Shown: positions 1 to 64,000 of the stretch, piece by piece | Layout of the letters: the number at the start of each line of letters is the position of its first letter | Position numbering within the stretch: position 1 is the first letter of the stretch | DNA from: Obrimoposthia wandeli | Lineage: Eukaryota | Assembly: GCA_977020255.1 (NCBI GenBank) | Contig: CDROCS010002657.1 | Span: forward strand, 248,001-312,000 | Length of the DNA: 64,000 nt | Reading direction: 5' to 3' | Translations under genes and position numbers: made by a program | The notes under the pieces: model-generated | Databases searched by the model: none | What the model was told of the DNA's origin: nothing | What the model saw: the letters and a program-made list of their open reading frames with translations, nothing else

Positions 1-423
1 TTACGTCGGATTTATAAAAACTTATTTTCTATTTTGACATGAAACTTCATTTTACGATTTGTTTCAAGTTTTCAGATTTTTCTGAGGTTTCGCACAGAAA
101 ATTTCGCCAATCTAAACAGCTATGACGAAAAACCGTAAATAGCAGACTGAACAGTAAATCTGAACTTAAATCTCCATCTCGATCGCACTGAAGCCCTATG
201 GGCCAGAAACAACCCGGATTCCCTGTTTATGCACACACCGACACAAATCGAATAGGCAGCTGAATTATCCGTCAGCATCTGTCAATCTATTCCACTGCAT
301 CGACATTGTTGCGTAATAACAATCTCGAAGTGATAAATCGAAACTAGGATGATAAAATTCTGACTTCAGGAATCTAATTTCAATTGGAATTCTATCTCAT
401 TAAGTCGTCCAATTTAAAGAGTA

Positions 424-497
424 CACAATCGCAGCCAATCAAACTCATGCTGAAACTCGGTTGGAGAACAAATATCCAGTATCCAGTATAAATATCC
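424..497 (+). promoter_or_regulatory. Core promoter of tetraspanin A (CCAAT 435-439, TATAAAT 487-493)
   Basis: Blocks ACAATCGCAGCCAATCAAA, CTCGGTTGGAG and CCAGTATAAATATCC are conserved, in the same order, upstream of paralogue B. Confidence 0.75.
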
Positions 498-557
498 GGG
501 TGTTTTTGTTGAGCAGTATTTCTACTGCGATATCCAAAGGTGAAATTCTCCTGGAAG

Positions 558-3500
558 ATGTGCTTGATTAAAGGAATTATAAAATGTATTCTGGGCCTTG
601 TCAATGGAATGATATTAGTGAGTTTCTTTGGATCCGGATAACTTCAAAACTTTTTTATTACTCTTTCTTAGTAATTGTAATGGTGACATTTTGCCTCTAA
701 AATACGTAAGAGTTTCAAACTAACTACCAGCCAACTTCCTATTTTCTCAAATCTTGGTGAGCGCGCGATGATCGAGGTCTGGGCTGCTTCCGGAGATAGT
801 CCAAGCCAGAGCGAGCGAGATTTGAGCGTATTGTGATACAGAAGGAAAATTTCATTCTTAATCGTATTTTTAGATTGTGTGAAATATTAGGAAAACTTTA
901 CTTAAACTTACTAAAATGTTACTGGAAACTGCAAATTTATTTCTGTTTTATTCAAGTAAATGCGCTAAATTTTGTAAATAATTTGTAAAAATATCCGGAA
1001 TAAAACAGTTATTAAATATTTTACTTTTATTAATTGAATTGTTTTTTCGTAAAGATAGCGACTTTCCGCGTATGAAACATGATATATTGATGAGTAAAGT
1101 TAATGTATAGTCATAATCCGCACCGCTTTTAGGCTTAGGCAACGTATGCGCCTGCCGAGGGTGGCAAATTTCAGATGGCAGCGTAAAATTTTGCTGATCG
1201 AAATATTTCATGTACAATGATATTTTATTTTAATATAATTAATCATATATTGACACCATATTGACTTATATCTAACATCTCATATTTTATTTTCGCAAAG
1301 GCATGCCAGATGCACATTACAAAATTGCAGCCCAGGGAAACAGAAAGCAATTCAATTTCACTCTAAAACATTTTACTGGCTATAATGAGATTGAAACTTC
1401 CCAGGCGGTTGTCGACGGGTGCAGAATTTGTTTCTAATTATATTGCTGATGGTGACAATACTGTGCTATACGATCTGCCGTCCTCCTCTAACACTATCAA
1501 GAAGACAAATTAAAGATCATGATCTTTTGAACATTTTATTGCTGACAGTGACAATACGGTAGTGGAATATCTACTATAAATATTGATGGGCGATAAATAA
1601 AATTTGTCCTGAAATGAGAATTTTTACATATGCGTATACAGTTGCCTAAGGGCGGCTTATTTTCATAAACGCTAATGGTTATAATAGGCAAGATTTGGCA
1701 AAAATCATCTTAAAATACCTCAAACGGTTTTTTTCATAATTTAGCAGTTTTTAAAACTTTAAGTTTCAGGTCGTAAATTATCACTTCATCTTAATAAATC
1801 ATCAATAGCAGATTCAAAGTAAACCAAGTTTTTTCATAATTTAGCATTTTTTAAAACTTTAAGTTTCAGGTCGTAAATTATTACTTCAACTTAATAAATC
1901 ATCAATAGCAGATTCAAAGTAAACCAAATCATGTTTGAATCTAAAATTGAGTTTAACTTAAATTCCTGAAGTTTAAATACTTTTGTAATATTATTGAGGA
2001 AAATTGTTTAGATCTATTGTTGATTGGTCACTACTCTACTTATTTCAGAACTATCGAAATATGAGGTTAAAGATTGAGAATTGTGGCATTAAACATTATT
2101 TAGAGGGTTCTACAAGTCCCATTAATGCATGTTGCGACTTTAATTGACATGATCTGAACTAATCCCAATTGCACATTTAATACCGTTTACAACCTTTTCA
2201 TATTGAAGTAATTCTGAGGATGATCTAAATAAACATTAATGGAGCTTTGGTCAATCCTGGAATAAAATTTAAATTCCTTCTTCTCGTCATATGCACCTAA
2301 GGTTTGTGACTGCTATCTCCCAGTATCTTTTCATTTTCATTGTTCCTTTTGCAAATATCCCCGTCTGTGTCATGTATTCTTTGTCTTCAAGTCCACCCCG
2401 ATTTGCAGACGCTCGGCATCATCGGAATGGCGGTTGGGGGCCTCTTGCTGTGGGGTATGAACGCTCTAATGCCGCACATGAACAGTGTTATGGCACAACT
2501 GAAGAAGTTCCTGTCTACAATTGGAGTAAAAGATGCCGACGAAACTTTGTCTGCTGTTGTTCAAACGATACAGTCTAACTCAGGTTGATAATAATTCCTT
2601 AGATGTATCTCATATCTTCAAATAATTGGAATCTTTATTTTTGAGATAGACGTTTAAGTCTAAATATCGTTTTCAAGTTCCAACAAAAAAACTCAAATTT
2701 ATCTAATTAACATAACACAACATAAACATATAATAGCGCCAGTTTCTTAAAAATTGTAGGGAATTATTATTCAAATCAGCAACTTTGAGTAGTTAACTGC
2801 AGCATCTTCTAAACAGGAACATCTTCAATACAGCGTCAATTTATCGATAATTGTGGGAATGAATATTCAAAGACGCTCCACAAATCAGCAACTTTGAGTA
2901 GTTAACTGCAGCATATTCTTTAAAAAAATCTTCCGAATTTTTCAGTATTATTACACTTTCTCACTGTCCAACTATTATGCACTAACCTGGAAAATGTTTT
3001 TCTTTCTTCTATTCACATATTTGAATTGCATTTTGAAATCATAATTTCTTGTCAAATCAATTTACCATAAATTAATTGAAATGTTCCTGTTTTATAAATA
3101 ATCTGTGAATAAATCTCACGGCTTTGTTCATATTTACTCGTAATCTATTTAGATAAAATTATTGAAGATTGTACGAATAATAATAAATGATAATTTAAAA
3201 ATAAAAAAATAACAATAACTTGTTTCTTGTTCTCGAAATATCTGCCGTTGTTCTACACGTCTATCTCTGTAGAATTTGTATGAAATAACGATTTATTTTG
3301 TGCGGCATAGGACTATCCATTTCTAGCATTGGATCTTTAGGTCCCCATCATAATCAATTTGGGTTGGAGAAGCTCTGAACGCACACTCAATTTCCATTTT
3401 GTTAGAGTTCCTAATCAATCATATTCATCTTCTGGCGGTGCTTCTTCTCCAGAACATATTGATGAATTTTCATGTGATACTTCCTTTTCCGATATATCCC

Positions 3501-6500
3501 CATCAGGTAAAACAACTAATGAAGTCTCCCACCTTCCCCGCTATCTTCATTATTTTCCAAATTGTTATCCATTCTTTTAATTTTAATCTAAAAACAATGT
3601 ATATATAAATAAGTTAAAATTATATATAAAATTGTTAACAATATTATTAAAAGAACAATAATTATAAAAAAATACAGTCAACAATTTTTTTTTAAAACTA
3701 ATTGATTACCACAGTATGATATGATACCAAAATAATAATAGTAATAGATATAAGTTAAAATATTACTAATATTAACTTAGCACACCTTATAACATAATTA
3801 CAAACTTTTTTAAACATCATATTTCATAATCTACATGGTTAAAATTAACTTGGAACTTCTACTTCGAAAGAAGCGATAGTTAGTAAGTTTTAAATGGGAA
3901 AAATTATTATGTAATTTGTTTCAATAAAATTAAAATGTGTTATAGTACAAAAATGACTAGTAGTAAAATATGAAAGAAAAAAAAGCGTATACAATTCATT
4001 TAAAACGTGGTGTCATATGCAATATTTATTTATAACCTGTTTAAACATAGCAGTACTGTCTAAATATTTTTACAAAAATACTCACTCAATTTAACGGCTA
4101 ATTTGAACCCCTTACTCTAAAAATTACAAAAGCAATAAAATGTCGGATATAATGTTAATGCAAAAACTCTAATTATTCTCCATCATCTCATTTATTCTTT
4201 CCATTCTTAATGATGGAATTCTCGAGCATACAATTTGGTGCAAACAATGGAAATCCAAAATGTGGAAATGTTTATTTAGACTTATCATTCACAAATTTTT
4301 CAATATTGTGTAGGAATTTCAATTGTTCGTGTTTTAACGTTCGATGTGACTAGTGAAATATTGTTAACGTTTTTGTTAATCTTGAAAAGTCGTAAATATG
4401 GTATTCATATGTTGTCGTTAGTGTATTTCTGTGTTCGAATGGGCACATTTTGTGAAAACAGAATACATATTTAAGACAACTGAAATTAAATGCCAGTTAT
4501 ATTCTCAAACTTAGCGTATTTGGTCTTATTGACGAGCAAATCTATTCCAATATGCTCACTGTGTATTTTAATGGCATTTTCTCTAAAATTAAGCCAATTA
4601 AGATGTGTTGTTAAGCAAATATTTGTCAACCTGACGTGGATTGAAGCAGACTTTCCTGAGACTATTGATCGAGAGTGCACACAGGGTGAAGTGGAATCAT
4701 TCTGAATTGATCTTGATTGGGAAACTATAACTACAGATTACCACATTTTTGTATTGTTCCCTACTATGAAACTCCAAGAAACAGATTTGTTGAAGTGTTG
4801 ATAAACAAAACAATTTGTGGAGTGTTTTTATGCATTCTTTTACTTTGAGAAAAACGAGGCTTCAACAAGCATGTGTGGAATACATTATTATTTAAAAACG
4901 TAAAATAAAGAACAATGGCTGTGACGATGATGAATTAATAATGTAATAAGAACATGCGACAGTCACATCAGATAATTATCCAATAAGAAAATACCCCACT
5001 ACTGAGATAACTACAATGCTAATGCATGCGATTATTACATCAAGACTGGATATTTCAATGAGCATGTATGTGCATCTTAGGAGCAACGATGATGACTGCA
5101 GATTGGTCAAGAAATTCTCAAATAACAAACTGAACTGATATTTGACAATTTATGCTCTGAATCTCCACAGCAATTTACTGACGGATATGAGAAACTGTGA
5201 CAATGTTGAGCCTGGTCCAGGAGCAACAACGATGACTGCAGATTGGTAAAGAAAGTCTTAACTAACAACAACTTATCAATGAATATAAGAAACTGGAACA
5301 ATAATGAAAAAAAACAAGAAGTATCTGAAGACTTTGCCATTTAGTAAATATTACGAAGAATAAGGGAAACCAGGAAACGTTTCGAGCGTTATATTGAATA
5401 TGTTGTTGTTATTATATACCTTTCATCAACTAATTTAAAACAATTACATGCTGGTAAATTTTCAAAACAGAGAATTTATAAAGCAAACTTAAAATTACGT
5501 AACATTTAATAAATTTTAATAAAAGAGCATAGAAAATTGGTTTTTTTTAAACATACAGGAGCTTTAAGAAACACGTGTCAAAGAATTAGGGACGAGCCAA
5601 TGTTATAAAATTTGCCTATTTGTCATTATTATTCAGTTCAAGGAAGTGAAGTATTAAAAAATCGGTTTATTTAAGTTTTGATTTTATACCTTACCAAATC
5701 TTACCTTATCAACCACATCCAGCAACAATCGGGACCATCATATTCGTGGCTGGAGTCTTCCTGACTGCAGTGGCAGTTCTCGGATACATCGTTCTCTGTT
5801 GTGTGGGTCTTAAGTGCGTCCTCTACACGGTACGAACACCGCATGAACTCCAATCGGGTATGGCGTCTCGGTCAGGGCGTCTAGTTGATTGGCTTACATT
5901 CAAACAAACTACGCATTCCTTTGAGCTACTGACCAATATTATCAATATTTTCAGCTTCGAGTTCATTATTTGAGTATTTTGAAGATGAGTGAAAACCAAT
6001 ATATTATTTAGAGAAACAGTTAAGGTAGGATTAGGAACAATATACGGAAACAAACTCGAACTGATATTAGTGATAGAATTAACACATTAAAGTTATACAT
6101 AATACGGTAATGCCCTTGATATTTTAGTCATAAAAATGATTCAAAAAATTAACCAAAAATATTTCATTGTTCATGTTGGGGATTATAAAATGAGCAATTT
6201 ACGAATTATCCGAATCCGAAAAAACAGAAAAAATTTACGTGTAACAAAAATTGCATCGAATTTTTGCTTTTATACCATAATCTTTATATTTGGAATTTTC
6301 ATTAAGAAATTTCACAAATTAAAAAGAAATTATAAATATTTTTTTATAATTCTTATTCTATTAAAATATACATAATTTAGCAAAAGTTGAATTTTTTGTA
6401 AAATGTTAAATTATGATAAATCATGTGACCTCTATTTGACCTTGATTTAGCTTGTCGGATTAATCTCTGTTCTGACGGTAACGCTCATCATTGTGGGTAT

Positions 6501-9500
6501 CGTCTACGGTAGCAATAATCAGGCAAAGGTGAGTACCAAGGCTTTTGGGGACCCCACACTCGGTGATTTTGACCAAACATTTGGTATAGTCACCGATACA
6601 AATGTTGCTTCAGTTATATTGGTTTGAAAATTATATTTAAATAACTAAACTAAAAATATTTACAAACTAATTTATGCAACAATAAATTCAATAAAATAAA
6701 CCAATAATTAAGAGAGTGGTGAGACGAAATTTTCAAAAATTTACCTTTCCTATTTACATTTTGAACCTTTTTTAGGTTAAAATTTTTCTTAAATATTTTA
6801 TTAGTCCGTTTTTATTAATTTCCGGTACTGGCATTAACTTATTTCATACCACGACTCGAGTTGTGGGACGAGTAGTATATTTATTTAAAAATGTCCCCTT
6901 AGTTCAAAATATTATTCATAGTAATTTTGAGTCTAATAACAGTTGAATATTATATTAAATTTGTGAGCCACGAGATTCGTCTATTCGTCAATTTTCTGCT
7001 GTTGCTAAAACTGTTATTTGCGGTCAAGCCAGTCAAAACTTAGACAAATCAGCCAACAAAAAGTCCACGTGTTTCATTAATATTAAGTGTGGTATTTTAA
7101 TTACGTAATGTAAATATTTTTGCCAAAAATTTTATTCTTTCTTACGGTCTGAAATTGGATTTTTATGTTGTTGCAATGTTTAGGCATACATTATTCGGGT
7201 TGGAACGCTGCTTTGGGATGAAATTGACTTGTTCAAATAAACTCAAAGCTAATGAGTGCAAATAAATGATATTAATGTACCTTCAGATAATGTTACAAAG
7301 TATCCAGTTCACCTAGCTTTGTAAATATTTGAATGTAACTCCACAATTCCAATCGCTGTTTAATTAAATGTCAGATAAATCGAGTATTTTGCTGCAAGTC
7401 CGTTTAACGTTGAAATTGTTATAAACTAAACCTGTTTCTATGAAGATAAAGTACTCTGCACTGACACTCAGTATATCATGACACTCAGTAAAAACATAAG
7501 AAAGCAAATAAAAAAATCACAGTATTGTAACTGAAAACTGGTCTTTATTTCATCAGAAATAGGTGGACCTATCAACACGGTATCAGCATTTAATAATAAT
7601 ATCAATATTAAAATCGAAAGAAAATTAAATTATTAGTCAATAATTATTTAGATTAAAAACAAAAATATACAAAATTTCAATGATTTATAACTTGAATGCA
7701 TATATAATAAAATAGTTGACTTTACATCAATTATTTTATAAATTTTAATCTGTAGATGTGGTACATTTAATTTATTTATTTAGATAAATATTTAATCATT
7801 AAAAACACTATCTTTGTGTTTGTTCATTAACAACCTAGGAGTAATTTACAACCACGTGTCACAGAGTTTATAGGAAATAACAGTGTCAAATAATCCATTA
7901 AAAATATGTTACAAAATTTCAAAAGAAATTCGTTCATCAAATAATTTTCTAAATTTTAATTTATTAACAAATTAGTTAAGAAGTTTTGAATCGGTTGAAA
8001 TGTAAATTTCCTTTATTAAACTTTGTATTAAGTTCATTACAAAAGTCTGATAATATTAGCCAAATATAACAATATTAAAACTGTAAAATAAATCATTATT
8101 GAAATTTTATTTATTATTTTCAACTGGTCTATAAGTCATTTGTATGAATATTTCTCTACATTTAATTGTAACCTAATGTATACTTAAATTAACTTCAATC
8201 ATTTATTTCTGTCGATAAATGATCGAAGAGAGAACAAAATACTTTCATTATTCTATTCGTATAAACTCCTTAAATTGATATACATGTGAAGAAACGGCGA
8301 TAATAGAAGACTAACAATTCAAATATCTAAATCGAATGTGTAAACAGTGTAATCCATCTATATACATATAAACGTTACTATACTTTGCCGTTAGAAGTGA
8401 GAAAGTGTAATAATAAAAATTCTAAAGAAAGATCAAGATGTTCCTGTTTAGAAGACGCTGCAGTTAACTACTCAAAGTTGCTGATTTGTGGAGCGTCTTT
8501 GAATAATAATCCCCACAATTATCGATAAATTGGCACTGTATTAAAGATGTTCCTGTTTAGAAGACGCTGCAGTTAACTACTGATGCACTCTTTCGTTATA
8601 AATATTTAACAAAAAATGCATTGGTTATTGTTGCTGAATGATTAAACAGAAATAACTGAAAAATATCCCACTGATAGTTGTAATGTTTGGTCCACTAATA
8701 GCAGGCCAATAATTGTGGTGAAGTTGATATGGTAATGATTATCTTGTTCCCTGTTGTGTTGGTGCAGCTATTCGGTCAGATCGAGTCTGGACTCTTCAAG
8801 CTGGTGGAGGGTTACAAGGGCTACAACTTCACCAACCCGGAGTCCCTGATCGTCAACGTGCTGCAGTCGAGAGTGAGTGAGGAATATGCAGAATTAGACC
8901 ATCAATTCAACCTCTTTTGCCAGAACAGAGGACCCTATGTCTACGGCACTGTAAAAATGACTAAATATTAGCCTGTGGTTTTATGTGAAAATAGTGCAAA
9001 GGAACTCATGCGGATAACTGTCAGTGAGGGTTGTTGTTGGTTTTTGAAGGAAAATTCAATTTCTGATCATTTCATCGATTTTTAGCCTGTGTAACAACGA
9101 CAATTGAAAATGTAAATCAATATAAAAGCTCATTTAAAATATGTTTAATAAAGGTTTTTATAAGAAAAATTAATAATTTATTATTAATAACATTTCGGTA
9201 CGTTGTATGCTATTGTTATTTATTTAATTTGAAAATGGATGAGCCTAGTTTATTTGAAATAGTGCTAGGATTCTAAATCTAAAAAGAGGTTGGGATATAT
9301 TTCGTAAAGTTTAAAATATGGAAAATAATGTGTTTTTATTTCAAAAATATTCCTTAAACCCATTTTCATACAAATTGCATGTATCCAAAATATATTGTAA
9401 AATGCGTTAATGGTGGAAAATGTAAAATCATATTGAGTATGGTTGCTTGATTTCGTTTTATAGTGCTTTGATTTATTTTGGTTATTCACTGTGTACTAAA

Positions 9501-12500
9501 TTTTGGCTTTGATCAATATCTGGAGTAGCGTGAACTAGAAACATAAATCATATATTGACAGGTGCAAGAAACAAAACCCCACGCAACTTGGTAGCTATAA
9601 CCTCACTAATATTTTCTTGCTTTTGTATGGCCTAAATAAAGTGTGAACTCGGAAAAAGAGAATATACTTGAACCATTCTAATACAATTGTATACTTGAAT
9701 TTTTGGAGTATATTAACTTGGAATCACCAAATATTAAAATGCTTTTTATAAGACATTTTTATTATTATTCATAATTGTTCGTAAAATCAGAGAAATATTA
9801 ATCAAAATAATTTTTAATACTTTTAAATAGTTAGAATTTTCAACAAAGTTTTCTTCGATATTTCTGCATCTAAGTTATGTTAAAAAAAGGTTTTTCTAAT
9901 TTTTTCATATAAATAAAACAAAAGTCAATAATATTATATTCAATATTATAAGTCAATAAATATTATAATAATATTATAATAGTCAATAATGATTTTGAAT
10001 TATGTCGAAGTTTATTTAACAAAACATATAACTTTTAAAATATTTTCTTTAAGTTCCTATTAAAATAGTTTATTTAAGTACCTATTGTATGGGTTGTTTG
10101 TTTTAATTAACCCAATTTTACCAGGACATCATTTTTTATAAAATAAAGAAAGAAAAAACACGAAGTACACAAAACAAAATTAATGCCTGCGTTCTTCTAA
10201 ATATATATTATATTAAAGTGTATTAATAGAAAGTGAATAGCTGTATTTGCTTTTATTAATATGTTAAACTAGAAAAGTAAAAAAAATTACATAATAAGTT
10301 AAATTCTATATTTGAAGAAAGCTTATTTAAATCGTTTTCGAATAAACTTCATACATAAATGTATTCTACTCAGTTTATAGGATTTGTTAAGATATATAAT
10401 TTTACAAATGCAGCTACTTATAAATGATAAATGCGTAACCTCCATCTATAAGTTCTTAGTAGGGTTATCGTGTAAAACAAGTTAAAGAAAATGCACGTAA
10501 ATTAATATATTATCAACTAAACAAGATAAATTCATTTAAGTTTTGTTCATAATTTTTTGTAATTGTATTTTTTTAATTTTGTTCTAAATTTAAAATAAAA
10601 ATGCTGTATGATTTTTCAGTTATTTTATTTCTTTTAAATTTTTATTGTTTATTAGTTAAACTTTTATTTCAAAACTACTATTTATATTGTAATTATGTTT
10701 CTGCATCTTCTATTTTCTAAATAATTAAAATTACTATCACGTGTAGCTCTACATTTGTATGACCTTGAAATTCATTTTTGTGCAGATGCATTGCTGCGGT
10801 ATCTACAACTCAACGGATTATCTGAAAGCTAGAAACTGGGTCAAACAAAGTTAGTAGTTTTTCAACAAAATAATGCCATGGATGTTATCGTTGTAGGTTG
10901 ACCGTTTTTTCTTTTTAAATAAAATATTATAAAAAATTATAATCAATTAGAAGGCAATTTAACCGTATTTTTAAAATATATATTTGAGAAATGAAGTCCA
11001 ATTTACGATGATTAACCAGACATTCAGAAGATGATGATACTGATAGTGACACTGTAGAGGTGGATGTAGACAGTCATGACTTCAACATTCCTAATAACGA
11101 TGAATTATTATAAGCTTTCTCTTAGCGAAATGACGTAACAACTCCGCCTGCTCTAGTCACAATTATTTTATAAGAGGGGTGCAAACTGGCAATACAGGAT
11201 TGGCAGTCACGAATTATTACTGGCTCACATACAAGTGCCTGGCAACCACTAATTGACGAACCGATGCTATGGCAACATCAGTTTCCTCTTGTGTAAGGGA
11301 TAAGGATAGATACATTCGTCTTACAAGTACACTGGAGCAACACAGGAGCTTCTGTTCGCGCACTTTGGTATATATATGCCTATATCTTTCAATGTTTACT
11401 AATACACCTTTGTTCGTCGTCTTGAAGCTCGGCAAGGAGTAAATAATGGCTAGATGGCTCCTTCATGAGCTCTCCGATTATAGCCAGATTGGAAGAGTGC
11501 GACTGTTTGACGATTTTTACAGAGACATCGTAACCTTTATCCTTAACAATCGCAAGTGAGAGATAAATGTTGATCGCATAAATGCTGCTTTCCTAGTCAA
11601 AAGAGTGCGTAAGTAGAATGACAATGTTGACCATTGAATGGGTTGAGAGCCGATGTCAAGGCGTAGATTGTCTACGATAACCATAACTTCTTTGTCCTCA
11701 AAATCGGCTATCTTTCAAGCAAATGGGAAGCTGTCATCGAGGTAAGAGATGAATATGATCGAGAAAATATATATTTGCAGATGTGTCCATTGAATTGTCG
11801 CCTTTTTTGACTTTTAAATGATTTTTAGTTAATCTGTAATTACTGTAAAATGATACGAGTTTTATTTTAGAAAAAAATTAATGAAGATAAGACGGATAAT
11901 ATTAGAATCACTTAAGATTTTTATTCACCGGGCCAAAACGATATTTATTGGAGACCATAAGTTCATTCAAATCTCTTCTAAAGTTCAAATTAGTTTGAGT
12001 ATTTTGACATATGTTTATATGATTAAAAGTAATTTGTACATTTTTGTACCTTAATTTTAACTGCACGTTTCTTTTGGCTTTGGAATACGACAACAAAAAC
12101 AAAAGTATTTTTCTTTGAAATGGAATAGCCAAGTAATTAAGACTCTGCTAGGAAACTGTCGGGAAGGGGCGTCATTGTGGCAGATCTTATCGTGATTTAA
12201 GAACGACCAAACCCCATAGAGTAAGAGTTATGTTGGAAAGATAAATGTGACATGAAGATAAATGAATTAATTAGATTTGTTTAAATATATTGGGAAATAA
12301 GCCAATGCATATGTCAAAATTCAAATCTCACGGGATGAACACATACACAATAAATGGGGAAGCAAAATACCTATAAAATGACAACCTTTAAAGTTTAGTT
12401 AGCTGCTACATACTTAAAGTATTGGCAAAAAAACTCTATTTTGCTCCATTAATAGAAGAAACCATGAGGAAAGAGCAGTAATTGGCTGTTTTAAGGGTAG

Positions 12501-15500
12501 TGTAAAAATACGGATGGAAGAGTAAACAGCATATATTTTTCTCTGCCATACAGCCACATAATATTTCTTACTATCAGGAAGACAGTAGGGTAAGGATGCT
12601 CGACTGACCTAAGACTAGTCCAGATCTTAACTCCAATGAGATTATTGTGGAAGGTGGAAATGGTTGTTGAAACCCGGAAAATGTAGCAACAAAACAGCCT
12701 CTCATAACCACAGCCATTTAATATAAGAATCGTGACGCCGATAGCCTTCAAACTCCAGCTTTCAGATTGGGTTATTGATGTCTATCAGGGCAAATGGGAT
12801 ATTTCTTGTTTGTGCGTCACAAATTTTCAATGTCAAGTAAAGTCTAGAAATGTCCCAAAATGGAGAGAGAAATAAAAAAAGCTGGTATTACGAAAGAATG
12901 ACACAACGAAATCAATAATTTCCAATTAAAGTTTCTCATGAAATGACTGAAATTCGAGTCCATGTGAAGGAGCGAGTGTAACAGCACAATCCCACCTGTG
13001 TGCCGATTTTGAACTCTGAGAAATGTGTGACCGTGGCCAAGGAGCACAAAGCACATTCTCCTAATTACAGGACGAATGTGACCTCGTTTGCAGATATTGC
13101 CAACTAGAATGGACTACCGCAATGTACCATCTCTTCCTTTTCGATTTTTGAGAAAATTGATTCTTTCTGAAATATAACTATTTAAAGTTTATTAAAAATC
13201 ATTGTTAATTAAGGCGATAATTTCAACTGGGCACATCTGAATATTTAAATAATCATTTAAGAAAGGCAAATGTTTATAAAGTTCCATCCTTTTCATTCAT
13301 AGCTGACATAACCTGTATATACTGAGACATTTTGAACTGAAAGATAAAATTAATTTCTTTAAATGTTCTTATTTAGTCAAAACCGGTTTTAAAATAATTA
13401 TTTTCTCTTTTTATAATTGTAAGTTTTAATAATTAACAAGTATAGTATTTTATTCTCATATTAATAGAACTGAGGTTATAAATATTAATGTTTTTGAATA
13501 TTATAAAGTTTAATGGTTTCGTAACTTTTATTTAATTAACCATTAGCATAACTTTTAAAATGGTTTATATTATGTTCAAACTCAAAATCATATTTAACCT
13601 TTTTAAGATCACATTTTTAAATAACTTTTATTGCTTATTTTCTCTTTTAGTAAATATAATGAGTTAATATTAAACATGTATCTTTCGTCAATTGGATCGA
13701 CCCATTTTGGGGTTATTTCCCTGTAAGAGGAACAATATAGGTGGGTACGGATATAATCGGAAATTTCTATACTTATTGAATACTTAATTAAAATATATTT
13801 TTGTCAGAAAATCCCTTGGAAAAATTACCTATTTTATACTTCGTATTCCCTTCAATGAAGTTTTAAAATATTTTTCGGCTCATTTTTCTGCTTCGTTTTT
13901 TCCTAATATAATTTCAAAGGCTAGTTATAATTATTGCCCCTCAAATAAAATGGTATGGTCTTATACAAATCCACAACTGTATAATTACAGTGATAATAAA
14001 AAAGGACAAAAGTAGTAAAAATGCTTCTTTTTAGACGTGATAGCGCAATAAAATTATTTTATCCTAATCAGGATAATTTTCAGAAAATACTTTTAAAAGA
14101 CTATCATAAAATTTATGGTTTCAAATTGCTTAAAATAGGAACTAATTATCAATCAATTCTTTACAAAAATCCGCAAAGAAACGTTTAATATTGATTTATA
14201 AGAAAACATCTTCAATGTTAAGTTTTAGCCAGTATTTTAAATGTCATTCAGCTCTATTAATTGTTGGCTCCTAGTTTTATTATTTTTAACGTTATATCTT
14301 AATGTATAACAATTTCAATTATGTTTTCGCCTTTTATAAGTTATACGTATCTTCATGTGCCTTCCCTTTCAGTACCGGACCAAACTTATCCGGTCACCTG
14401 CTGCCCCTCCAAAGGCTTGAAGATAGAAGACGCTTCCCAGTGCATCAAGAAGAGAAATTCTCCATACCAAAACTTCGGGTGTTACTCCAAGATTAAGCCA
14501 GAACTTCAGAAGTACATTGGATACATCTTCGCTTTTCTGGGAGTCGTAATTGCAGTTCTGGTGTGTAATTTTTGGTATTTTGCAGAACTTAATAATCTCA
14601 CCTGACTCCATTTAGTATTGCAATATGCACCTTCTTCTTTTAGAACATTCTTCTGAAATCCATTACAGACAAACACGGAAAATTTAGCCCGGGATTTGCA
14701 AATGAACAACAATGATAAAGTTTGTCATTTCGATTTGAAATTATTTTATAAACTTCATAGGTACTACAGGGGATAAAGTATAAATGTTGCATTAAATAAA
14801 AAAGTCACATTTCGAATAGGAGTCATTTTATATTTAATTTAATGAACTGAAATTTGTGCAGACACGATTTCCAATAAGCGCCAAAGGAAATATTTGCGAA
14901 AGGGGGAAAATAAAAATAATAAACAGAATGTTAGTTATAGTTTAATTATAGGAGTACACTGAAGTTGAATAGTTTGACTAAGTCGACTTACCAGTTTACA
15001 GCAGATGCCAAGGTCGACGGATGGCATTTAAGGCACCATTTTTATTTCGTCCTCTTCACATTTGTGGTCACAAACGCAAATAAATCTCCTTGACAATTTT
15101 TTCTGTTTCCGTTTAACCCCTATAATAGTAATTGAAAATAAGATAACATCATTAAATATGGCTCAACTAAGTGATGAAACAAGGAAGTTAGACACGAAAT
15201 TCCTTGAAAGGGGATTTTTGAACAAGCACGTGGTTGATTATTCGTCGTCTTCCCATCTACCAAAAGGCAATTTTCACAAACCAAATAAGTGGAAGACCTC
15301 GAGAGCTCAAAAGAATTCGGAAACATGACAATGAAACCCCTCAAAATAATGTGTCAGACTTGGCCAACCTAAATGTTCTCACGCGTCATTTCGGTGACAC
15401 ATACTCTACCGTGGGTCGCGTTTCATTACAGATACTTGAAAAAGATTACAATTTTCTGAAACAAATATAATTTTCAAAACACTTCAGTACATTTTCATAT

Positions 15501-18252
15501 TTTTGCAAAAGTTTATTTAGTTTAAAAATTAAATTCAAAATAGTTCCATTTCTCGGTAAAAAAATCGCTTTATGTATCTCATTATAAAATAATCTCGCGA
15601 GCCTCGGGTTAGGGTTCTAAGCCACGAAGATTAACTGAAACGCCTCTTAAACCAAGTTAATTTTGCAACACAATTCAGAGAAGAGAAAAACTGGTTCAAT
15701 GTTATATTTTCTAATGAAACTTATATGCAGTTGAAGCAAGGATGTAAAACAAAAATAAAATGACCCCATAATTCAAAATCCAAGTAAATAGTTAAAAATC
15801 CCTGATTCAAATGTATTGCTTCAAGACCGTGCGAAAAAAACACTTTCCTATACTCCATATGAAAATGTGTGGCATGCAGTTAAGAACAACGTAGAATTGT
15901 AAAATCCAAGCAACATAAAAGAGATTTTTAACGGGAACACCAGAGCCCGCGAGTTTGGCCGTGTTCTCAAAACAGAAATTGTGAACACGCCTCAAATAAT
16001 CTTGCGTACTTTTAAAGAATATGAACACATTAACAGAAGGAATAACAACATATTTATTTACACATGGAAATATTGCGTACCCTTCTTTAGACAGTTAGGA
16101 ACTTAAGTTATATTTATCACAACCATGTAAGACTCATCACAATTAAATTTGTCTTTATAATCTTTTTATGGTAATTTAAAAATTCAAAGCGAGTCCTCTT
16201 TCACTGGATAATATTTCCGAATGTTTACTGTGTCTGTATTAGAAAAATTATTCTTCTGCCATTCGTCTTGCCATTTCTTTAAGCTTATATCTTGGAACTC
16301 TTAAATATTAATATTGGGTCAGGAGAAAAGTCTGCAAAAATTGTTAAATAAATAATAAAATTACAACATCATAAAAATAACCAAATATATATTTAACTTT
16401 TATTCCAATGAATTATAATGTATGAACAACAATTTAGCCGTGTAGATTCAGTGAGGTTCCGTCGTTCGTCTGACAAAATATGCCTATATCGTGAAAATAT
16501 TCTTTCCACCCCAGCTGCAGTTAGTGGAAGAAAACATCATTTGGTCTGGGTTTAGGTTTAAAAGGCTTCAGTAAGATCTAAACAATACGCATTACTGTTG
16601 CGTGCTCTTACTTCTAGGTCAGAAATAGCATATATAATTTGAATCTGCTTACTTTTATTGTTCATGCTTGTATGTTTTTCTGTCTAACTGACAATTTACC
16701 AGACTTCTAAATGTACTCGTCGATTTTCAATATTTTGGAACAAACATAACAATATGTAGAAATATTTCGACCATCCGAATTAACTTTTAAAATGCCACGA
16801 CATTTCTTCTCTACATCCATAACCCGTTTTTAAAAATTATTCGACATTATATTTGAATTTTTAGAAATATTTAAATCATCACTTTTTAAACAAAAATTGC
16901 TGGAAATTTTTATTTACATTTTTTGTAGTTCTTAGAAATAATCATTTTTAAGTTTCACAATTCCCATTTGACAAGATTCATACGTTAAGATTTAATGTAA
17001 AAGAATTTACGATAATGCTGTTGAAATTTCCAGGCTTGTCACACCATATTTAATAAATTCCGACTGTTACCAATGCAAGCGAGAATTCATTTCAAAATAT
17101 TATGACTGGTTCAAAATTGTGTATTTCGTGGTAAACCATCGGATTTAAGAGATACACGCGCTGTATCTAGAATGACCTTCGCAGATTGAAAATGCTCGGA
17201 CTCACCAATTTCAAGATGTACAGTGCGATATTGTATAATGAATTTCCATCAACATAAGAAACTCTCAAAACACTGAAACAGAATTTGACGAACGGTTTAT
17301 TCAATCCGCTCTACAAAAGTTGAAGAATTCCTTCAGCTCCTCGAAGTAGCCATAGACGGCTAGATATAGACGCTGCGGTAAATTGACGGATATGTTGTAA
17401 TGAATAGATTTAACAGCGGCACACAACTTTTTCTCGAACGCGCCATCTTCATATCAAAATTCTTCATCGTCGAATCCTTATTTCTCCAACGACTGGTAGC
17501 GCATATTCGATAAATCTGATTTAACTAAAGAAATTGGAGCAGATGCAGAAAACATTTTTCCTTTTATCGATTTGATTCTGAAGTTTCTTGTTGTTCTGTC
17601 ATTTCTCAAATTGATCATGGTCACATAGAAATGCTGGAAGGTTCATTAGTAAACATTTCTTACCAGAAAACAACTGAGCTCTTCAGTTTATTAGTTTTAC
17701 GTTCGCACTGTTTTGTTGTAAAGACCCAACACGCAGCTCTGTTCTGAATAATTTGCAGCTTTTTAAAGTAACAATCTGAAATATTTTATCGAAGCGAATT
17801 TTTGTAATTGATATTGTAGTTTGTATTTTAAATATTTTCTTCAGTTCATAATTGCATGAGTGCTTTTTTATTTGTGGAACCAGTCAGATTTTTGTCAAGT
17901 ACACATCCCACATATTTTAGAAAGCTTTAAAACTTTGATACCTGATTTAATGGCTATGTGTAATCTGATTTTGATTTTTTCAAACCCATCTGAGTGTCAA
18001 CTTTTCAGGGTTTAGGTGAACTTATACGCAAACAATACAATACTTTTCTTCCTACGTTTTCCTACTTATCGTGAAAATGAAAACCTCTAATAACAATGTT
18101 TTCATGAGAGTCCATAGAATTTCTGCGGGTACATCTCCTAATTCTGTAGGTAACCAGGTATATGAAAATAACATGCATTATCCTACCTCCAGGTGGTGCT
18201 TGATGCCCTCTTCATCGTCATGATTGTGTGTGCCAACAAGGTCGACAAATAG
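558..18252 (+). CDS. Tetraspanin, paralogue A (8 exons, 278 aa)
   Basis: Exons assembled by hand, all GT-AG and in frame: 558-617, 2409-2583, 5723-5829, 6451-6528, 8768-8872, 10786-10849, 14373-14560, 18193-18252 (TAG). Protein starts MCLIKGIIKCILGLVNGMILTLGIIG, has four hydrophobic segments, and EC2 has MHCCG, YPVTCC and FGCY (6 Cys). Every exon has a same-length or near-same-length counterpart in the paralogue at 26946-29996. Confidence 0.95.
1729..1928. repeat. 100-bp tandem duplication in intron 1
   Basis: TTTTCATAATTTAGCA...GATTCAAAGTAAACCAA starts at 1731 and 1831; the two copies are nearly identical. Confidence 0.9.
2757..2914 (-). repeat. ~109-bp satellite family, ~1.5 units (inverted)
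   Basis: Reverse complement of the unit tandemly repeated at 31692-32155. Confidence 0.9.
8435..8580 (+). repeat. ~109-bp satellite family, ~1.3 units
   Basis: AAGATGTTCCTGTTTAGAAGACGCTGCAGTTAACTACTCAAAGTTGCTGATTTGTGGAGCGTC matches the 31692-32155 array. Confidence 0.9.
12400..12720 (+). pseudogene. Decayed Tc1-like transposase fragment (intron 6)
   Basis: Reads RMLD*PKTSPDLNSNEIIV near 12595-12650, resembling the Tc1 motif W-P-x-x-S-P-D-L-N-P-I-E. Many stops; boundaries approximate. Confidence 0.55.
15158..15470 (+). pseudogene. Possible decayed Tc1/mariner N-terminal HTH fragment (intron 7)
   Basis: MAQLSDETRKL... followed in another frame by IIRRL...SGRPRELKRIRK, similar to the GRPR linker of Tc1 DNA-binding domains. 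Confidence 0.4.
16400..17150 (-). pseudogene. Decayed hAT transposase C-terminal region (intron 7)
   Basis: Minus strand near 16530-16440 reads PLTAAGVERIFSRYRHILSDERRNLTE, matching the hAT dimerisation motif P-x-T-S-x-x-V-E-R-x-F-S. Upstream extent is uncertain. Confidence 0.6.
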
Positions 18253-19189
18253 AGGTCAGCTCAGCCACACAGAAGGGGAACAACTCTCTCTATCTCTGGT
18301 GCCTATAGCTGATCCCCAAACAAATTGTCTTTGGTGTTTGTCTTCCTCCTCATTCGCCCCCTTTGTCTCGTATCTATTTTGACCCGTGCTTCCAAATTTG
18401 GTATTCTACCGACAGAATTGTTCTGCGATTATATCACATATCTACTTATCTGACTTCCCCTCTTCCCTCTTCCCATATTCATCATCAGATAACCACGGGG
18501 TTTGAAGGACACTGCAAGCTTCAAGACAGCTGACAGGTTGACACGAATCTAATCACCAGGGCTGGTTGCTGGCGTTATAACGGAGACTACAATGATGAAT
18601 GAGGTCAGGTGTAATTAGAGTCAGCTTGCTTGGGTTACGAGCTTTACTTAGCTGCATTAAATGAATGTCTGATATCGTTAATGACTTCAGCACTATTTTG
18701 TAAAGTGGAACTCCGGACCTAACACAAGAACATCGAAGAACATCGAAACGTAATCTTAAGTCAAACGTGAGAATATTTTTGTACAACAAACTAATTATTA
18801 AATACGAATTTAAGTCGTATAATGTAATAAGAAGGCTGGTATAAGAAGTATTTGCTAGATATAGTCAGATTGTATGAGAAATTATGAAATATAAGAAGAC
18901 AAAATGAGAGAAAAACTTCTAGAAAGTGAATTGAAACTAAATACCATAATCGATGAACCATGGAGCCATTGAAATCTTCCTAAAACTCAAATCCTAACTA
19001 ACTCCAATAAGCGTATCCACTTCATAGACCCTGATTCACCTAATGGCAAAATAGCAATCAATGAACTGAAAAAGTAACACAACTTTTAATGTAGAATTCT
19101 CATGTTTTCGGGACAAACTCAGTGTCAAGATTAGTGCTGATATATTAAAGAATAATGACGTTAACTTTGACAGACTAAAGAAACATAAA

Positions 19190-19980
19190 TTATGCAAATA
19201 CTTAACAGAAGTCGTTGGATATTCGTACTACATCAAATGGTTGGATATTCGTACTACATCAAATGGTCCAGTTTAAAGTCACAAGGCCGCTTGGCCCAAA
19301 CAGTATTGGGTTCTAGTATAAATAAGCATCTAATTCACAGTAATACCTGCTACCGAATGGTTTGGAAGTTTATTAAGAAAGCTAGAAACAATATTCTCCA
19401 ACTGAAATCGATTGGCTACAGAGCAGTGTTAAATGTTGATACAAAGTGTAGAAAATGTCCCGCGTAACCTGAAAGCCATTGGCATGTCCTGTCTCGTAAC
19501 GATACAGGTCGTACTTACAAGCACAACAAGATCCTGACCTACATTGCAAAATCATGTATCAACGAGGAAGATCTCAACATAGAATGCGACAAAAACCACG
19601 AAGCAATCAAAGAAAACATGAGACCAGATATCATCATCACAGATACGAACACAGAATCCATCATAATCATAGACATCAAGTCACCATGTGACATTTTCAC
19701 AAACTTTCAAGACGCCAGAAAGAGAGACCAAGGACATTACAAGAAATTCGTCAAGGAGATACATAGAAAAACTAAATATATAATTATTCTACAAGAAATC
19801 TGCGTAGGAACTCTAGGATGCTGGGACGAAGCTAATAATAAAGTACTACTAAGTTCAAAATATAACAACAAGGAGTTTCAACAGCCGTCGCTCAACTGCA
19901 AAAGAATCGTAATTGAGGAATCAAACAAATCTACCTGCTGTACATGTAGTACCTAACGCCACTACGACGGAGGAGATGGG
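19190..19980 (+). mobile_element. 5'-truncated non-LTR retrotransposon with restriction-like endonuclease (R2/NeSL/R4-type), decayed
   Basis: Reads WSSLKSQG...FIKKARNNIL...CRKCPA*PESHWHVL...HNKIL...RPDIIITD...IIIDIKSP...VGTLGCW, i.e. a CCHC knuckle plus a PD-(D/E)xK endonuclease. Confidence 0.85.
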
Positions 19981-20876
19981 AAGTCGTAGAAGAATTTGTG
20001 CCTGATTAATATATCTTTAAATTGTAAAAAATTTTACAACATTCAATGTTTATAACGCGTCACAAACATGATTGAAATTTTCTAAATTTCATTAGAACAT
20101 TATAAATCGTAACACGGTAAAGAAATAGGTTTAGAAACCATAATAATAGAGTGTAGATTATTGCATAACAAGAGATTAATTTATGTTGACTTTAAAAATC
20201 CAATATTATGTAAACCTTTTCAAATTTTTATATACAGGGTGCGGAGAAAGTCCCCGATCTCATAAAACGTTAAATTTAACAACTAATAAAGGTTGAAATT
20301 AAACAAAAAATAACACACACAATTTGTTAGAGCTCTATTTAACATTTATACTATCTATTTTTCAATGTGGCCGCCTTTTGCTTCAATTACACGCTCAAGT
20401 CTCCCCCTGAAGCTCTTCACTGCGGCACGAAAGGATTCCTGGGGAATTTCAGCCCATTACCGCTTAAGAGACTTCTTCAAAGCTTCTGTATTATCATGGG
20501 CTGTAGCCAGTGGTGGGATTCAAACTGTTTAGGAACCGGTTCGCGCGAACCGGTGCAAACCCTTGAATCCCACCACTGATTATATAACAGTATCATGTGA
20601 TAAATTTAATATTTAGTGTATCATATTATAATATCCCATTACAAATTACATGTAAAACACTCGATATAATTTATCATTAAAATATATTTATCAATTTTAC
20701 TTAAACGGTTGAACCATTGTTATATGTAGAAGGTTCATTTCACCATATTATATATACATGAAAAAATCTGTGCTCGGATTTTTTTATGTTTAAATATTAA
20801 TATATTGTAGTTAAATGTTTGCTGAATTTTAATAATAGTTTCGAAATTTTGACTTTCCCATTAATATTAATATAAG

Positions 20877-22754
20877 TGTTAGGTTTGAGAATTAAGAAAT
20901 TTAAATATTTTAGTCGATTAAATACTAAAATGGAAATCCTTGAAAGCAAGGTTGAAAATTAAATTAAATATTAATTTTAGTTTTAGAATTGAAATTAGTG
21001 GAAGTTAGGGTAAAAATTAGGAGGACCACGAAGGTCGTGTATAATGTGAGATGTATAAAAGTTAAATTAATTAACCCAAAATTGCAAGATTTAGAGTTAA
21101 TTAAAAGAAAAACGAAGAAAAACGACTAATTAAGAAAGTCGATCAAACCGAAAAGAATATAAATTCCGAGAAGTTGATTGACAAGAACGTCAATTAAAGT
21201 AAGTCCTTTTCGTATAGAGAGTGAAATTAACTTCTTTTCAGCTGTCGATTGATTGACAGACTTGACACTATATAAGTCAGACCAGAACGCACACAACGAC
21301 AGAGTCAACTAGAAAAAGAAAAGGTAACGAAGGAAATCAATATCTCCGACCGACAATCCACCACGAATCGGTAAGTGGTGATCGAAAACTCTGTAGATTA
21401 AAATTATTTTAGATTTTTAGTCGACAGTAATTGAAGGCAAATATCGAATCCGTAATTGAAGGCAAATATCGAAACCGTAATTGAAGTTAAATATCGAAAC
21501 CGAAATTGAAGGCAAATATCGAAACCGTAATTGAAGTTAAATATCGAAACCGAAATTGAAGGCAAATATCGAAACCGTAATTGAAGTTAAATATCGAAAC
21601 CGAAATTGAAGGCAAATATCGAAACCGTAATTGAAGTTAAATATCGAAACCGAAATTGAAGGCAAATATCGAAACCGTAATTGAAGTTAAATATCGAATC
21701 CGTAATTGAAGTTAAATATCGAAACCGAAATTGAAGGCAAATATCGAAACCGTAATTGAAGGCAAATATCGAAACCGTAATTGAAGTTAAATATCGAATC
21801 CGTAATTGAAGGCAAATATCGAAACCGTAATTGAAGTCAACCGCCAGACTCGCAAGCGCTCCATACGGATCCTGCATCGGACATCCCACTAGTCGCAGTA
21901 TTTGGTAAGCCAACCGACTAGAGCATTCATTGCCCCTAGTTGGCAATTAGGATACCTTCATTACCCCTTGTTGGTAATTCTAAATTTTAACCTGTTAAAT
22001 AGATTCATTGCCCCTAGCTGGCAATTAGGATTGCTGACTCTTTAACTCAATCATTGCCCCTAGTTGGCAATTAAGATCATCTATTCTATTCATTGTCCCC
22101 AGCGACAATTAGGAATGATACCGATCTTTTTCCCGTAAGACTCATTGTCCCTAGCTGACAATTCGGTTCATTGTTAGTTGACACCATTGTAGTTGACAAT
22201 TCGGAGTAAGTTTTCATTGTCATCTTTGACAATTAGGTTTTTAGGAGACCCATTGTTCACAGTGGACAATTCGGGGTCAAACACACAGCAGATAGAGTTA
22301 AGGAATCAAGAAACTTTATCTAGATATAAGAAGTAGGAGCGAAGAAATTTAAGAGAGTTGCGTTATAGATTAACCAACCTAAGTAAGAAGAATAAACCTA
22401 AAAGCTTAATCACCTGAACGTAAAATCGATACGTGGTTCATCCCCACTTCTTGTAGAGACTTACAGAAGTCCTAGGAATTTTATCATACTTTTTAGAAAA
22501 TACGTACCTAAACGTATTGTTGTGTTAGTTACGTGAATTACAAATAAACAATTTCCTACATTAAAACAAGTTGTTTTTGCACCCTTCAGAATAAGAGACA
22601 TCAAATCAAATACCTTCAGATAGTACAAGAGATTAGGCAACCATAACACTAAGTAGGCCACGACCAACTTTAAGACCTGCTTCTAATCGAACTCACGTTG
22701 GGGCCCTCCGCATTCAAGAGGATCTGTACCAAGTTTCGTATAGAAACCCCAACA
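20877..22754 (+). mobile_element. Solo LTR (1,878 bp), related to the LTR at 59717-61020
   Basis: TGTT...AACA termini, 4-bp TSD TAAG. Shares 5' blocks (AAATCCTTGAAAGCAAGGTT) and 3' blocks (AAAATCGATACGTGGTTCATCCCCACT...TAGAAACCCCAACA) with the second LTR. Orientation is assumed. Confidence 0.9.
21427..21838. repeat. 25-bp minisatellite, ~16.5 copies, inside the solo LTR
   Basis: Unit (T/A)AATTGAAG(GC/TT)AAATATCGAA(A/T)CCG with starts at 21428, 21453, 21478; two variants alternate over much of the array. Confidence 0.95.
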
Positions 22755-25700
22755 TAAGAATAAATTAAAATTAAAATAAATTACATTAGTACATTAGCTA
22801 AGATATTTTTTGACGTAAATTATTCATTTATAAGACTATTTTATGCTGCAATGATAATTTTGATTGTTTATTATACTATTATTTAGTTTTTGAATGAAAA
22901 ATAACATAAATATAAACTAGAATCTGTTTGAGGACTAATATTGATTGACGTATTTTATACATAATTGATGATTCGTAAAACTATTTTTTATTGCAATGTT
23001 AATTTTGATTGTTTATTTTATTAATATGTATTGTTTAAAGTAAAAATAATACATTTGAATTTATATATACATTATACAGAGGAAGCATATGTTAGTACGC
23101 GTTCAATCAATGAATTAAAAAATTATATCTTTTTTATCCAGATGATTATGTACGTTTCAGTCGAAGAAGGTAGTCCAGGAACCGGTTCAGGCGGTTCTGC
23201 GAACTTTTATATTTTTAGGAACCGGTTCGCGCGAACCGGTGCGAACCCTTGAATCCCACCACTGGCTGTAGCGCAGGCCTCTCTCTCCAAGATGGACCAG
23301 ACACAAAAGTCCAGAGGGTTCAAGTCAGGTGATGAAGGAGGCCACAATTCCTTCCTCCAGAAAGCTGGAAAGTGATTCTCACACCAGTCCTGAGTTTTGT
23401 TCGCAGTGTGAGAGGGCGCACCGTCCTGTTGGAATGTGAAAGGGTCATTTTTGAAATGTTTCTTCATTTCAACATGGGCTGGAGTCAAAATATCCTGGAT
23501 GTATGAGTTTGCGTTAACTTTGGCACCCTCTTTAACAAAAATGAGAGAGGATCTCCAATTCTCAGAGATGGCAGCCCATACCATTACCGAGCTAGGTTTT
23601 TGGCGACGGTAAACGGATTTTACCAAACTGGGAATGCTATCAGCACTCTTAGCTAAAATTCTGTCGTTCTGCGAGTTGAACTGGGTCTCAACAGTGAACA
23701 TTTTTTCATCAGAAAAGACAATTACCCCAGCATCCGTGCCATCCTTCTTTCGGTTCAGGAGAATCTTGACTCTTTCGACCCTCTTCTGTTTTTGCAATTC
23801 CGTCAGTTGTTGTCTGTTGGTCATCTTGAAAGGGGATAACTTGAGATCATCTTTGACAATAGTTCTGACAGTTTTTTCGTCAACTTTGAAGTCCTTGGCC
23901 ATTTTCCTCATTCTTTGTTTGGGGTTCCTCCTTATTCGCTCCCTAACGGTCTTTATTTTGGCTAGGGTGCGAGCAGTTCGGGGGTGTCCACTTCTGGGAC
24001 GATCGTCTGATGTCCCAAGTTCTTTGTATCGGTTTACTGCATCCCGAACTGTTGATTTTGGAGCTTTTAAGATCTTAACAATCTCTGGGTTCGTCTTTCC
24101 CGCGCAATGAAGTTGGATAATGGCCTCACGTTTACTCATTTTAAACAAATGCAAATTAAATTTTAGGAAATTTGGATCTGAAACATATAAATATATGTAT
24201 CTACAAACAAAATAATCCAAAAATGGATAAATTTAGTTAAATAATAATATCTTTAATTCAATTTTCAAAATTCGATCAGGAACTTTCTCCGGACCCTGTA
24301 TATGGATTAATTCTTAATTTCATCAAAATTATTCCTGTATGTCTACATCTTTATTTTCTCTCTTTTTAAATAACACTGTGTAACAAATACAAACTTGTAT
24401 CTTTCATTTTACTGAAAAGCATATATTTAATATAAATGTTTAGCTTATTTCGAAAATGTTATTAAAAATCCATTTAGTATGGATTTTGAGATATCGACAT
24501 TGTCAGAAACACAGTTTTAGGCACAAAATAACGATTTTTCACCTGCAGATGCGAATAGTGTGTAACTTGAATATTAGACGACAATGAAAAGTGACGCTTC
24601 AAATAGTGTATTTTACGAGTTTGTGTGGTGAAATAAAATCAATTTTTTAATACACGAACCACTCAAAACTACATTAATAAATAGGACATGAAATATTCAC
24701 TTTTATTTATCAGTTATAATTCTTTGCAAAATTTAAATTTAACTTTCAATCTTTAGCTTAAATTGTAAAATCTGTACCAGAGAAAGAAAAATCTGTATTG
24801 ATTAAGGAAAAACTTCTAACAAATAAAAAATTTCAACCATTGCTGGTTCCAAAACAGAATTGTCTTACCAAAACGTTTTTCGTACTAAACCAAACGATTT
24901 AAAGAGCAGATACTGTCGAAATTCATTATTATTTAAAGTTAGTCTCTTATTATTTAGTCTCTCAGTGTTTCGAAACCGAAAATCGAATATCTTCTTCTTT
25001 AACGCATATCGTTCTCAACATTTCAATTCTGACAGCTTCGTAAATCCATTTTAAGAGGTAAAATAAAGTAAAACGATTTTTAAAAATAGGGAGCCTGTGT
25101 GGAAAAGAAAATTAAGTTTGAAGATGATTTAAATTTAGAAAATAATTTTAGTGCAAAATCATTCCACGAATAGTTGTGTCTAAATGACAAATTATAAAAT
25201 AGATCAAAGTTTAAATGTTCCAATTGTGTTTCTGAAACATATTGTCATGACAACGGATTAACCCTCAAAATAAAGCGCCAATGGAGGACGAATTAACTCT
25301 ATTTGCTGATAGTCGACAAACTGGTTGCTAAGTGAGCAGTATTTGTTTCAGTGTTACTTCTCTGTTGACAGACGAATCTCTAAATTGAAGATTAGTGTCG
25401 AGTCATCTTGACAAAGTGCAGACAAATTTATTTTTGATTTACAACCTCATTGGTTGTACCAATAATTTCGGATTTGCAACATCATCTTCACAATAACACA
25501 AAGTGCACTGTTGGTAAGCTAAATCTACTCTTCAGCAGTTCAGTGAAAAGAATTGTGATATCTGATATGCATCGGGTGCTGTTTAAATCCGGATTTGGCT
25601 ACTAGCTTACTTTTAATTATTCAGAGAAGCAAAGAATTCCGGGCTTCTTGGGCGACTTTGCTAAATTTACATTGCTATATGACAATAAATAAAATGAACA

Positions 25701-26945
25701 AAACATAACAAATAGCAAATGAGAGCAATATTTATTCTTGATGGCATTCATTGTATTAGAAATGGAGATTCACATAAGTAAGTGGAACTGAAAAAAAATT
25801 CGCTATTTTCATTTTAATCCCCGAATTTTTGAAATTATGAATATGATAAGATAGAAGTAATTTTTATTTATTTTTATACTTGCATCCTGTTTCCCTGCGT
25901 ATTGTGGTGCTTCGGCTCCATATGGAGGAGTTTCCTGTGATACACCATATATTGCTTACTATCGGACAAATTTATATGGTCAAATGTATTAAGTCTGCCC
26001 ATTCAGAAGAACAATTGAAGACAAGGAGTAATTGGTGTTTTTCTTCTTCAACTCATCAGTTTCCCATGTGGCCGGTTTGAGACTGGTGCCTGATGTTTCA
26101 GGCAGACGGAGATGTGAGTGACAACAGTGAAAGCGAAGCAACGAATGTTAGTGAAGATGAAGTTGTCAACCACGTACCAAAACCAATCATGCGACAGGCA
26201 TATTTGAATGATTATGAAGTGGAAATGTCATGTTGATATCAGCGGGTTGGGGTAAAGTATGTAATTCGACATTTGGTGTCAGTTGTTTTAATATTTAAAA
26301 CATTTTTGTGTTTGTAAAATTCAAATAAATTGTTAGAAACTTTAGTTGTTTTTCTTATATCATTTTTAAAATAAAAAAATAGAAACCAAATTAATTAGGA
26401 ATAAAAAAGTAAATATAAATGATTAAATATAAAACAAATTTTATGATAGGACAGCTACACACAGCCGATTTTTCTTCAGTTGACCATCATTAAAACTTAC
26501 ATCCACTTTTTACTACATGGGAAATAATTCATTTATTACCATTAAACACTTCTCAATATCGATTATAAATTTAATTATTTGATGATTTTATCGCAAGTCT
26601 GATTTTTCAAGCCATCTCAATTTTGAACTTATTGACTCATTTTGTCCATGTGGAGCATCAACAAGAGAATTGTTGGGTCTTATTAAAATAAATTACTAAC
26701 AATTAAAATTCGCCTTAGGGTTTAAAAATAAAAACTGAACTATACACAATAAACTCTGGTACTCCCTTTGATCCCCTTTCTAAGTATAGTGGGAGTAGAC
26801 GAAATGGGAGTAAAAACTGAGAGAATAAGTGATATAATCTGTGAAATGTGGTCAAAAAGACAACAAATCTAACAACAGAAGACTCATGAAAATAAGAAGA
26901 TCCGAGAAGAAGTCACCGGCAGAACTGTTCCCATTTCGATCTCAT

Positions 26946-29900
26946 TTAGTCCGACTTGATAATCATGAAGATGAAGAGAGCATCCAGAACAACCTGAGAG
27001 TGATTCAAGGTTAAATTGAGTAAGGTTTAATGATGCTTTAAAATCTCAGTTACTGAGTACCGAACTATTCAAAAGTTTCTTCTCTTTACAGGGAGAACCA
27101 ATAAGTGGATTTGCTGTTTCTTGTTGAACCTTTGTATAGTTCAGCACTTGCTATATTTATCTTTAGTTATGACAAGTTTCCCGCGAATTCCGGGCTGCTG
27201 TAGTGCATCTAGAGACTCACCAGAACTGTGATGGTGACTCCCAGGAAAGCGAAGAGATAGCCCATGTACTGCTTGATCGAGGGCTTCACCTTGCTGTAGC
27301 AACCGATGTCCTTGTACGGGGAGTTATTCTTCTTTATGCATCCAGAGGGGTCGATTATCTTCAGTTTCTTGGTGGGACAGCACGACACAGGGTAAGTTTG
27401 GTCAGGGACTAGAATAAGCCAGACAATGGGGTCAAGGATACTTTATTTTGAAATAAAATGTTTTACAGATTCAATCTACTTATAATTGAAAGTAGTTGAT
27501 GCATATGTTATTTTACATAAAATCGGTCTCAAAATCACTCACTTTGCTTCACCCATTTTTTAGCTTGGACAAAATCGGTCGAGTTGAACATTCCGCAGCA
27601 ATGCATCTGGATGGAAGAACATGTTTTATTGATGAGGCAACCTGTTAAATATTCTAGTAATGATAATGCAGTCCTCATGTATGTAACTGCTCAAGGAAAC
27701 GACATAGGTCATCATTGGATAATACGGAGCTGAATATTCTAGATCCCCATTTGAATGCATTTACCAATCGATTGTGATGACGGTTCATAGTCGGCAGAGG
27801 AGAAACTGTGCACAGAAATGGGAACTTACGCTGGTCTGGACGACGTTGACGATCATGGACTCCGGGTTGGTGAAGTTGAATCCCTTGTAGCCCTCCACCA
27901 GCTTGAAGATCTTCATCTCCATCTGCTCGAATATCTGGATGGCCACACCGGTCAGAAATTAGAAACCGCTCTTAACTGATCCACTAAAGCTACTCTAAGA
28001 AACAATCTAAGGAAAATGAAGAGAGCTAGAAACAGCTGCCAATGAAACAATTGTAGGTCTCACCTTGGCTTGGCTGTTGCTACCATAGACGCAGGTCACG
28101 ATGAGCAGGATCACGGTGAAGCTCGACAGAAGTCCAACCAGCTGAATGAAGGTCAAATGAAGGTCAAATAGTCATGCGCAGACAATTATAAGAATCGAAA
28201 CAGTGAATACTTCTACAGCTCATCAGTGCCCAATTCGTAGTCAAGTATTCAGCAACTTTACAAAGCCAAGCTAATAAAGCAATATCCGTACCGTGTAGAG
28301 CACACATCTGACACCAATGCAGCAGATGACGACGTATCCCAGAATTGAGAGAATTGTCAAGATTATGCCCGCCACGAATATGATGGAACCGATTGTGGCT
28401 GCAAACAAATCATTAATATTAGAAAATATTGAAATTACTAATAAAAATAAAATAAGGAAATTATGTTAAAGTTAACTACTGATAACATAAAGCAATATAT
28501 CCAACACAAAGAATACTTGAACAATATGTTGTGTAAATCTGAAATATTGAAGGACCAAAGTTAAATTTAGTTAAATTTAGATATAAATGTAAAGAACTTC
28601 AACAAAAAAATTCACTACTTAACGAATTTAACAAATTGTATTAAACATATGTTATTTATTTCTGTCATTTTGAAACTATGTGTGAAACAGCGCTCCAACA
28701 CATCTCGAATGATTAATTCTCATTTATTAAGCATTTTCTGCTTCAAGTGGAATATGGGAGCTAAACCCCCAAATTGTCTCTACTCAAAGCGGATTCCCCA
28801 ACCTGTATTAGACTGGATCGTTTGGAAGACTGCAGTCAAAGTTTCGTCTGCATTTTTAACTCCAAGTTGGGGCAGCTTCTCTTTCATCATCTCCACGATG
28901 CTGCCGAGCTTGGGCGCTATGGTGTTGATTCCCCACAGCAGCATGCCTCCAACAACCATCCCTATGACGCCCAGCGTCTGGAAGGGGAGGACAAATTAGA
29001 AGGGGAATCTGCAAAACCTTTGGCAATTAGGATCAATGGGCACAGATTCTGCAATTACATTATCGAATAAAATGAAGGATTATGGAGTGAGGATTGAAAT
29101 TTAACTTTGGCTTTTCCCCTTTAATATTTAATATTTTAAATATATCAAATCGAAGCAGCGATAGAATGAATAAACAATGAAATCGATGTTGCCTTTAAAA
29201 TAATTGTTTAATATACATCTCCCCATTTTGTATCTTCTAAAATAATATTTTCTTTACAATCAATTCTTTCGCTAACCCGCGAATTTATCATTTCTTCTCT
29301 TTTCTGCATCTTCTGCTTATTTAAATCAATGCGCTTTGGTATTGTTTTACACTTCAAACTTTTATCTTGATCTTCACCTTTGAGGTGTACGTAAATTTTC
29401 TTTGTCAGTCATTTACTTACCATGTTCATTTTAGCTAACCCTTTGTATGGAAGACTGCTGCAATTGGAAGTATTAACAGTTGATCCTTAGTAATAACTCG
29501 TCTTCGCCTGAAATTGTTCCAGTGCTTCTCAAAAGAATGACATTGCCTGCGCTCGTACTGTAAATTATTACGTAAATGTTTCTTCTTACAACTGACCTTA
29601 TTTGAAAATTATTCTAAAATTTCTTCGCATTTGAAAATTTCATTTTTGTAAAGAAATAATTTGGGAAATATCAGTTGCAGTATTGGTTATGTCCTTTTCC
29701 TTGTTTTCCAGAAGTATTTGGTCATTCAAGTGCAGCTGCTCTCAATTTAATTGGCGCCAATTCCAGAAGAAACCGTCCCATTATTCAACAATGCAATCGA
29801 AACGTATTTTGTGAAGGTCCATCGACGATTCCCAGGAAACTGGCGCTTGAATCTAAACCCCCAAATGTGTCACAATATCAAAAAGAGTGACAATTTTGAT

Positions 29901-29996
29901 GCAACCTTCAGAAAATCAATGGAATAAACTCACCAGAATCAGTCCATTGACGAAGCCCAGGACGCACTTCAGGATTCCTTTGATTAAGCAACACAT
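26946..29996 (-). CDS. Tetraspanin, paralogue B (8 exons, 275 aa)
   Basis: Exons (minus, all GT-AG): 29996-29934, 28977-28803, 28398-28292, 28141-28064, 27934-27830, 27606-27543, 27408-27221, 26993-26946 (TAA). Reads MCCLIKGILKCVLGFVNGLIL...MHCCGMFNST...YPVSCC...DIGCY...VVLDALFIFMIIKSD*. Confidence 0.95.
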
Positions 29997-30043
29997 CTCG
30001 GAGAAATCTTATTCGAGAAAATACTGCTCACTCAACTTCACCT

Positions 30044-30110
30044 GGATATTTATACTGGATCTATTTGCTCCAACCGAGTTCCAGCAGCGATTTGATTGGC
30101 TGCGATTGTG
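30044..30110 (-). promoter_or_regulatory. Core promoter of tetraspanin B (CCAAT 30099-30095, TATAAAT 30054-30048)
   Basis: Same three conserved blocks as upstream of paralogue A. Confidence 0.75.
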
Positions 30111-30868
30111 TGATGATAATTTCGTGATAATTCAAAACAGTGACTCAATAACCACAAATTCCAATAGAAAATTAAATAGAATAATGAAATAAGTATTCTC
30201 TGAACAATTGCTTAGATTCAAGTCGACATTCTGATTACGTAATATTTCTGTTGCTAAGAAGTCGAATGAATAATTGGCCGGTGAATCGTGTTGTGTCTTC
30301 AATTTTCCCGCGTGCATTTGAATGATCCGGTGTAAAGTTGTATTTCATATCGCATTAGTTCACACTTGCTGTCGTTAGCAGTTATAATTGTGTGTCGAAA
30401 AGGAAATTCCTGCACAGCGAGGAAATTATTAGATAAAAAAGAATAAAGTTTCAGGATTGTGACTTTTAAATAAAATATATTTCTCTTTTTTGCTGAAGCA
30501 AACACAACACAGACCCAATTCTGACAGATATTTTAAATAAAGCAAAATTATTTCAAATTGAATGTTTAACTCTTTGGATTGCAAAAGATTTAAGCACAAA
30601 AATTCGCTCAAAAATTACAGACAAAATCTGAGTAACAGTTTAAATGCACTGGAGAAAATTTCCACTTTCATTTAAAACATCCGCGATAAAGAGAGAATTA
30701 TTTTATCTAGATGACCAAATGATGGAGATAACTAAATTATTTCATCAGAAAAATAAAAGTTAAATTATTTTCGTAAGGACTCCAGTGACATAAGCAGATG
30801 TTGACAATCAAATCTCTGAAGGTCTCGAGGCTTACACAAATTATGTAAATTCATTTGGAATTTGGGCG

Positions 30869-31173
30869 TTCCAGATGCAGAGGGGAAATTGTCGATGAGT
30901 TGTCTCCCCTCTAGAAAGGTGCTAAATCTTCCAGATGCAGAGGGGAAATTGTCGATGAGTTGTCTCCCCTCTAGAAAGGTGCTAAATCTTCCAGATGCAG
31001 AGGGGAAATTGTCGATGAGTTGTCTCCCCTTGAGAAAGGTGCTAAATCTTCCAGATGCAGAAGAGAAATTGTCGATGAGTTGTCTCTCCTCGAGAAAGGT
31101 GCTAAATCTTCCAGATGCAGAGGGGAAATTGTCGATGAGTTGTCTCCCCTCTAGAAAGGTGCTAAATCTTCCA
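30869..31173. repeat. 60-bp tandem repeat, ~5 copies
   Basis: TTCCAGATGCAGAGGGGAAATTGTCGATGAGTTGTCTCCCCTCTAGAAAGGTGCTAAATC repeated with few substitutions. Confidence 0.97.
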
Positions 31174-31691
31174 TATGCGTAACTACGAGCGGTGGGGTTT
31201 GCGAACGCTTCATCGTTTAAAAAATTAAATAACTCGAAATAGTAAAACGCTATTATGTAATGTCTCAAATGGCAACAATCCCAGTCAAAGTCGTTTTTAT
31301 AATAACGGACATATTTCAGAATGTTTTTGATATTTACCAATCCCGACTCAAGATTCTCTCTGGGCTATTCATATAATTCGCTCATTCCATGCCTTTGTCT
31401 CTCCGTTCGAAGATGTTTATAACGCAACTTGATAGAGAACGTATTCAATATATTTGAAATTCGCTATCCTGGCTATGCTGGTTACAACAGTTTATTGAAA
31501 TTGAAGCCCAGGTCCGGAGATACAACCATAAGCTAGTAATTAATACAGTCAAAATGTCGTAGTGAGACAGGTGCAACAAAAATCTCAGAAGATCAATAAT
31601 AAAAATAAGTAAAAGTAGGCAATAATTATCTACAAAAGACACCTCCCCATCTTTATGACTGCTATTATCACTTCTAGACGACCTCCACAAC

Positions 31692-32155
31692 TGATAAATT
31701 GACGCTGTATTGAAGATGTTCCTGTTTAGAAGATGCTGCAGTTAACTACTCAAAGTCGCTGATTTGTGGAGCGTCCTTGAATAATAATTCCCACAATTAT
31801 CGATAAATTGGCGCTGTATTGAAGTTGTTCTTGTTTAAAAGATGCTGCAGTTAACTTTTCAAAGTTGCTGATTTGTGGAGCGTCCTTGAATAATAATTCC
31901 CACAATTATCGATAAATTTGCGCTGTATTGAAGTTGTTCTTGTTTAAAAGATGCTGCAGTTAACTTTTCAAAGTTGCTGATTTGTGGAGCGTCCTTGAAT
32001 AATAATTCCCACAATTATCGATAAATTTGCGCTGTATTGAAGATGTTCCTGTTTAGAAGATGCTGCAGAAACTACTCAAAGTTGCTGATTTGTGGAGCGT
32101 CCTTGAATAATAATTCCCACAATTATCGATAAATTGGTGCTGCATTAAAGATGTT
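31692..32155 (+). repeat. ~109-bp satellite, ~4.3 tandem copies
   Basis: GATAAATT anchor at 31693, 31802, 31911, 32020, 32128. Confidence 0.95.
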
Positions 32156-33387
32156 AATGATATTTAAACTTGGATAACACGAAGACTTTCTTATGAAAAT
32201 TATAAAATAATATTTGATAAACATATTATTGTTATGACTTTAATTTGGAACATAATGCTATAGGAAAATGAATTTTTTAGATTAATTAATACCTCCAAAT
32301 GAGTCATGCTAAAGTTATTTTATCGTGATATCCAAATTTCAATTATTTTCATTTGTTAGATTAATTATACCGTAAAACACCACAATTTTCTCAGCAAATT
32401 CAATAAATATCACACGAAATTATTGTTATTCTTGTGACAATAAAATACCATTTTGTTTATTCATTTATAATTTATAAAATTCAATTTTGTTTTTTATAAA
32501 AATAGGTGAAAGTTAATTTTCTGCACACCGTACAGATTACAAATAGAAAATTTGGATACATCACATAATAAATCTTATTCAAAAAAAAAAATTTAAATCT
32601 GTAGGGAATTTTCTGAAAAGTGTATCCACATAAAAGCTGAATTAAGTAAGATTGAATGTTGTATAAGATCTTGATGAAAGTTAGCGAATACCAGTTATTA
32701 CATAACGATAACTTGGGCTAAGCCATACGGGGATTTTCAAATCTTTGGGCATTATCCTGAGGGCTGTGGGCATTAAAAAGTTCTCAAAAAAGTTATAACA
32801 AAAATTTATACAATTTCAAGAAAACAATAAATTAATCATAATTAGTAATTTAAATATGTAAAGTTGTTTTTATTAAGGAAGCCTCTGGTGCGTGAGTTCT
32901 TGAGAGTTACAAGAATTGTGTGGAAAGCCTTCCGAAATTGTCACTAATATCTGAAGGTTATTTATTTTATCTTATTGTGGCGACTAGCTTTTAGTTTATC
33001 TGTAAGTGTCTCAATCTTATGTTTACTTAATGTATACGCAAACATTTTACAACAATTTGTCTTCTTCTATAGGTGAGAATTTTACAAAATCCAAATAGTA
33101 AAACTGTGATGAACTTTGTTTAAACATCTAGTCTTCTAGATATTAACACATTTTCAATTTAGTTGAATAAAACTTGTTATTAGTTTCACTTCATTTTATT
33201 CCACTAAATATTACTCATCGATGGAAAAACTCTTTACTTTTTTAAAACTGGAAGGTAAATCCGAGACCGAGCATAAACATTGAAACGGATCTTCGACCTA
33301 ACTACAACCTGGACCAAAGCGACGGATGAAGAAAACTTATTCTCCTCATAAGTAACGTATCTTCAAATATTTACTCAAGAATCGCAA

Positions 33388-33853
33388 ATGCAAAGTCATA
33401 ATACAAAGATATCGAGATCCTGGGCCGAAGCATCATTTTCTAAATATCAGCTTATGCACAGGTCCCAGAAAGCAGAAGAAAACGTTAAGGACTTTGTGAC
33501 TGCTCTACAAAATCTCGCCACAAACTGCAACTTCAAAACTACCACGGCAGAAGTACACCGAGACGCGTATATCCGGGACGCCTTCGTGTCAGGAATTAAA
33601 CTGCAGTCAACTCGGCAAAGACTTCTAGAAAACAAAGAATGGAGTCTAACTCAAGTAAACTCCCAAGCTCAATCTCTGGAAGCTGCCATGGAAATTTCAG
33701 AAGCTTATGTTAGAAGATCAACACATTTAGACGCGGCCCATAACCTCCCGCAATCAGAATAAATAGCAGAATTTCTTACGATAGCAGCAGTCCAAAAGTG
33801 AGGGAAATGCTACTTCTGCGGAAAAGAATATCATGTAAGAAATCTATGTCCAG
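33388..33853 (+). pseudogene. Gypsy gag fragment
   Basis: QKAEENVKDFVTALQNLATNCNF...IRDAFVSGI...RQRLLE, then KCYFCGKEYHVRNLCP. The knuckle pair continues as KNATCNKCMKTGHF at ~52952 on the far side of the BEL insertion. Confidence 0.85.
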
Positions 33854-34619
33854 TGTTTCGGAGCGGAGGATAGAGTATAAAAACATAAAACTTCATGTAG
33901 AGCCTTTATTGAAACATAAACTATAATTCATCTAAATCTTTCATTGATTTAATTTAAACTTTTAAAAATATCCTTACCATAACAACTTGACTTCGATACA
34001 TCAATCACTTACATTTACATTACTTTTTATCACCAAAGTTAACTTAAATTAACCTGTTACAACACATAAAATATTTACATGAAATTTTACATAAAAAGAT
34101 GACGTCTCCAGATCCATTACCGCCCATCATCGTCATCTCACTGCCTACTATTGAATTTATTTCTAAAAGTATTTTAATATATTTTTCTCTTTCTTCTTCA
34201 ACATTCTTCTTCCAATTTGATCAGACATAATCAATCTACGGCTGATATTCTTTTAACGTCCTCTAGTGGTGTTAATCTCTCATCATTATCGCGTGGACCC
34301 AATCACATACTAACTTTTTGATTCAGCATCTGACAGGTGATAACTCCAATGAGTTATATCCACCTTCTTCTGGGAGTTCGGAAAAGACCCAATGCTAATT
34401 TACACAGTAAGATGATTCTTCAGACCAGTTTATCACTTCTAATATTGCAATCTCACTCCAGCGTCCATCTCCTCGTCTCTAATTTCCCATCTGCTCCTAA
34501 TTCCCAGTTACCTCTCTCTCTTGCTTCTCTATTTGCACCTCACGACCAATAATCGATCAGTAACGCAGTGTGCGTGCCTATTTTGTCTCGGTGCTCCAAA
34601 GGCAAGTAATTCCTTACTT

Positions 34620-36232
34620 ATCTAGCCTCCATCCAAAAGTCGTTCCATGTTTCAATGCATTTTCTCCTTAGTATCACTGGCACTGTCTTAACGCTATGAA
34701 TGCGCGTGCCTTCCGTTGTTTGTCTTTTATTACCATTGTTTGACCTTCTATTCTCCCCCCCCCCTTTATCGTGTAGAAGCCAGTGATGCTCTTCGTGGCA
34801 TCCATATGTCCGACATAACCGATTAAATCTACACTTCTCCACCGTGTGATTACTGCGTAAGCAATTCTTGCATATTTTCTCTCTCTCGACTCACTTCTGC
34901 TTCGCTGCCACTGTCAACTGTTTAACCTGCTCACATTGATCAGTATAGTGGTTGGCTCTACATTTTGCACATTCTGCCTTTCTCTCGACTATTGTGGACT
35001 GGTTTATAACCATTTTTCATTTCATTTACTATTCGAAAATAATGTGTGAGTGTAATGATGTGTGTCATTGTTCCATCTCCTAGGTTTTTCAACGTCACTG
35101 GCTTGCTTTCTTTGATTCTCACGACTTTCATTAACCTTATTGGCTTTTCTTAGATTCTCACTTTCTTTCTGGGCCCATATCTTTAACGTACATACATTCT
35201 CTTTCTCCCCGTTTTGTTGGATCCACTTCGTCCAATCCATCACTCCTAACATTGGCAACTTTCTCAACAGCTTGTTGAAAATAAACCAATTTCCAAGATC
35301 ACCCTTGTTGTCTTCTTCTCTTGCTCTGATTACTATCTTGTTTATTCATTGTAAAAAGGCGTCCAGATCTTGGTCTTCTCTCCATCTTATCACTCTAAAC
35401 CTTTCAACTTCGTCCATCAAACCTCTATAATTTCTTTCCCTTCCTCCGTACCTTTCTTCTAGCAATCTTAAAGCTTCATCGTAACTTGCATCCGTGAACC
35501 CAAGGTTTTGAATTAATCTGTAAGGTTCTGCCTCACATACTCCATCAGCTGCAGCATCTTTTCTTGCTTTGGTGCATTGGTCTGATCGATCACAGTACCA
35601 AATATTGCCCTCTAACTTTCATAATCCTTATAATCACCAAATAAATATGGGATACTAATCTTTTTTAGCCCCTTCCACACATTTTGGCCTGACATATTTT
35701 CTCTTGATTCTTGATTCTTATTTTCTCTTGACTCTTTTGTGGTTCTAACCTCAAATTCCTTTTCTGCTTTTGCTATTTCACTCTTTATCTCCTTTATCTT
35801 GAGTTGGTCTTTGTTTTCCACCGCCTGCTCCAAATCTCTGTTCTTCTGGTCACTGAATCTTCGTACGATATCCCTATATATCTTTCTTATTCTGAATCCT
35901 CTTCCGTATTCCGTGCTTCTGTCCATTCATCGCCAGCCAATATTATCTTCAACCTCATAACCCTCTCCGCCCTCTCATTGTTTTCCTCCCACATTCCCCC
36001 TTTCAACCTCATCATCACGACAATATTGCTGCCATCACCAATGCTCTCCCACATCTCCACTCTCTTTCCATGTCGTTGTAACCAGCAACTCTCCTCCTTT
36101 AACCCATATCGCTTCTGAATCTCCTCCATTGCGTCCTTTCCTGTGCAATTCCGTTTCAAGGGCACTACATTTATATGTCCCCCTATACATAAAAAGTACT
36201 GTCCCGCATCACTACATCCTCTAGTTGGCCTA
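34620..36232 (-). pseudogene. BEL/Pao Gag (ubiquitin-like domain, coiled coil, DUF1759-type region, three Cys/His knuckles); N-terminal part at 52703-52423
   Basis: LKKISIPYLFGDYKDYES*RAIF; EPYRLIQNLGFTDASYDEALRLLEERYG; CAKCRANHYTDQC; CKNCLRSNHTVEKC; CRTYGCHEEHHWLLH (BEL signature). Several stops and frameshifts. Confidence 0.85.
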
Positions 36233-37060
36233 AGTAGGTAGATGTGACACTTCTGGAACAAAGCCCCCCCCTGAGGACAAGCTCAGGTCAAGTTGAGGAC
36301 AAAAAATTTTAAGGTCAAGTTGAGGTCACGGTGAGGTCAAGATGTAGGTCATGACCTCATGAGGTCATGACCCCCCCTATGCTTAGGAAAAATGTCTTTG
36401 TCCTGAAAGACACACATCAAGTAGGGGGATATTTTTTTTTGAGCATACCCCCCCCTTGAGCACAGTTTAAGGTCACGATGAGGACATGACCTCATGAGGT
36501 CAACTTAAGGTCACGGTGAGGACAAGATGTAGGTCATGACCTCATGAGGTCAAGTCAAGTTAAGGTCAATGTACTTTAAGGTCAACTTAAGGTCATGACG
36601 TCATGAGGACAACTTAAGGTCACGGTGAGGTCAAAAAGATTCTATTTTTAGTAACATACTTTAAATCTATATATATTTTTATCTAAAGGTGGTTTTAACA
36701 CCAATTTAACAAAATACATCTCGTGTGTGTGTTTTATAATTTATTTAAAATATCTACTTATAAAATAAAGTATTATATAATTTGATAATCATGTTTAAAC
36801 GTTCCTATATCTATCTAACAAAGACAGTCACGCATCTATATTGCAAATACTTGCATCTTTATGTAATCAATAGTAACATTTATTCTTATACATGTATATA
36901 TGTGTGTGAGTATCTAACAAAGACAGTCACCAATACCTACAAAGACAGTCACGTGTGTGTCTAACAAAGACAGTAATCAATACCTACAAAGACAGTCACG
37001 TGTGTCTAACAAAGACAATCATCAATACCTACAAAGACGTACTGCATCTATATTGCAAAA
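36233..37060 (+). repeat. Left TIR of the Polinton
   Basis: Matches the reverse complement of 51717-52422 at the tip and in the inner AT-rich part; the middle AGGTCA array differs. The inner limit is approximate. Confidence 0.85.
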
Positions 37061-37170
37061 ACCTGCAAATTTATGTAAATAATTTTTAAAATAAAGACAA
37101 GTATTTCTAACATATATATTCCTTAAAATCACAAAGGAGAATAAAAATATGTACAACACATATAAAAAGT

Positions 37171-40100
37171 TTATACAACCTCGTCCGGGTATAAAAAGTG
37201 ACCATAGGCGACTGAACGGTTTTTCTCCACCCACTTGCGCTTATCATCACTACTGCTTAAGGCAATTTTACTTAACCTTACAGTAAAAAGTTGATGATTT
37301 AGCGAGCTTATACGTTGTTGTTGTACACGCTCGCTAACGCCACTCTTATAGACAGCTAAGTAATTAGAGTGCCTAATACTCGTCTGTCGGAGACTAATAC
37401 CTTTCGCTCTCATCTGAGATTCACCTTCTGTAGTCTCTAGGCTATATGATTTTGGTCGTAGAAAAATCCCTTGCCTATAACTAAATAATCCCTTAATATC
37501 ATCTTTAAATTTTCCTATCGCTGTATTAAGCGTCGTATAAAGCGGATGGGTTTTTGGAAATTTCGAGGTATCCAACAGTCCATCAGCAATCATAGCAGGT
37601 AACAGTGATTCTTGAACATTGACATTATTACACTTCAAGAAAAATCTATCAGTGTCACCCGCTATAATTCTAATGTCGCAGTTAAATTGAACTCGATATT
37701 TCTCCAACTGCTCATATTGTAGCTCATACATACGAAGTTTGCTTAAATCTAATACCTCCTGGCCCATGTAACTAGGACGATCCAAAACAATATTTTCCTT
37801 ATCCAGTAAAACTGCAATAAGGTCCGTATCGATTTCGATTGTCCTACGAAAGTGGGCTTTACTGCAATAGGTAACCAGCTTCTGTGGAGTATTACAAATC
37901 CGGAGGTTAATTCTTTTCATCAGATTCTCAATGAGTTTTCCAAATAAAGAATTCACCTTCAGTTTGTAGTAATCCCGCTCGAAATCTGTTGTAACCGCAG
38001 CTCTTTTGAGAGAATTATCCTCAATATATTTTGAAAAAACATTAGTTTGTTCAAACTGTATTGCTCTATATACAAAATCTACCTTAGCACCAAGTCTAAC
38101 GTACATTTGTAGCAATCTAGAATGCACAACATAATGTTTCTTAGGGTAATGTGTTAATAACAATTTTTCAGTCTTACACCCTGGTGGACTCTGTTTAATT
38201 GGAGCAAGGGGAAGATCGTCGAATTTATTATGAAGCTCGTTGGGAATGGATAAATCTATTTCCAATAAATGAGCGAAGCGACTACAGGATAAATCTACTG
38301 ATTTTAAGCTGGAAATAATATTCCCCAACTCTAACCGATCAGTCACCCAGGAAAAGTTACCACAAGGTAAAAACTGGGACATAGCCCACCCGTACAAATT
38401 ATTTACATCAATGTACAAATGTTCTGTACCATTGATGGCGTCCACTATGGTGTTCATTAACAAATGTCATACCCCCGCATATCCCGGGCCGGAAGAGTCG
38501 GTACATTTCTGGATCCTGTATTAGCTCGACTCGCACAACGGGAGCAGAAGAAGAAGCCGGACGAAGCAGGGATTTGAAAGCACTCGCGAAATTCAGTCCT
38601 GGAAATAAAAACATTTATTAAAATCATTGTGAAAATCATTGTGAAAATCATTACTTTGAAAATCATCTATCTAACAAAGACAGTCACGCATCTATATTGC
38701 AAATACTTGCATCTTTATGCAATCAATAGTAACAAGTACTACATTTATTCTTATACATGTATATATATATATGTGTTAGTGTCTAAAATTAGAAAAAAAT
38801 AGAAAAATACAAACCAGGGATGGAGAAGAAATTGAGTGGCTCCAATCCATCGTCAGTAATGGCCTTGGTCCGGAATGCTGTAAACACGTATGCTAGAAGG
38901 TATACGTCTATCTTCATATAGACCAGCATATAGTCCCAGAGCGATGAGCAGCCGCTCTGAGTCCAGACCATCTTCGCCATTTCATATTGTGCTGGCTTGA
39001 TCTTCTCATCCCACTTTGGCGGTAAGCTGGTGATTGCGCGAAGAGCAGTCTCTGATACTGCCATATTGTATGGGAAGATTCCCTTGGCGCTCACCAGATG
39101 TTGCGGGAAGACCGAATGTGTAAGAGGAGTCACACCCAGGTTTTCCACAAGTTTTTCAAGTCTGCTGTTCAAAAATTGAAGGGAATCGATGAAACGTATA
39201 CAGACTCCTCCAATATACACCATCATAGCCTGGAATTTCTCTGTTGATTGAGGTATAACAGATACATTCCAGTCAGGAAACTTGCACGGTGCGTGCTTCA
39301 ATATGTGGTGCATATGTAACCCATAAGATTGTGAAAAATGACGGGAAAAGACCGATTGATTCTCCTTGATAAGTTGCATTTCGTATGCGCTGCTCCCAGG
39401 TATTCGCCAGTCATGTGATCGTGATCTCGAACTTTGTTTGTGAGTTTCTTCTTACACAGGTAACAGATTCTTGCTGCATTGAAACTCGATACCTGTTCCT
39501 GTGTGAGTTGTCGCATCACCTCGATCGCATGCTTCTTGTACCATGGGAGAACAACCTCTTTCGCCAAGTCCTCTAATTTCTGCAAAAAGTATACCACACA
39601 AGATTCCCCGGTAAAGACCGAGTAATCATGTGTATACCCTCTCGTGGCTGCAACGGGAGACATGAGCATACCGGCCGAGATTGGAAGCTGAATCTGATGG
39701 TGGATTCCATGCGGCGGTAGCACAGCCTCAAAGTCCGCGTAAACAGCAAAAGGTGGAGAAATCGTTTTCAAAAAGTCCTTAAACTCAATATGCTTCTCTG
39801 TAGGCATTGAATAAAGTGTTGTATGATCTAAATTCATCCTACAGAGCGGAACGTGTTTGGCGTAACTTATCGGACTACGGAATCCATGAAGACATTTATG
39901 GCACCAAGTACACCGAATGCAATTAGATACACCTTTGTTCCTATAATTAAGCAGCCTATTGAGTTTAGGAATACCGATATAATGAAAATTATCATTATTT
40001 TCTAAAAGGAGAAGATTGATTGGTTTAGCGTCCGGGTTTGTGGTCCTGTAAATCACATCCACATAGGGATTTTTGAAGATATCCCCATCTGTTTGCACAT

Positions 40101-40791
40101 TAGAGAACCTATTGAATGTAAATACGTTGATTGAGAGAGATGGATTCTTTCTCTCAAATCGCGGTATATTACATAGACGCATCGGCATCTCATTCTCATC
40201 AAAAACTAACTGACTCAAAAAGGCATCATATTGATTAACCCGATGAGGATTAGAGCGAAATACTTCACGGAAAAGTACAGATAAGATACTGTAAAGGAAG
40301 CAAAAAGCGTTTGAGTTCTGCACATTGATAACGCAATGTGAGAGTGCTAACTCAGATGGAGTAGGTATATAACTACTTCCCTGGAGATAGTTCATTGTTG
40401 TTTTAGTCACAACAAACGAAATCTCCAGGAAGCGGTTCACTACCCAATTACTACTACTTTGAGAATAATTCTCAATCTTCTTGTTGATCCCATCTACTCC
40501 CGCATCTATAAACCCCTCATCTATGGGGAGCCCTCTATTGGAAAAATTCCAAGCGCGTGTTTCTCCAATATTGGAAAATTCAACACGCACCCCGAATTGA
40601 ACCTTGCAAGTTGCAAACATGCTGACTGTGTCCCTTAAGCTAGTCAAAAGTGATACAGGAACTTGTAAATCGATGAGATTGTCATTAGAAACATCTAATG
40701 ACAATGTCTCAATCGTGCCCCGAAGACTAGTCTTACGCTTAACAGCATCAACCCTGAAAAACTTCGCAACATAGCTACCTGAAGTGGGCAT
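37171..40791 (-). pseudogene. polB: Protein-primed family B DNA polymerase with one intron (38599-38814) and two 1-nt frameshifts (~39316, ~38450)
   Basis: Exo motifs YADFE, FHNLMGY(D), YMKID; polymerase motifs YIDVNNLYG, KLKVNSLFGK, GDTDR (usually DTDS), PKSY, AKGI. Also an endonuclease VII-like CYLC...RDHDH...HTKCN segment and an N-terminal OTU-like Cys (FCFLY)/His (FHY) region. Confidence 0.95.
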
Positions 40792-40800
40792 AACACTTCT

Positions 40801-41242
40801 CTAACGGGTAGATGCTGGTAACGGCGCGGGGATCATACCAACTGGAGGAGGCATAACTGAAACCATTGGTGCAGCAGATGATGGTGAAGCAACTGGGGTA
40901 GTAACAGCAGCAGCAATTAAGGTAGCAATTGACGAAGCAGCAACAACTGGACCAGCAACCCGAGAAATAGTAGCAGATCTATTCTGAAAGATGGCCTTCT
41001 TGCCACGTTGCTGGAAATGACGAAGATGGACACGATGACGCGCCACAAACTCCGGCCAATCAATCTCCTCCGCGGAGAGACATACTGGACATACGTAGAA
41101 TTGTTGTCCTTTGAACTTCTGTCCAAAGTAGCTCTTCATTTTTCCGTCACATTCCTTGTGACTCTCCTCGAAGCATTCTTTGTTCATATTGCAATTCTAG
41201 AAAGAAATAAATTAGCTGAAAAAATAACAATAAACTTACCAT
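40801..41242 (-). CDS. Small Cys/His-rich Polinton protein with Pro/Ala/Ser-rich tail; probable 43-nt intron after the ATG
   Basis: ATG(41242-40)|GTAAGT...TTTCTAG|AAT TGC AAT ATG joins in frame with ORF 40801..41187; CPVC motif; TATATAAGC upstream. Confidence 0.65.
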
Positions 41243-41373
41243 TTTCAATTTCGTTTATAATAGGGGATTATTTGTTGATTGATGCTTGCTTATATACTAT
41301 TTTCGAGCTAGTATTAAGCCAATCAGATTCATACATTATTTAAACCAACCAGATTAATTTAAAACAGAATAGT

Positions 41374-41883
41374 TTACTGACAGATGTGAGTAGTTGAATT
41401 TTCATTAATATTTAAATAATCCAAACTAGCTGCAAAGCATTTCTTGTATGCACAATGCTCGCCATGTTTAATATATGGACAATTGATATTTGATGGATTT
41501 AATTGTTTTAATGTTTTCGAGTAATTTATCACTCTAAATTCAGGAAAATATTTATTGATTGTCTTTATTTTAGCTCCATTATTTTCATCCAAAACATAGA
41601 AAATTGATTTGGATACATCACAACAACGTTTTATTTCCTCAGTTATTTCTTGTATCTTGAAATAACTATTACCATCAACTAGTTTTAATCGATGGTAATG
41701 CTTAATGAGATATCTATTTATTTTTCTTGATTTTCTATTCATCATGTCCCATATGGGTTGCTTTTTAAAAACATAATGTTTGGGATAGAAGATTGCATCC
41801 ACATCCATTATACATAGTTCTTTTATTACAAATTCAGTATTATTATCAATAAAAGCTTCAAAATCAATAAAATAAACAGACAT
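41374..41883 (-). CDS. DEDD/DnaQ-like nuclease-fold protein with C-terminal Cys/His cluster
   Basis: N-terminal YFIDFEAF (D-x-E) followed by IKEL, and C-terminal CPYIKHGEHCAYKKC. Intact ORF of 169 aa. The fold call is motif-based only. Confidence 0.55.
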   Translation of the reverse strand: MSVYFIDFEAFIDNNTEFVIKELCIMDVDAIFYPKHYVFKKQPIWDMMNRKSRKINRYLIKHYHRLKLVDGNSYFKIQEITEEIKRCCDVSKSIFYVLDENNGAKIKTINKYFPEFRVINYSKTLKQLNPSNINCPYIKHGEHCAYKKCFAASLDYLNINENSTTHICQ

Positions 41884-41920
41884 TTTTTATAGCAATAATT
41901 TTGTTTGATATTGTTTATAT

Positions 41921-42298
41921 CTATTGTTTATGCTTTAACCAAAGCAGACATAGTTGTCCACATGAGTGCGTTAAAACATTTTGATAATGTTTCTTACTAA
42001 AATGTACTTTCTTTCCAGAATCAAGTACTGTAGATACTAATTTAGAAGGGTAATATATCCCAAAGGGGTCAAAAACAAAGATTTCATTTTCTTTAACATG
42101 TATTGCAATCCAATGTTCACCACGCAAATTAGATGAATGTGTATTGATTACATATCCACCTAGTCGAGTCAAAGAGGGGATGTGATCAAGACTGTAGACT
42201 CCATTGAAATGCGAACCGAGTAGTTTTCTTCCGCTTTTTGTTATCTCGTCCGAACTAGAATATATATTAATTAATAAATTCAAACTGATTTACTTCAT
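41921..42298 (-). pseudogene. Adenain/Ulp1-like maturation cysteine protease
   Basis: GEHWIA (His), FDPFG (Asp), YQ...SCGQLC (Gln/Cys). The in-frame ATG at 42298 is followed by TAA at codon 3. Confidence 0.9.
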
Positions 42299-42327
42299 TT
42301 ATATCTTCTTTATTGTTTTCATTCTGT

Positions 42328-43537
42328 TTATACTAGTACTGTTCCTCCCTTGGTAATTTGAACCTCAGAATCGAATACTCCATAGATTATAATATTAGTA
42401 GGATGTTCAAGTGCTTTTGAAAACTTGATTTCTACTTTCAAATTTCCCTGTTTAGGGATTTGAGCTTGATTAATATCGAAATCAGGAGAGAGAACAAATG
42501 TGAACAGTGTATACTTGTCCTTGAAATCAGTCATTGAAATTCAAATATTAGCATCCTTATCCAAATGACCAAGATTTCTAATTAAAGATTGCACATAAGA
42601 AAACACATAATCATCGTTTTCAAAGTCATTCGTATAAGATTCTTGATAATCAATATTTCGTGCAAGTTTAATTGAACTCACATTCATGTGTCCAAATTGA
42701 GAAACCTCATTTTTAGACTCACCTCCATAGGTAGAAGTGTTTTGGAAAGCAATTAAAACAAAGTTTGGAAGTTGCATATCACCAAAAATCTGATCCCGTA
42801 GGGATAGCGTTAGAAACAAGATTAGTTTTTCTAATAGGATAACATGCATTTTGCTTCTCCAACCCTATTCGATGTGCAACGAGTACAGATGGTTCCACCT
42901 TTACTCTTCGAACCAGCAGTTTTGCTTCCGTAATCTCAATTGCGGTTTTAATAGTATCGTCGTAAACAACACTAAAACCTACTGGATTTCTCTTCATTCG
43001 AATATGTGCACTTACACCGAGTAAAAGATACTTTGGTTGCTTAAAGAAATCCAACTGGAGACTCCCACAAAGTGACAATACTTTAGACTTTGCAATCGAA
43101 GCAGTTCTTCTTTTTTCATCATTGTCAAACCCAATTGCATCAAGATTAATCAATTTCGTATCATTACCGTAATTCAGTAATGTTTCAATCATTGCTTTAT
43201 GAGTGTAGCTAGTATTATTTCCCTCAACTTTCACATTATTGAGACTGAGAATCACATCCTTGAAAAGAGTATGCAACATGTAATTAGCTGATTTGATATC
43301 CATACCATCATCCAAATCACCTCCACCTTCCTTTGTAACTTTCAATTTAACGAGAAATAAACTATCATTCAAATCAAGATATTGAGTATTGGATCAATTA
43401 ATATTGAATTCTAAATCCGGAGAAGATGTCCCGTTAACCGTATTTGTCGGACATATTTCTTCAAAACTAGCACTATCAACCACAACCTGAGGTATAGGTT
43501 TATCAAATATACACAATTCAGTTTTAGCACAACTCAT
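42328..43537 (-). pseudogene. Major capsid protein (double jelly-roll)
   Basis: MSCAKTELCIFDKP...LEFNIN*SNTQYLDL...FKDVILSLN...AMIETLL...AKLLVRRV...FTFVLSPD...IYG. In-frame TGA at ~43395 and ~42541, and a frameshift at ~42790. Confidence 0.9.
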
Positions 43538-43899
43538 TACTTAAAAATTGTTCCACCTAGTTTCAAACGTTTGTTTATACCCGATGCTTTAGATGTTTTC
43601 TTACGTTTATAACCACTTCCCTTTTGAGTTTTCTTTTTCAAAAATTCAGCTAGACTTGGTGAAATTTCATTCACCTGATCCAAGGCTGCATCCTTTAGTG
43701 TGGGAAGAAATTTCTCATCACTTGACAAGTATTTTGATCCAACATTAGCAATAAATTTCCCGAGTCGCTTGAGTAGTGGGAAAGCAAAGCGACCTAAAAC
43801 CTTCATCCATCCTGATCCATACTGTTTTCCCGCAAAATAAGGCAAATCACCTCCTTGCATCGGTTTACTATACGCATCGATTATACTTGAATCAATCAT
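43537..43899 (-). CDS. Small basic virion protein with amphipathic helix (between minor and major capsid genes)
   Basis: QGG...FAGKQYGSGWMKVLGRFAFPLLKRLGKFIANVG...QKGSG; position and Gly motifs as seen in Polinton structural modules. Confidence 0.7.
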   Translation of the reverse strand: MIDSSIIDAYSKPMQGGDLPYFAGKQYGSGWMKVLGRFAFPLLKRLGKFIANVGSKYLSSDEKFLPTLKDAALDQVNEISPSLAEFLKKKTQKGSGYKRKKTSKASGINKRLKLGGTIFK

Positions 43900-44918
43900 A
43901 ATTTACGAAAATGAACCGTTAAACTTGTTTTAGCTCCGTAAGCAAATGTAATTAATCTTCCAGAATCATTACGTATATTAACTTAAATATTGTTTATAGA
44001 AGAAGAACTCACGGGAATATACTTTGGATTTTCAATTGGAATATGTATAACATCACCATACTTGTGCTTTTCCTGTTGAACCCAAATTGCTTTAATTAAG
44101 AGAAGTTTCCTTCCTCCTACGAATATTGGTTCGGTAATACTCGTGTAGATATAAATCTGATTATATGCATTAGTCATTTTAGGAAAAATCTTTGCTTTGA
44201 AAACCTCATTTTTATTTTCAAATTCATTTTCATCAAAACCGATAATTGAGGCTAATTATTTATCCATGATGATTTTATCAATATTGGATTTCAATTTGAA
44301 ATGAATCAATTTATTAACTAGTTTAAAGTTTTCAAATACATTTGGTAACACTGTTTTAAAATGTTTACACATACTTTTGCTATCGGCAAAAAGAAAATCA
44401 TTGGGAACTGAATATATTTTCCTCTCGCGTTTAACGAATCTGTTTTTTATCTTGAATGTAATTATCGGATACTTGACATGATTATCCATAATTTGTGAAA
44501 CTGCATGATTTCCTTTTTCAACTTTAGACGGAAATCCATATTGTTCTGCAACAATTTCATCATTAAAAATTATTTCAAAATTATCCCCTTTTTCCATAAT
44601 TTGAATTTGATTCTCTTTATTTAAATAGATTGTGAAATCATCGCCTGACTTAATACGAGCCAAATCCATTTGACCCTTATCAAATAGTGAAGTCACATCA
44701 GTTACTTTATCAGCTTCACGTTGGGTAATATATTCAATCTCAGTTTCACTTTGAATAGATAGAGGAGAGTAATTGAAAGAAAATTCCGTAAGAGCAGCTT
44801 CCCAAGCACCAGGTAAATTGATTGAGCTTTGATAATCAATACTAAAACTATTAGCAGTATTATTCGGCTGATTTAATGGCGAACCATTACTTGGTAATAC
44901 AACATACGTTGAGTTCAT
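43896..44918 (-). pseudogene. Minor capsid (penton-like) protein
   Basis: YVVLPSN...NNTANSF...INLPGAWEAALTEF...IYIYTSITEP...YIPV...I*VNIRNDSGRLITF...LTVHFRK. In-frame TAA at ~44256 and ~43983. Confidence 0.85.
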
Positions 44919-45886
44919 TCTATTTGAGAAGCTAATATCCAACTAGGTTCAGTATATCCATGCCACTTAACATGATATTGTTTATGCTTTCCTCTACCTT
45001 TTGTCTCTAAAATTTCTTGGATTCTATATACATTCGGTTTCTCAGACAAGACTTGTAATTCCTCATGATAAAATTTACCCGTGATTACATTATTGGTTTC
45101 ATCCTCAATGAAATACATTACCGGCACACGTTTATTATCAATTTTAGTTATACGAAATACTTCATCGCTCCAATTCTCTTTGAAATTCTTTATAAAAGGA
45201 GTAGTACTAATTTGAGAAATACGTACATAATCACCAACTTTATACTTGGGTTTCCGTGCAACTTGACTTTGGTTACGGCGTTGCCAAATTTCCATAGCAT
45301 TCTCATCTGTAACATCAACGGGTCTCTTTCGGTCTAATGATGAGTGTTCACTATGATTGTATGCATGTATTATTTGAGGTAAAACAGTAACCCAGGACTT
45401 ATTTCCCTGCTTTGTGAAATACTTTTTCAAACGATCTCTCAATGTTCGATTAAAACGTTCAACTAAAGCGGCTTTATATTGGGAAAATACTGAGTAATGA
45501 TTAATATTATGTTTTTTCAATAGTGTTTCAACATGTTTATTATAAAACTCCTTTCCACTATCCGTTTGGAAATTTCTTGGTTTTATTTCTTTAATCAAAA
45601 GCTTCATTGCGGCTAAAACATAGGTACCAGACTTAGACTTTAATGGAATAGCTCGCGCGAATCTGCTAAAGACATCAACACAAGTTAAAATATATCAATA
45701 TCCGTTGTTAATACTAGCATACGGAATCATTTCCATCAAATCTGCTTGCCATAAATCATTCGGGCCGCTCGTTTTGTATGATCTCGTTGGGAACCGACGT
45801 CTCATTGGTTTGTTTAAGCTGTAAGCTAATTTTGAAACCCCTTTGTAACCAACGGGGTGACTTGGATCGAACCATATTTTCTCCAT
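44915..45886 (-). pseudogene. Retroviral-like DDE integrase with C-terminal chromodomain
   Basis: WQADL, QTDSGKEF, VERFNRTL, and YHVKWHGY...SW (chromodomain). One in-frame TGA at ~45695. Confidence 0.95.
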
Positions 45887-45983
45887 TGCAGTAAGACGAT
45901 TTGATTTTTAAATTATATTTAGGAATAGATGGAAGTGATCCCATATATAAATTCATATTATTGATTCGAATTTATGTTTATAA

Positions 45984-46406
45984 TCATCGGTTTATTAGTC
46001 TACTAGCAAGTGCACCAACTATTGAGCTAATAATTGGTACGAGAAATCCTAAAAATCCACCACTTTGCTTATAAAGCAACTTACGTTTACCGATTCGTGT
46101 TTTGGCGTGAAACAAAGCAAGTAGAGGTTTCTTATGCCGATTCAGGTTAGCCTTGACAATTATTTTACCAGAAACTATTTTCTGTATCATATTAAGTAAA
46201 TCATCAATTACAAAAGTAGGGAATGATTTAAGAATAGCTGGGCGGCGAATAGCAGGTGCACGCATGAGAAAATTGAAATAGGCAATACTCCTAGATTTCT
46301 TAACAACAGTTCTTTTCGATTTTTGAGCAACCATTTTCCTTGCACTTAAAACTGATTTAATCAATTTTTTAACTTCGGGTTTAACAGTTTCCTTTTTAAA
46401 ATTCAT
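45984..46406 (-). CDS. Basic core/virion protein
   Basis: Lys/Arg-rich, ending KRKLLYKQSGGFLGFLVPIISSIVG, a typical Polinton small structural protein tail. Confidence 0.7.
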   Translation of the reverse strand: MNFKKETVKPEVKKLIKSVLSARKMVAQKSKRTVVKKSRSIAYFNFLMRAPAIRRPAILKSFPTFVIDDLLNMIQKIVSGKIIVKANLNRHKKPLLALFHAKTRIGKRKLLYKQSGGFLGFLVPIISSIVGALASRLINR

Positions 46407-47054
46407 CTTCTCAAAACTGGTTTCTTTGTTTGTTTATAGACGGTTATTCCCGATGGATTGAATACATCAGTTCTAACTCTAAAGTCATCGGGACAATCTT
46501 GAGTAAAAATCAATAAAAATGTATCCATGAGGAATAGTAGTTGCATCTTGAAATGAATCAATTAAAAACTTTCTATTATTCGGGTAAGCTTGTCTTGAAA
46601 CAAAATCAACAATCGTCTGATCACGTGGATTCTTGAAGAGAACAAGATAATGTACATTTAAATTACGAGTTCTATGGTTCCCTCCTTGATGAAATAGATT
46701 TTGTGTGATGAAAATAACAGTTACTTCCCGATGTCGTGCTATTTTAGTGAATAAATTATTGAAATCACTCTCTTTATTTGCTTCTTGATATAAATCATCA
46801 ATAACAATAACATCATGTCGTTGTAATCGCTCAGACCAATTATCATCGAATCCATTAATGACTTTTATATTTTTGATTTTCTTAAACTCTTTACTGGTTA
46901 AACCAGCTTCTCCATCTCCTCCCTGCTTCCAATATATTTTATTAAACTTAAAGGTAAAGTATTTATTATTTTGTAGTAATTTACATACAAAATGTGTTTT
47001 CCCACTACCACTAGGACCTACAATCTGAAAAACTGAATTATTTTCTAAGTTCAT
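46403..47054 (-). pseudogene. FtsK/HerA-type packaging ATPase
   Basis: GPSGSGKT, VIVIDDL, ARH...ITQNLF, LFKNPRD. An extra T in a T-run at ~46505 shifts the frame; the corrected tail DFTQDCPDDFRVRTDVF...LRR* ends at 46403. Confidence 0.95.
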
Positions 47055-47097
47055 ATTAAAAATATTAGATTATCGGAATAATGTTTATAAGACAAAA

Positions 47098-47382
47098 CTA
47101 TTTAAAATATTTTATTACGAAACATCCAGCAACAAACAATAAAAAACTCTTCTTGTAGAAAAAGCTCCTTTTCTCTTCTTTCTTTGCACATTCTTTCTTC
47201 TGATTGTATCCATGAATGAGAAGATTGACTGCCTTGTCATGCACCATTCTTCTTACGTGCTCCTCCAGGGGTAGATTTGAGACATCAATGAGTTGCAGGA
47301 CATCTGGTTCTATGACATTCTTCGAGATGAAGCTCTTCACCGCCTTGTCAACATCTTGCTTGAAATAGTTTGGAGTAGACAT
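47098..47382 (-). CDS. Orphan ~94-aa helical protein with C-terminal hydrophobic tail flanked by lysines
   Basis: The ATG at 47382 sits 30 nt after TATATAAGC; the protein ends FFYKKSFLLFVAGCFVIKYFK. Confidence 0.65.
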   Translation of the reverse strand: MSTPNYFKQDVDKAVKSFISKNVIEPDVLQLIDVSNLPLEEHVRRMVHDKAVNLLIHGYNQKKECAKKEEKRSFFYKKSFLLFVAGCFVIKYFK

Positions 47383-47443
47383 AATGATGATGAAGAAGTA
47401 AAAAGTAATCTGCTTATATACTATACATCTGAAATCTGATTGG

Positions 47444-47580
47444 TTAATAAAGACTAATAAAGACACTGACTAATAAAAACACTGACTAATAAAGACACAA
47501 AGACACTGACTAATAAAGACACTGATTAATAAAAACACTGATTAATAAATACACTGATTAAAGATAAAGACGAATAAAAT
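47444..47580. repeat. ~16-bp tandem repeat (GACACTGACTAATAAA), ~7-8 degenerate copies
   Basis: Directly visible between the 47098 ORF promoter and the phosphatase stop codon. Confidence 0.85.
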
Positions 47581-48306
47581 TTACACATGATAACGATTAA
47601 AAATACGTATTTGATGAAGCATAGCTTCATTAGGAGCAGCAATAGTCCGTTTAGCTTTAACAAGATTCGAAGCAGCAGTAACACCAATCGAATGAGATAA
47701 AAATGCAATAACAATGCAAGCAGCATGTAAACTACCATAATGACTACATACTAAAATCTTACCACCATTTTCGATAGTTTCTTTAATTATATTATTAGTC
47801 TGTTTATAATACTTCATTATTGTTTCTCCTAATTTTGAGTTTACAAAGACAGAAGTATATTTTAATTTCTTATAAGATATTTTATCCAGTATAGATGTAT
47901 TGATTACATGAGTGAAATTGGAGTTCAAAAGATTAGTTTCATCAAACCCATCTCGATAATTATCAATATATAATTGATTTACTAAAATCTCACTCATCAC
48001 GGTTTTGTTTAACTTTTCTACATTATGTTGAGTAAATCTAGCACTAAACAAGCTATCAAAAAGATGGGTCATGTGGTTCATTTCCATACTCGAAGCATGA
48101 GCTATTATGGGTTCCATAAAAGCCAAAGCATTTAAAAAATCTATCCGTCTCTTATCTTCAATAATTGGATCTATAATAATTTCTTCTTCTATCGTCACTT
48201 CATCAATAGTTTCTTCTCTTCTTATAACTGTTGTTGTTGTTGCTGGTGATGATGTTGTTGCTGGCGATGATGTTGCGGCTTCTGGTGCTGAATTGATTTT
48301 CTCCAT
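47581..48306 (-). CDS. Dual-specificity phosphatase-fold protein, catalytically dead
   Basis: MSEILVNQLYI...THVIN...GGKILV-CSHYGSLHA-ACIVIAFL...VKAKR...PN...HQ. The HCxxGxxRS loop is replaced. Confidence 0.85.
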   Translation of the reverse strand: MEKINSAPEAATSSPATTSSPATTTTVIRREETIDEVTIEEEIIIDPIIEDKRRIDFLNALAFMEPIIAHASSMEMNHMTHLFDSLFSARFTQHNVEKLNKTVMSEILVNQLYIDNYRDGFDETNLLNSNFTHVINTSILDKISYKKLKYTSVFVNSKLGETIMKYYKQTNNIIKETIENGGKILVCSHYGSLHAACIVIAFLSHSIGVTAASNLVKAKRTIAAPNEAMLHQIRIFNRYHV

Positions 48307-48626
48307 TTTATCAATTCCCAGTCAATTTAGTCTTATATATATATTAAACGAGGTTTAATTTCATAGGAGCATCAGTTTCATCATATGATTTGATTGGAGT
48401 ATTATTCAACCTTTCCATTGTACTTAACAACTCATGTAAATGTATTTGATGACGTAACCTAAAGAGTTAAATAAACTACATATAAATATTACTCATGATT
48501 ATTTTTCCTAATTAAAGCATTGAGAATAACTGAAGCAAGATCTTTTAATGCATCCTGAACCTCTTTACATTCAATAATTTCATTCATTTTATGATAAAGC
48601 AAATCAAATATTGTTTATAACCCATG

Positions 48627-48845
48627 AAAAATCTATTTTTAGAGCACATTACAACTATTTGCAACATTACAACGTTTGCAACTATTTGCAAGTAATGACA
48701 TGTGATGTCTCTAAGAGAAATCTATTTTTAGACCACATTACAACTATTTGCAACATTACAACGTTTGCAACTATTTGCAAGTAATGACATGTGATGTCTT
48801 TGTCTCTAAGAGAAATCTATTTTTAGACCACATTACGACTATTTG
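48627..48845. repeat. ~90-bp internal repeat, 2.3 tandem copies; a further copy at 50467-50537
   Basis: AAATCTATTTTTAGACCACATTACAACTATTTGCAAC...GCAAGTAATGACATGTGATGTCT. Confidence 0.9.
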
Positions 48846-49363
48846 GTTTAGGAAATAAATAACACAAGTGTGGAGATCTATATTAAATAAAATACATTCA
48901 ATCAGATACTCATAGTTTAAAGATTTAAAACCAAGTATCATAATCTTCCCGCTAGCAAAAATGTTCACGCATAGGGGATTGTATTTGATGTATCGAAGTC
49001 CCGGGAAGATTTCTGGCTCGTAAACAGCTTCCGATCCCATACTCTTGCTCATCTTGTTTAGGTTTATTGATGTTTCTAGCTTGCTGCTGAGACTGATTGA
49101 TTGCATTCTTTCGATTTTTATATCAAAAGGAAGACTGCTTTCATCCCGCACTGTTTTGCAACCCATTATTCTGCATGTACCTAAATTATAATTATATATA
49201 AATGTAAAAATAAATTACCAGATTTGAAAATGATAATAGTGTAACCTTCACACTTGAGTCGATACTGATGAGGCTTCGAAGTCCGAAATGGTAAGTGTTG
49301 AATGTTACTTACAACCATTCCCTTGTAATTAATATTCACTAATTTGATATTGTGAAGTAGCAT
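48771..49363 (-). CDS. TATA-binding-protein-like (two TBP repeats), two exons 49363-49219 and 49180-48771
   Basis: Splicing the 38-nt GT-AG intron gives IIFKSG|TCRIMGCK, parallel to the repeat-2 segment NIFASGKIMILGFK. YEPEIFPGLRY matches TBP YEPELFPGLIY. Confidence 0.88.
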
Positions 49364-49426
49364 TTCTGATTATTATAAACTGATTTCTTCTATTTATACT
49401 ATTTGAACATCTATTTTTAGATTTGT

Positions 49427-50423
49427 TTAATTGCCTATGCTATGAAATCTAATATTTCTTACTCGTCTAATGATAATTGTCTTGCAATATGGACATGTAA
49501 TAAAACGATCTGAACATTTAATACACGTGTTTAAGTGACCACATGGTAAAAATGCCACGGAAATCGCATCGCTCATGCAAACAACACATTCGGGATTTGG
49601 TAAGAGGTACTCAAGATAATTTATCCGATGTGTTGGTTCAGATTTTATTTCTAAAGACCTTAAATCCGTTATAAACTCATATATAGAATCATATTTGTTA
49701 CCGAATGTTTTAAACCTATTAACTAAAACGGCTTTGATTCTATCATGACTGTAATCACGTTTCAGCAAAACTATTTGACGAGTTTCCATCTGAGCATCAA
49801 TGTCATCATTACTAATATGATATTCAACAATACATCCGTTCTTGATTCCCATACTAGATGCTTTACAATCTCGAGTATGAAAGATAAGACATAGTATCAA
49901 TAAGGTCAAGTCGGGGTACTGCTTTCCGACAGAAACAACATCGATAAGAATCATTCCAAATATATACATGATCGAAAATCGATAATGTAGGTATTTCAAT
50001 ATCATTAGAATAATTATTGCGTGCAATAACAACTTTATCCATTGGAGTTGTATCAAAATCAATTTGGGTGGTGCTGGAATCAATTATTGGTACGTTTGAA
50101 ACATTCATTTTCAAAACAAACGGACATCTTGGGAAAAAGAGCTGATGCTGTTTCATTGGTTTCAGATAGTACTCCCATCCCGATATTCCTCCCTGACAGT
50201 AAATACACTTTACATTATCTTTCGAATCATCGTGCTTGTAAAATCCTGCTTTTGCTAAAGCTTTCTTATCGGCTAAACCAGTAAACTTTGTTTGTAACGA
50301 TTCTAATCTTCTTTCTTCATATATCATATTTTCATTTATTCTTGAAATATTATCAAAACGCCGTCGTCTAATGGTGAGTTCTCCGTTTTCTGAAACATAA
50401 TGTGCAATAAATTTAGTAGTCAT
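49427..50423 (-). pseudogene. iap: Inhibitor of apoptosis (BIR, UBA-like, RING), one frameshift at ~49885
   Basis: RLES...LAKAGFY...DNVKCIYCQGGISGWE...PMKQHQLFFPRCPFV (BIR); CVVCM...FLPCGHLNTCIKC...CPYC (RING). Confidence 0.92.
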
Positions 50424-50554
50424 AACAAAATTGAATGATGAAATTGTCTAGCTTATATAGTAAGTGAAAATCTATTTTTAGACCACATTACAACTATTTG
50501 CAACTATTTGCAAGTAATGACATGTGATGTCTTTGTCTTAGTATAAACAATATT

Positions 50555-50782
50555 TTGATAATGATTTTATTGAAAATGGTTAATCAAAATAATCAAAATA
50601 ATGAAAGTAGAGCTAGTACATATAAAGGTTCCGGTAGTAATTTATATTCTAATATGAATTATAATAGAAATAATCAGAGAGAAAATATTAATCCATCAAG
50701 TCAAACAATAACAAGTCCTACGCGCTTAACCGAAGAACGTGAGCCCTTTAAGGATATGACTAATACTAGACGATTTTCATAA
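50555..50782 (+). CDS. Small Asn-rich orphan ORF
   Basis: Divergent from iap, with a TATAAA just upstream; low complexity, no recognisable motif. Confidence 0.35.
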   Translation: MIMILLKMVNQNNQNNESRASTYKGSGSNLYSNMNYNRNNQRENINPSSQTITSPTRLTEEREPFKDMTNTRRFS

Positions 50783-50895
50783 ACAAGAATGTTAACCAAT
50801 TGAGACTAATCGATTTTCATAAACAAGAATATCGACTAATTAGAATCGACCTTTAGAGGATAAACAATTGAATATTTCAATTTATAATTGTCAAT

Positions 50896-51276
50896 ATGAA
50901 TTTCGAAAAGCTATATCAACCTATGCATACATATTATGGATATGAGATGCACTTTTTGAAGAAAGCTCATAACTATAATTTTATTTTCCCCGTCAACATT
51001 GAGCCGCTTAAATTTGATTTTGAAATATCAAATTTGACTTCTGTGGATAAAGAGAGAATCAATATTCAATTTGGAATCAACTATGCGCTTCAGGAAAACA
51101 AATTCGTAATCAAAGGATCAACTGCCACTTTCAAGCATGAGAATGGAACAATATACGAAGCACCTCCTCCTAAGCTAGAATGGATTATCTCAATCAGAAT
51201 TCAAGGATGCAAGATCGGGTCCAGTGGATTGGAAACTCCGATATGGAAAATAATTGATGCTGTTAGAGTTGACTAA
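50896..51276 (+). CDS. Polinton accessory protein, predicted beta-rich (possibly OB-fold ssDNA-binding)
   Basis: Intact 126-aa ORF with alternating hydrophobic pattern, ending ISIRIQGCKIG...PIWKIIDA. The function is a guess. Confidence 0.55.
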   Translation: MNFEKLYQPMHTYYGYEMHFLKKAHNYNFIFPVNIEPLKFDFEISNLTSVDKERINIQFGINYALQENKFVIKGSTATFKHENGTIYEAPPPKLEWIISIRIQGCKIGSSGLETPIWKIIDAVRVD

Positions 51277-51340
51277 TAAATTTTTGTGTCTTTATTTGTA
51301 TTATTTTATATATATAAACAATAGTGATACTTTAATATTT

Positions 51341-51712
51341 ATTATGAAAATGACTAAAAAACCTACTAAATCATTAAAGTCGAAAAAGGTTAAAAAGACT
51401 ATGAGTAAAAAGACTATGAGTAAAAAGAAAATCATGGAGGGTTTGGGTATTCATATGATGGCAGCAAATCTTTTAGGTAGATGGTTTGGCGGAGTTGATA
51501 AAAAAGCTATAAAGCACAAAAAGAATGTGGATTACATGAGAGGTATACAAAATCAGAAACGAGTGCAAATAGGAGATGGTATACAAAAAGGGGATGGTAT
51601 GCTTGATATTTTTGTAAAATTAGATAAACTTACAAAAGCATTTGAAAAGGATCCTAGTGCCTATCTTGGTCCAAAACTAAACTTTTTAGCAAACCGACCA
51701 AAAACTTTGTAA
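51341..51712 (+). CDS. Lys-rich basic protein with QxGxG motifs
   Basis: MKMTKKPTKSLKSKKVKK...QIGDGIQKGDG. The start is inferred downstream of a TATATAAA at ~51310; the ORF track starts at 51254. Confidence 0.6.
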   Translation: MMKMTKKPTKSLKSKKVKKTMSKKTMSKKKIMEGLGIHMMAANLLGRWFGGVDKKAIKHKKNVDYMRGIQNQKRVQIGDGIQKGDGMLDIFVKLDKLTKAFEKDPSAYLGPKLNFLANRPKTL

Positions 51713-51716
51713 TTAC

Positions 51717-52422
51717 ATTGCAATATAGATGCAGTACGTCTTTGTTAGACACTCACACATATATATATATATATACATGTATAAGAATAAATGTTACTAT
51801 TAATTACATAAAAATGCAAGTATTTGCAATGTAGATGCGTGACTGTCTTTGTTAGATAGATATAAGAACGTCTAAACATGATTATCAAATTATATAATAC
51901 TTTATTTTATAAGTAGATAGTTTAATTTAGTTTAAATATATTTTTCAAATTATATAATACTTTATTTTATAAGTAGATAATTTAATTTAAATTATAAAAC
52001 ACACACACACGAGATGTCTTTTGGTTAATTGATCTTTTTGACCTCGCCGTGACCTTAAAGTACATTGTCCTCATGACGTCATGACCTTAAGTTGACCTTA
52101 AAGTACATTGACCTTAACTTGATCTTAACTTGCCTTGACCTCATGACCTACATCTTGTCCTCATCGTGACCTCAAGTTGTCCTCATGACTTTAAATAAAA
52201 AATCATGTGTACTCGGGAGAAATTTGACCTACATCTGTCATAAAAAATTTGAGTTCAAAAATTTTCGCGCTAATTTCAAAAATTTTGACCTATATTTCAA
52301 ATTTTTCGCGGAAATTTCAAAATTTGACCTAAATTTTTTGTCCTCATCAAAAAATTTGACCTAGATTTTTGACTTGTCCTCAGGGGGTGGGCTTTGTTCC
52401 AGAAGTGCCACATCTACCTACT
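51717..52422 (-). repeat. Right TIR of the Polinton
   Basis: Inverted counterpart of 36233-37060, with an extra internal duplication (about 51880-51990) and a different TGACCT sub-array. Confidence 0.85.
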
Positions 52423-52948
52423 GGCCTATGATTCCCAATCATATCCCCACCACTGATTGCGCACTTCCTCTCTTGGACTTCAATGCTCGACCTCCATATT
52501 AACTCTTCAACTCTTTCATATCTCCTAGAAATGTTGTATCCACCTTTTCCTGGGGTCACGATCCTTGCGTTTGGATGCACACTGTCCCTGCCCTCAACCG
52601 ACACTGCGAAGCATCCCTGCGTCAGACGTCGTCTATAGGCCTCGGCCAATACCGGCTGAGGTAGTTTCTCGGATCGTGCCTGCCATCCTTTAAAATCCTC
52701 CATATATTCTCCCTCACTTCGTTCCTTAAAACAAACCTGCGATTTTATATTACCAAGTACTTTATCATTACTTCAAGTTGAAAATTGTGGGCACATATGA
52801 GACAACGGCAAGGGGCGGGGAATAAAAACAGTGATCAAGGCCTAACCTCCAGCTGCGACTTGTCCATTACAAAGGGTTCCAGCTGTCCATTTTGTCCCCT
52901 ATATCCAACTTCTGATCCTCTCGCACGACCAATTTGATCTCGTCTTCA

Positions 52949-55290
52949 TCCAAAAATGCAACGTGCAACAAATGCATGAAAACCGGACACTTCTTCAGCG
53001 CCTATCTGTCGAGAAAGAAAGATACAATCAACGTAGCGACATATCTGGCAAATGCAGTCATCAAATCCCCAACAGGACTCCAAAAAGCAATAGGACAAAT
53101 AAAGATCCTCGACGGGTACCACGATGCACTAATCAACATAGGAAGCGAACTCAGTTTCATCGACGGAAACATAGTTAAGTTCATCAAATTATCAAGCCAA
53201 ATATGCCAATATCTCTGGCATCCAACAACAATAAAACAATCCCTACAACGTTCTGTTTCATGGATTTTGAACTAGACAATGTGCCGTATAGAAATCAACG
53301 ATTGAACGTACTGGATAACCTATGTACCCCAGTAATCCTTGGCCAAGACTTTATGAAAAAAGATTTAATCAATAACCTTCAAATTTGACGGATAGATTCA
53401 ACCGCTGACATTAGCATCCATCTTACCAATACATTTTGAACCGCCACGAATCTTCGAGAACATGAGAGACGACGTATTTTCCATCGCAACCAAATCAAGA
53501 ACCTACTGCTATTCAGACCTGAACTTCATAAAACTGGAAGTCGAATAATTATTAAAGGGTGGTATCATCGAGAAATCATCGTCCTCATGGAGAACTCAAG
53601 TACTCGTCACAAACAGGAACATGAAGAAGCGTCTAATTATCGACTACTCACAGACGATCAACAAATTCAGCATTTTAGACGCGTACCCATTACCTAACAT
53701 GGACGAACTAGTGCGAGAAATATCAAAAAACGAATACTTTAGCAAACTGGACCTGCGATCAGCCTACCACCAGGTACCTCTGCACCCAAACGACAAAATA
53801 TTCATGGCTTTCCAAGCCTCCGGTAACTTATATCAGTTCAGACGCCTACCATTTGGAGTTACTAATGCCGTCAGCGCTTTCCAACGGACTATGAACAACA
53901 TTATCGACGATAACAATCTACGCTTATTTAGATGATATAATCATCGTCGGAACATCACTAGAAGATCAAGACGAAAACGTCAATAAATTCCTTGAAGTAG
54001 TTAAAAAAATCCAAATCTCGCTCAACATGAATAAATGATTGCTTCAAAAAATGTCCATAAATGTTCTTGGATATCAAATCGAAGAGAATTCAATGCGCCC
54101 TGATCCAGAAAGGTTAAAACCAATTACTAATTACCCATTACCAACCAATACAAAGGAATTGCAGAGACTACGTGGACTCCTGAGCTATTACGCCAAATGG
54201 ATACCATCCTTTTCAGACAAAATCCAACCTCTTCTGAAAGCCACATTTCCTCTGCCCATGTCAGCAAAAACTGCACTCTTTCAATTGAAAAAGGAAATTT
54301 CATCATACACACTATCTCAATCAAACTCAATCTCCCAATTGAAATTCAAACGGATGCTCCAAAAACTGCCTTATCAGGAGTCATGCAGCAAGAACCTATT
54401 GCATTCGTTTCCAGAACCCTGAACTCGAGCAAAGAAAGATTATCTTCAATCGAGAAAGAAGCTATGGCGATCGTCGAAAGTGTGCGAAAATGGAGATCAA
54501 TATTGATCACGAACCACTTTTCAATCAAAACTGACCAAAGGCGCTCTCGTTTATCTTCAATCAAAAAAGAAATGGAAAAACTAAAAATGACAAAATTCTT
54601 CGATAAAGAATTGAGTTGTCCTTATATTCCTACAACGTAACACACATCCCAGGCGAACTCAATCTAGCTACAAACGCAATGTCCAGATGCAACACGATCA
54701 AATCCAAAACGGTTCTTAAACTCCATCAAGCGTTGGGCCATCCAGGAATTACGAGGCTCTGGCATTTCATCAAAAGCAAAAACCTCCCATTGTCTATAAA
54801 AGAAGTTAAAGACGTTTGCGAAAATTGCAAAACATGCACAATTCTCAAACCACAATAGTACCGACCCGAGATGTCACAGCTAATAAAATTGATGCGGCCC
54901 TTTGAAAGATTGAGTATCGACTTCAAAGGTCCGCTACCGCAATCCGGCCCTTACTGATACCTCCTAGTGATGATAGACAAATATTCCAGATTCCAGTTAG
55001 CCTACCACTGCAAAAACATGGAAGCACACACAGTAAAAACGTGCTTCCTCGATCTCCACATTCGGGTGTCCTTCGTCAATTCACACCGATCGAGGTACCC
55101 AATTTATGAATCAAGAAGTCAGGGAATTCTTAACGAAGCACAACGTCGCCCAAACCCGAACAACACCATATCATCCATCAGGAAATGGTCAAGTAGAGCG
55201 AATAATGGGACACTCTAGCAAACTATATCTTTAACTCTACACAACAGAAACCTAACCCCATCTTCATGGAAAGAGGTTTTGGAATGAAGA
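52949..55290 (+). pseudogene. Gypsy pol (protease, RT, RNase H, integrase), fragmented
   Basis: ALINIGS (protease site with D>N), YPLPNMDEL, FSKLDLRSAYHQ, LPFGVTNA, YLDD, IEKEAMAIV, H-x3-GH...CENC, IDFKGPLP, PYHPSGNG. Many stops and frameshifts. Confidence 0.9.
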
Positions 55291-58200
55291 AGTCAGAGAA
55301 ACCAACGAAATACGAAAATCATCTAGGCAACGACAAGCTCCAACCAAATTCATCGATTATGTAGACCAGTCAAATCTTAGTGACGGAGAATGTGATGAAC
55401 TTTGTTTTAATATCTAGTCTTCTAGATAATAGCACTTTTCAAATTTAGTTGAATAAAACTTGTTATTAGTTTCACTTCATTTTTAACCGAGTTTGTTTAT
55501 AGTTTATAGGATTTTTTAAAATTATAATAATATATATTTTCTAAAATCGATTCAACAGTGTATTGGTAATCCAAATTTCTCAATCCCAATATCATTACTT
55601 TACCATTGACAAACATTTACATATAGCTGTGTAAACTTCAAATATCGGAGTACTGGAAACATTTCAGATTCAAACATTCATTCTTCTTTCATCTTTTCAC
55701 TAATTATATAAAGATTTATTTCTATTTGACATTGGCTGAAAGGTGATTGAAGTTATTGTGTTAATTTTTATTTCCTAACGTTGGATTTATATCATTTGGC
55801 AGTGTTTTGCACCCCACAACGCGACAATTTTCTCGAAAAGCTGATTATGAAAATGAAACAATACTAACCCGAAAGAAAAATAACAACTATAAAATCATCA
55901 AACTTGTTCACATATTGTCTCGGCTTACACTCATCGAATAATAAGTATGAAATATCGTCTTCAATTCTTCCTTTATAATTTATATTTACGAGATTCAATA
56001 GACTAAAATTGTTTTCTGTAAATTCTGCTTTATAGATGTATTTACTTGTTATTTTTTGCTCATTTCCTGTTAATGTCTTGCAAACCGTTTATAATTGGAT
56101 TAGGGAAATATATCATATTTATTTAAATAAAATCTAATAATCTAGTTATACCAGTTAGATGTATGTCTTGGTTTGAAATTTTAACAAATTTTTTATCGAT
56201 TAGTTTAAAATATTTTAGAATTCTACGTACCTGATTATGTTTATGAAGGAAATTATGTTAAGATTGAAGCAAACCACAGTCTTATTTTATAGGTGCCCTT
56301 TCTTATTTGATTGGTTCACGCCAAGAAGGAGAACTGTGGAGTATTTAAAACCGGATTTACAGATAATTTTTTGATGCCGATTTTAACGTACAAACTTTGA
56401 AACAGGCGAAAACACCTTTGGATATATTCAATCTAACATTAGAAATATGGGTAATTTGGATTAGAATATAAACAATGGCGTATCACTGGATGATTTCAAA
56501 ACAATTATCCATTTTTCACTTTCGTTTTAATCCCTGACTTTGATATTACACAAAACCACTCAGTCTTGACATCAAGTTTCACAAGTCATTAACAGTCCCG
56601 AAAAATGTACTGATTTACGGGATTCTTGATTCTGAGTTTGAAATAACTAAAGGTCGACGTGTGATTGTATAAATTGAATTTTGAATTTTTGTTATAAGAT
56701 TTTTATTAACCAAAAGTACTGTTCAGATGAATAAAATAACTAGTTTCCTAATCGAATCGCGATTTAAGGGTGTAAAAAATCCCAACATTAACGCCTGGTG
56801 GATATATTGCTAATATGCATACCTCAAATCTGCCTGGAAAACACTGGATTGCGCTATTCATGAGACGGAATTCTGTACATGTGTATGATCCTCTTGTAGT
56901 ATACTATCCGGGAAAACTTATCAAGCATGTAGAGTCTCAAAGAAAACATGTATATTATAACAAAATCCGTTCGCAAAACCCACTGACTACTAATTGCGGT
57001 CCACTATGTATCTTATGGGTGGATGATCAAACCATATAATTGTCAAACCTTTTTATTTGTGTTGATTGGTAATAAAAATTTGTATTCAAAATCGCATGTG
57101 TTTTGTATATAAATTTAACTACCTAGTCGAAATTAATTTTTTTTATAAATAAATTTTGAATTTTGATCATTTAAAAAATAGATTTAAAATCTACTTATCA
57201 AGAGAAAATTAATGGCATGAAATTTTTTTTTTAATTCGGGATCAAACGGTATGACAAACGATTATGAAAAATATCATAATTGGTTATTTAACCGTAATTA
57301 ACCTTTGGATTATGTGATACATGTGTAGCAACTACTTAATAAAGTGTCTTTATGACACAGTCCTTATTCGTCATAAAGAAAGTACACGTGTGTATTTGTG
57401 AGGGCAGTGTTTAAATTTTATAGATAATAATTATCCCGACTGTGATAGCTGCTCGGTAACGAGGGACATTCTATCTCTTGAAATGGAGTCCTAGAGTAAG
57501 CCAAGTAAATTTAGAGGTTACCCGTTACTATTTAAGCCAGGAACAACTGTTGGGTCACTTGTAAATTCTATAGAAAATTTTAATGTAAACGAAATATACT
57601 CGGATTATGAATATATTCCATTTTAAAATATTGTAATCAACTTAAGAAAAGTAAAAATTAGAATATTGATTTAAGTAAACTAAAAACAGACGGTAAGCGC
57701 GGTAAACGATTTCGTCAGAAGCTGTGTAGGTTGAGAAAACTGCCAGCTGATATAACAATATTTGCAAATTTATTTGGGTCTTGCAAACCAGGACTGAAAA
57801 TTATCAATCTATTAAAAATGTCATATAAAGGCTTCAGGACTGATCAAATTTATTTTAACGTAACGGTATGCCCGTGGAAAGGGTTTCTACTAAAAGAAAT
57901 GTTTTAAATGAGAGGACTATTATCCATGTATACCATAAACTTCGAGGAGGAAGTAACTTATATACATTATGCAAATATTGCACTAACGTAAATCATGGAA
58001 TTGAATGTCATAGAGTATTGGTTAAAATTATAATTTTAGAAATGGTTTTATTTGTCCTCAATGTGATGTATTGATTATCATATTTTTTAATGATCATAAG
58101 TATCATCTGACGTATTTTACGTTGAAAATATCAGCGTATAAACGTAAGAAATGGCTTGCTCCTAAAAAACAGTAAAATAGTAAAAACTAATATTTTACCT

Positions 58201-59716
58201 TATTCGAACATTAATAATTACGATTTTGATGAAGAGTTTGATGTGGTAGACTCGTGGTAGCCGGAAAGTATTGTAGAAATTATTAATAATCCTGAAGTTG
58301 TAATTTATGAGACTTTAACCCCTAATCAAATTACATGTGAACCTTTAGAAAGTACTAATGAAATCATAAATAATATATTGATGAACTTATAGATCAGGAC
58401 GAGTTTATAACAGAAAAGGATTTTTTCGACTCGCTCCTGACTATTACAGATGATGACTTTATGATATTGTTTTAATTAATGCCGCTAATACATTAACTTT
58501 TAACAATCAAACATGAGGTGCAATTCAATCAAACCTTATTTTCGATGTAAATGGGTTAAACATGCTTAAACTATTCATTAACGATACTATGCTAACAGAA
58601 CGTACTAGCAGTATAGATATGTTTGGACCATGTAAAATACAGTTTGATTTTAAAACCGAATTTGTCAATAATGAGGGCCAAGATAAAACATGACATGTAA
58701 GCTGTAAAGCAAATATTTTTGAACAAGATTTTATCACTCCAAGACAGTTGACTAAACAATAAAATTGAAATGTATAAGGATATGAGCATGGGATGATCAG
58801 TATTTAAAATATTGTTGGTATCCTTTAAATTTACTGCACTTACAAGTGTATCAGGATCATCATTTATAAAAACCCTGGTTGCGCTTGCTAAAACACTATC
58901 TATAGTGAACGTAAATAATACTTATGATCAGTGTTTTAAATACGCTGTTCTCAGTATCCTACACTATAAAGATCACAATCGAAACAGACATAGAGTTGTA
59001 CACTAAAATGATTATTTAAATGAACTAATATGCGAGCCTGGTCCTATGAGGATAGACTGCATCAAGGCGTTGAAAAACTAAATAATATTGGGATAACAGT
59101 ATTCTACTATAAATCTACAAAGGTAGTGCCTCATAGTAGTTATATAGTGTTTAAAAACCCATATGTTAACGTTATTTATAGAACAAGTCTTAAACAGTGC
59201 GAAAAAGCAGTAAACTTGTTGCTGTTGGAACAGAGAGGTAATTATCACTATACAGGGATTACAAACCTGAACAGACTTTTAAATACTCAAAAATATAATG
59301 TGCGTCTCTTTTGGAGTGAGAAATGTCTTTTCGGTTGTCGAACCACCGTATCATATGACAAACACAGGGCTCATTGTAATATTAATACAGATTTAACAAC
59401 CTTGTTTACGATGCCTAAAGAGACCAAGTGTCAGTTTTCTGACTGGTCTAAATCTGTTGCGCCACCATTTGTTGTCTATGTCGACTTTGAATTAATACTT
59501 GGGCCGCATAATACTTTCAAACACATTCATAAACCGATATCTATAGGGATGATTTTGAAAAACAACACTAATAATTCAATACAATGTTTCAGTTATTACG
59601 GTCTACAGTGTGCTAACATCTTTATAGATTAATGGTGAAGTGACAGATTTTTGGGCAAATAGTATTAATGTTCCTATGATTTTTACTAATAATGACATGT
59701 TGAATTTTAGAGATTG

Positions 59717-61020
59717 TGTTAAGATTAGGTTTTAAATTTAATTAAAATAATTAAACTATTTATATTAAAATAAAAATCCTTGAAAGCAAGGTTATAAATT
59801 AGGATAAATTAATTATAAGAATTAAATTCATAAAAATAAAAGTAGTGGGAAAATATTAAGACCACAAAAGTCATGTGTAAGCATGGGTTATATATAGGAG
59901 AGTTTAAATTATTAAAAGGCCCAAAAAATTACAATTACGAAGAAGCCCAAGAAACAGAATTATTAAGTGAAGAAGAATTCGCCAAGTGACTCAATCAAGC
60001 CAGTGTCAACAATAAGAAGAATTCGCCAAGTGACTCAATCAAGCCAGTGTCAACAATAAGAAGAATTCGCCAAGTGACTCATCTAGCAGTACGGAGCCAA
60101 GTCGTTGATTTAGCGGAATTCGCCGGATCCAAACCAGGGTAAGCACACTTATATTAAGTGTAAGTAAACAACATTGTTTACAGAGCCAACAAGCTGAGCG
60201 ACGCTTGTGGACAGAGCCAAAACTCCGAATGTCACATTATTTACAAAGCCTGTGCCTATTGAAGAAGGTGAGATATATATAAACCCAGGTGATTACTGAT
60301 TGTGGCAGTCATTATTGTGCCAGAAAGTTTGGAATCAGAAAGACTCGTGATCAAATCCGAGCGACGTTTTGTTGAAGAAAGTCTCGGCGATAGATTCCGA
60401 GCACCCAAATCAAGAGAAGCAGACAGCGGAAACGAAGAAGAAGGCAGCACAACTAAAAACGAGGAGAGACCGTCAGAATCACCCAGAACGAGAACCGTAC
60501 AGATGGATCACATCACGTCAAGAGTACCCAGCAGAGGATTGATTAATTGATTAGTGATTTTGATTGATTTGAAGCCTCTATAAAATAGAGCAAGTTTGTA
60601 ATCGCTAAATTACTAGAAAGACTCTATAAATTAGAGCAAGGTTTGATTTTGTGCAACCACCAATATACTAGAGACTCTATAAACCTCCAACCTTAAAATT
60701 AAAATCGATACGTGGTTCATCCCCACTTGTGTAGAGACTTACAGAAGTCTTAGGAATTTTATTGTAATTTTTAGAACGTACTTAAACGTGTTAATTTAGT
60801 GTGCTTAATAATAAACGATTTTCTACAACTAGAAAGCGTTGTTATAAATCCTTCAGATTAAGACAAAAACAACAAACCTTCAGATAAGAATTGAGACATG
60901 CAAGCATAACATTAAGTAGGCCACAACCATCTACAAGTCCTGCTTCTATAGAACTCATATTGGGGCCCTCCACTAAAGAGGATCTATATTAGAACTCAGT
61001 TTCATATAGAAACCCCAACA
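59717..61020 (+). mobile_element. Solo LTR (1,304 bp) inserted in the second pPolB
   Basis: TGTT...AACA with 4-bp TSD ATTG. Removing it rejoins MLNFRD|CTNCYLCKKLNDRIVRDHDH. Confidence 0.95.
59970..60085. repeat. 44-bp tandem repeat (~2.6 copies), each with TGACTCA
   Basis: AAGAAGAATTCGCCAAGTGACTCA starts at 59970, 60014, 60058. Confidence 0.9.
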
Positions 61021-64000
61021 ATTGCACTAATTGCTATTTATGTAAAAAATTAAACGATCGTATAGTTAGAGATCATGATCATATCACGGGCAAATACTTG
61101 GGTGTAGCATGAAACAAATGCAATTTATGTCACAAGTTTGCAAAGACACCAGTTTTGCATGTAGTGTTTAACAACCATATGGGTTATGATAAACATCATA
61201 TTCTAAAATATGCCGACTTAAAATGTTTATTCTTCTCAATTATCCCTAAGTCAAGTGAAAACTTCATGTCCTTCCGTATAGAGATGAAGATGGGGACATT
61301 GAAATTTATTGATTCTTACCATTTTACAACGTCAAGTCTTGAATCATTAGTTTCATACTTGCCAAGTTGTCCGTATACTACATAATACCTAAATCCAAAT
61401 ATTGTAGTAAGCATGGCGGTATTTTCATATTAATATAGCAGCGGCATTGACAGGCTTATGGAGAGTCAGTTACCATCTAAATCTGAGTTTCCAACCTGTC
61501 ACTGATCAACAATATAACGAATCCCAAATGATGTGGACCGTATTAGGGTGTAATGCTATTGAAGACTACATGCTCGAGTATATAAAATTAGATATGTATT
61601 TGTTATGCAATGTTTTGAGGCCTTTAGACAGTAAGTAAGGGATGATGATAATCTAGAAGCGCTCAATTTCTTTAGTATCCTCTGTCTCAGTTGGATTAGT
61701 TTGTTAAAAAAGTTATAGTATGAAGTGGTTTATTGAATGACTTCGAAATGTATAACATGTTTGAGGCAGGGATACAGGGATGGATGACTTTCATCAATTA
61801 ACATTACTTTAAAACAACAGATGAAACATTCCTCCTATACATGGACATCACTAACTTATATGGCTGGGCCTTGAGTCAACCGTTACCACATACAGATTTT
61901 ACATGGGTATATGACAATTTTGAAGCGACATGTGAGCTTATAACTGAGATGAATATTCACGGTAATATGCAGGACTTAAGTCTTAAGGAACATGGATACT
62001 TGTTGAAAATCGATTTACACATACCCATCAGTATCCATGATAAACGTGATGACTTATCGATCGCGTCTAATAGAGAAATCCCTCACGGCTAAAAAGCCTC
62101 AAAGCTGTTGATGACCCATGAGGATAAATATAATTACATAATACACTCACAATTACGACAATTTTACTTGTTTCTGCGAGCAAAAATTAAACAAGTACAT
62201 AGAGCAATAAAGCTTCATCAAGCTTTAATATTTAAAACATATATTGACACCAATAGCAAGAAACGGGTAGAGGGTACTACTACATTTGAGAAAGAATTTA
62301 ATAAACTGAAAAAAACTCAATGTATGGTAAGACGGTGGAAAATCTTAAAAAACGTAAAGATATCCATCTTACCAAGAATGAGCGGCAGTTCACTAAACTT
62401 GTTTCAAGCCCTTGGTTTAAGAAGAATACTCAAATAACCGACAGTTTCAATCTTTTATTTATACAGAAGAAAGAGATTTGTCTGGATCGAACCTCATATT
62501 GGTCAAGCTGTGTTGAACTTATCTAAACTTCGTAAGCAATATCATTGTTATATCAACATAGTGGCAATGGATACAGACTCGCTTTTCATAGAGTGTAAGC
62601 ATGTAGATAAAGATGTACTCTTAAAACAAATGATTGAAGATCAGCTGTTAGATACTAGTAATTACCCGCTCACACATGAGTTATTTAACGATTCTCATCG
62701 AAGTGTGATTGGAAAGTTTAAAGATGAAAGCTAGGAGACAGTGCTTTATGATGAATGGGTATTTCTGAAACCTAAATGCTACTCATTGAAAACGAGTATG
62801 AGGGCTAAGGGAATCTCCCCTAAACAAACCGACATCAGACATGAGCATTAGATCAAGTGTTTAATCGATGATGAAATTATAACTGCCAGCCATAAACGTA
62901 TTTTATCGCGTAAACATAAATTATTTACAATGTTTAATGATAAAATTGTGTTAAGGTGTTATGACGACAAAAGGGTTTGGACTGAGAAAAATAAATCCGT
63001 TGCATATGGACACTATAGTCTAAGATAGGTGTATAAAATCTGGGGTAACCTCTTGACGGTATTGGCTGATATCATTTTTCTCATTGTATAGATGTAATAA
63101 ACAGTCATTGTATATATATTTTTAAACAGTAGTATGTATATTTGTATTTATGTTTATTTTTAATAAATTGTATGTATCATAATCTTGTCTTGATTTCCTA
63201 CTAGCTCCTCATTTCATTGGATAATTTCAACGAATTATCTATAAATATATACTTATTTCAACCAATTTCTCATTATTTCTCATTATTTCAAATGACTACT
63301 TCTAAAGATAAATTGTAAGCTCTCCGTGATAACCTGAGCTCAACTCTGACTGCTAAGTATGCTGACTCATACTTTCCCCTATTTGTTGCTGCAGAACATT
63401 TTATCACAAGGATTGAAGAACTTTATATGTACCACCTGCTTAATGGAGACATGAAGCCTAAAGCTGCAACAATCATTAAAGTAAAGAAGAAAGTAGGGAT
63501 TATGAAGATACATGTTGTAAGGATAATGATATGGAATATAATTATGTATAAACATCGACATTTTACTAGCCTCCTAATATAAACAATAACCTTTGCAAGA
63601 TTAAAGCTGCGATAGCGGTCCGGTTATGCGGGCAGTCTAACTCCTGAAATGGGATTGCCGTACTAAGTAAATTAAATAGTTGTAAATTGAACTTGGTATT
63701 CTAACTTGGGCGGTCAATTGTGTAAAAATCATAAAATGACTCTATCGTAACAAATACATATTTGAAATAATCATAACAAATTTGATATTAAAAATTTTAA
63801 TGAATCTGATATAACAATTTTAATATTTTTAATTTCAAGTCTACGCAAAATGTGATGTACATACAAAATGTATAGGTAAATTTAATCTACATAATCGAAA
63901 ATTGACACGAAAGACCAATCTCCAGGATTGAATACGTAAGGTGTCGGTTCAAAAACAATAGCACACAAAGTGTACCCCTACTAGAACAAGGAACAAAAAA

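Follow-up and report, generated by a model that had tools for sequence, protein, structure and literature searches.

How does a ubiquitin-like sequence come to lie directly in front of the Gag protein of an LTR retrotransposon, and what would it do there? The question is raised by a stretch of 64,000 nucleotides from the genome of Obrimoposthia wandeli (1.35 Gb, AT-rich), referred to below as the window. An earlier note had read in it, on the minus strand at positions 35995–36201, a segment of 69 amino acids with RLKGG at its end and Met directly after it. The segment was found exactly there; its Gly-Gly codons occupy positions 35995–36000 and it has no Met of its own. We consider it probable that such segments are old captured ubiquitins placed between cargo from host mRNAs and Gag, and that a host deubiquitinase cuts after the Gly-Gly and thereby frees Gag-Pol. 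Both the cleavage of Gag and the expression of the element are what we infer from the features described here.

The locus and uninterrupted copies of the element

The window contains a nest of mobile elements. A Ty3/Gypsy element on the plus strand (33105–55483; RT and RNase H matches), bounded by a 93-nt direct repeat at 33105 and 55391, holds the BEL/Pao copy in its gag. The BEL/Pao copy in turn holds in its leader a Polinton/Maverick with inverted ends (36233–52422, no strand assigned). Both are bystanders, although the Polinton inactivated the BEL/Pao copy. The latter lies on the minus strand and comprises the 3' LTR (33854–34203, its end set by comparison with the LTR ends of sister copies), Gag up to the start of the protease region (34648–35994, located by tblastn against the natural frame of the sister copy L031), the ubiquitin-like domain (Ubl) and the 3' end of the leader (36202–36232). 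Beyond the Polinton follow, on the same strand, the 5' part of the leader (52423–52772, about 95 amino acids, common to the family of this element, family 1) and a remnant of the cargo region (52773–52958) that includes a short relic of eIF3d near 52,958. Gag begins at the Met after the Gly-Gly and carries DUF1759 and Cys/His knuckles. It is interrupted by frameshifts near 35,890, 35,510 and 35,015 and by five stops in the tblastn comparison with the L031 frame; the single frameshift assumed in the earlier reconstruction at about 35900 is thus real, and further breaks accompany it. Most of pol is missing between the 3' LTR and the protease start, and 5' of about 52,958 the cargo, the primer site and the 5' LTR are all gone. 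The window copy is one dead member of a high-copy family, for which a search of the same genome returned at least 150 scored matches (1,221 candidates) with identities of 73–100%.

The leader and the Ubl had previously been joined by removing the Polinton together with one copy of its target duplication. This joint proved correct. The duplication is the 6-bp sequence GGCCTA (36227–36232, within the 3' end of the leader, and 52423–52428), and the interruption-free copies L031 and L032 continue across it in a single frame. In copies without the Polinton, leader, Ubl and Gag share one stop-free frame of 821 (L031), 697 (L032) or 634 (L033) amino acids, which in L031 extends to the protease. Since natural uninterrupted copies carry the fusion, it is real and not an artefact of reconstruction, and the Ubl is in frame with Gag in intact family members, as had been proposed. 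The LTRs of L031 are direct repeats at 1272–1553 and 8524–8806, about 7.25 kb apart. In these elements the presumed tRNA primer-binding site TGGTAGCAGAG comes after the LTR. L031 and L033 encode, in this order, a DUF1759 Gag, protease, RT, Pao peptidase/RNase H, integrase and DUF5641.

The family-1 leader had no Pfam match and a low Atlas recognition score, and its structure was predicted without confidence (pLDDT 24–38 over most of its length, mostly under 40); the Ubl behind it modelled well. Family-1 copies differ in how many times a 60-bp in-frame repeat is present 5' of the leader (L032:7823–7942, L037:1860–2039).

Some minor observations concern the neighbourhood. The short sequence at the 5' break of the BEL/Pao copy (52950–52965 and 33846–33853) can be read either as part of the element or as carrying on the Gypsy zinc knuckle, which suggests a microhomology deletion. 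The Polinton carries ORFs for polymerase, integrase, ATPase and an adenain-type protease and, on the minus strand at 47581–50447, ORFs for a dual-specificity phosphatase, a TATA-binding protein (TBP) fragment and a BIR plus RING (IAP-like) protein. Another family-1 copy (L032:1077–5198) adjoins ORFs that by eye resemble pieces of a Polinton polymerase and of TBP. The window also contains an open Tc1/mariner-type transposase frame of 341 amino acids (23207–24232, minus strand) and tandem arrays at 21324–21923 and 30809–31238 with 25-bp and 60-bp units. Matches to TAL effectors were dismissed as sums of short repeats.

The ubiquitin-like fold and its distribution in BEL/Pao

From sequence alone the evidence for a Ubl in the window was weak. 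The Pfam ubiquitin model matched the segment with an E-value of 0.024 and 14.9 bits, below its curated cut-off of 25.4, and matches of any strength were obtained for 7 of 21 family copies; sister lineages pass the cut-off. The Atlas ranking placed unnamed clusters on top and the ubiquitin cluster fifth at 0.92. The structural check proposed in the earlier note gave support. A model built from the 21 natural copies reached a pLDDT of 74.6 and showed the order beta-beta-alpha-beta-beta. Nearly all Foldseek matches to this model were ubiquitin or ubiquitin-like chains (best E-value 6.7e-5, TM 0.73), with only about 20% identity between the window Ubl and ubiquitin in the Foldseek alignment. VIA-align likewise returned ubiquitin-like domains (Z 9.0, rmsd 2.4, 69 residues aligned), and the uncleaved UBLs of Rad23 and Dsk2 scored within 1 Z unit of its best rows. 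Model, Foldseek and VIA-align thus support a predicted beta-grasp (ubiquitin) fold for the window segment.

Queries consisting of leader, Ubl and Gag start found no relatives among 549 candidates, and against 1.84 billion representatives they gave just two repeat-rich false matches. Relatives outside the genome surfaced solely via Gag-Pol queries. The Gag-protease query led to protein P0003, which is 29% identical. In it, fragments of kinesin and Sec23/24 precede a ubiquitin recognised by Pfam, the junction LRGG|M and then Gag-Pol. With P0003 as the query, 120 BEL proteins were listed, and the top seven other than P0003 itself all had a ubiquitin or a ubiquitin tail before Gag; this ranking took in the ubiquitin region. 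Within the same genome, 17 of the 20 ubiquitin-matching loci inspected were BEL elements, which belong to three more families (families 2–4). The ubiquitins of these families, which were found by that very domain and so do not form a ubiquitin-blind sample, are 52–77% identical to host ubiquitin. A Gag-led sample blind to ubiquitin gave the same picture: 29 of 30 DUF1759 loci had an upstream ubiquitin or Ubl, all 29 with Gly-Gly, although 28 of the 29 belong to family 5 or a close variant. The family-5 Ubl is 41% identical to that of the window in an ungapped alignment. Taken by its sequence relatives, the Ubl is a descendant of ubiquitin itself. The identity of the sister-family ubiquitins to the host protein points to ubiquitin as the donor and makes a deubiquitinase a likelier processing enzyme than a SUMO protease. 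SDE2 was considered as another donor and found unsupported, as host SDE2 (L039) ends RLLGG|K and had no evident likeness to the Ubl in a comparison by eye of the visible part of its UBL; Lys after the Gly-Gly occurs in no element.

Altogether 13 lineages were compared, namely families 1–5 and eight outside polyproteins (P0003 and P0005–P0011), the latter gene predictions known here from protein sequence. L-x-G-G precedes Gag in all 13, P0005 displaying the ubiquitin tail alone. In RT/RNase H the lineages are mutually 39–82% identical. An IQ-TREE analysis of this region with 44 chosen rows united the 12 ubiquitin lineages included in one clade with a support of 100/99, and a FastTree analysis of 137 rows including family 5 united all 13 with a support of 99. 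The sole clade member without a visible ubiquitin, P0058, is N-terminally truncated and begins inside Gag. These elements resemble other BEL/Pao (Belpaoviridae) in their DUF1759 Gag, DUF1758 protease, RT, Pao peptidase/RNase H, integrase, DUF5641, LTRs and primer site, and differ from them in the ubiquitin before Gag, which was found in none of the 111 BEL proteins outside the clade. Host ubiquitin as a query had no match under an E-value of 0.6 in 113 of the 120 BEL proteins, P0005 and P0058 among them. On these trees, ubiquitin before Gag is a trait of one BEL/Pao clade and not a peculiarity of the window element. The clade is possibly the Flow superfamily of a BEL/Pao survey (de la Chaux and Wagner 2011, PMC3118150), which would be recognised by grouping with BEL1-I_SM and BEL-4-I_NV, names given in supplement file 3 of the survey, on a PR-RT-IN tree; the word ubiquitin is absent from the available text of the survey and from nine of its supplements.

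Host-derived cargo and the long reading frame

The stretch between primer site and ubiquitin varies from copy to copy and comprises hundreds of codons. From 17 loci, 146 of 157 ORFs on both strands were compared with Pfam, the 11 ORFs of L138 being left out. Twenty of them matched, and all of these were sense ORFs (20/72 sense, 0/74 antisense). The matches represent nine host genes, encoding pyruvate kinase, EF1-gamma, HSP70, glutamate dehydrogenase, a GUCT helicase, a PIN_6 nuclease, eIF3d, eIF5 and an ABC ATPase. A piece of family-5 cargo that Pfam missed is HSP60 (match to solved HSP60 chains, E-value 1e-37); the cargo of the outside proteins includes kinesin, Sec23/24, HSP90 and a TRAF finger. 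Intron loss was examined for the eIF3d cargo. The host eIF3d gene has an intron of 71 nt, and 19 of 44 aligned cargo loci join the exons exactly while none of the 44 covers the intron. These exact joins, together with 90–95% identity to the host gene, show a recent origin of the eIF3d cargo from spliced mRNA.

Three further cargo pieces deserve mention. Families 5 and 1 have one piece in common (L215:6285–8180 and L080:1562–2083; 55% identity over 161 amino acids), which was either taken by each family on its own from one host mRNA or passed from one family to the other. A pyruvate kinase fragment of family 2 sits within the LTR itself (L130:2223–2669, L133:2033–2311). Residues 1–100 of P0009 form a cargo stretch without Pfam match, apparently lacking the catalytic Cys region, which by its motif we take to resemble part of a SENP/Ulp protease.

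Is the cargo translated? The end of the LTR and the primer site jointly spell an ATG. In all seven family-5 copies with a primer site this ATG starts the sole long frame. In L133 it is followed by 352 stop-free codons up to the ubiquitin, within a frame of 1,102 amino acids in all, and in L215 the frame from ATG to ubiquitin is likewise without a stop. Against this reading, the junction ATG is in frame with the ubiquitin in a minority of copies, namely in 10 of the 31 family-1 loci that have a primer-site match and in 3 of the 7 family-5 copies; we attribute the out-of-frame cases to indels and decay after insertion. Four outside proteins apparently read the primer site in another frame (GSRAW/GSRAC), which implies a start inside the LTR for these. 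Among shared cargo deletions of at least 12 nt, 12 of 16 have a length divisible by three (p 8e-4). For the remaining four, gaps nearby make up the difference in most of the copies whose alignment continues. Small private indels are in frame in 9 of 30 cases. As read from these deletions, selection is shown to keep the reading frame of the cargo.

The proposal that the protein starts with a leader of about 100 amino acids consequently has to be abandoned. It had been derived from a copy whose 5' end is missing beyond about 52,958, and the region upstream is a variable mosaic of host mRNAs. Judged from the fuller copies, the family-1 leader is the mere tail of a longer frame that opens at the ATG of LTR and primer site. 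Four runs of unknown kind, available as contigs only, contained no joints on a family-2 copy, which is neutral as evidence on expression.

Proposed processing at the Gly-Gly junction and known systems

The steps of the mechanism that we favour would be as follows. During replication, reverse transcriptase would acquire cargo by switching templates onto co-packaged mRNAs. The resulting frame would be translated from the ATG of LTR and primer site, and a host enzyme of USP or UCH type would cleave after the Gly-Gly. Gag would thus obtain a defined N-terminus whatever cargo precedes it, and the piece of cargo and ubiquitin would mostly be waste. The earlier note had proposed to check whether the junction GG|M is conserved. 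Gly-Gly is indeed retained in every lineage; Met is not, since the next residue is M in six of the 13 lineages, S in three, T in two and G in two, and never Pro. Freed Gag would begin with one of these four residues, all of which are stabilising under the N-end rule.

A start of Gag at or after the junction by leaky scanning, internal entry or splicing, with cargo and ubiquitin as passengers or as a separate product, appears quite unlikely to us. It would suit the Met of the six lineages, the window's included, and the leader that models as unstructured. The S, T or G in the remaining seven speaks against it, as do the frame kept by the cargo deletions and the selection acting on the ubiquitin. 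A splice acceptor at the ubiquitin start is not supported, as the preceding codon is CAA or AAA and hence no AG acceptor in 14 of 17 loci of families 2–4.

Selection on the domain was estimated from one family pair, 2 versus 4, which leaves family 1 aside. Here the ubiquitin had a dN of 0.21 and a dS of 1.08 (dN/dS about 0.2), which shows purifying selection in this comparison, and the adjacent Gag had a dN of 0.51. Between element and host ubiquitin the synonymous sites are saturated, with a pN of 0.15–0.18. Saturation and the low dN/dS indicate that the capture is old and that the domain has been maintained.

Such selection on the whole domain would suit any protein function, for instance that of a ubiquitin which stays on Gag as folding aid, binding module or proteasome tag limiting Gag. 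The closeness of Rad23 and Dsk2 in VIA-align agrees with this idea, as does the Arg at ubiquitin position 72, which is kept in six of the 13 lineages, the window family among them, and replaced in seven. An uncleaved UBL, however, has no need of Gly-Gly, and the ubiquitins of the clade, whose identity falls in a natural series from 77% to about 20%, all keep L-x-G-G and are never followed by Pro. We therefore regard a permanently attached domain as improbable. Gly-Gly is kept in 50 of 68 family-1 loci and gone in 18. Its loss is expected from the decay of dead copies, so that copies within a family add no support, and these counts were rejected as evidence of selection. Three close family-1 copies share G-E in its place and could be a sublineage that spread without Gly-Gly.

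The cut after the Gly-Gly might also be made by the element's own aspartic protease, as the polyprotein encodes a protease region, or by a protease borne in the cargo, of which the SENP/Ulp-like stretch of P0009 could be a trace. We hold this to be very improbable. Retroviral-type proteases prefer hydrophobic sites, unlike Gly-Gly, and no thiol protease common to the clade emerged from the Pfam scans.

Cleavage by a host deubiquitinase, the reading that we prefer, has precedents. According to the parts available of PMC8310069 and PMC13517609, the pestivirus strain BVDV CP Rit carries an S27a fragment and an N-terminally truncated ubiquitin, which is cut by cellular hydrolases and frees NS3. 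As in these inserts (BVDV Osloss, CP Rit), a captured ubiquitin stands before a viral protein and would set its N-terminus, and as in CP Rit another host fragment precedes it. Multi-copy pestivirus inserts resemble P0008, whose approximately 1.5 ubiquitin units point to polyubiquitin as the source or to renewal at a later time. The inserts of pestiviruses arose recently, sporadically and independently of one another, whereas the ubiquitin of the clade is old, fixed and drifted to about 20% identity with L-x-G-G kept, and the part that changes is the cargo in front of it. A diverged Ubl ending in Gly-Gly is also found in SDE2, FUBI-eS30 and the ubiquitin-ribosomal protein fusions, from which it is removed by a USP, as would be the case here. 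In those proteins the Ubl opens the chain, unlike the internal Ubl of this selfish element. The same processing is used in laboratory ubiquitin fusions. For SDE2, the available part of PMC13572447 describes cleavage by USP5 of a UBL less than 20% identical to ubiquitin, for which Gly-Gly, L70 and R73 are needed; the window Ubl has Gly-Gly, Val and Arg at these positions. That this Arg, the equivalent of ubiquitin R72, is kept in no more than six of the 13 lineages speaks against such cleavage, as does the low identity of the window Ubl to ubiquitin.

Pieces of spliced host mRNA in sense orientation, sometimes from several genes, are likewise known from LTR-mediated retroposition (Tan et al. 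2016, PMC5131818, in part) and from maize Bs1. The elements that flank those chimeras are discontinuous, and the chimeras are deemed non-autonomous, in contrast to the present elements, which retain Gag-Pol in frame with ubiquitin between. Microsimilarity at switch points is a mark of such retrocopies. The accessible main text of PMC5131818 has no occurrence of "ubiquitin". Ubiquitin before Gag was absent from the openly accessible journal papers searched on BEL/Pao or on retrotransposons and ubiquitin, and is not described in the available part of the giant-transposon review PMC6431247. The clade thus appears to combine known kinds anew, with a ubiquitin spacer fixed in a retrotransposon clade behind captured host cargo.

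The usual description of gene-capturing LTR elements is that of broken passengers; this clade appears to capture and yet retain Gag-Pol. By borrowing a host ubiquitin-processing step, a trick otherwise found in sporadic pestivirus mutants, the elements would pick up host genes without crippling themselves. Their many spliced host-gene fragments can lead annotation astray, and small-RNA pathways that act against housekeeping genes could be fed by them. A more speculative reading, which we consider rather doubtful, regards the ubiquitin as an evolvability device. The 5' end would then be a translated, disposable bay that samples abundant host mRNAs at little cost, and the released cargo-ubiquitin with its free Gly-Gly, or host-matching RNA, would act on the host, perhaps as tags that can be conjugated, as decoys or by shielding against small-RNA silencing. 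If so, the clade would be a continuously running machine for shuffling host genes with a built-in release switch.

Two minor observations concern other ubiquitin-like sequences of the genome. In the family-5 leader, a stretch without Pfam match (L201:2560–2900, minus strand) could by eye be another beta-grasp unit in a more advanced state of decay. Ubiquitin-like units spaced at 270 bp and 43–47% identical to host ubiquitin form tandem arrays at L149 (G000:C2050) and in similar form on C2592, C1456 and C4682; most of their units end RLR-stop, without Gly-Gly.

Follow-up and report, generated by a model that had tools for sequence, protein, structure and literature searches.

How did the polymerase gene of a Polinton come to carry an insert that looks like a spliceosomal intron and, in part, like the element's own terminal inverted repeat (TIR)? 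The insert interrupts a pPolB gene in the window, the whole 64,000-nt stretch of an Obrimoposthia wandeli contig analysed here. It runs on the minus strand from 38814 to 38599 (216 nt), has GTTTGT at its 5' end and TTTCCAG at its 3' end, and lies in phase 1, directly after NFFSIP. It contains 3, 5 and 11 stops in the three frames, and its GC content is 24%, against 48% in the flanks. The stop-containing GT…AG insert described by the first-pass annotation is thus present as described, and its rejoined reading across the site agrees with the motif NFFSIPGLSW, uninterrupted in the natural open frame of an intronless family of the same genome. The annotation was also right that the second Polinton in the window has no insert: its pPolB (58517–63016, plus strand), heavily decayed, of an intronless lineage and 30–54% identical to the first, lacks one at the site. 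Its central proposal, a recent intron gain with the TIR as the source, fared differently. We put the probability at about four in five that the intron is an old spliceosomal one, gained once, and that one young subfamily carries some 120 nt of its own inner TIR unit between the older splice sites. Rather than a new intron being born, an old one was likely enlarged by self-capture.

Is the surrounding element a Polinton/Maverick? Its long TIRs, AG…CT ends, 6-bp target-site duplication and size within 15–20 kb are those of the group (table 1). The pPolB matched PF03175 at E 1e-4 on one fragment, below cut-off; its 143 homologues, up to 55% identical and many of them marked PF03175, place it among the protein-primed family B DNA polymerases. 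The element also encodes a retroviral-like integrase (PF00665, E 3e-9, 44918–45694), a packaging ATPase (PF04665, E 2.5e-6) and an adenovirus-like protease (PF00770, E 5e-4, just under cut-off). The profile search gave no Pfam match for the major capsid protein; an atlas score of 0.97 to a cluster with PF21738 on 48% of its members identifies it as a double jelly-roll capsid protein. The window element departs from the group in one respect, since its core genes are not intronless as those described in PMC8097293 are; this is a described, not a defining, trait. Its cargo genes (47584–50447, minus strand) encode a dual-specificity phosphatase, a TBP-like protein and an IAP (BIR plus RING). Its intergenic repeats at 47436–47586, 48617–48845 and 50448–50536 have short words in common with the TIR unit (79% over 39 nt, a weak match) and are possibly a recurring cis-element. 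Outside the element are tandem arrays at 21324–21923 and 30809–31238, with periods of 25 nt and 60 nt.

Table 1. Features of the Polinton and of its pPolB intron (coordinates are those of the window).
Feature	Position	Strand	Basis
Target-site duplication, left, 6 bp; identical 6 bp at 52423–52428	36227..36232	+	
Polinton/Maverick, 16,190 nt, ends AG…CT; copy decayed	36233..52422	.	
Left TIR, imperfect, about 690 nt; partner at about 51738–52422	36233..36925	+	
Innermost TIR unit, source of the TIR piece of the intron; also at 51745–51861	36809..36917	-	
Left subterminal repeat array, between pPolB stop and TIR	36918..37078	-	
pPolB downstream exon, polymerase domain; frame broken near 38480 in the window copy	37171..38598	-	
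Intron, 216 nt, phase 1, GT-AG; likely spliced, position old	38599..38814	-	Sequence, relatives, tree, selection
Old 3' intron part: short tandem repeats, T-rich tract, acceptor; common to TIR-less relatives	38599..38664	-	
Captured TIR unit, 122 nt, direct orientation to left TIR, 2-nt overlap at each junction	38665..38786	-	
Old 5' intron part with donor, common to TIR-less relatives	38787..38814	-	
pPolB upstream exon; in the window copy, frame change near 39300 and stop at 40801–40803	38815..41196	-	
GT-AG intron, 43 nt, just past likely pPolB start codon	41197..41239	-	
GT-AG intron, 39 nt, start of protease gene	42255..42293	-	
Possible GT-AG intron, 34 nt, small unnamed ORF; seen in the window copy	48459..48492	-	
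GT-AG intron, 38 nt, TBP-like cargo gene	49181..49218	-	

How much of the insert is TIR? Positions 38665–38786 match 36809–36917 in the left TIR and 51745–51861 in the right at an E of about 1e-38, with ungapped identities of 105/109 and 108/113, respectively. The near-identity of about 120 nt reported at first pass therefore stands, but the TIR-derived part is only the middle 122 of the 216 nt: neither the first ~28 nt nor the last ~66 nt is TIR, and the two splice sites are in these parts. Splice sites made by the TIR are ruled out, both sites lying outside the TIR piece and being common to copies that lack it.

Is the insert confined to a single dead copy, or to a faulty assembly? With an 801-nt query, all 40 scored matches (the window and 39 others) spanned the full query at 95–100% identity. 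In 30 aligned copies the insert measured 211–228 nt, with GT in 29 and AG in 29. Searching the genome located the TIR/intron junction, with up to one mismatch, at 921 sites and the exact donor motif of the family at 1,506, each against a control of 0. In the contigs of four runs the insert was covered at a depth like that of its flanks; none of the 15 joints listed, out of 320, crossed the insert, a result that bears neither way on splicing. The 921 junctions and the 40 full-length matches exclude chance, a private insertion and a misassembly. The insert is fixed in a large subfamily. Of 69 fully covered TIR-plus copies (those with the TIR piece in the intron), 12 have neither stop nor frameshift on either covered side; the window copy is decayed.

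If the insert is an intron, how old is it? TIR-less copies of the window's family have introns of 49–168 nt with the same 5' and 3' ends, in exon flanks mostly 90–97% identical. They made up 18 of 30 donors sampled regardless of TIR (the other 12 were TIR-plus). A TIR match was present in 25 of 25 TIR-plus introns and in 0 of 65 non-TIR introns at the same site. Beyond this family we compared further Polinton families of the same genome, named for this analysis F2, F3, F5, F6, F7, F9 and F10. At least four (F2, F5, F6, F7, F9) have GT–AG introns of 37–120 nt at the same codon position. Their flanking DNA is about 60–75% identical to that of the window family; their intron sequences are dissimilar, alike only in short AT-rich words and otherwise not alignable. 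Motif searches at this site returned 626 matches for gaps of 25–55 nt (control 0), 643 for gaps of 56–116 nt (control 1) and 588 when GT/AG was not required (control 0); 29 of 30 loci from the 25–55-nt search were pPolB and one was a chance match. The same flanks with a gap of only 3 nt gave 0 matches in the genome, and no intronless member of the clade was found. In one F9 intron (L101, 120 nt), 34 nt are 85% identical to an intergenic repeat of the element that carries it, which may reflect another self-capture at this intron or mere coincidence.

How are the intron-bearing copies related? The DNA tree of the downstream exon had 43 rows, namely 10 of the first 30 TIR-plus copies and later loci, with duplicates dropped. 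All 17 TIR-plus rows and two TIR-less rows formed one shallow branch (100/97) within TIR-less diversity, the two being probably recombinants. The upstream exon grouped 15 of the 17 TIR-plus rows with weaker support (90/79). The protein tree (46 rows), built on the downstream part by a quick tree search, took in those 26 of 46 database proteins in which the motif was present; F7 (broken frames) and two other short rows were left out. In it the 11 intron-bearing rows formed one branch (SH-aLRT 100), sister to the intronless F3, among relatives continuous at the site. Since the intron-bearing polymerases are one clade, the simplest reading would be one old gain in the clade ancestor, its source no longer visible. 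The proposal of a recent gain from the TIR thus fails on three counts: TIR-less copies of the same family share the donor and acceptor ends, other families have the intron at the same position, and the TIR-plus copies are nested among TIR-less ones. The first-pass comparison was with a distant intronless lineage, which hid the intermediate states. We found none of the marks of a de novo gain with an identifiable donor, which are splice sites stemming from the donor or from a target duplication, and closest relatives without the intron. Relatives outside this genome are remote: no protein more than 58% identical was found there, the viral contig search returned no relative, and the metagenome contig search returned relatives only at 49% identity or less, the two closest of them continuous at the intron site.

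Is the insert spliced? In copies picked by the TIR junction, the donor GT is kept in 59 of 60 and the acceptor AG in 57 of 60. After removal of 7 truncated copies and 1 duplicate, 91 TIR-plus copies served to examine selection. The variants present in 5 or more of them comprise 76 synonymous, 22 nonsynonymous and 0 stops (pN/pS 0.08); for singletons the corresponding counts are 238:662:59 (pN/pS 0.83; difference p 7e-25). The purifying signal is seen on both exon sides, also without CpG changes, and makes splicing likely. On the other hand, most of the frequent variants (89 of 98) are also present in a set of 44 TIR-less copies, so that much of the signal may predate the capture or enter by recombination. 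Few variants are confined to TIR-plus copies: those present in at least 5 are 6 synonymous and 3 nonsynonymous (p 0.010), and those in at least 3 are 8:15:1 (p 0.34, not significant). Near-fixed differences between TIR-plus and TIR-less copies are 13 synonymous and 3 nonsynonymous. A 1-nt exon deletion is shared by 6 TIR-plus copies, and two other deletions by 3 each. GT…AG ends at a conserved position within a continuous frame, free length, AT-rich sequence and flanking exons under purifying selection are among the properties of a U2 spliceosomal intron. We conclude from these sequence properties that the 216-nt insert is likely removed by splicing; to this extent the first-pass reading as a spliceosomal intron appears sound.

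How did the TIR unit enter, and what followed? The TIR-plus junctions are identical in nearly all copies, with a 2-nt overlap on each side and a few tens of nucleotides of the old middle gone, which points to a single capture event. Fifty-nine measurable introns among 60 copies picked by the TIR junction alone range from 177 to 609 nt, in all three classes modulo 3; at 216 nt, the window's form is a short allele. The left subterminal array is mostly missing at the right end of the element and is present in long intron alleles of other copies. The stretch 37078→36809 lies within two long alleles at 97% identity and within two more at 86–87%, and this ties the long alleles to the left end, in direct orientation. 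As a proven donor the left end holds for the long alleles only; the basic unit is present in both TIRs, so the first capture could have come from either end. The order of short and long alleles is weakly indicated, the long ones being nested in the downstream-exon tree. Six copies run from the intronic unit straight into the TIR without a downstream exon, compared with 308 normal single-unit copies, and their differing TIR tails suggest separate deletions. Some TIR-plus copies have lost the basic TIR unit at their own left end. As a group the TIR-plus copies are younger, at a median of 0.9% from the column yardstick (n = 58) as against 3.0% for TIR-less copies (n = 39). A truncated TIR-plus subfamily (7 of 60 sampled: L188, L196, L201, L207, L215, L231 and L240), in which the downstream exon ends after ~340 nt and joins the subterminal repeat, is likely non-autonomous. 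It did spread, so these elements can spread without a working polymerase.

The course of events we propose builds on two observations: the intron position is common to families with flanks about 60–75% identical and dissimilar intron sequences, and TIR-less and TIR-plus alleles of one intron coexist, with TIR-plus derived. The capture itself may have occurred by template switching or recombination at the 2-nt overlaps during replication of the element, replacing a few tens of nucleotides of the old middle. Lying about 1.7 kb from the left end, the direct repeat so created would keep recombining with the subterminal array, lengthening the intron (up to 609 nt was seen) and now and then deleting the downstream exon. 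The host spliceosome would still remove the enlarged intron, and so the capture would have been tolerated and probably near-neutral.

Might the capture instead have done harm? A real, old intron whose splicing was impaired by the TIR piece would leave a largely non-autonomous subfamily, copied in trans by TIR-less relatives. At 32 nt into the intron, behind a T-rich tract, the capture does create a new AG that might act as a competing acceptor; the selection signal confined to TIR-plus copies is thin, and the truncated subfamily has spread. But no stop is common to 5 or more of the 91 TIR-plus copies, the frequent TIR-plus-only variants and the near-fixed differences both lean synonymous, and both old splice sites are kept, and we regard impairment as unlikely. 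Still less probable is that the unit has a function, either as a signal for replication or transcription or, as a cassette exon with stops, in damping polymerase expression, and helped the youngest burst. The TIR-plus copies are young and numerous (921 junctions), and the 216-nt allele can also be parsed as a 128-nt exon between introns of 32 nt and 56 nt, with an internal AG at 38783 and GT at 38654; no intron as short as 32 nt was seen in these elements, however, the length and unit number of the inserted part differ widely between copies, some TIR-plus copies lack the unit at their own left end, and a single origin cannot separate cause from hitch-hiking. In a broader form, a spliceosome-dependent nuclear Polinton clade would have moved a cis-acting TIR unit into its polymerase intron as an enhancer or dose-tuning cassette exon, which drove the burst of ~900 copies; this too we consider decidedly improbable, if a little less so.

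Could the TIR after all have made a new intron, and other families have gained theirs independently because this site favours introns? The TIR-derived middle does exist and is recent, and the introns of different families cannot be aligned beyond short AT-rich words. For the window family this is refuted, because TIR-less copies have the same two splice sites, neither of which is in the TIR piece; more widely, no intronless clade member was found and the intron-bearing families form one branch, so that the idea is highly improbable. Almost no weight remains for an assembly error, or for insertions that inactivate the gene and have GT/AG ends by chance. The decay of the window copy would agree with either, but the inserts of hundreds of copies in many families have a single position and phase, GT-AG ends and unconstrained length, and lie between exons under purifying selection; three more position-conserved GT-AG inserts lie in other genes, and the contigs of four runs cover the insert at a depth like that of its flanks. 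We return, then, to an old intron enlarged by self-capture.

Are there other introns in the element? One similar to the 43-nt intron at the start of pPolB is present in F2, F6, F7 and F9, and none was seen in F3. The protease intron is at the same position in all sampled families that have the gene, F3 included. The intron of the TBP-like gene is at the same position in F9 and absent in F3; the gene itself also occurs, with or without its intron, in elements of F3, F6, F9 and F10. Against this, the three host introns read by eye in chaperonin genes are GT-AG and about 80–110 nt or longer, none as short as the 34–45 nt of the element.

How do these introns compare with known systems? In ordinary intron lengthening, repeats are inserted or slippage occurs while the splice sites stay intact, and length then drifts freely. 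The present intron is alike in that foreign sequence entered between intact splice sites; it differs in its donor, the element's own TIR and subterminal array, and the resulting direct repeat can therefore delete a catalytic exon. Adenovirus E2B polymerase and pTP messages have a very short upstream coding exon. As there, an intron here splits the start codon or a few codons from the polymerase body; unlike there, it is about 43 nt long and directly adjoins the gene body.

The Polinton/Mavericks of animals, vertebrate (PMC8097293) and nematode (bioRxiv 10.1101/2022.07.12.499685), share with the window element pPolB, rve integrase, A32-like ATPase, adenovirus-like protease, double jelly-roll capsid, TIRs and the 6-bp duplication. 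As far as the consulted portions of these two papers describe them, intact vertebrate Mavericks have no introns and nematode Mavericks have them in cargo genes only, whereas here pPolB and the protease have position-conserved GT-AG introns. Polinton-like viruses of dinoflagellates likewise contain spliceosomal-type introns; according to the consulted part of PMC12166617 these are mobile introners, mostly acquired after integration. The introns of the window clade differ in that each is at one inherited position and varies in sequence between families. All 60 junction-picked loci were pPolB, family introns were dissimilar, and no spread to other sites was seen among the loci sampled. The consulted sections of PMC8502044, PMC10748475, PMC12220804, PMC11296320 and 10.64898/2026.07.28.741278 contain nothing on spliceosomal introns in core genes. 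In the literature listings and opening lines of abstracts searched, we found no report of inherited introns in Polinton pPolB.

What follows from this? What looked like an intron gain whose donor could be seen is no longer one. The consulted part of PMC3488318 describes the sources of new introns as poorly known. The age of an intron cannot be read from a donor match inside it; close relatives have to be sampled. It is likely that the whole of this Polinton clade needs host splicing to make its polymerase and protease, and this dependence would imply nuclear transcription. Surveys based on open reading frames that assume Polintons without introns, as the consulted parts of PMC10120064 and PMC9356565 do, would miss such elements or score them as dead. 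The ~900 TIR-plus copies are also a record of repeat-mediated expansion, contraction and exon deletion inside a replicating element.

The Polinton load of this genome is very heavy, with 24,443 first-look candidates for PF03175, and an intronless family contributes many open frames of about 1,240 amino acids. One mosaic element (L164+L165, G000:C38:113500-133499) has most genes 90–98% identical to those of the window's family, but its pPolB (64–76%), minor capsid (42%) and TBP-like gene (65%) derive from other lineages. This suggests that modules were swapped; the right TIR of the element contains a piece of pPolB. Two separate loci (L156+L157 and L162+L163) each hold, within ~11.5 kb, a single capsid gene between two pPolB gene blocks that are inverted and point towards one another; the blocks are of different families and about 70% identical. 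The arrangement is either a hybrid element with a polymerase at each end or a set of nested insertions. Beside the intron-bearing CCT genes of the host, some 20 intronless open frames of ~550 amino acids (e.g. L181-L187) match PF00118 over its full length; mobile cargo and retrogenes are candidate origins for these chaperonin frames.

Follow-up and report, generated by a model that had tools for sequence, protein, structure and literature searches.

The window, a 64,000-nucleotide stretch of Obrimoposthia wandeli DNA, holds one copy of a 16.2-kb Polinton/Maverick element (family A), with the following features.

36233..52422 (no strand assigned): Polinton/Maverick copy, family A, with AGTAG...CTACT ends; 6-bp TSD at 36227-36232 and 52423-52428
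41289..50459 (minus): four TATATAAG sites, predicted early promoters; 5' ends 50459, 48339, 47420, 41296
41912..51320 (both strands): eleven TATAAACA sites, predicted late promoters, each in the coding orientation of its region; 5' ends 48619, 47808, 47089, 46438, 45982, 43998, 43579, 42332, 41919 (minus) and 50542, 51313 (plus)
46485..47054 (minus): A32-like packaging ATPase, shortened in the window copy; TATAAACA 35 nt upstream
47098..47382 (minus): 94-aa ORF, short hydrophobic tail with basic flanks; TATATAAG 38 nt upstream; dN/dS 0.23
47581..48306 (minus): pseudo-DUSP, variable Ser/Thr/Pro-rich N-terminus and DSPc domain; TATATAAG 33 nt upstream; dN/dS 0.13-0.27
48771..49180 (minus): mini-TBP exon 2, homology stopping near 48858; dN/dS 0.10
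49181..49218 (minus): predicted 38-nt GT-AG intron of mini-TBP, between exons 1 and 2
49219..49363 (minus): mini-TBP exon 1; TATAAATA 35 nt upstream; dN/dS 0.02
49427..49852 (minus): IAP C-terminal half, UBA-like segment and cIAP/XIAP-type RING; dN/dS 0.18
49863..50423 (minus): IAP N-terminal half, BIR and second-BIR remnant; TATATAAG 36 nt upstream; dN/dS 0.27
50561..50782 (plus): 73-aa low-complexity ORF; TATAAACA upstream; dN/dS 0.70 on 12 changes, selection not demonstrated
50896..51276 (plus): 126-aa ORF, predicted OB-fold ssDNA-binding protein of T7 gp2.5/Enc34 type; dN/dS 0.35
51347..51712 (plus): 121-aa basic ORF with Q-x-G-x-G repeats; TATAAACA 34 nt upstream

The element is bounded by imperfect TIRs of about 0.7-0.8 kb and a perfect 6-bp TSD, and its core genes are those of adintovirus-like Polintons/Mavericks. 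These include a protein-primed PolB (PF03175, E 3e-9, at 37171-38457), a retroviral-type integrase (rve, E 3.4e-14 on the intact ORF of a sibling copy, 98% identical), an A32-like ATPase (Pox_A32, E 2.5e-6; 216 aa in 14 of 20 copies) and an adenain protease (Peptidase_C5, E 0.003, weaker than the profile's cut-off). Two candidate capsid ORFs of 410 and 348 aa are conserved across families and have no match in Pfam, NCBIfam, PHROGs or PDB sequences; their labels are our assumption from size and position. The window copy is decayed, its PolB, integrase, ATPase and predicted capsid ORFs being interrupted but intact in a sibling copy. Three GT-AG introns are predicted in family A, in the TBP, PolB and protease genes.

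The genes between the ATPase and the right TIR belong to the Polinton and move with it, as the earlier note had proposed. The TBP-IAP-DUSP region is not confined to the window copy: it was found at 35 of 35 scored places (from 6657 candidates) at 88-100%, in one piece in 25 copies and in two pieces in 10. The right TIR end is present in 15 of 20 fetched copies, with a different flank in each. Young family A copies number at least 35, which we call a high copy number. An older subfamily also exists, and six of the eight ORFs tested are under purifying selection. Conserved genes compared across the two subfamilies give dN/dS of 0.02-0.35, and private changes in old copies 0.4-1.4; the value for the 121-aa ORF covers 23 columns and is uninterpretable. 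A young derivative without PolB has a doubled right arm and an intact IAP.

Mini-TBP, its neighbours and the predicted promoter motifs

The 131-aa ORF previously described as TBP-like does match Pfam TBP (E 1e-11), but it is only exon 2 of the gene, exon 1 having been missed. The intervening GT-AG intron occupies an identical site, with unequal lengths, in families A, B and D and is absent from families C and E and from metagenome homologues; the family A gene is likely spliced. Four sequencing runs covered genes and spacers evenly with zero splice joints and are thus uninformative on expression. The predicted product, mini-TBP, is a saddle of about 150 aa from which the first-repeat helices are gone. 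The window pieces align at 49-57% to homologue P0008, whose model (pLDDT 97) is a two-repeat saddle without the long helix in repeat 1 and superposes on human TBP 164-337 with Z 14.3 and rmsd 2.4 A over 148 residues. Residues E97, E99, F40, F101 and F117 are conserved at 90% or more among 61 sequences; the acidic EPE stirrup and three of the four DNA-intercalating Phe are retained, the first Phe being replaced. Helix H2, both Phe pairs and grouping with host TBP, the marks of canonical TBP/TRF2, are thus not found. In the phylogeny suggested earlier, a branch with 100/97 support separates 13 of 14 Polinton-linked rows from host TBP/TRF2; this tree leaves out one host exon and seven rows that were redundant or had no full usable domain.

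Mini-TBP extends well beyond family A. In other Polinton families of the same genome, TBP lies among Polinton genes at 10 of 10 hand-picked loci, next to the ATPase at eight and beside a DUSP, IAP or 94-aa ORF at none. Among the 19 closest metagenome TBP loci, nine have Polinton core genes, two only a DEDD/MAEL-like gene, four only the 126-aa ORF and four nothing (short contigs); cargo genes are absent from all 19, mostly short contigs. Relatives of mini-TBP form 48 clusters at E<=1e-30. A scan of viral contigs gave five TBP loci, canonical or NCLDV-like, with Polinton core genes at none. Mini-TBP and the 126-aa ORF, which adjoins it in several families, count as near-core genes in a broad clade of Polintons. 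The idea of a single non-core host-control cassette is therefore not upheld, because these two genes occur in other families without the DUSP, IAP and 94-aa ORF.

The 126-aa product is predicted from its fold to be a gp2.5-type ssDNA-binding protein. Its top match is Enc34 SSB (Z 7.0, rmsd 3.0, 101 aligned), with DUF2815, ASFV CP312R and T7 gp2.5 (Z 6.4) among the further top rows, all under the Z 8 caution line; viral Foldseek matches reach E 2e-5. The 121-aa ORF is presumably a virion core precursor, as we read its Q-x-G-x-G motif. The 94-aa ORF, previously called a tail-anchored protein, does have a hydrophobic tail, which all six aligned ORFs conserve, but this has only 11 hydrophobic residues (best hydropathy 2.98 over 11 residues, 1.25 over 19) and the ORF has no family match; a weak tail anchor is possible. 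A Bcl-2 remnant is not supported, with no match to Pfam or PDB (best E 0.9) or to the gypsy polyprotein described below.

Two classes of motif precede the genes. The element contains 11 TATAAACA sites against a shuffle mean of 2.0 and maximum of 6. Nine lie no more than about 100 nt ahead of a start, a condition that 5% of positions satisfy (p 1.5e-10, for a motif chosen post hoc), and two lie away from any start. The TATATAAG sites stand before the IAP, the DUSP, the 94-aa ORF and the orf128/PolB unit. Ordinary TATA boxes mark the mini-TBP gene (TATAAATA) and, in family A, also the cargo (TATATAAG). The distance to the ATG is mostly 32-42 nt for TATAAACA and 33-38 nt for ordinary TATA boxes. 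In five families, TATAAACA is upstream of packaging and structural genes. In other elements, which were TBP-carrying Polintons throughout, it stands before the predicted MCP in 13 of 14 rows, before the ATPase in 14 of 18 and before the TBP gene in none of 18; it is absent ahead of the ATPase in the remaining 4 of 18 and of most predicted minor-capsid rows. The 126-aa ORF has GATAAACA upstream instead of TATAAACA in 18 of 19 young copies, and the family B IAP sits behind TATAAACA, so the cargo is not early throughout. This pattern suggests that mini-TBP serves the element's own late genes within an early/late cascade; it does not point to the redirection of transcription that the earlier note had supposed.

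IAP and pseudo-DUSP cargo

The cargo ORFs match DSPc (E 7e-12), RING (E 2.5e-12) and BIR (E 1e-15) in Pfam. The earlier note had named an IAP, but its frame is broken near 49,880, leaving two ORFs in the window copy, as in all 20 copies fetched from its subfamily. Both domains lie in a single chain in the young PolB-less derivative (333 aa) and in family B; a splice uniting the halves is needless, since single-ORF copies occur naturally. The pseudo-DUSP label was confirmed in 41 of 41 mapped copies, all missing the catalytic residues: the Cys column is Gly in 39 and Asp in two, and the Arg column His in 39 and Tyr in two. The general-acid Asp column has Asn. The HCxxGxxR loop and Asp of active DUSPs are therefore both lacking, and the non-catalytic loop is preserved in both subfamilies.

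The closest relatives found of both proteins are domains of a Burro-like giant gypsy element in the same genome, not the large DNA viruses that had been named as carriers of such genes. Its 4633-aa polyprotein contains CCHC, an in-frame mononegavirus-like fusion protein, protease, BIR, RING, RT-RNase H and integrase; no BCL2 match was obtained in the parts scanned. The Polinton IAP and the gypsy BIR-UBA-RING align collinearly at 32% over 382 columns, with a score of 157 bits where the best PDB chain reaches 70, and the DUSP scores 62.9 bits against gypsy, 40.2 against the best PDB entry and at most 9.7 against two full host domains. The gypsy copy retains HCxxGxxR and a fuller second BIR. A host BIR-UBA-RING gene was not found in the same genome: PF21290 was present in 0 of 4 candidates, and the RING pattern search gave only two matches, one gypsy and one Polinton. 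The top host BIR matches are presumably survivin-like and BRUCE-like. The IAP and pseudo-DUSP are cargo specific to the lineage, and these comparisons make a Burro-like giant gypsy their likely source, although the IAP may have been captured separately from a host gene. Both proteins plausibly act on the host.

Proposed working of the right arm and rival readings

The right arm probably comprises two layers, a reading that we hold with moderate confidence: mini-TBP as a likely initiation factor for the element's own late genes, and IAP/pseudo-DUSP cargo likely derived from a Burro-like gypsy. Host TBP would read the ordinary TATA boxes (TATATAAG, TATAAATA), and PolB, mini-TBP and the cargo would come first. 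From what is known of their families, the IAP, a BIR and RING ligase, would keep the cell alive, and the pseudo-DUSP, binding but not dephosphorylating, would dampen kinase signalling. Spliced mini-TBP would then bind TATAAACA and bring in host TFIIB and Pol II at the ATPase, integrase, protease and predicted capsid genes. A bolder version is put forward tentatively, as possible. It envisages a broad animal-Polinton clade running a herpesvirus-like cascade by means of a 150-aa TBP and a TATAAACA box. Here, introns would have been gained, a working anti-apoptotic ligase and phosphatase taken from an enveloped giant retrotransposon and the phosphatase made a decoy; a PolB-less, helper-dependent form with a doubled arm would have been spawned and would now be the youngest spreading form.

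A host TBP or forkhead protein might instead read TATAAACA, with mini-TBP binding AT-rich termini or aiding replication with the SSB. The motif also matches the forkhead consensus. Host TBP tolerates C at the position concerned, a crystal structure of it on a C(-25) TATA variant (entry 1qn3) being known. With both fits a host factor could read TATAAACA, and mini-TBP and the predicted SSB are adjacent in several families. We nevertheless regard this as rather unlikely, because the TATAAACA-ATG spacing equals that of ordinary TATA boxes, a core-promoter position; T is the favoured first base (11 TATAAACA, compared with seven for the remaining three first bases combined); and L130, whose TBP has the helix and branches apart, is without the motif, a single case. 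Distinctly unlikely is a single host-control module with mini-TBP as a decoy or hijacker that would silence or divert host transcription, for instance by sequestering TFIIB. Retention of the TFIIB-side acidic stirrup with loss of the first-repeat helices would suit a dominant-negative protein, TBP and cargo genes both have an ordinary TATA box, and TBP and IAP adjoin in two families about 45% identical. However, TBP stands without cargo at 10 of 10 other loci in this genome and 19 of 19 metagenome loci (mostly short contigs), the matching non-canonical motif precedes the element's own genes, and the IAP is cleanly deleted from 6 of 22 old copies.

That deletion, the frameshift in the IAP of all 20 young full-type copies and the DUSP without catalytic residues could also mean that the cargo is hitch-hiking, decaying DNA, functionless for the element. 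This is highly improbable and, for the past, largely refuted: dN/dS between subfamilies is 0.13-0.27 for the DUSP, IAP halves and 94-aa ORF against 0.4-1.4 for private changes, the non-catalytic DUSP loop is retained in both subfamilies, and the arm is doubled, and its IAP intact, in the youngest derivative.

Mini-TBP with two predicted promoter classes gives a testable handle on how Polintons time their genes and whether they behave as viruses. A natural TBP without first-repeat helices would reveal the minimum for recruiting TFIIB and Pol II. If true, the sharing of IAP and DUSP would be a clear gene flow between unrelated mobile elements, one DNA virus-like and one an RNA-based giant retroelement, within one genome, with the shared cargo aimed at survival of host stem cells.

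Comparison with known systems

STYX-type pseudophosphatases have a DUSP fold in which Gly replaces the catalytic Cys. STYX is among the PDB matches of the pseudo-DUSP, which shares this replacement and additionally lacks the loop Arg and general-acid Asp. Inactivation was likely independent, because the closest relative is the active, MKP-like gypsy domain. A DUSP was reportedly noted in Burro by Grohme et al. in 2018. The Burro elements of planarians have the same domain set as the 4633-aa gypsy polyprotein (Arkhipova and Yushenova 2019, PMC6431247); the sections of that account compared here list neither a DUSP nor sharing with Polintons. The Burro-like elements make a triclad flatworm the likely host; in planarians, piRNAs target both Polintons and Burro (PMC8532177).

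Adintoviruses and animal Polintons (Starrett et al. 2021, PMC8502044) have PolB, rve integrase, A32 ATPase, adenain, a pX-like protein and TIRs in common with family A. IAP and Bcl2 homologues are reported there; Fig. S2 carries 'SSDBP' and MAEL labels, and a 'TBP' label appears in the legend of Fig. 5. The passages compared here describe no shortened TBP family, promoter motif, DUSP, introns or retrotransposon source. The earlier note knew of no description of the gene combination. For adintovirus-like elements, the IAP and one 'TBP' label, in a related set, are already published. The TATAAAC motif was not found among the Polinton papers listed in a search of the open literature, and a word search of available text found no TBP/TATA in PMC10748475, PMC11161782, PMC11131425, 10.64898/2026.06.19.733378 or 10.64898/2026.10.13.758929.

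The TATT-binding proteins of beta- and gamma-herpesviruses (EBV BcRF1, KSHV ORF24; PMC4893493) are viral TBP-like proteins that act at a variant TATA on late genes with host Pol II. They are large, multi-domain and part of a six-member viral complex, whereas mini-TBP is a stand-alone 150-aa saddle in a 16-kb element in which no other initiation factors were seen; the likeness is an analogy only. Vertebrate Mavericks (Barreat and Katzourakis 2021, PMC8097293) resemble family A in size, 6-bp TSD, AGT-type termini and accessory regions beside the core modules. Their genes are described as intronless, in contrast to the three predicted GT-AG introns of family A; introner insertions are known in dinoflagellate elements (PMC11957031).

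The cargo arm and its conservation

The element and its surroundings hold these features, in window positions.

36233-52422, Polinton copy of 16.2 kb with imperfect TIRs and a perfect 6-bp TSD
33105-36200 (left) and 52423-55483 (right), LTR retrotransposon enclosing the Polinton, with direct repeats matching at 33105 and 55391; labels assigned by eye are a gag-like ORF on the left and RT/RNase H-like ORFs on the right
36270-36640 and 52030-52190, AGGTCA arrays and one TGACGTCA inside the TIRs
40801-41187, 128-aa Cys/His ORF upstream of PolB ('Oncoid' position), kept across families
41374-41883, ORF kept across families, which we take to be DEDD/MAEL-like

The element is recognisable as a Polinton by its PolB, rve integrase, A32 ATPase and adenain-like protease; its core genes are decayed in the window copy. 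From size and position, we take a 410-aa ORF to be the major and a 348-aa ORF the minor capsid protein; neither had a match in profile and sequence searches. The TIR words, presumably nuclear-receptor half-sites (AGGTCA) and a CRE (TGACGTCA), are possible host inputs to element activation.

The arm that runs from the ATPase to the right TIR contains 94-aa, DSPc, TBP, RING and BIR ORFs and three plus-strand ORFs. These genes belong to the element, as the earlier note proposed: the same arm is present at 88-100% identity in all of the best 35 of 6657 candidate places, and the right end lies at the TIR, with differing flanks, in 15 of 20 fetched copies. A divergent copy used as query (best 40 scored) found an older subfamily at 77-81%, in which 22 loci retain the gene order 121-aa, 126-aa, 73-aa, IAP, TBP, DUSP, 94-aa, ATPase. 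The search design itself guarantees DUSP and the 94-aa ORF in these loci; 17 have TBP adjacent, and six show a clean deletion of the IAP.

Column-by-column counts between 19 young copies (the subfamily of the window copy) and 22 old ones gave dN/dS of 0.08 for the ATPase, 0.02 and 0.10 for the TBP exons, 0.13-0.27 for DUSP, 0.18 for UBA-RING, 0.27 for BIR, 0.23 for the 94-aa ORF, 0.35 for the 126-aa ORF and 0.70, on 12 changes, for the 73-aa ORF. Changes private to single old copies gave 0.4-1.4, so the arm was under selection during the spread of the element. The arm genes are real, conserved and selected, but they form two layers rather than the single host-control cassette (TBP-like, pseudo-DUSP, IAP and tail-anchored protein) claimed earlier.

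The mini-TBP gene

The TBP-like protein of about 150 aa (mini-TBP) is a near-core Polinton gene, not cargo. A homologue query on the searched genome gave 43,899 candidate places, the best 150 of which were scored; ten loci chosen by hand to span classes all lie among Polinton genes, with TBP beside the ATPase in eight and DUSP, IAP or the 94-aa ORF next to it in none. The 19 closest of 80 retained metagenome loci are also of mini-TBP type, accompanied by Polinton core genes (9), only the DEDD/MAEL-like gene (2) or only the 126-aa ORF (4); no DUSP, BIR or RING was found in these 19, four of which are short contigs without further genes. A library of representatives holds 48 mini-TBP clusters at E<=1e-30.

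The comparison with host TBP called for by the earlier note separates the two: in a tree of 42 rows, rooted by midpoint only, 13 of 14 Polinton-linked rows stand on one side of a 100/97 branch, apart from host TBP and TRF2-like genes. Host TBP-type genes (L166-L171) comprise two neighbouring inverted TBPs, two intronless TRF2-like genes and one more TBP-like gene. Two Polinton-like metagenome contigs, L130 and L123, carry more divergent TBPs; that of L130 retains the first-repeat helix, and L130 lacks the TATAAACA pattern treated below.

In TBP, TFIIB docks on an EPE-type stirrup, and TAF1, Brf1 and further regulators dock on the first-repeat helix; repeat 1 is the part that recognises the 3' half of the TATA box. 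The model of a mini-TBP homologue (P0008; pLDDT 97) predicts a complete ten-strand saddle whose repeat 1 is without the long helix, and superimposes on human TBP 164-337 with Z 14.3 and an rmsd of 2.4 A over 148 residues. The EPE stirrup is conserved and so are three Phe residues; the first Phe has been replaced.

The TBP gene is longer than its ORF: with an upstream piece at 49363-49219 added, it matches intronless 150-aa homologues over the full length, leaving a 38-nt GT-AG gap that is probably spliced. Two further families have a GT-AG insert of different length and sequence at this site, and two others have none; among mapped old copies, 11 of 12 retain the donor and 9 of 13 the acceptor. 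PolB and the protease hold similar candidates.

38599-38814 (-), PolB candidate intron, 216 nt, GT-AG, containing a copy of a TIR repeat and also present in a sibling copy; the gap is absent in Polinton families B and C
42255-42293 (-), protease candidate intron, 39 nt, directly after the start codon, with the ATG then lying 34 nt downstream of a TATAAACA

Genes shared with giant gypsy elements, and small ORFs

The best 150 of 14,212 candidates in a DSPc search sit in long frames. One of them, examined over its whole length, encodes a 4633-aa gypsy polyprotein that combines CCHC, fusion glycoprotein, protease, BIR, RING, RT-RNase H, integrase and a DUSP with intact loop, in agreement with the available text on planarian Burro elements (PMC6431247). 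Judging by the number of first-look candidates, such Burro-like giant gypsy elements are very abundant; L062-L064, L044/L071 and L034/L070 are loci with env, BIR-UBA-RING and intact-loop DUSP in a single polyprotein.

Even in its linkers, the Polinton IAP is collinear with the gypsy BIR-UBA-RING, at 32% over 382 columns; this match reaches 157 bits, and the best PDB chain gives 70. For the Polinton DUSP, the gypsy domain gives 62.9 bits, the top PDB chain 40.2, two full host domains no more than 9.7, and the two host genes nearest the gypsy copy 24-33 for each exon. Transfer from gypsy to Polinton is the likelier direction, since the gypsy copy retains catalysis and a more complete second BIR and shares 58% identity with a host exon over 59 aa. 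A search of the same genome found no host BIR-UBA-RING gene. A second Polinton family (PolB ~45%) has the same IAP beside TBP, without DUSP. All 41 mapped DUSP copies carry Gly or Asp in the Cys column and His or Tyr in the Arg column.

The IAP is broken near 49,880 in all 20 copies most similar to the window copy. A 341-codon frame occurs in about 50 of the 150 BIR matches listed. All three such loci read represent a derivative without PolB, in which two copies of the cargo arm form a 4-kb inverted repeat (99.7-99.9% identity in two measured) flanking the protease-to-ATPase block. One locus has its own TIR and 6-bp TSD, and all 40 scored matches (best 40 of 811 candidates) span the junction at 98-100%. 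The derivative would need PolB supplied in trans. In its loci L056-L058, L059-L061 and L068-L069 the structural genes and IAP are intact, and the derivative has at least 40 near-identical junction copies.

The 94-aa ORF, for which family searches gave no match, is under selection. It retains the hydrophobic tail of the proposed tail-anchored protein, although membrane anchors are usually longer than its 11 residues; tentatively, its most likely role is that of a small early effector associated with membranes. The 126-aa ORF (model pLDDT 88) is likely a replication protein, as suggested by its four best wide-search structure matches: Enc34 SSB (Z 7.0), DUF2815, ASFV CP312R and T7 gp2.5 (Z 6.4).

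Predicted promoter classes and known systems

TATAAACA occurs 11 times in the element (mean 2.0, maximum 6 in 300 shuffles), always in coding orientation, and nine copies lie within about 100 nt upstream of ORFs: ATPase, pX-like core ORF, integrase, 120-aa ORF, predicted MCP, protease, DEDD/MAEL-like ORF, and the 73-aa and 121-aa ORFs. TATATAAG is not enriched in number (4; shuffle mean 1.85), and all four lie upstream of ORFs: the 94-aa ORF (-38), DUSP (-33), IAP (-36) and, at -109, the orf128/PolB unit. Upstream of the TBP gene, at -35, stands TATAAATA. In a set of TBP-bearing elements from metagenome contigs, the derivative and four further families, TATAAACA stands before the predicted MCP in 13 of 14 rows and before the ATPase in 14 of 18; none of 18 rows has it before the TBP gene. 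In the distant L088-L090 group it precedes the pX-like core ORF in 3/3, and the MCP in L088.

Motif placement predicts two promoter classes, and TATAAACA departs from the TATA consensus in its 3' half, the half that the degenerate repeat would read. Against the two-class reading, the IAP of family B lies behind TATAAACA, most minor-capsid rows lack it, and host TBP can bind a C(-25) TATA variant (1qn3). The motif also fits forkhead sites, so another host protein may recognise it. We consider the combined mechanism for the region somewhat probable. An 85-90-nt repeat with TTGCAA and ACATGT words, possibly a shared stress-responsive enhancer, precedes the DUSP gene in three copies and also occurs once next to the TATA box of the IAP.

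48617-48845, three copies
50448-50532, one copy

Our literature search found no paper on a Polinton DUSP, on cargo common to Polinton and gypsy elements, or on the Polinton mini-TBP family or its motif; Fig. S1/Table S1 of PMC8502044, outside its scope, may be relevant here. For adintoviruses, the available text of Starrett et al. (PMC8502044) reports IAP and Bcl2 homologues, and the legend of its Fig. 5 includes the label 'TBP'. Vertebrate Mavericks are described as intronless in the accessible part of PMC8097293, whereas introns are predicted in this family. Herpesvirus TATT-binding proteins, as presented in the portion available of PMC4893493, offer a functional model for mini-TBP.

Follow-up and report, generated by a model that had tools for sequence, protein, structure and literature searches.

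A Maverick-borne pseudophosphatase with a dual-specificity phosphatase fold, lost catalytic residues, and a predicted lack of activity

This locus raises the question of whether a mobile element can carry a dual-specificity phosphatase (DUSP) that has given up catalysis and, if so, what such a protein would be for. The gene is a 241-aa open reading frame (ORF) at 47581..48306 on the minus strand of the window, by which we mean the whole 64-kb stretch of DNA that was analysed, and it was recognized by ORF call, Pfam, and a structure model. A first-pass annotation had described it as a mobile-element pseudophosphatase with a DUSP fold, a description that held up in its three parts: the Maverick context, the fold, and the lost catalytic residues.

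The predicted fold and the element that carries it

The Pfam family DSPc matched residues 112 to 237 of the ORF with 45.8 bits against a curated cut-off of 33.5 (E 6.8e-12), and the solved structures nearest to the ORF by sequence were DUSP19, DUSP22, and DUSP10 (33 sequences at E ≤ 0.01). The fold of the predicted model is the DSP alpha/beta fold. For the domain alone (residues 93 to 241), the model reached a pLDDT of 91, a pTM of 0.86, and TM scores of 0.79 to 0.85 to human DUSPs including STYX; it rests on an 83-row alignment of canonical DUSPs and is little informative on the true shape of the loop. The full-length model matched DUSP14, MKP-2, SSH2, and STYX with Z 22 to 23 and an rmsd of 1.6 to 2.0 over ~140 residues. 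Within the ORF, the DSP domain takes up residues ~101 to 241 (47584..48006, minus strand) and was modelled with high confidence (pLDDT mostly 86-98 per block). Residues 1 to 100 (48007..48306, minus strand) form an N-terminal extension with a Ser/Thr/Pro-rich and acidic stretch followed by predicted helices at residues 47 to 100, which were helical in the full-length model at low confidence (pLDDT ~60), and no Pfam family was found in residues 1 to 100 at E 0.1. Just 3′ of the ORF lies a 16-bp tandem array (window 47436-47586), possibly a regulatory or recombination site of the accessory zone. An 89-bp repeat between accessory genes (48626-48845), with a further copy at 50448-50532, may also represent such sites.

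The ORF is located in an element of 16,190 bp (36233..52422) that is bounded by a perfect 6-bp target-site duplication (TSD) and by imperfect terminal inverted repeats (TIRs) of ~700 to 800 bp, which repeat comparison placed at 36233..37058 (left) and 51718..52422 (right); the termini start with AGT and end with ACT and are not perfect (AGT)2. The other genes of the element are also on the minus strand. They comprise a protein-primed DNA polymerase B (pPolB) in several frames (37171..40791; DNA_pol_B_2 above cut-off), an adenain-like cysteine protease frame with no ATG start (41921..42289; Peptidase_C5 at E 5e-4, below the curated cut-off), interrupted genes for a probable major capsid protein (42331..43537) and a probable minor capsid protein (43899..44924), both named from gene order, a stop-interrupted rve integrase with a chromodomain (44915..45889; Pfam, with rve above cut-off in relatives 57-61% identical), and an A32-type packaging ATPase whose frame is broken near the 3′ end (46421..47054; Pox_A32 above cut-off). 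Two further accessory genes were recognized by Pfam, a TBP-like gene in two frames (48771..49342) and an IAP-like gene made of BIR and RING frames (49427..50423); BIR and RING sit in two overlapping frames, so the IAP-like gene is probably interrupted in the window copy. No Pfam family matched the putative major and minor capsid ORFs, which are conserved and fit in size and order. The gene order integrase, minor capsid, small ORF, major capsid, protease, given for Mavericks in passages of PMC8097293, is the same in the window. By its sequence features (TIRs, TSD, pPolB, integrase, ATPase, and a weak protease match), the element is classed as a Maverick/Polinton.

The Maverick is inserted inside an LTR retrotransposon (33105-36232 and 52423-55483, with RT and RNase H) whose repeat pair at 33105/55391 measures 93 nt and is 92% identical. 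A second, far more decayed Maverick fragment follows at ~55533-63025 (TBP-like gene, capsid piece, and pPolB with many stops), and no second DUSP was found within the 64-kb window, this fragment included. Elsewhere in the window there are a Tc1-type transposase (23207-24139) and tetraspanin-like exon frames of at least two divergent genes (2310-2588, 14303-14605, 27209-27442, and 28780-28995; weak Pfam matches for two), which together suggest an animal as the probable host.

The active site in the window copy and in its sister copies

To be an active Cys-based phosphatase, a DUSP needs the HCX5R motif. When the ORF was aligned with DUSP19, the P-loop at residues 187 to 195 (47722..47748, minus strand) aligned without gaps and displayed His>Cys187, catalytic Cys>Ser188, Ser>Leu193, Arg>His194, and Ser>Ala195, which bears out the earlier reading that Cys and Arg are replaced by Ser and His in this copy. 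Among the best 150 relatives, 146 cover the loop, with Cys at 188 in 139, Arg at 194 in 143, His at 187 in 137, and Ser at 193 in 143; the ORF has neither this His nor this Ser. The motif is thus absent (Ser188, or Gly in the sister copies, and His194), and so is the general-acid Asp, a point missed by the first-pass annotation: residue 157 (47836..47838, minus strand) is Ser in the ORF and Asp in 138 of the 146 relatives. Replacement of both Cys and Arg was observed in 0 of the 265 other DSP domains with a loop (267 domains aligned, 256 of them canonical and 1 ending before the loop). Without Cys, Arg, and Asp, which catalysis needs according to passages of PMC4322731, catalysis is predicted to be impossible. 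A shifted register with Cys187 as the nucleophile was rejected: position +6 lacks an Arg, and the alignments contain no gaps.

The losses are concentrated at the active site. Among 27 columns with a conservation of at least 80%, the ORF kept 0/6 at the active site compared with 16/21 elsewhere (Fisher p 0.0016), a test in which rows were chosen by their likeness to the ORF, inflating scaffold retention. The five changed scaffold columns are hydrophobic swaps, one of them Met for the active-site-aligning Phe of MKP7; at the MKP7 Phe287 position, Phe stands in 233/233 relatives and Met in the ORF. That the scaffold motifs of DUSPs are retained, as had been claimed, is confirmed by the DSPc match above cut-off and by the 16 conserved columns kept outside the active site, and the ORF combines the two marks of a pseudophosphatase, lost catalytic residues and a kept fold. 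The accompanying claim that the loop needs many nucleotide changes stands for the whole site, where the six active-site positions need at least nine substitutions together, and fails for the Cys>Ser and Arg>His that were named, for which the minimum is one each.

Could the dead loop reflect decay of this one copy? The intact 241-aa frame had been taken to argue against decay, and the ORF is indeed open, but this is weak evidence. Private changes of the window copy against a family majority (≥90% share) account for 24 of the 40 listed sites, or ~0.8% of 2,901 bp; across four ORFs they comprise 4 synonymous and 14 non-synonymous changes, as in neutral decay. When judged against the ORFs of two near-complete relatives, six neighbouring genes are interrupted in the window copy (pPolB, integrase, both capsid genes, ATPase, and TBP-like gene), and a 241-codon frame would stay stop-free with a chance of ~77% at ~0.8% divergence (a rough estimate with no indels). 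Since the neighbours are broken and survival by chance is this high, the open frame alone proves little.

The sister copies are more telling. Contigs came from three runs (X1, X3, and X4) of one sample, possibly the same source as the window, four runs of which contain 81-83% of the query words; the mapped copies are those at least 80% identical to the window. Per run, 32,654 to 39,116 contigs map to 2.9 kb. Their identity bands extend from 99+ down to <90 and establish that the family has multiple copies, though not how many. Codon 188 has its first base at 47745, and there the alternative letter accounts for 258,483 of 260,171 depth in X1 (99.4%, 94 contigs), 98.9% of the depth in X4, and 96.4% in X3, and the codon then reads Gly. 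Because this alternative first base allows no Cys codon, 96-99% of the sister-copy depth excludes Cys at 188. Ser188 is private to the window copy, and the family reads Gly there, as in STYX. The first-pass annotation had considered post-insertion decay unlikely and had proposed family copies as the check on whether the dead loop is fixed; the sister copies agree with it: the dead loop does not stem from decay of the window copy, to which only the Ser itself is private.

For the other active-site positions, none of the 40 listed variant rows (there are 342 further rows) falls in codons 157, 187, 193, 194, or 195. Because the lowest variant share listed in X1 is ~48%, we infer that the window residues at these codons represent the majority state of the family, with possible minority copies carrying Arg or Asp. 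In X1, a contig ~81% identical spans 47578-47828 (251 nt; loop and C-terminus) without a gap; another divergent contig has 37 differences in 209 nt with 2 gaps, and a contig over 47935-48138 has 1 gap. By eye, five of the six listed loose ends inside the ORF (2,382 further loose ends exist) are gap-free, in frame, and free of stops, four of these five falling in the N-terminal extension, and the sixth meets a stop. Losses of one base in base runs make up 4-11% of depth within the ORF versus 2-11% within the ATPase, and the intermediate-frequency sites within the ORF are 2 synonymous and 1 non-synonymous. Contigs of a metagenome run, X5, cover the low-complexity 5′ part of the ORF and flanks only and carry no evidence on the loop.

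Related elements and the origin of the gene

An ATPase profile scan yielded at least 45 metagenome and at least 3 viral loci, of which 48 are listed (here given L numbers), and the window ATPase has 745 relatives at E ≤ 1e-10 that are up to 84% identical. DUSP genes are present in 2/48 listed loci, L017 and L004, in both of which the gene is oriented as in the window and lies upstream of the ATPase; among the listed loci that are informative (ATPase identity ≥70% and at least 1.5 kb upstream), this amounts to 2 of 13. The L017 and L004 ATPases are 77-79% identical to the window ATPase, and both DUSPs have a canonical loop. The L004 DUSP (L004:675-1263) lies in two frames, and since the related proteins P0276 and P0277 start at the same internal point, the split may be common to a lineage. 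A canonical His-Cys...Ser-Arg loop was likewise observed in 8/8 of the close kin P0272-P0279 with a loop; within the P0272 group and kin, the element context is known for P0272 and L004 only. The ORF is 20-22% identical to P0272-P0279 versus up to 33% to generic DUSPs.

In the relatives, the accessory zone contains canonical DUSP genes as well as genes of TBP-like, RING, E2-like, and TRAF-like type. The TRAF-like gene (395 aa; RING, zinc finger, and MATH) is found at L017:1545-2732 beside the canonical DUSP and a RING gene, and the E2-like (ubiquitin-conjugating) gene at L009:222-719. A TBP-like gene of ~145 aa that matches Pfam TBP is present in 12 of the 48 listed loci (L001, L003, L007-L009, L012-L014, L019, and L023-L025) and may act on host or element transcription. 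Two tandem ORFs at L009:5616-7687 both match the probable minor capsid gene. The strand of pPolB varies: it is that of the capsid module in the window and the opposite one in L009 and L019.

Searches with the ORF itself brought up no close relative. In a library of 1.84 billion representatives there were 598 matches at E ≤ 0.001, the best 150 being generic DUSPs that are 23-36% identical, and the annotated-feature search returned DUSP19-like and giant-virus DUSP clusters only. A word-index search for a close relative scored 0 of 300 candidates (132-422 aa covered). Pattern matches numbered 5 in viral contigs and 95 in metagenome contigs, with 0 confirmed in either, and there were none in phages. 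No dead relative beyond the ORF's own family was found in the representatives, viral, metagenome, and close-kin searches.

Where, then, did the gene come from? In two quick trees (58 and 25 of the 267 domains), the ORF is the longest branch, with 2.1 and 3.3 substitutions per site, and joins no named group, STYX included, in either. A Maverick-DUSP origin had a p-AU of 0.70, its constrained tree lying 2.6 lnL above the free search with long branches involved, and a STYX origin had a p-AU of 0.41, so that the test rejects neither. The spacing from the catalytic position to the Asn is 38 in the ORF, 37 in 8/8 Maverick-type DUSPs, and 40 in 210/234 generic DUSPs, of which 1/234 has a spacing of 38 or less. 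The helix region after the loop is shortened in both the ORF and the P0272 group, at an identity of 20-22%. As judged from the aligned sequences, the short spacing indel favours a Maverick-type DUSP origin over STYX.

These data bear on the idea that the protein was dead already at capture, as a diverged host STYX-like gene, or else retains some chemistry through Cys187. The family-wide Gly and the p-AU of a STYX origin would suit the former, and the lack of a majority variant for Cys187 among the listed rows would suit the latter. However, the STYX-type matches, at 18-22% identity to the ORF, have retained His, Ser, and Arg. The best tree found (lnL 2.6 higher than the free search; long branches) joins the ORF to the Maverick-type active DUSPs, with which it shares the shortened helix region, and no Arg stands five residues beyond Cys187. 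We regard this idea as the least probable account, with hardly any weight.

A second alternative is that the gene is a relic without function: an active cargo DUSP would have lost its role, drifted, and been carried along passively when the element recently multiplied in a burst. Consistent with this, a young family keeps its frames open by chance (the ~77% estimated above), no dead homologue was found in other organisms, and the related L004 DUSP is itself split. Speaking against drift are the concentration of losses at the active site (0/6 versus 16/21 columns kept), a reading frame still open on a branch of more than 2 substitutions per site, and copies with ~19% divergence that are gap-free over the loop and C-terminus, and we consider a relic quite unlikely. 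Because the active site was selectively lost, the frame is open on a long branch, and the divergent copies are gap-free, the pattern points to selection on a folded, non-catalytic protein. Taken together, the sequences indicate that the ORF is a real, family-wide, Maverick-borne pseudo-DUSP outside the STYX family and the MKPs.

Possible roles and comparison with known systems

We propose that a multi-copy family of Mavericks (Polinton/adintovirus-type) captured a DUSP as an accessory gene, and that the enzyme's whole catalytic set (Asp, His, Cys, Ser, and Arg) would have been lost before the family spread through the genome, selection having kept the fold and the reading frame. The protein would presumably be made while the element is active, and it would bind through the DSP body, through the helical N-terminal extension of ~55 residues, or through both. 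Its presumed companions in action are the IAP-like gene and those genes of TRAF, E2, and RING type that occupy the accessory zone in this clade. On balance, and by a modest degree of belief, we favor a protein without catalysis that serves as an adaptor or competitor, its partner being a host protein of a signalling or death pathway that is bound via non-pocket surfaces. According to passages of PMC8269279, the roles of pseudo-DUSPs in hosts are those of competitors, anchors, integrators, and modulators.

The first-pass annotation had instead suggested a viral decoy or trap, a protein that would hold phosphorylated MAPK or STAT in its dead pocket. Some observations are compatible with this model: the family Gly at the Cys position matches STYX, an ERK1/2 binder (PMC8622459, in part), active relatives of the fold act on MAPKs, and STYX can bind ERK without catalysis, which leaves room for MAPK binding by another surface. 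The pocket, however, has lost its phosphate-binding Arg and both loop Ser. The P-loop Arg is described as critical for substrate binding in passages of PMC4322731, and MK-STYX keeps it in an FSX5R loop (PMC8622459, in part). The STYX-type matches keep the loop His, Ser, and Arg in 4/4 cases, and the ORF keeps none. Because the Arg is critical for binding and is kept by both the STYX-type proteins and MK-STYX, a classical substrate trap is unlikely. The ORF also lacks MAPK docking elements. No rhodanese/CH2 domain with a KIM was found in the ORF by Pfam, residues 1 to 100 having predicted helices only, and a loose D-motif at residues 52 to 63 was rejected as a MAPK docking site, being at chance level (23% of shuffles have one). 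Behind the Pro-Asn motif, at residues 227 to 229 (47620..47628, minus strand), Glu-Ala-Met replaces the Phe-Asn-Phe of MKP7, so that the FXF-type docking motif expected where helix 5 starts is absent, with Glu227 at the Phe285 position and Met at the Phe287 position; Phe285 is essential for JNK1 binding in MKP7, where an acidic substitution abolished it (PMC4802042, in part). MK-STYX itself does not regulate ERK according to passages of PMC8622459. The decoy as proposed was therefore not upheld, and we think it very unlikely.

A different partner is conceivable within the element. As a virion-associated or replication-factory protein, the ORF product would bind the capsid or core proteins of the element and not a host signalling protein. 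What is probably a full morphogenesis module adjoins the gene, and there is a precedent in BmNPV PTP, a virion structural protein whose activity was dispensable for the phenotype studied (PMC3320614, in part). In contrast, a DUSP in just 2/13 of the informative relatives among the listed loci would be dispensable for the clade, and the gene sits in the variable accessory zone, outside the conserved module. We rate a virion role as unlikely.

The adaptor or competitor reading admits a more specific history, which we hold only tentatively and regard as doubtful: a Maverick lineage would have converted the active DUSP of its sister elements into a fully dead pseudoenzyme with a new N-terminal arm for binding, used together with IAP-, TRAF-, and E2-like cargo to rewire host stress and death signalling. 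If this were true, the ORF would be the first pseudoenzyme effector in Polinton-class viruses, the clade would offer a natural series from enzyme to pseudoenzyme within one viral clade, and there would be evidence that Mavericks fight host signalling like infectious viruses. Irrespective of this history, that a family-wide pseudophosphatase lies beside an IAP-like gene, and that members of the clade carry active DUSP, TRAF-like, and E2-like genes at the corresponding place, suggests that host manipulation has been selected for. The unusually complete loss of the active site (Asp, His, Cys, Ser, and Arg) with the fold kept would make it a test of what a DUSP body can do without a phosphate pocket.

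Maverick accessory genes are mostly unannotated. The element resembles the adintovirus-type Mavericks in its TIRs, 6-bp TSD, pPolB, integrase, ATPase, protease, order of the putative capsid module, and accessory region (PMC8097293, in part); it differs in that the window copy is degraded and in its phosphatase cargo, which is absent from the Maverick papers and supplements searched. No phosphatase was found as Maverick/Polinton cargo in the main texts and supplement files searched, nor did the literature search return Mavericks with inhibitor-of-apoptosis cargo, and there was no mention of a pseudoenzyme among the matches listed. The concept of a viral pseudophosphatase is already known from bracoviruses, and a Maverick-borne case is apparently unreported in the literature searched. 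In passages of PMC12912956 and PMC4553618, bracovirus PTPs are described as pseudophosphatases, one of them binding Rad9A. Those proteins (CvBV_22-9, for example) are, like the ORF product, virus-borne phosphatase folds of host derivation that are proposed to bind host proteins without dephosphorylating them, but they are classical PTP domains in wasp polydnaviruses, whereas the ORF encodes a DSP domain in a Maverick.

Among host proteins, human STYX (PDB 2r0b) is similar in having a single DSP domain and in the Gly that the family copies carry at the catalytic Cys (Z 22.2, rmsd 1.6, 139 residues). It differs in that STYX-type proteins keep His, Ser, and Arg, whereas the ORF, at 18-23% identity, is without these or the general-acid Asp, is borne by an element, and has an unrelated N-terminal extension. 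MK-STYX/STYXL1 shares a dead DUSP domain in which the His-Cys pair is replaced, but it has the Arg (FSX5R) and a CH2/rhodanese domain, according to passages of PMC8622459, and the ORF has neither. The Maverick DUSPs of L017 and L004 have the same place upstream of the ATPase in the accessory zone and the same orientation as the ORF; they and P0272-P0279 have a canonical loop where the ORF has a dead one, at an identity of 20-22%, and any common descent is putative. BmNPV PTP, finally, is comparable as a captured DSP-fold phosphatase with a non-enzymatic role (PMC3320614, in part), but BmNPV PTP is still an active enzyme, whereas the activity of the ORF product is predicted to be lost.

Follow-up and report, generated by a model that had tools for sequence, protein, structure and literature searches.

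A reduced, Polinton-specific TBP with a rebuilt DNA face and the YATAAAC box of virion genes: a candidate late-promoter system

TRF2/TBPL1 is a divergent form of TBP with an altered DNA face. In beta- and gammaherpesviruses, late promoters carry TATT boxes, and the TBP mimic acts there as part of a viral complex of six members (PMC4893493). According to PMC7221094, large DNA viruses almost without exception carry a TFIIB gene of their own, the TFIIB-binding glutamates vary in these viruses, with about 40% kept at one site, and helix H2 of TBP carries three of the signature residues for the binding of TFIIA, Mot1, TAF1, and Brf. With regard to DNA recognition, the eukaryotic consensus TATAWAWR (degenerate form, YWTAWADN) rules out C at position 7 (PMC1935006), and positions 194, 203, and 205 are those giving yeast TBPm3 its altered specificity (PMC1636458). 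By the title of its entry, wild-type TBP was crystallised on the C(-25) TATA variant, which has C at position 7 (1qn3), and this structure suggests that host TBP is able to bind such a box. For adintoviruses, Polintons, and Mavericks, the available text of PMC8502044 and its preprint carries the figure-legend label "TBP" and holds no analysis of the protein, its intron, or its promoter; no mention of TBP was found in one supplement of that paper. Our literature search for a Polinton TBP or a YATAAAC box returned only this figure label; it did not extend to bioRxiv supplements or to journals behind a subscription, and annotations may exist there.

We analyzed a 64,000-nucleotide stretch of DNA (the window), in which a first-pass annotation had placed a divergent, intron-containing TBP homolog within a Polinton. 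The assignment to a Polinton was borne out, since the gene lies in an element of about 16 kb (36233–52422, given without strand) that has terminal inverted repeats and 6-bp GGCCTA target duplications and carries PolB, integrase, ATPase, capsid, and protease genes. This copy is decayed: the protein-primed DNA polymerase B (PolB) is split into three ORFs (37171–40791, minus strand), the capsid gene is spread over two frames, and both ATPase and integrase are shortened. Pfam DNA_pol_B_2 was detected on two of the PolB pieces, and in relatives a single ORF matches all three. PolB and the ATPase scored above the Pfam cut-off, the integrase match was weak, and the protease was identified through relatives that match Pfam Peptidase_C5. 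The putative major capsid gene, which has no Pfam match, is named from its position and conservation, and the putative minor capsid gene from its position and homology cluster; the core-protein name of a 120-aa ORF is similarly putative. A 169-aa ORF (41374–41883), also without a Pfam match, is presumably exonuclease-like, as judged from a motif. The window also holds a Tc1/mariner-type transposase (23207–24139, minus strand) and LTR-retroelement reverse transcriptase fragments (53621–54640, plus strand) in the flanks of the element, together with a broken Polinton at about 55.5–63 kb with capsid, protease, and PolB pieces. The latter contains a decayed second TBP-like gene (55612–55992, minus strand), which matches the copy of another Polinton family (family 3, below) adjoining the window.

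The TBP-like gene is on the minus strand and comprises exon 1 (49219–49363, 145 nt), encoding the reduced N-terminal lobe, a predicted 38-nt GT-AG intron (49181–49218) interrupting, in phase 1, the Gly codon that follows the retained N-lobe Phe, and exon 2 (48771–49180, 410 nt), encoding the last N-lobe strand, a short linker replacing helix H2, the whole C-terminal lobe, and a variable tail. Joining the exons restores the frame and gives 185 codons including the stop, that is, a protein of 184 amino acids, in agreement with the first-pass proposal that two ORF fragments and the intron yield a product of about this length. Exon 2 matched the Pfam TBP family (PF00352) with an E value of 1e-11 and 45 bits (curated cut-off, 22.9) as well as solved TBPs in the PDB. 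Exon 1 alone found no match in Pfam or the PDB. In pairwise alignment, it is 35–37% identical to residues 2–45 of the intronless relatives P0003 and P0001; the alignment stops at the junction, and both relatives continue uninterrupted from the exon-1 part into the exon-2 match. Two separate stretches of the intronless relatives match PF00352. The description of repeat 2 as conserved and repeat 1 as shortened and diverged, with exon 1 homologous to repeat 1, is upheld, the N-lobe having lost H2.

Searches with the ATPase and the capsid led to two other Polinton families in the same genome (families 2 and 3). At the same codon and phase, these carry GT-AG introns 35–39 nt long (six copies), and their intron sequences are unrelated to the 38-nt intron despite the shared position. 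The segment is 38 nt long in 24 of 29 exon-2 copies, the donor pattern being unmatched in the remaining five. The junction of the intronless relatives, the introns of families 2 and 3, and the constant segment length indicate that the 38-nt segment is probably spliced out, and its identity as a spliceosomal intron is well supported by these comparisons. An ancestral in-frame loop was considered in place of an intron and was ruled out: read-through copies with a 39-nt segment (L039–L041) are a minority (0.3–7% of depth), and the 39-nt form of the intron in family 2 holds in-frame stops. A search for the intron pattern across 56 metagenome loci gave no match. An intron common to three families suggests that nuclear, spliceosome-dependent expression was retained as the families diverged. 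Regions upstream of SSB-like and other small genes (L043–L080) resemble short GT-AG introns, and other Polinton genes may be spliced too. On the host side, the TBP gene has its own short GT-AG intron (47 nt, counted by eye) and the TFIIB gene is split into exons; the host TBPs comprise two paralogs arranged head to head (L031/L032), two TRF-like genes (L033, L034), and a further TBP-like gene (L035/L036).

Exon 2 is present in at least 150 copies in the genome, the others being 95–96% identical to that of the window, and it encodes 112–138 residues between copies (120 in 19 of 29). A tandem array of 89-bp repeats (48629–48845) overlaps the last approximately 25 codons of the gene, as had been noticed earlier, and the native stop was suspected to be lost. 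Any such loss would leave the fold unaffected: the TBP fold ends upstream of the array, the repeat-derived tail lies outside the fold, and, with the exon-2 length also varying among copies, no domain is lost. WD40 matches to the tail were dismissed as low-scoring repeats.

The Polinton TBP family comprises at least 172 clusters at E values up to 1e-15, and among the 120 clusters listed of these 172, every source is metagenomic. We collected 57 metagenome loci and left out one weak, GC-rich match (L099). A Polinton hallmark gene was found in 23 of the remaining 56 loci and some gene of the window element in 38; among the loci of at least 4.5 kb, 10 of 12 contained a hallmark gene. Neither the viral contigs, searched with the TBP family, the ATPase, and the capsid, nor the phage records yielded a match. 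Trees were built from 55 and 41 proteins, and in these the family occupied one side of a 100/100 branch, with the host proteins (L031–L034) and archaeal TBPs on the opposite side; the trees are unrooted and built without giant-virus TBPs, and long-branch effects are possible. The phylogenetic comparison suggested in the first-pass annotation separates the family from host TBP and TRF-like proteins. Longer TBP forms in other Polintons (L091, L097, and L116) keep more of the N-lobe and carry the same residue swaps. The dN/dS ratio was 0.12–0.38 in 15 of 17 pairs of at least 68% identity drawn from 31 intronless genes, the pairs not being independent; two near-identical pairs gave 0 and 1.1. Judged by these ratios, the family is under purifying selection.

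The AlphaFold2 model of the relative P0009, computed with a 66-row alignment, had a pLDDT of 96.8 and displayed a two-lobe TBP saddle, as predicted for a TBP homolog. Its best structural matches were TBPs (yeast TBP: Z, 13.6; rmsd, 2.5; 149 aligned residues), TBPs of large dsDNA viruses matched structurally at 10–19% identity, and the Atlas name for P0009 is TBP. The exon 2 of the window, folded alone and without an alignment, reached a pLDDT of 53, too low for use. In the P0009 model, the N-lobe strands are kept, helix H1 is a stub, helix H2, which in canonical eukaryotic TBP bears the basic patch for TFIIA, Mot1, TAF1, and Brf, is absent, and no long helix separates strand 5 of the N-lobe from the C-lobe. 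The spacing from the N-lobe to the C-lobe has a median of 51 residues in the relatives, compared with what we take to be 64 residues in yeast TBP.

Residues were mapped in 165 full-length relatives using yeast numbering, which beyond the structural anchor positions we partly presume; for the N-lobe, the mapping depends on anchors plus a single structural range, which makes it less certain. The kept residues are N69 (97%), F116 (99%), E186 (97%), E188 (99%), F190 (99%), P191 (96%), and F207 (100%), in addition to K120 and K211, all kept sites falling in the range of 81–100%. The acidic loop binding TFIIB reads YEPEIFP in the window protein, the hydrophobic residue after E188 is conserved across the relatives, and the acidic stirrup is thereby retained, at 97% for E186 and 99% for E188. 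As for the intercalating Phe pairs, three of the four residues are kept (99–100%), but the F99 site, located by anchor mapping, is Pro in 98%. The DNA face carries the swaps V71N (96%), F99P (98%), V122R (99%), T124M (100%), N159S (95%), I194R (96%), V203C (98%), and L205N (100%), with Thr or Ser at the V161 position, and the DNA contacts T124, N159, R196, and T215 are lost. The conserved strands had earlier been read as altered to VNIN and MQSI. In VNIN, the next DNA-facing Val after the Asn is indeed changed, but the Asn itself (equivalent to yeast N69) is kept, and the Met of MQSI is a variant at the level of copies, L041 having IQS. The fixation of the DNA-face swaps across the relatives speaks for selection on a new surface and against decay.

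In an unbiased word count, ATAAAC was the top word upstream of clustered ORFs, occurring in 74 of 175 regions against 10 expected. In the window element, each virion-module gene is preceded by one YATAAAC box, all on the minus strand: at 47083–47089, 35 nt upstream of the packaging ATPase (46485–47054); at 46432–46438, 32 nt upstream of a 140-aa basic ORF (45984–46406); at 45976–45982, upstream of the integrase region (ORF 44915–45607, shortened here); at 44980–44986, 68 nt upstream of the putative minor capsid ORF (44256–44918); at 43992–43998, 99 nt upstream of the 120-aa putative core-protein ORF (43537–43899); at 43573–43579, 42 nt upstream of the putative major capsid gene (42334–43537, two frames); at 42326–42332, upstream of the protease-like region (41936–42253); and at 41913–41919, 36 nt upstream of the exonuclease-like ORF. 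The whole window contains 53 YATAAAC sites, compared with 36 plus or minus 6 in shuffles.

Among 57 sequences that served for both motif discovery and counting, with start codons called mechanically, YATAAAC lay within 150 nt upstream of 56 of 67 virion-module genes after removal of near-duplicates: ATPase, 12/14; basic ORF, 9/10; integrase, 8/10; major capsid, 9/11; minor capsid, 8/10; core, 7/7; and protease, 3/5. The box was at −32 to −37 in 10 cases of the ATPase gene. The pattern was repeated in families 2 and 3, whose sequences were outside motif discovery. TBP genes had YATAAAC upstream in only 2 of 41 cases, and 14 had TATA with an initiator-like motif; in three SSB-like clusters the box was found in 0/7, 3/16, and 2/3, six members of the 0/7 cluster carrying TATA and an initiator. 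A PolB count of 0/8 was set aside because of fragmentary ORF starts. The last base of the motif mattered: the share lying no more than 150 nt from a gene start was 102 of 210 for YATAAAC, 9 of 122 for YATAAAG, 44 of 263 for YATAAAT, and 43 of 300 for YATAAAA. Some boxes fall within the coding sequence of the upstream gene, and these could be held by protein constraint. The likely target is YATAAAC rather than the TATATAAG suggested in the first-pass annotation; the element has four TATATAAG sites, of which three agree with the host consensus and are placed 33–38 nt upstream of accessory genes, namely those for the inhibitor of apoptosis (IAP), the phosphatase-like protein, and a 94-aa product.

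A second Polinton clade on G001 contigs provided a control. Its TBP is full-length (183–188 aa) with near-canonical DNA contacts: F99 and T124 are retained, as are N159 and T215 in the majority of members; the gene sits near the protease end of the virion cassette (L170–L173, L118, L119, and L167). This TBP branches apart from the reduced family and may be a separate acquisition. A hand count on six contigs found YATAAAC upstream of only 1 of 30 genes in the same seven classes; L177 (a duplicate of L119), L173 (without such a gene), and L164 (from another assembly) were left out. The difference from the elements with the reduced TBP gave a Fisher P of 1e-14, which is overstated because genes are not independent, and the control amounts to a single phylogenetic contrast, as it comprises one clade from one assembly. 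Genes of the control clade abut tightly and may be expressed differently. One long-form element (L116, L164) has AATAAAC in place of YATAAAC. ATPase and capsid queries for a TBP-less Polinton in the present genome returned TBP-carrying families, and elements that initially seemed TBP-less proved to be members of the clade with full-length TBP.

The remaining genes near the TBP-like gene are as follows. A dual-specificity phosphatase-like gene (47581–48306, minus strand) has the active site SHYGSLHA here and GHYGSLHA in L040 and L041; these presumably lack the canonical phosphatase Cys and Arg spacing, and the product is likely a pseudophosphatase. The IAP gene (49427–50423, minus strand) consists of overlapping BIR and RING ORFs, and its box is TATATAAG in the window element and YATAAAC in family 2. 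An ORF of an unassigned family (50896–51276, plus strand), which we take to be SSB-like from a motif, forms with two similar clusters the commonest neighbors of the TBP gene (19, 7, and 7 loci); the Atlas gave it no name above 0.8. In L129 and L130, the TBP-phosphatase block is inverted and duplicated around the virion cassette, and an inverted spacing of about 8 kb recurs on several contigs. Pfam scans of the 30 window ORFs and 117 of 240 neighbor ORFs found no TFIIB (PF00382), and the scans of window and neighbor ORFs likewise found none of the herpesvirus-type late-complex partner families.

We propose that this Polinton-specific, shrunken TBP with a rebuilt DNA face is probably the element's own late-promoter factor. 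Early on, the host's own TBP and Pol II would transcribe the TBP-like gene by way of an ordinary TATA box; the host-type TATAAATA (49391–49398, minus strand), 35 nt upstream of the start codon, is the putative early promoter, and the host spliceosome would remove the 38-nt intron. The mini-TBP would then bind YATAAAC(A), whose position-7 C falls outside the host TATA consensus. Because no TFIIB gene was found in the element, we suggest that the kept glutamates would recruit host TFIIB, and a protein without H2 would escape control by Mot1, TAF1, and TFIIA. The packaging, capsid, protease, and integrase genes would subsequently be transcribed as a late class. The changes at specificity positions and the missing helix make the mini-TBP and its box a candidate orthogonal TBP-promoter pair. 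Whether the two form a one-protein switch in a two-stage viral transcription program run by a large group of Polintons, with the TFIIB dock as the only host control surface left, we put at roughly even odds. The box would mark virion genes, and early and late classes would be open to transcript mapping. Whether Polintons have a true viral life cycle has long been an open question, and a dedicated late factor with its box would provide a direct approach to it.

The first-pass annotation had offered either a dedicated initiation factor or a decoy. The former gains support from the family-wide swaps and from a box that tracks the virion genes. As a decoy, the acidic loop would bind host TFIIB (or Brf) and dampen host transcription, with host TBP reading YATAAAC as a weak TATA. 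The conservation of E186, E188, and the next hydrophobic residue would fit, as would the loss of one intercalating Phe along with T124, N159, R196, and T215, the host-modulating neighbors (IAP and phosphatase-like), and the crystallization of wild-type TBP on DNA with C at position 7 (1qn3, by its title). The DNA face of a decoy should drift, yet the swaps are 95–100% invariant, and the box covaries with the remodelled TBP. We regard this reading as unlikely. Decoying of TFIIA, Mot1, and TAF1 is unlikely on the model as well, their surface being deleted; that of TFIIA, which had been proposed specifically, is weakened by the missing N-lobe helix H2.

A late-promoter factor might also lack specificity of its own, another factor, encoded by the element or the host, picking the box while the mini-TBP serves as a TFIIB docking platform, as in the herpesvirus complex. 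EBV BcRF1 binds TATA and TATT equally in vitro and needs five partners (PMC4893493), and several ORFs of the element have no known function. However, no cluster of such ORFs accompanies the TBP gene in all contexts, as far as short contigs allow, and the swaps sit at known specificity positions; we consider this account quite unlikely. In a replication role, the protein would act together with the SSB-like gene to assist protein-primed replication, either by bending or melting the AT-rich termini or through binding to single-stranded DNA. This would fit the SSB-like gene being the commonest neighbor, and the divergent Giardia TBP prefers single-stranded DNA (PMC12209930). Such a role has no need of the TFIIB loop, though, the box sits upstream of genes rather than at termini, and a shared early-gene block explains the adjacency equally; we judge it very improbable. 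Finally, a captured host TBP in decay with a chance 38-nt insertion would suit the broken PolB, capsid, ATPase, and integrase frames of this copy, but for the family as a whole it is largely refuted, and scarcely credible here, given the 100/100 branch separating the family from host TBP and TRF-like proteins, the purifying selection in relatives, and the different GT-AG introns at one codon in three families, one with in-frame stops. The late-promoter factor remains our preferred reading.

Compared with the known systems, the Polinton protein shares with cellular TBP (PF00352; yeast Spt15, human, and archaeal) the two-lobe saddle, F116, F190, F207, N69, P191, and the TFIIB glutamates. It differs in its core of about 150 rather than 180 residues, in lacking the N-lobe H2 with a reduced H1, in the replacement of F99 by Pro, in the invariant DNA-face swaps, and in its own long branch. 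As regards TRF2/TBPL1-type paralogs, the host proteins L033 and L034, for which TRF-like is our own label, keep full length and group with cellular TBPs and apart from the Polinton family. With the TBPs of nucleocytoviruses and other large dsDNA viruses it shares the viral occurrence of the fold and the loss of the N-lobe regulatory signature (PMC7221094), whereas for the Polinton the scans turned up no TFIIB gene, its glutamates are conserved at 97–99%, and helix H2 itself is gone. The herpesvirus mimics (EBV BcRF1, KSHV ORF24, and HCMV UL87) resemble it by analogy, as early TBP-fold proteins with a non-canonical box upstream of structural genes (PMC4893493). They are 577–1005 aa long with about 10% identity to TBP, whereas the Polinton protein is about 150–184 aa and clearly TBP-derived, and the Polinton box deviates at position 7 and the herpesvirus TATT at position 4. 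The TATT system would be the closest working analogy, without the Polinton protein belonging to it. The conserved intron, the residue map, and the control clade are new here. The family offers a natural experiment on TBP, a saddle of 150 residues without the TFIIA/Mot1/TAF1 helix and with changes fixed at specificity positions. If our proposal is true, intermediate forms of the reduction persist in other Polintons, and no viral late-transcription system known so far would be smaller than the mini-TBP with its box, which would have arisen independently of those of herpesviruses and giant viruses.
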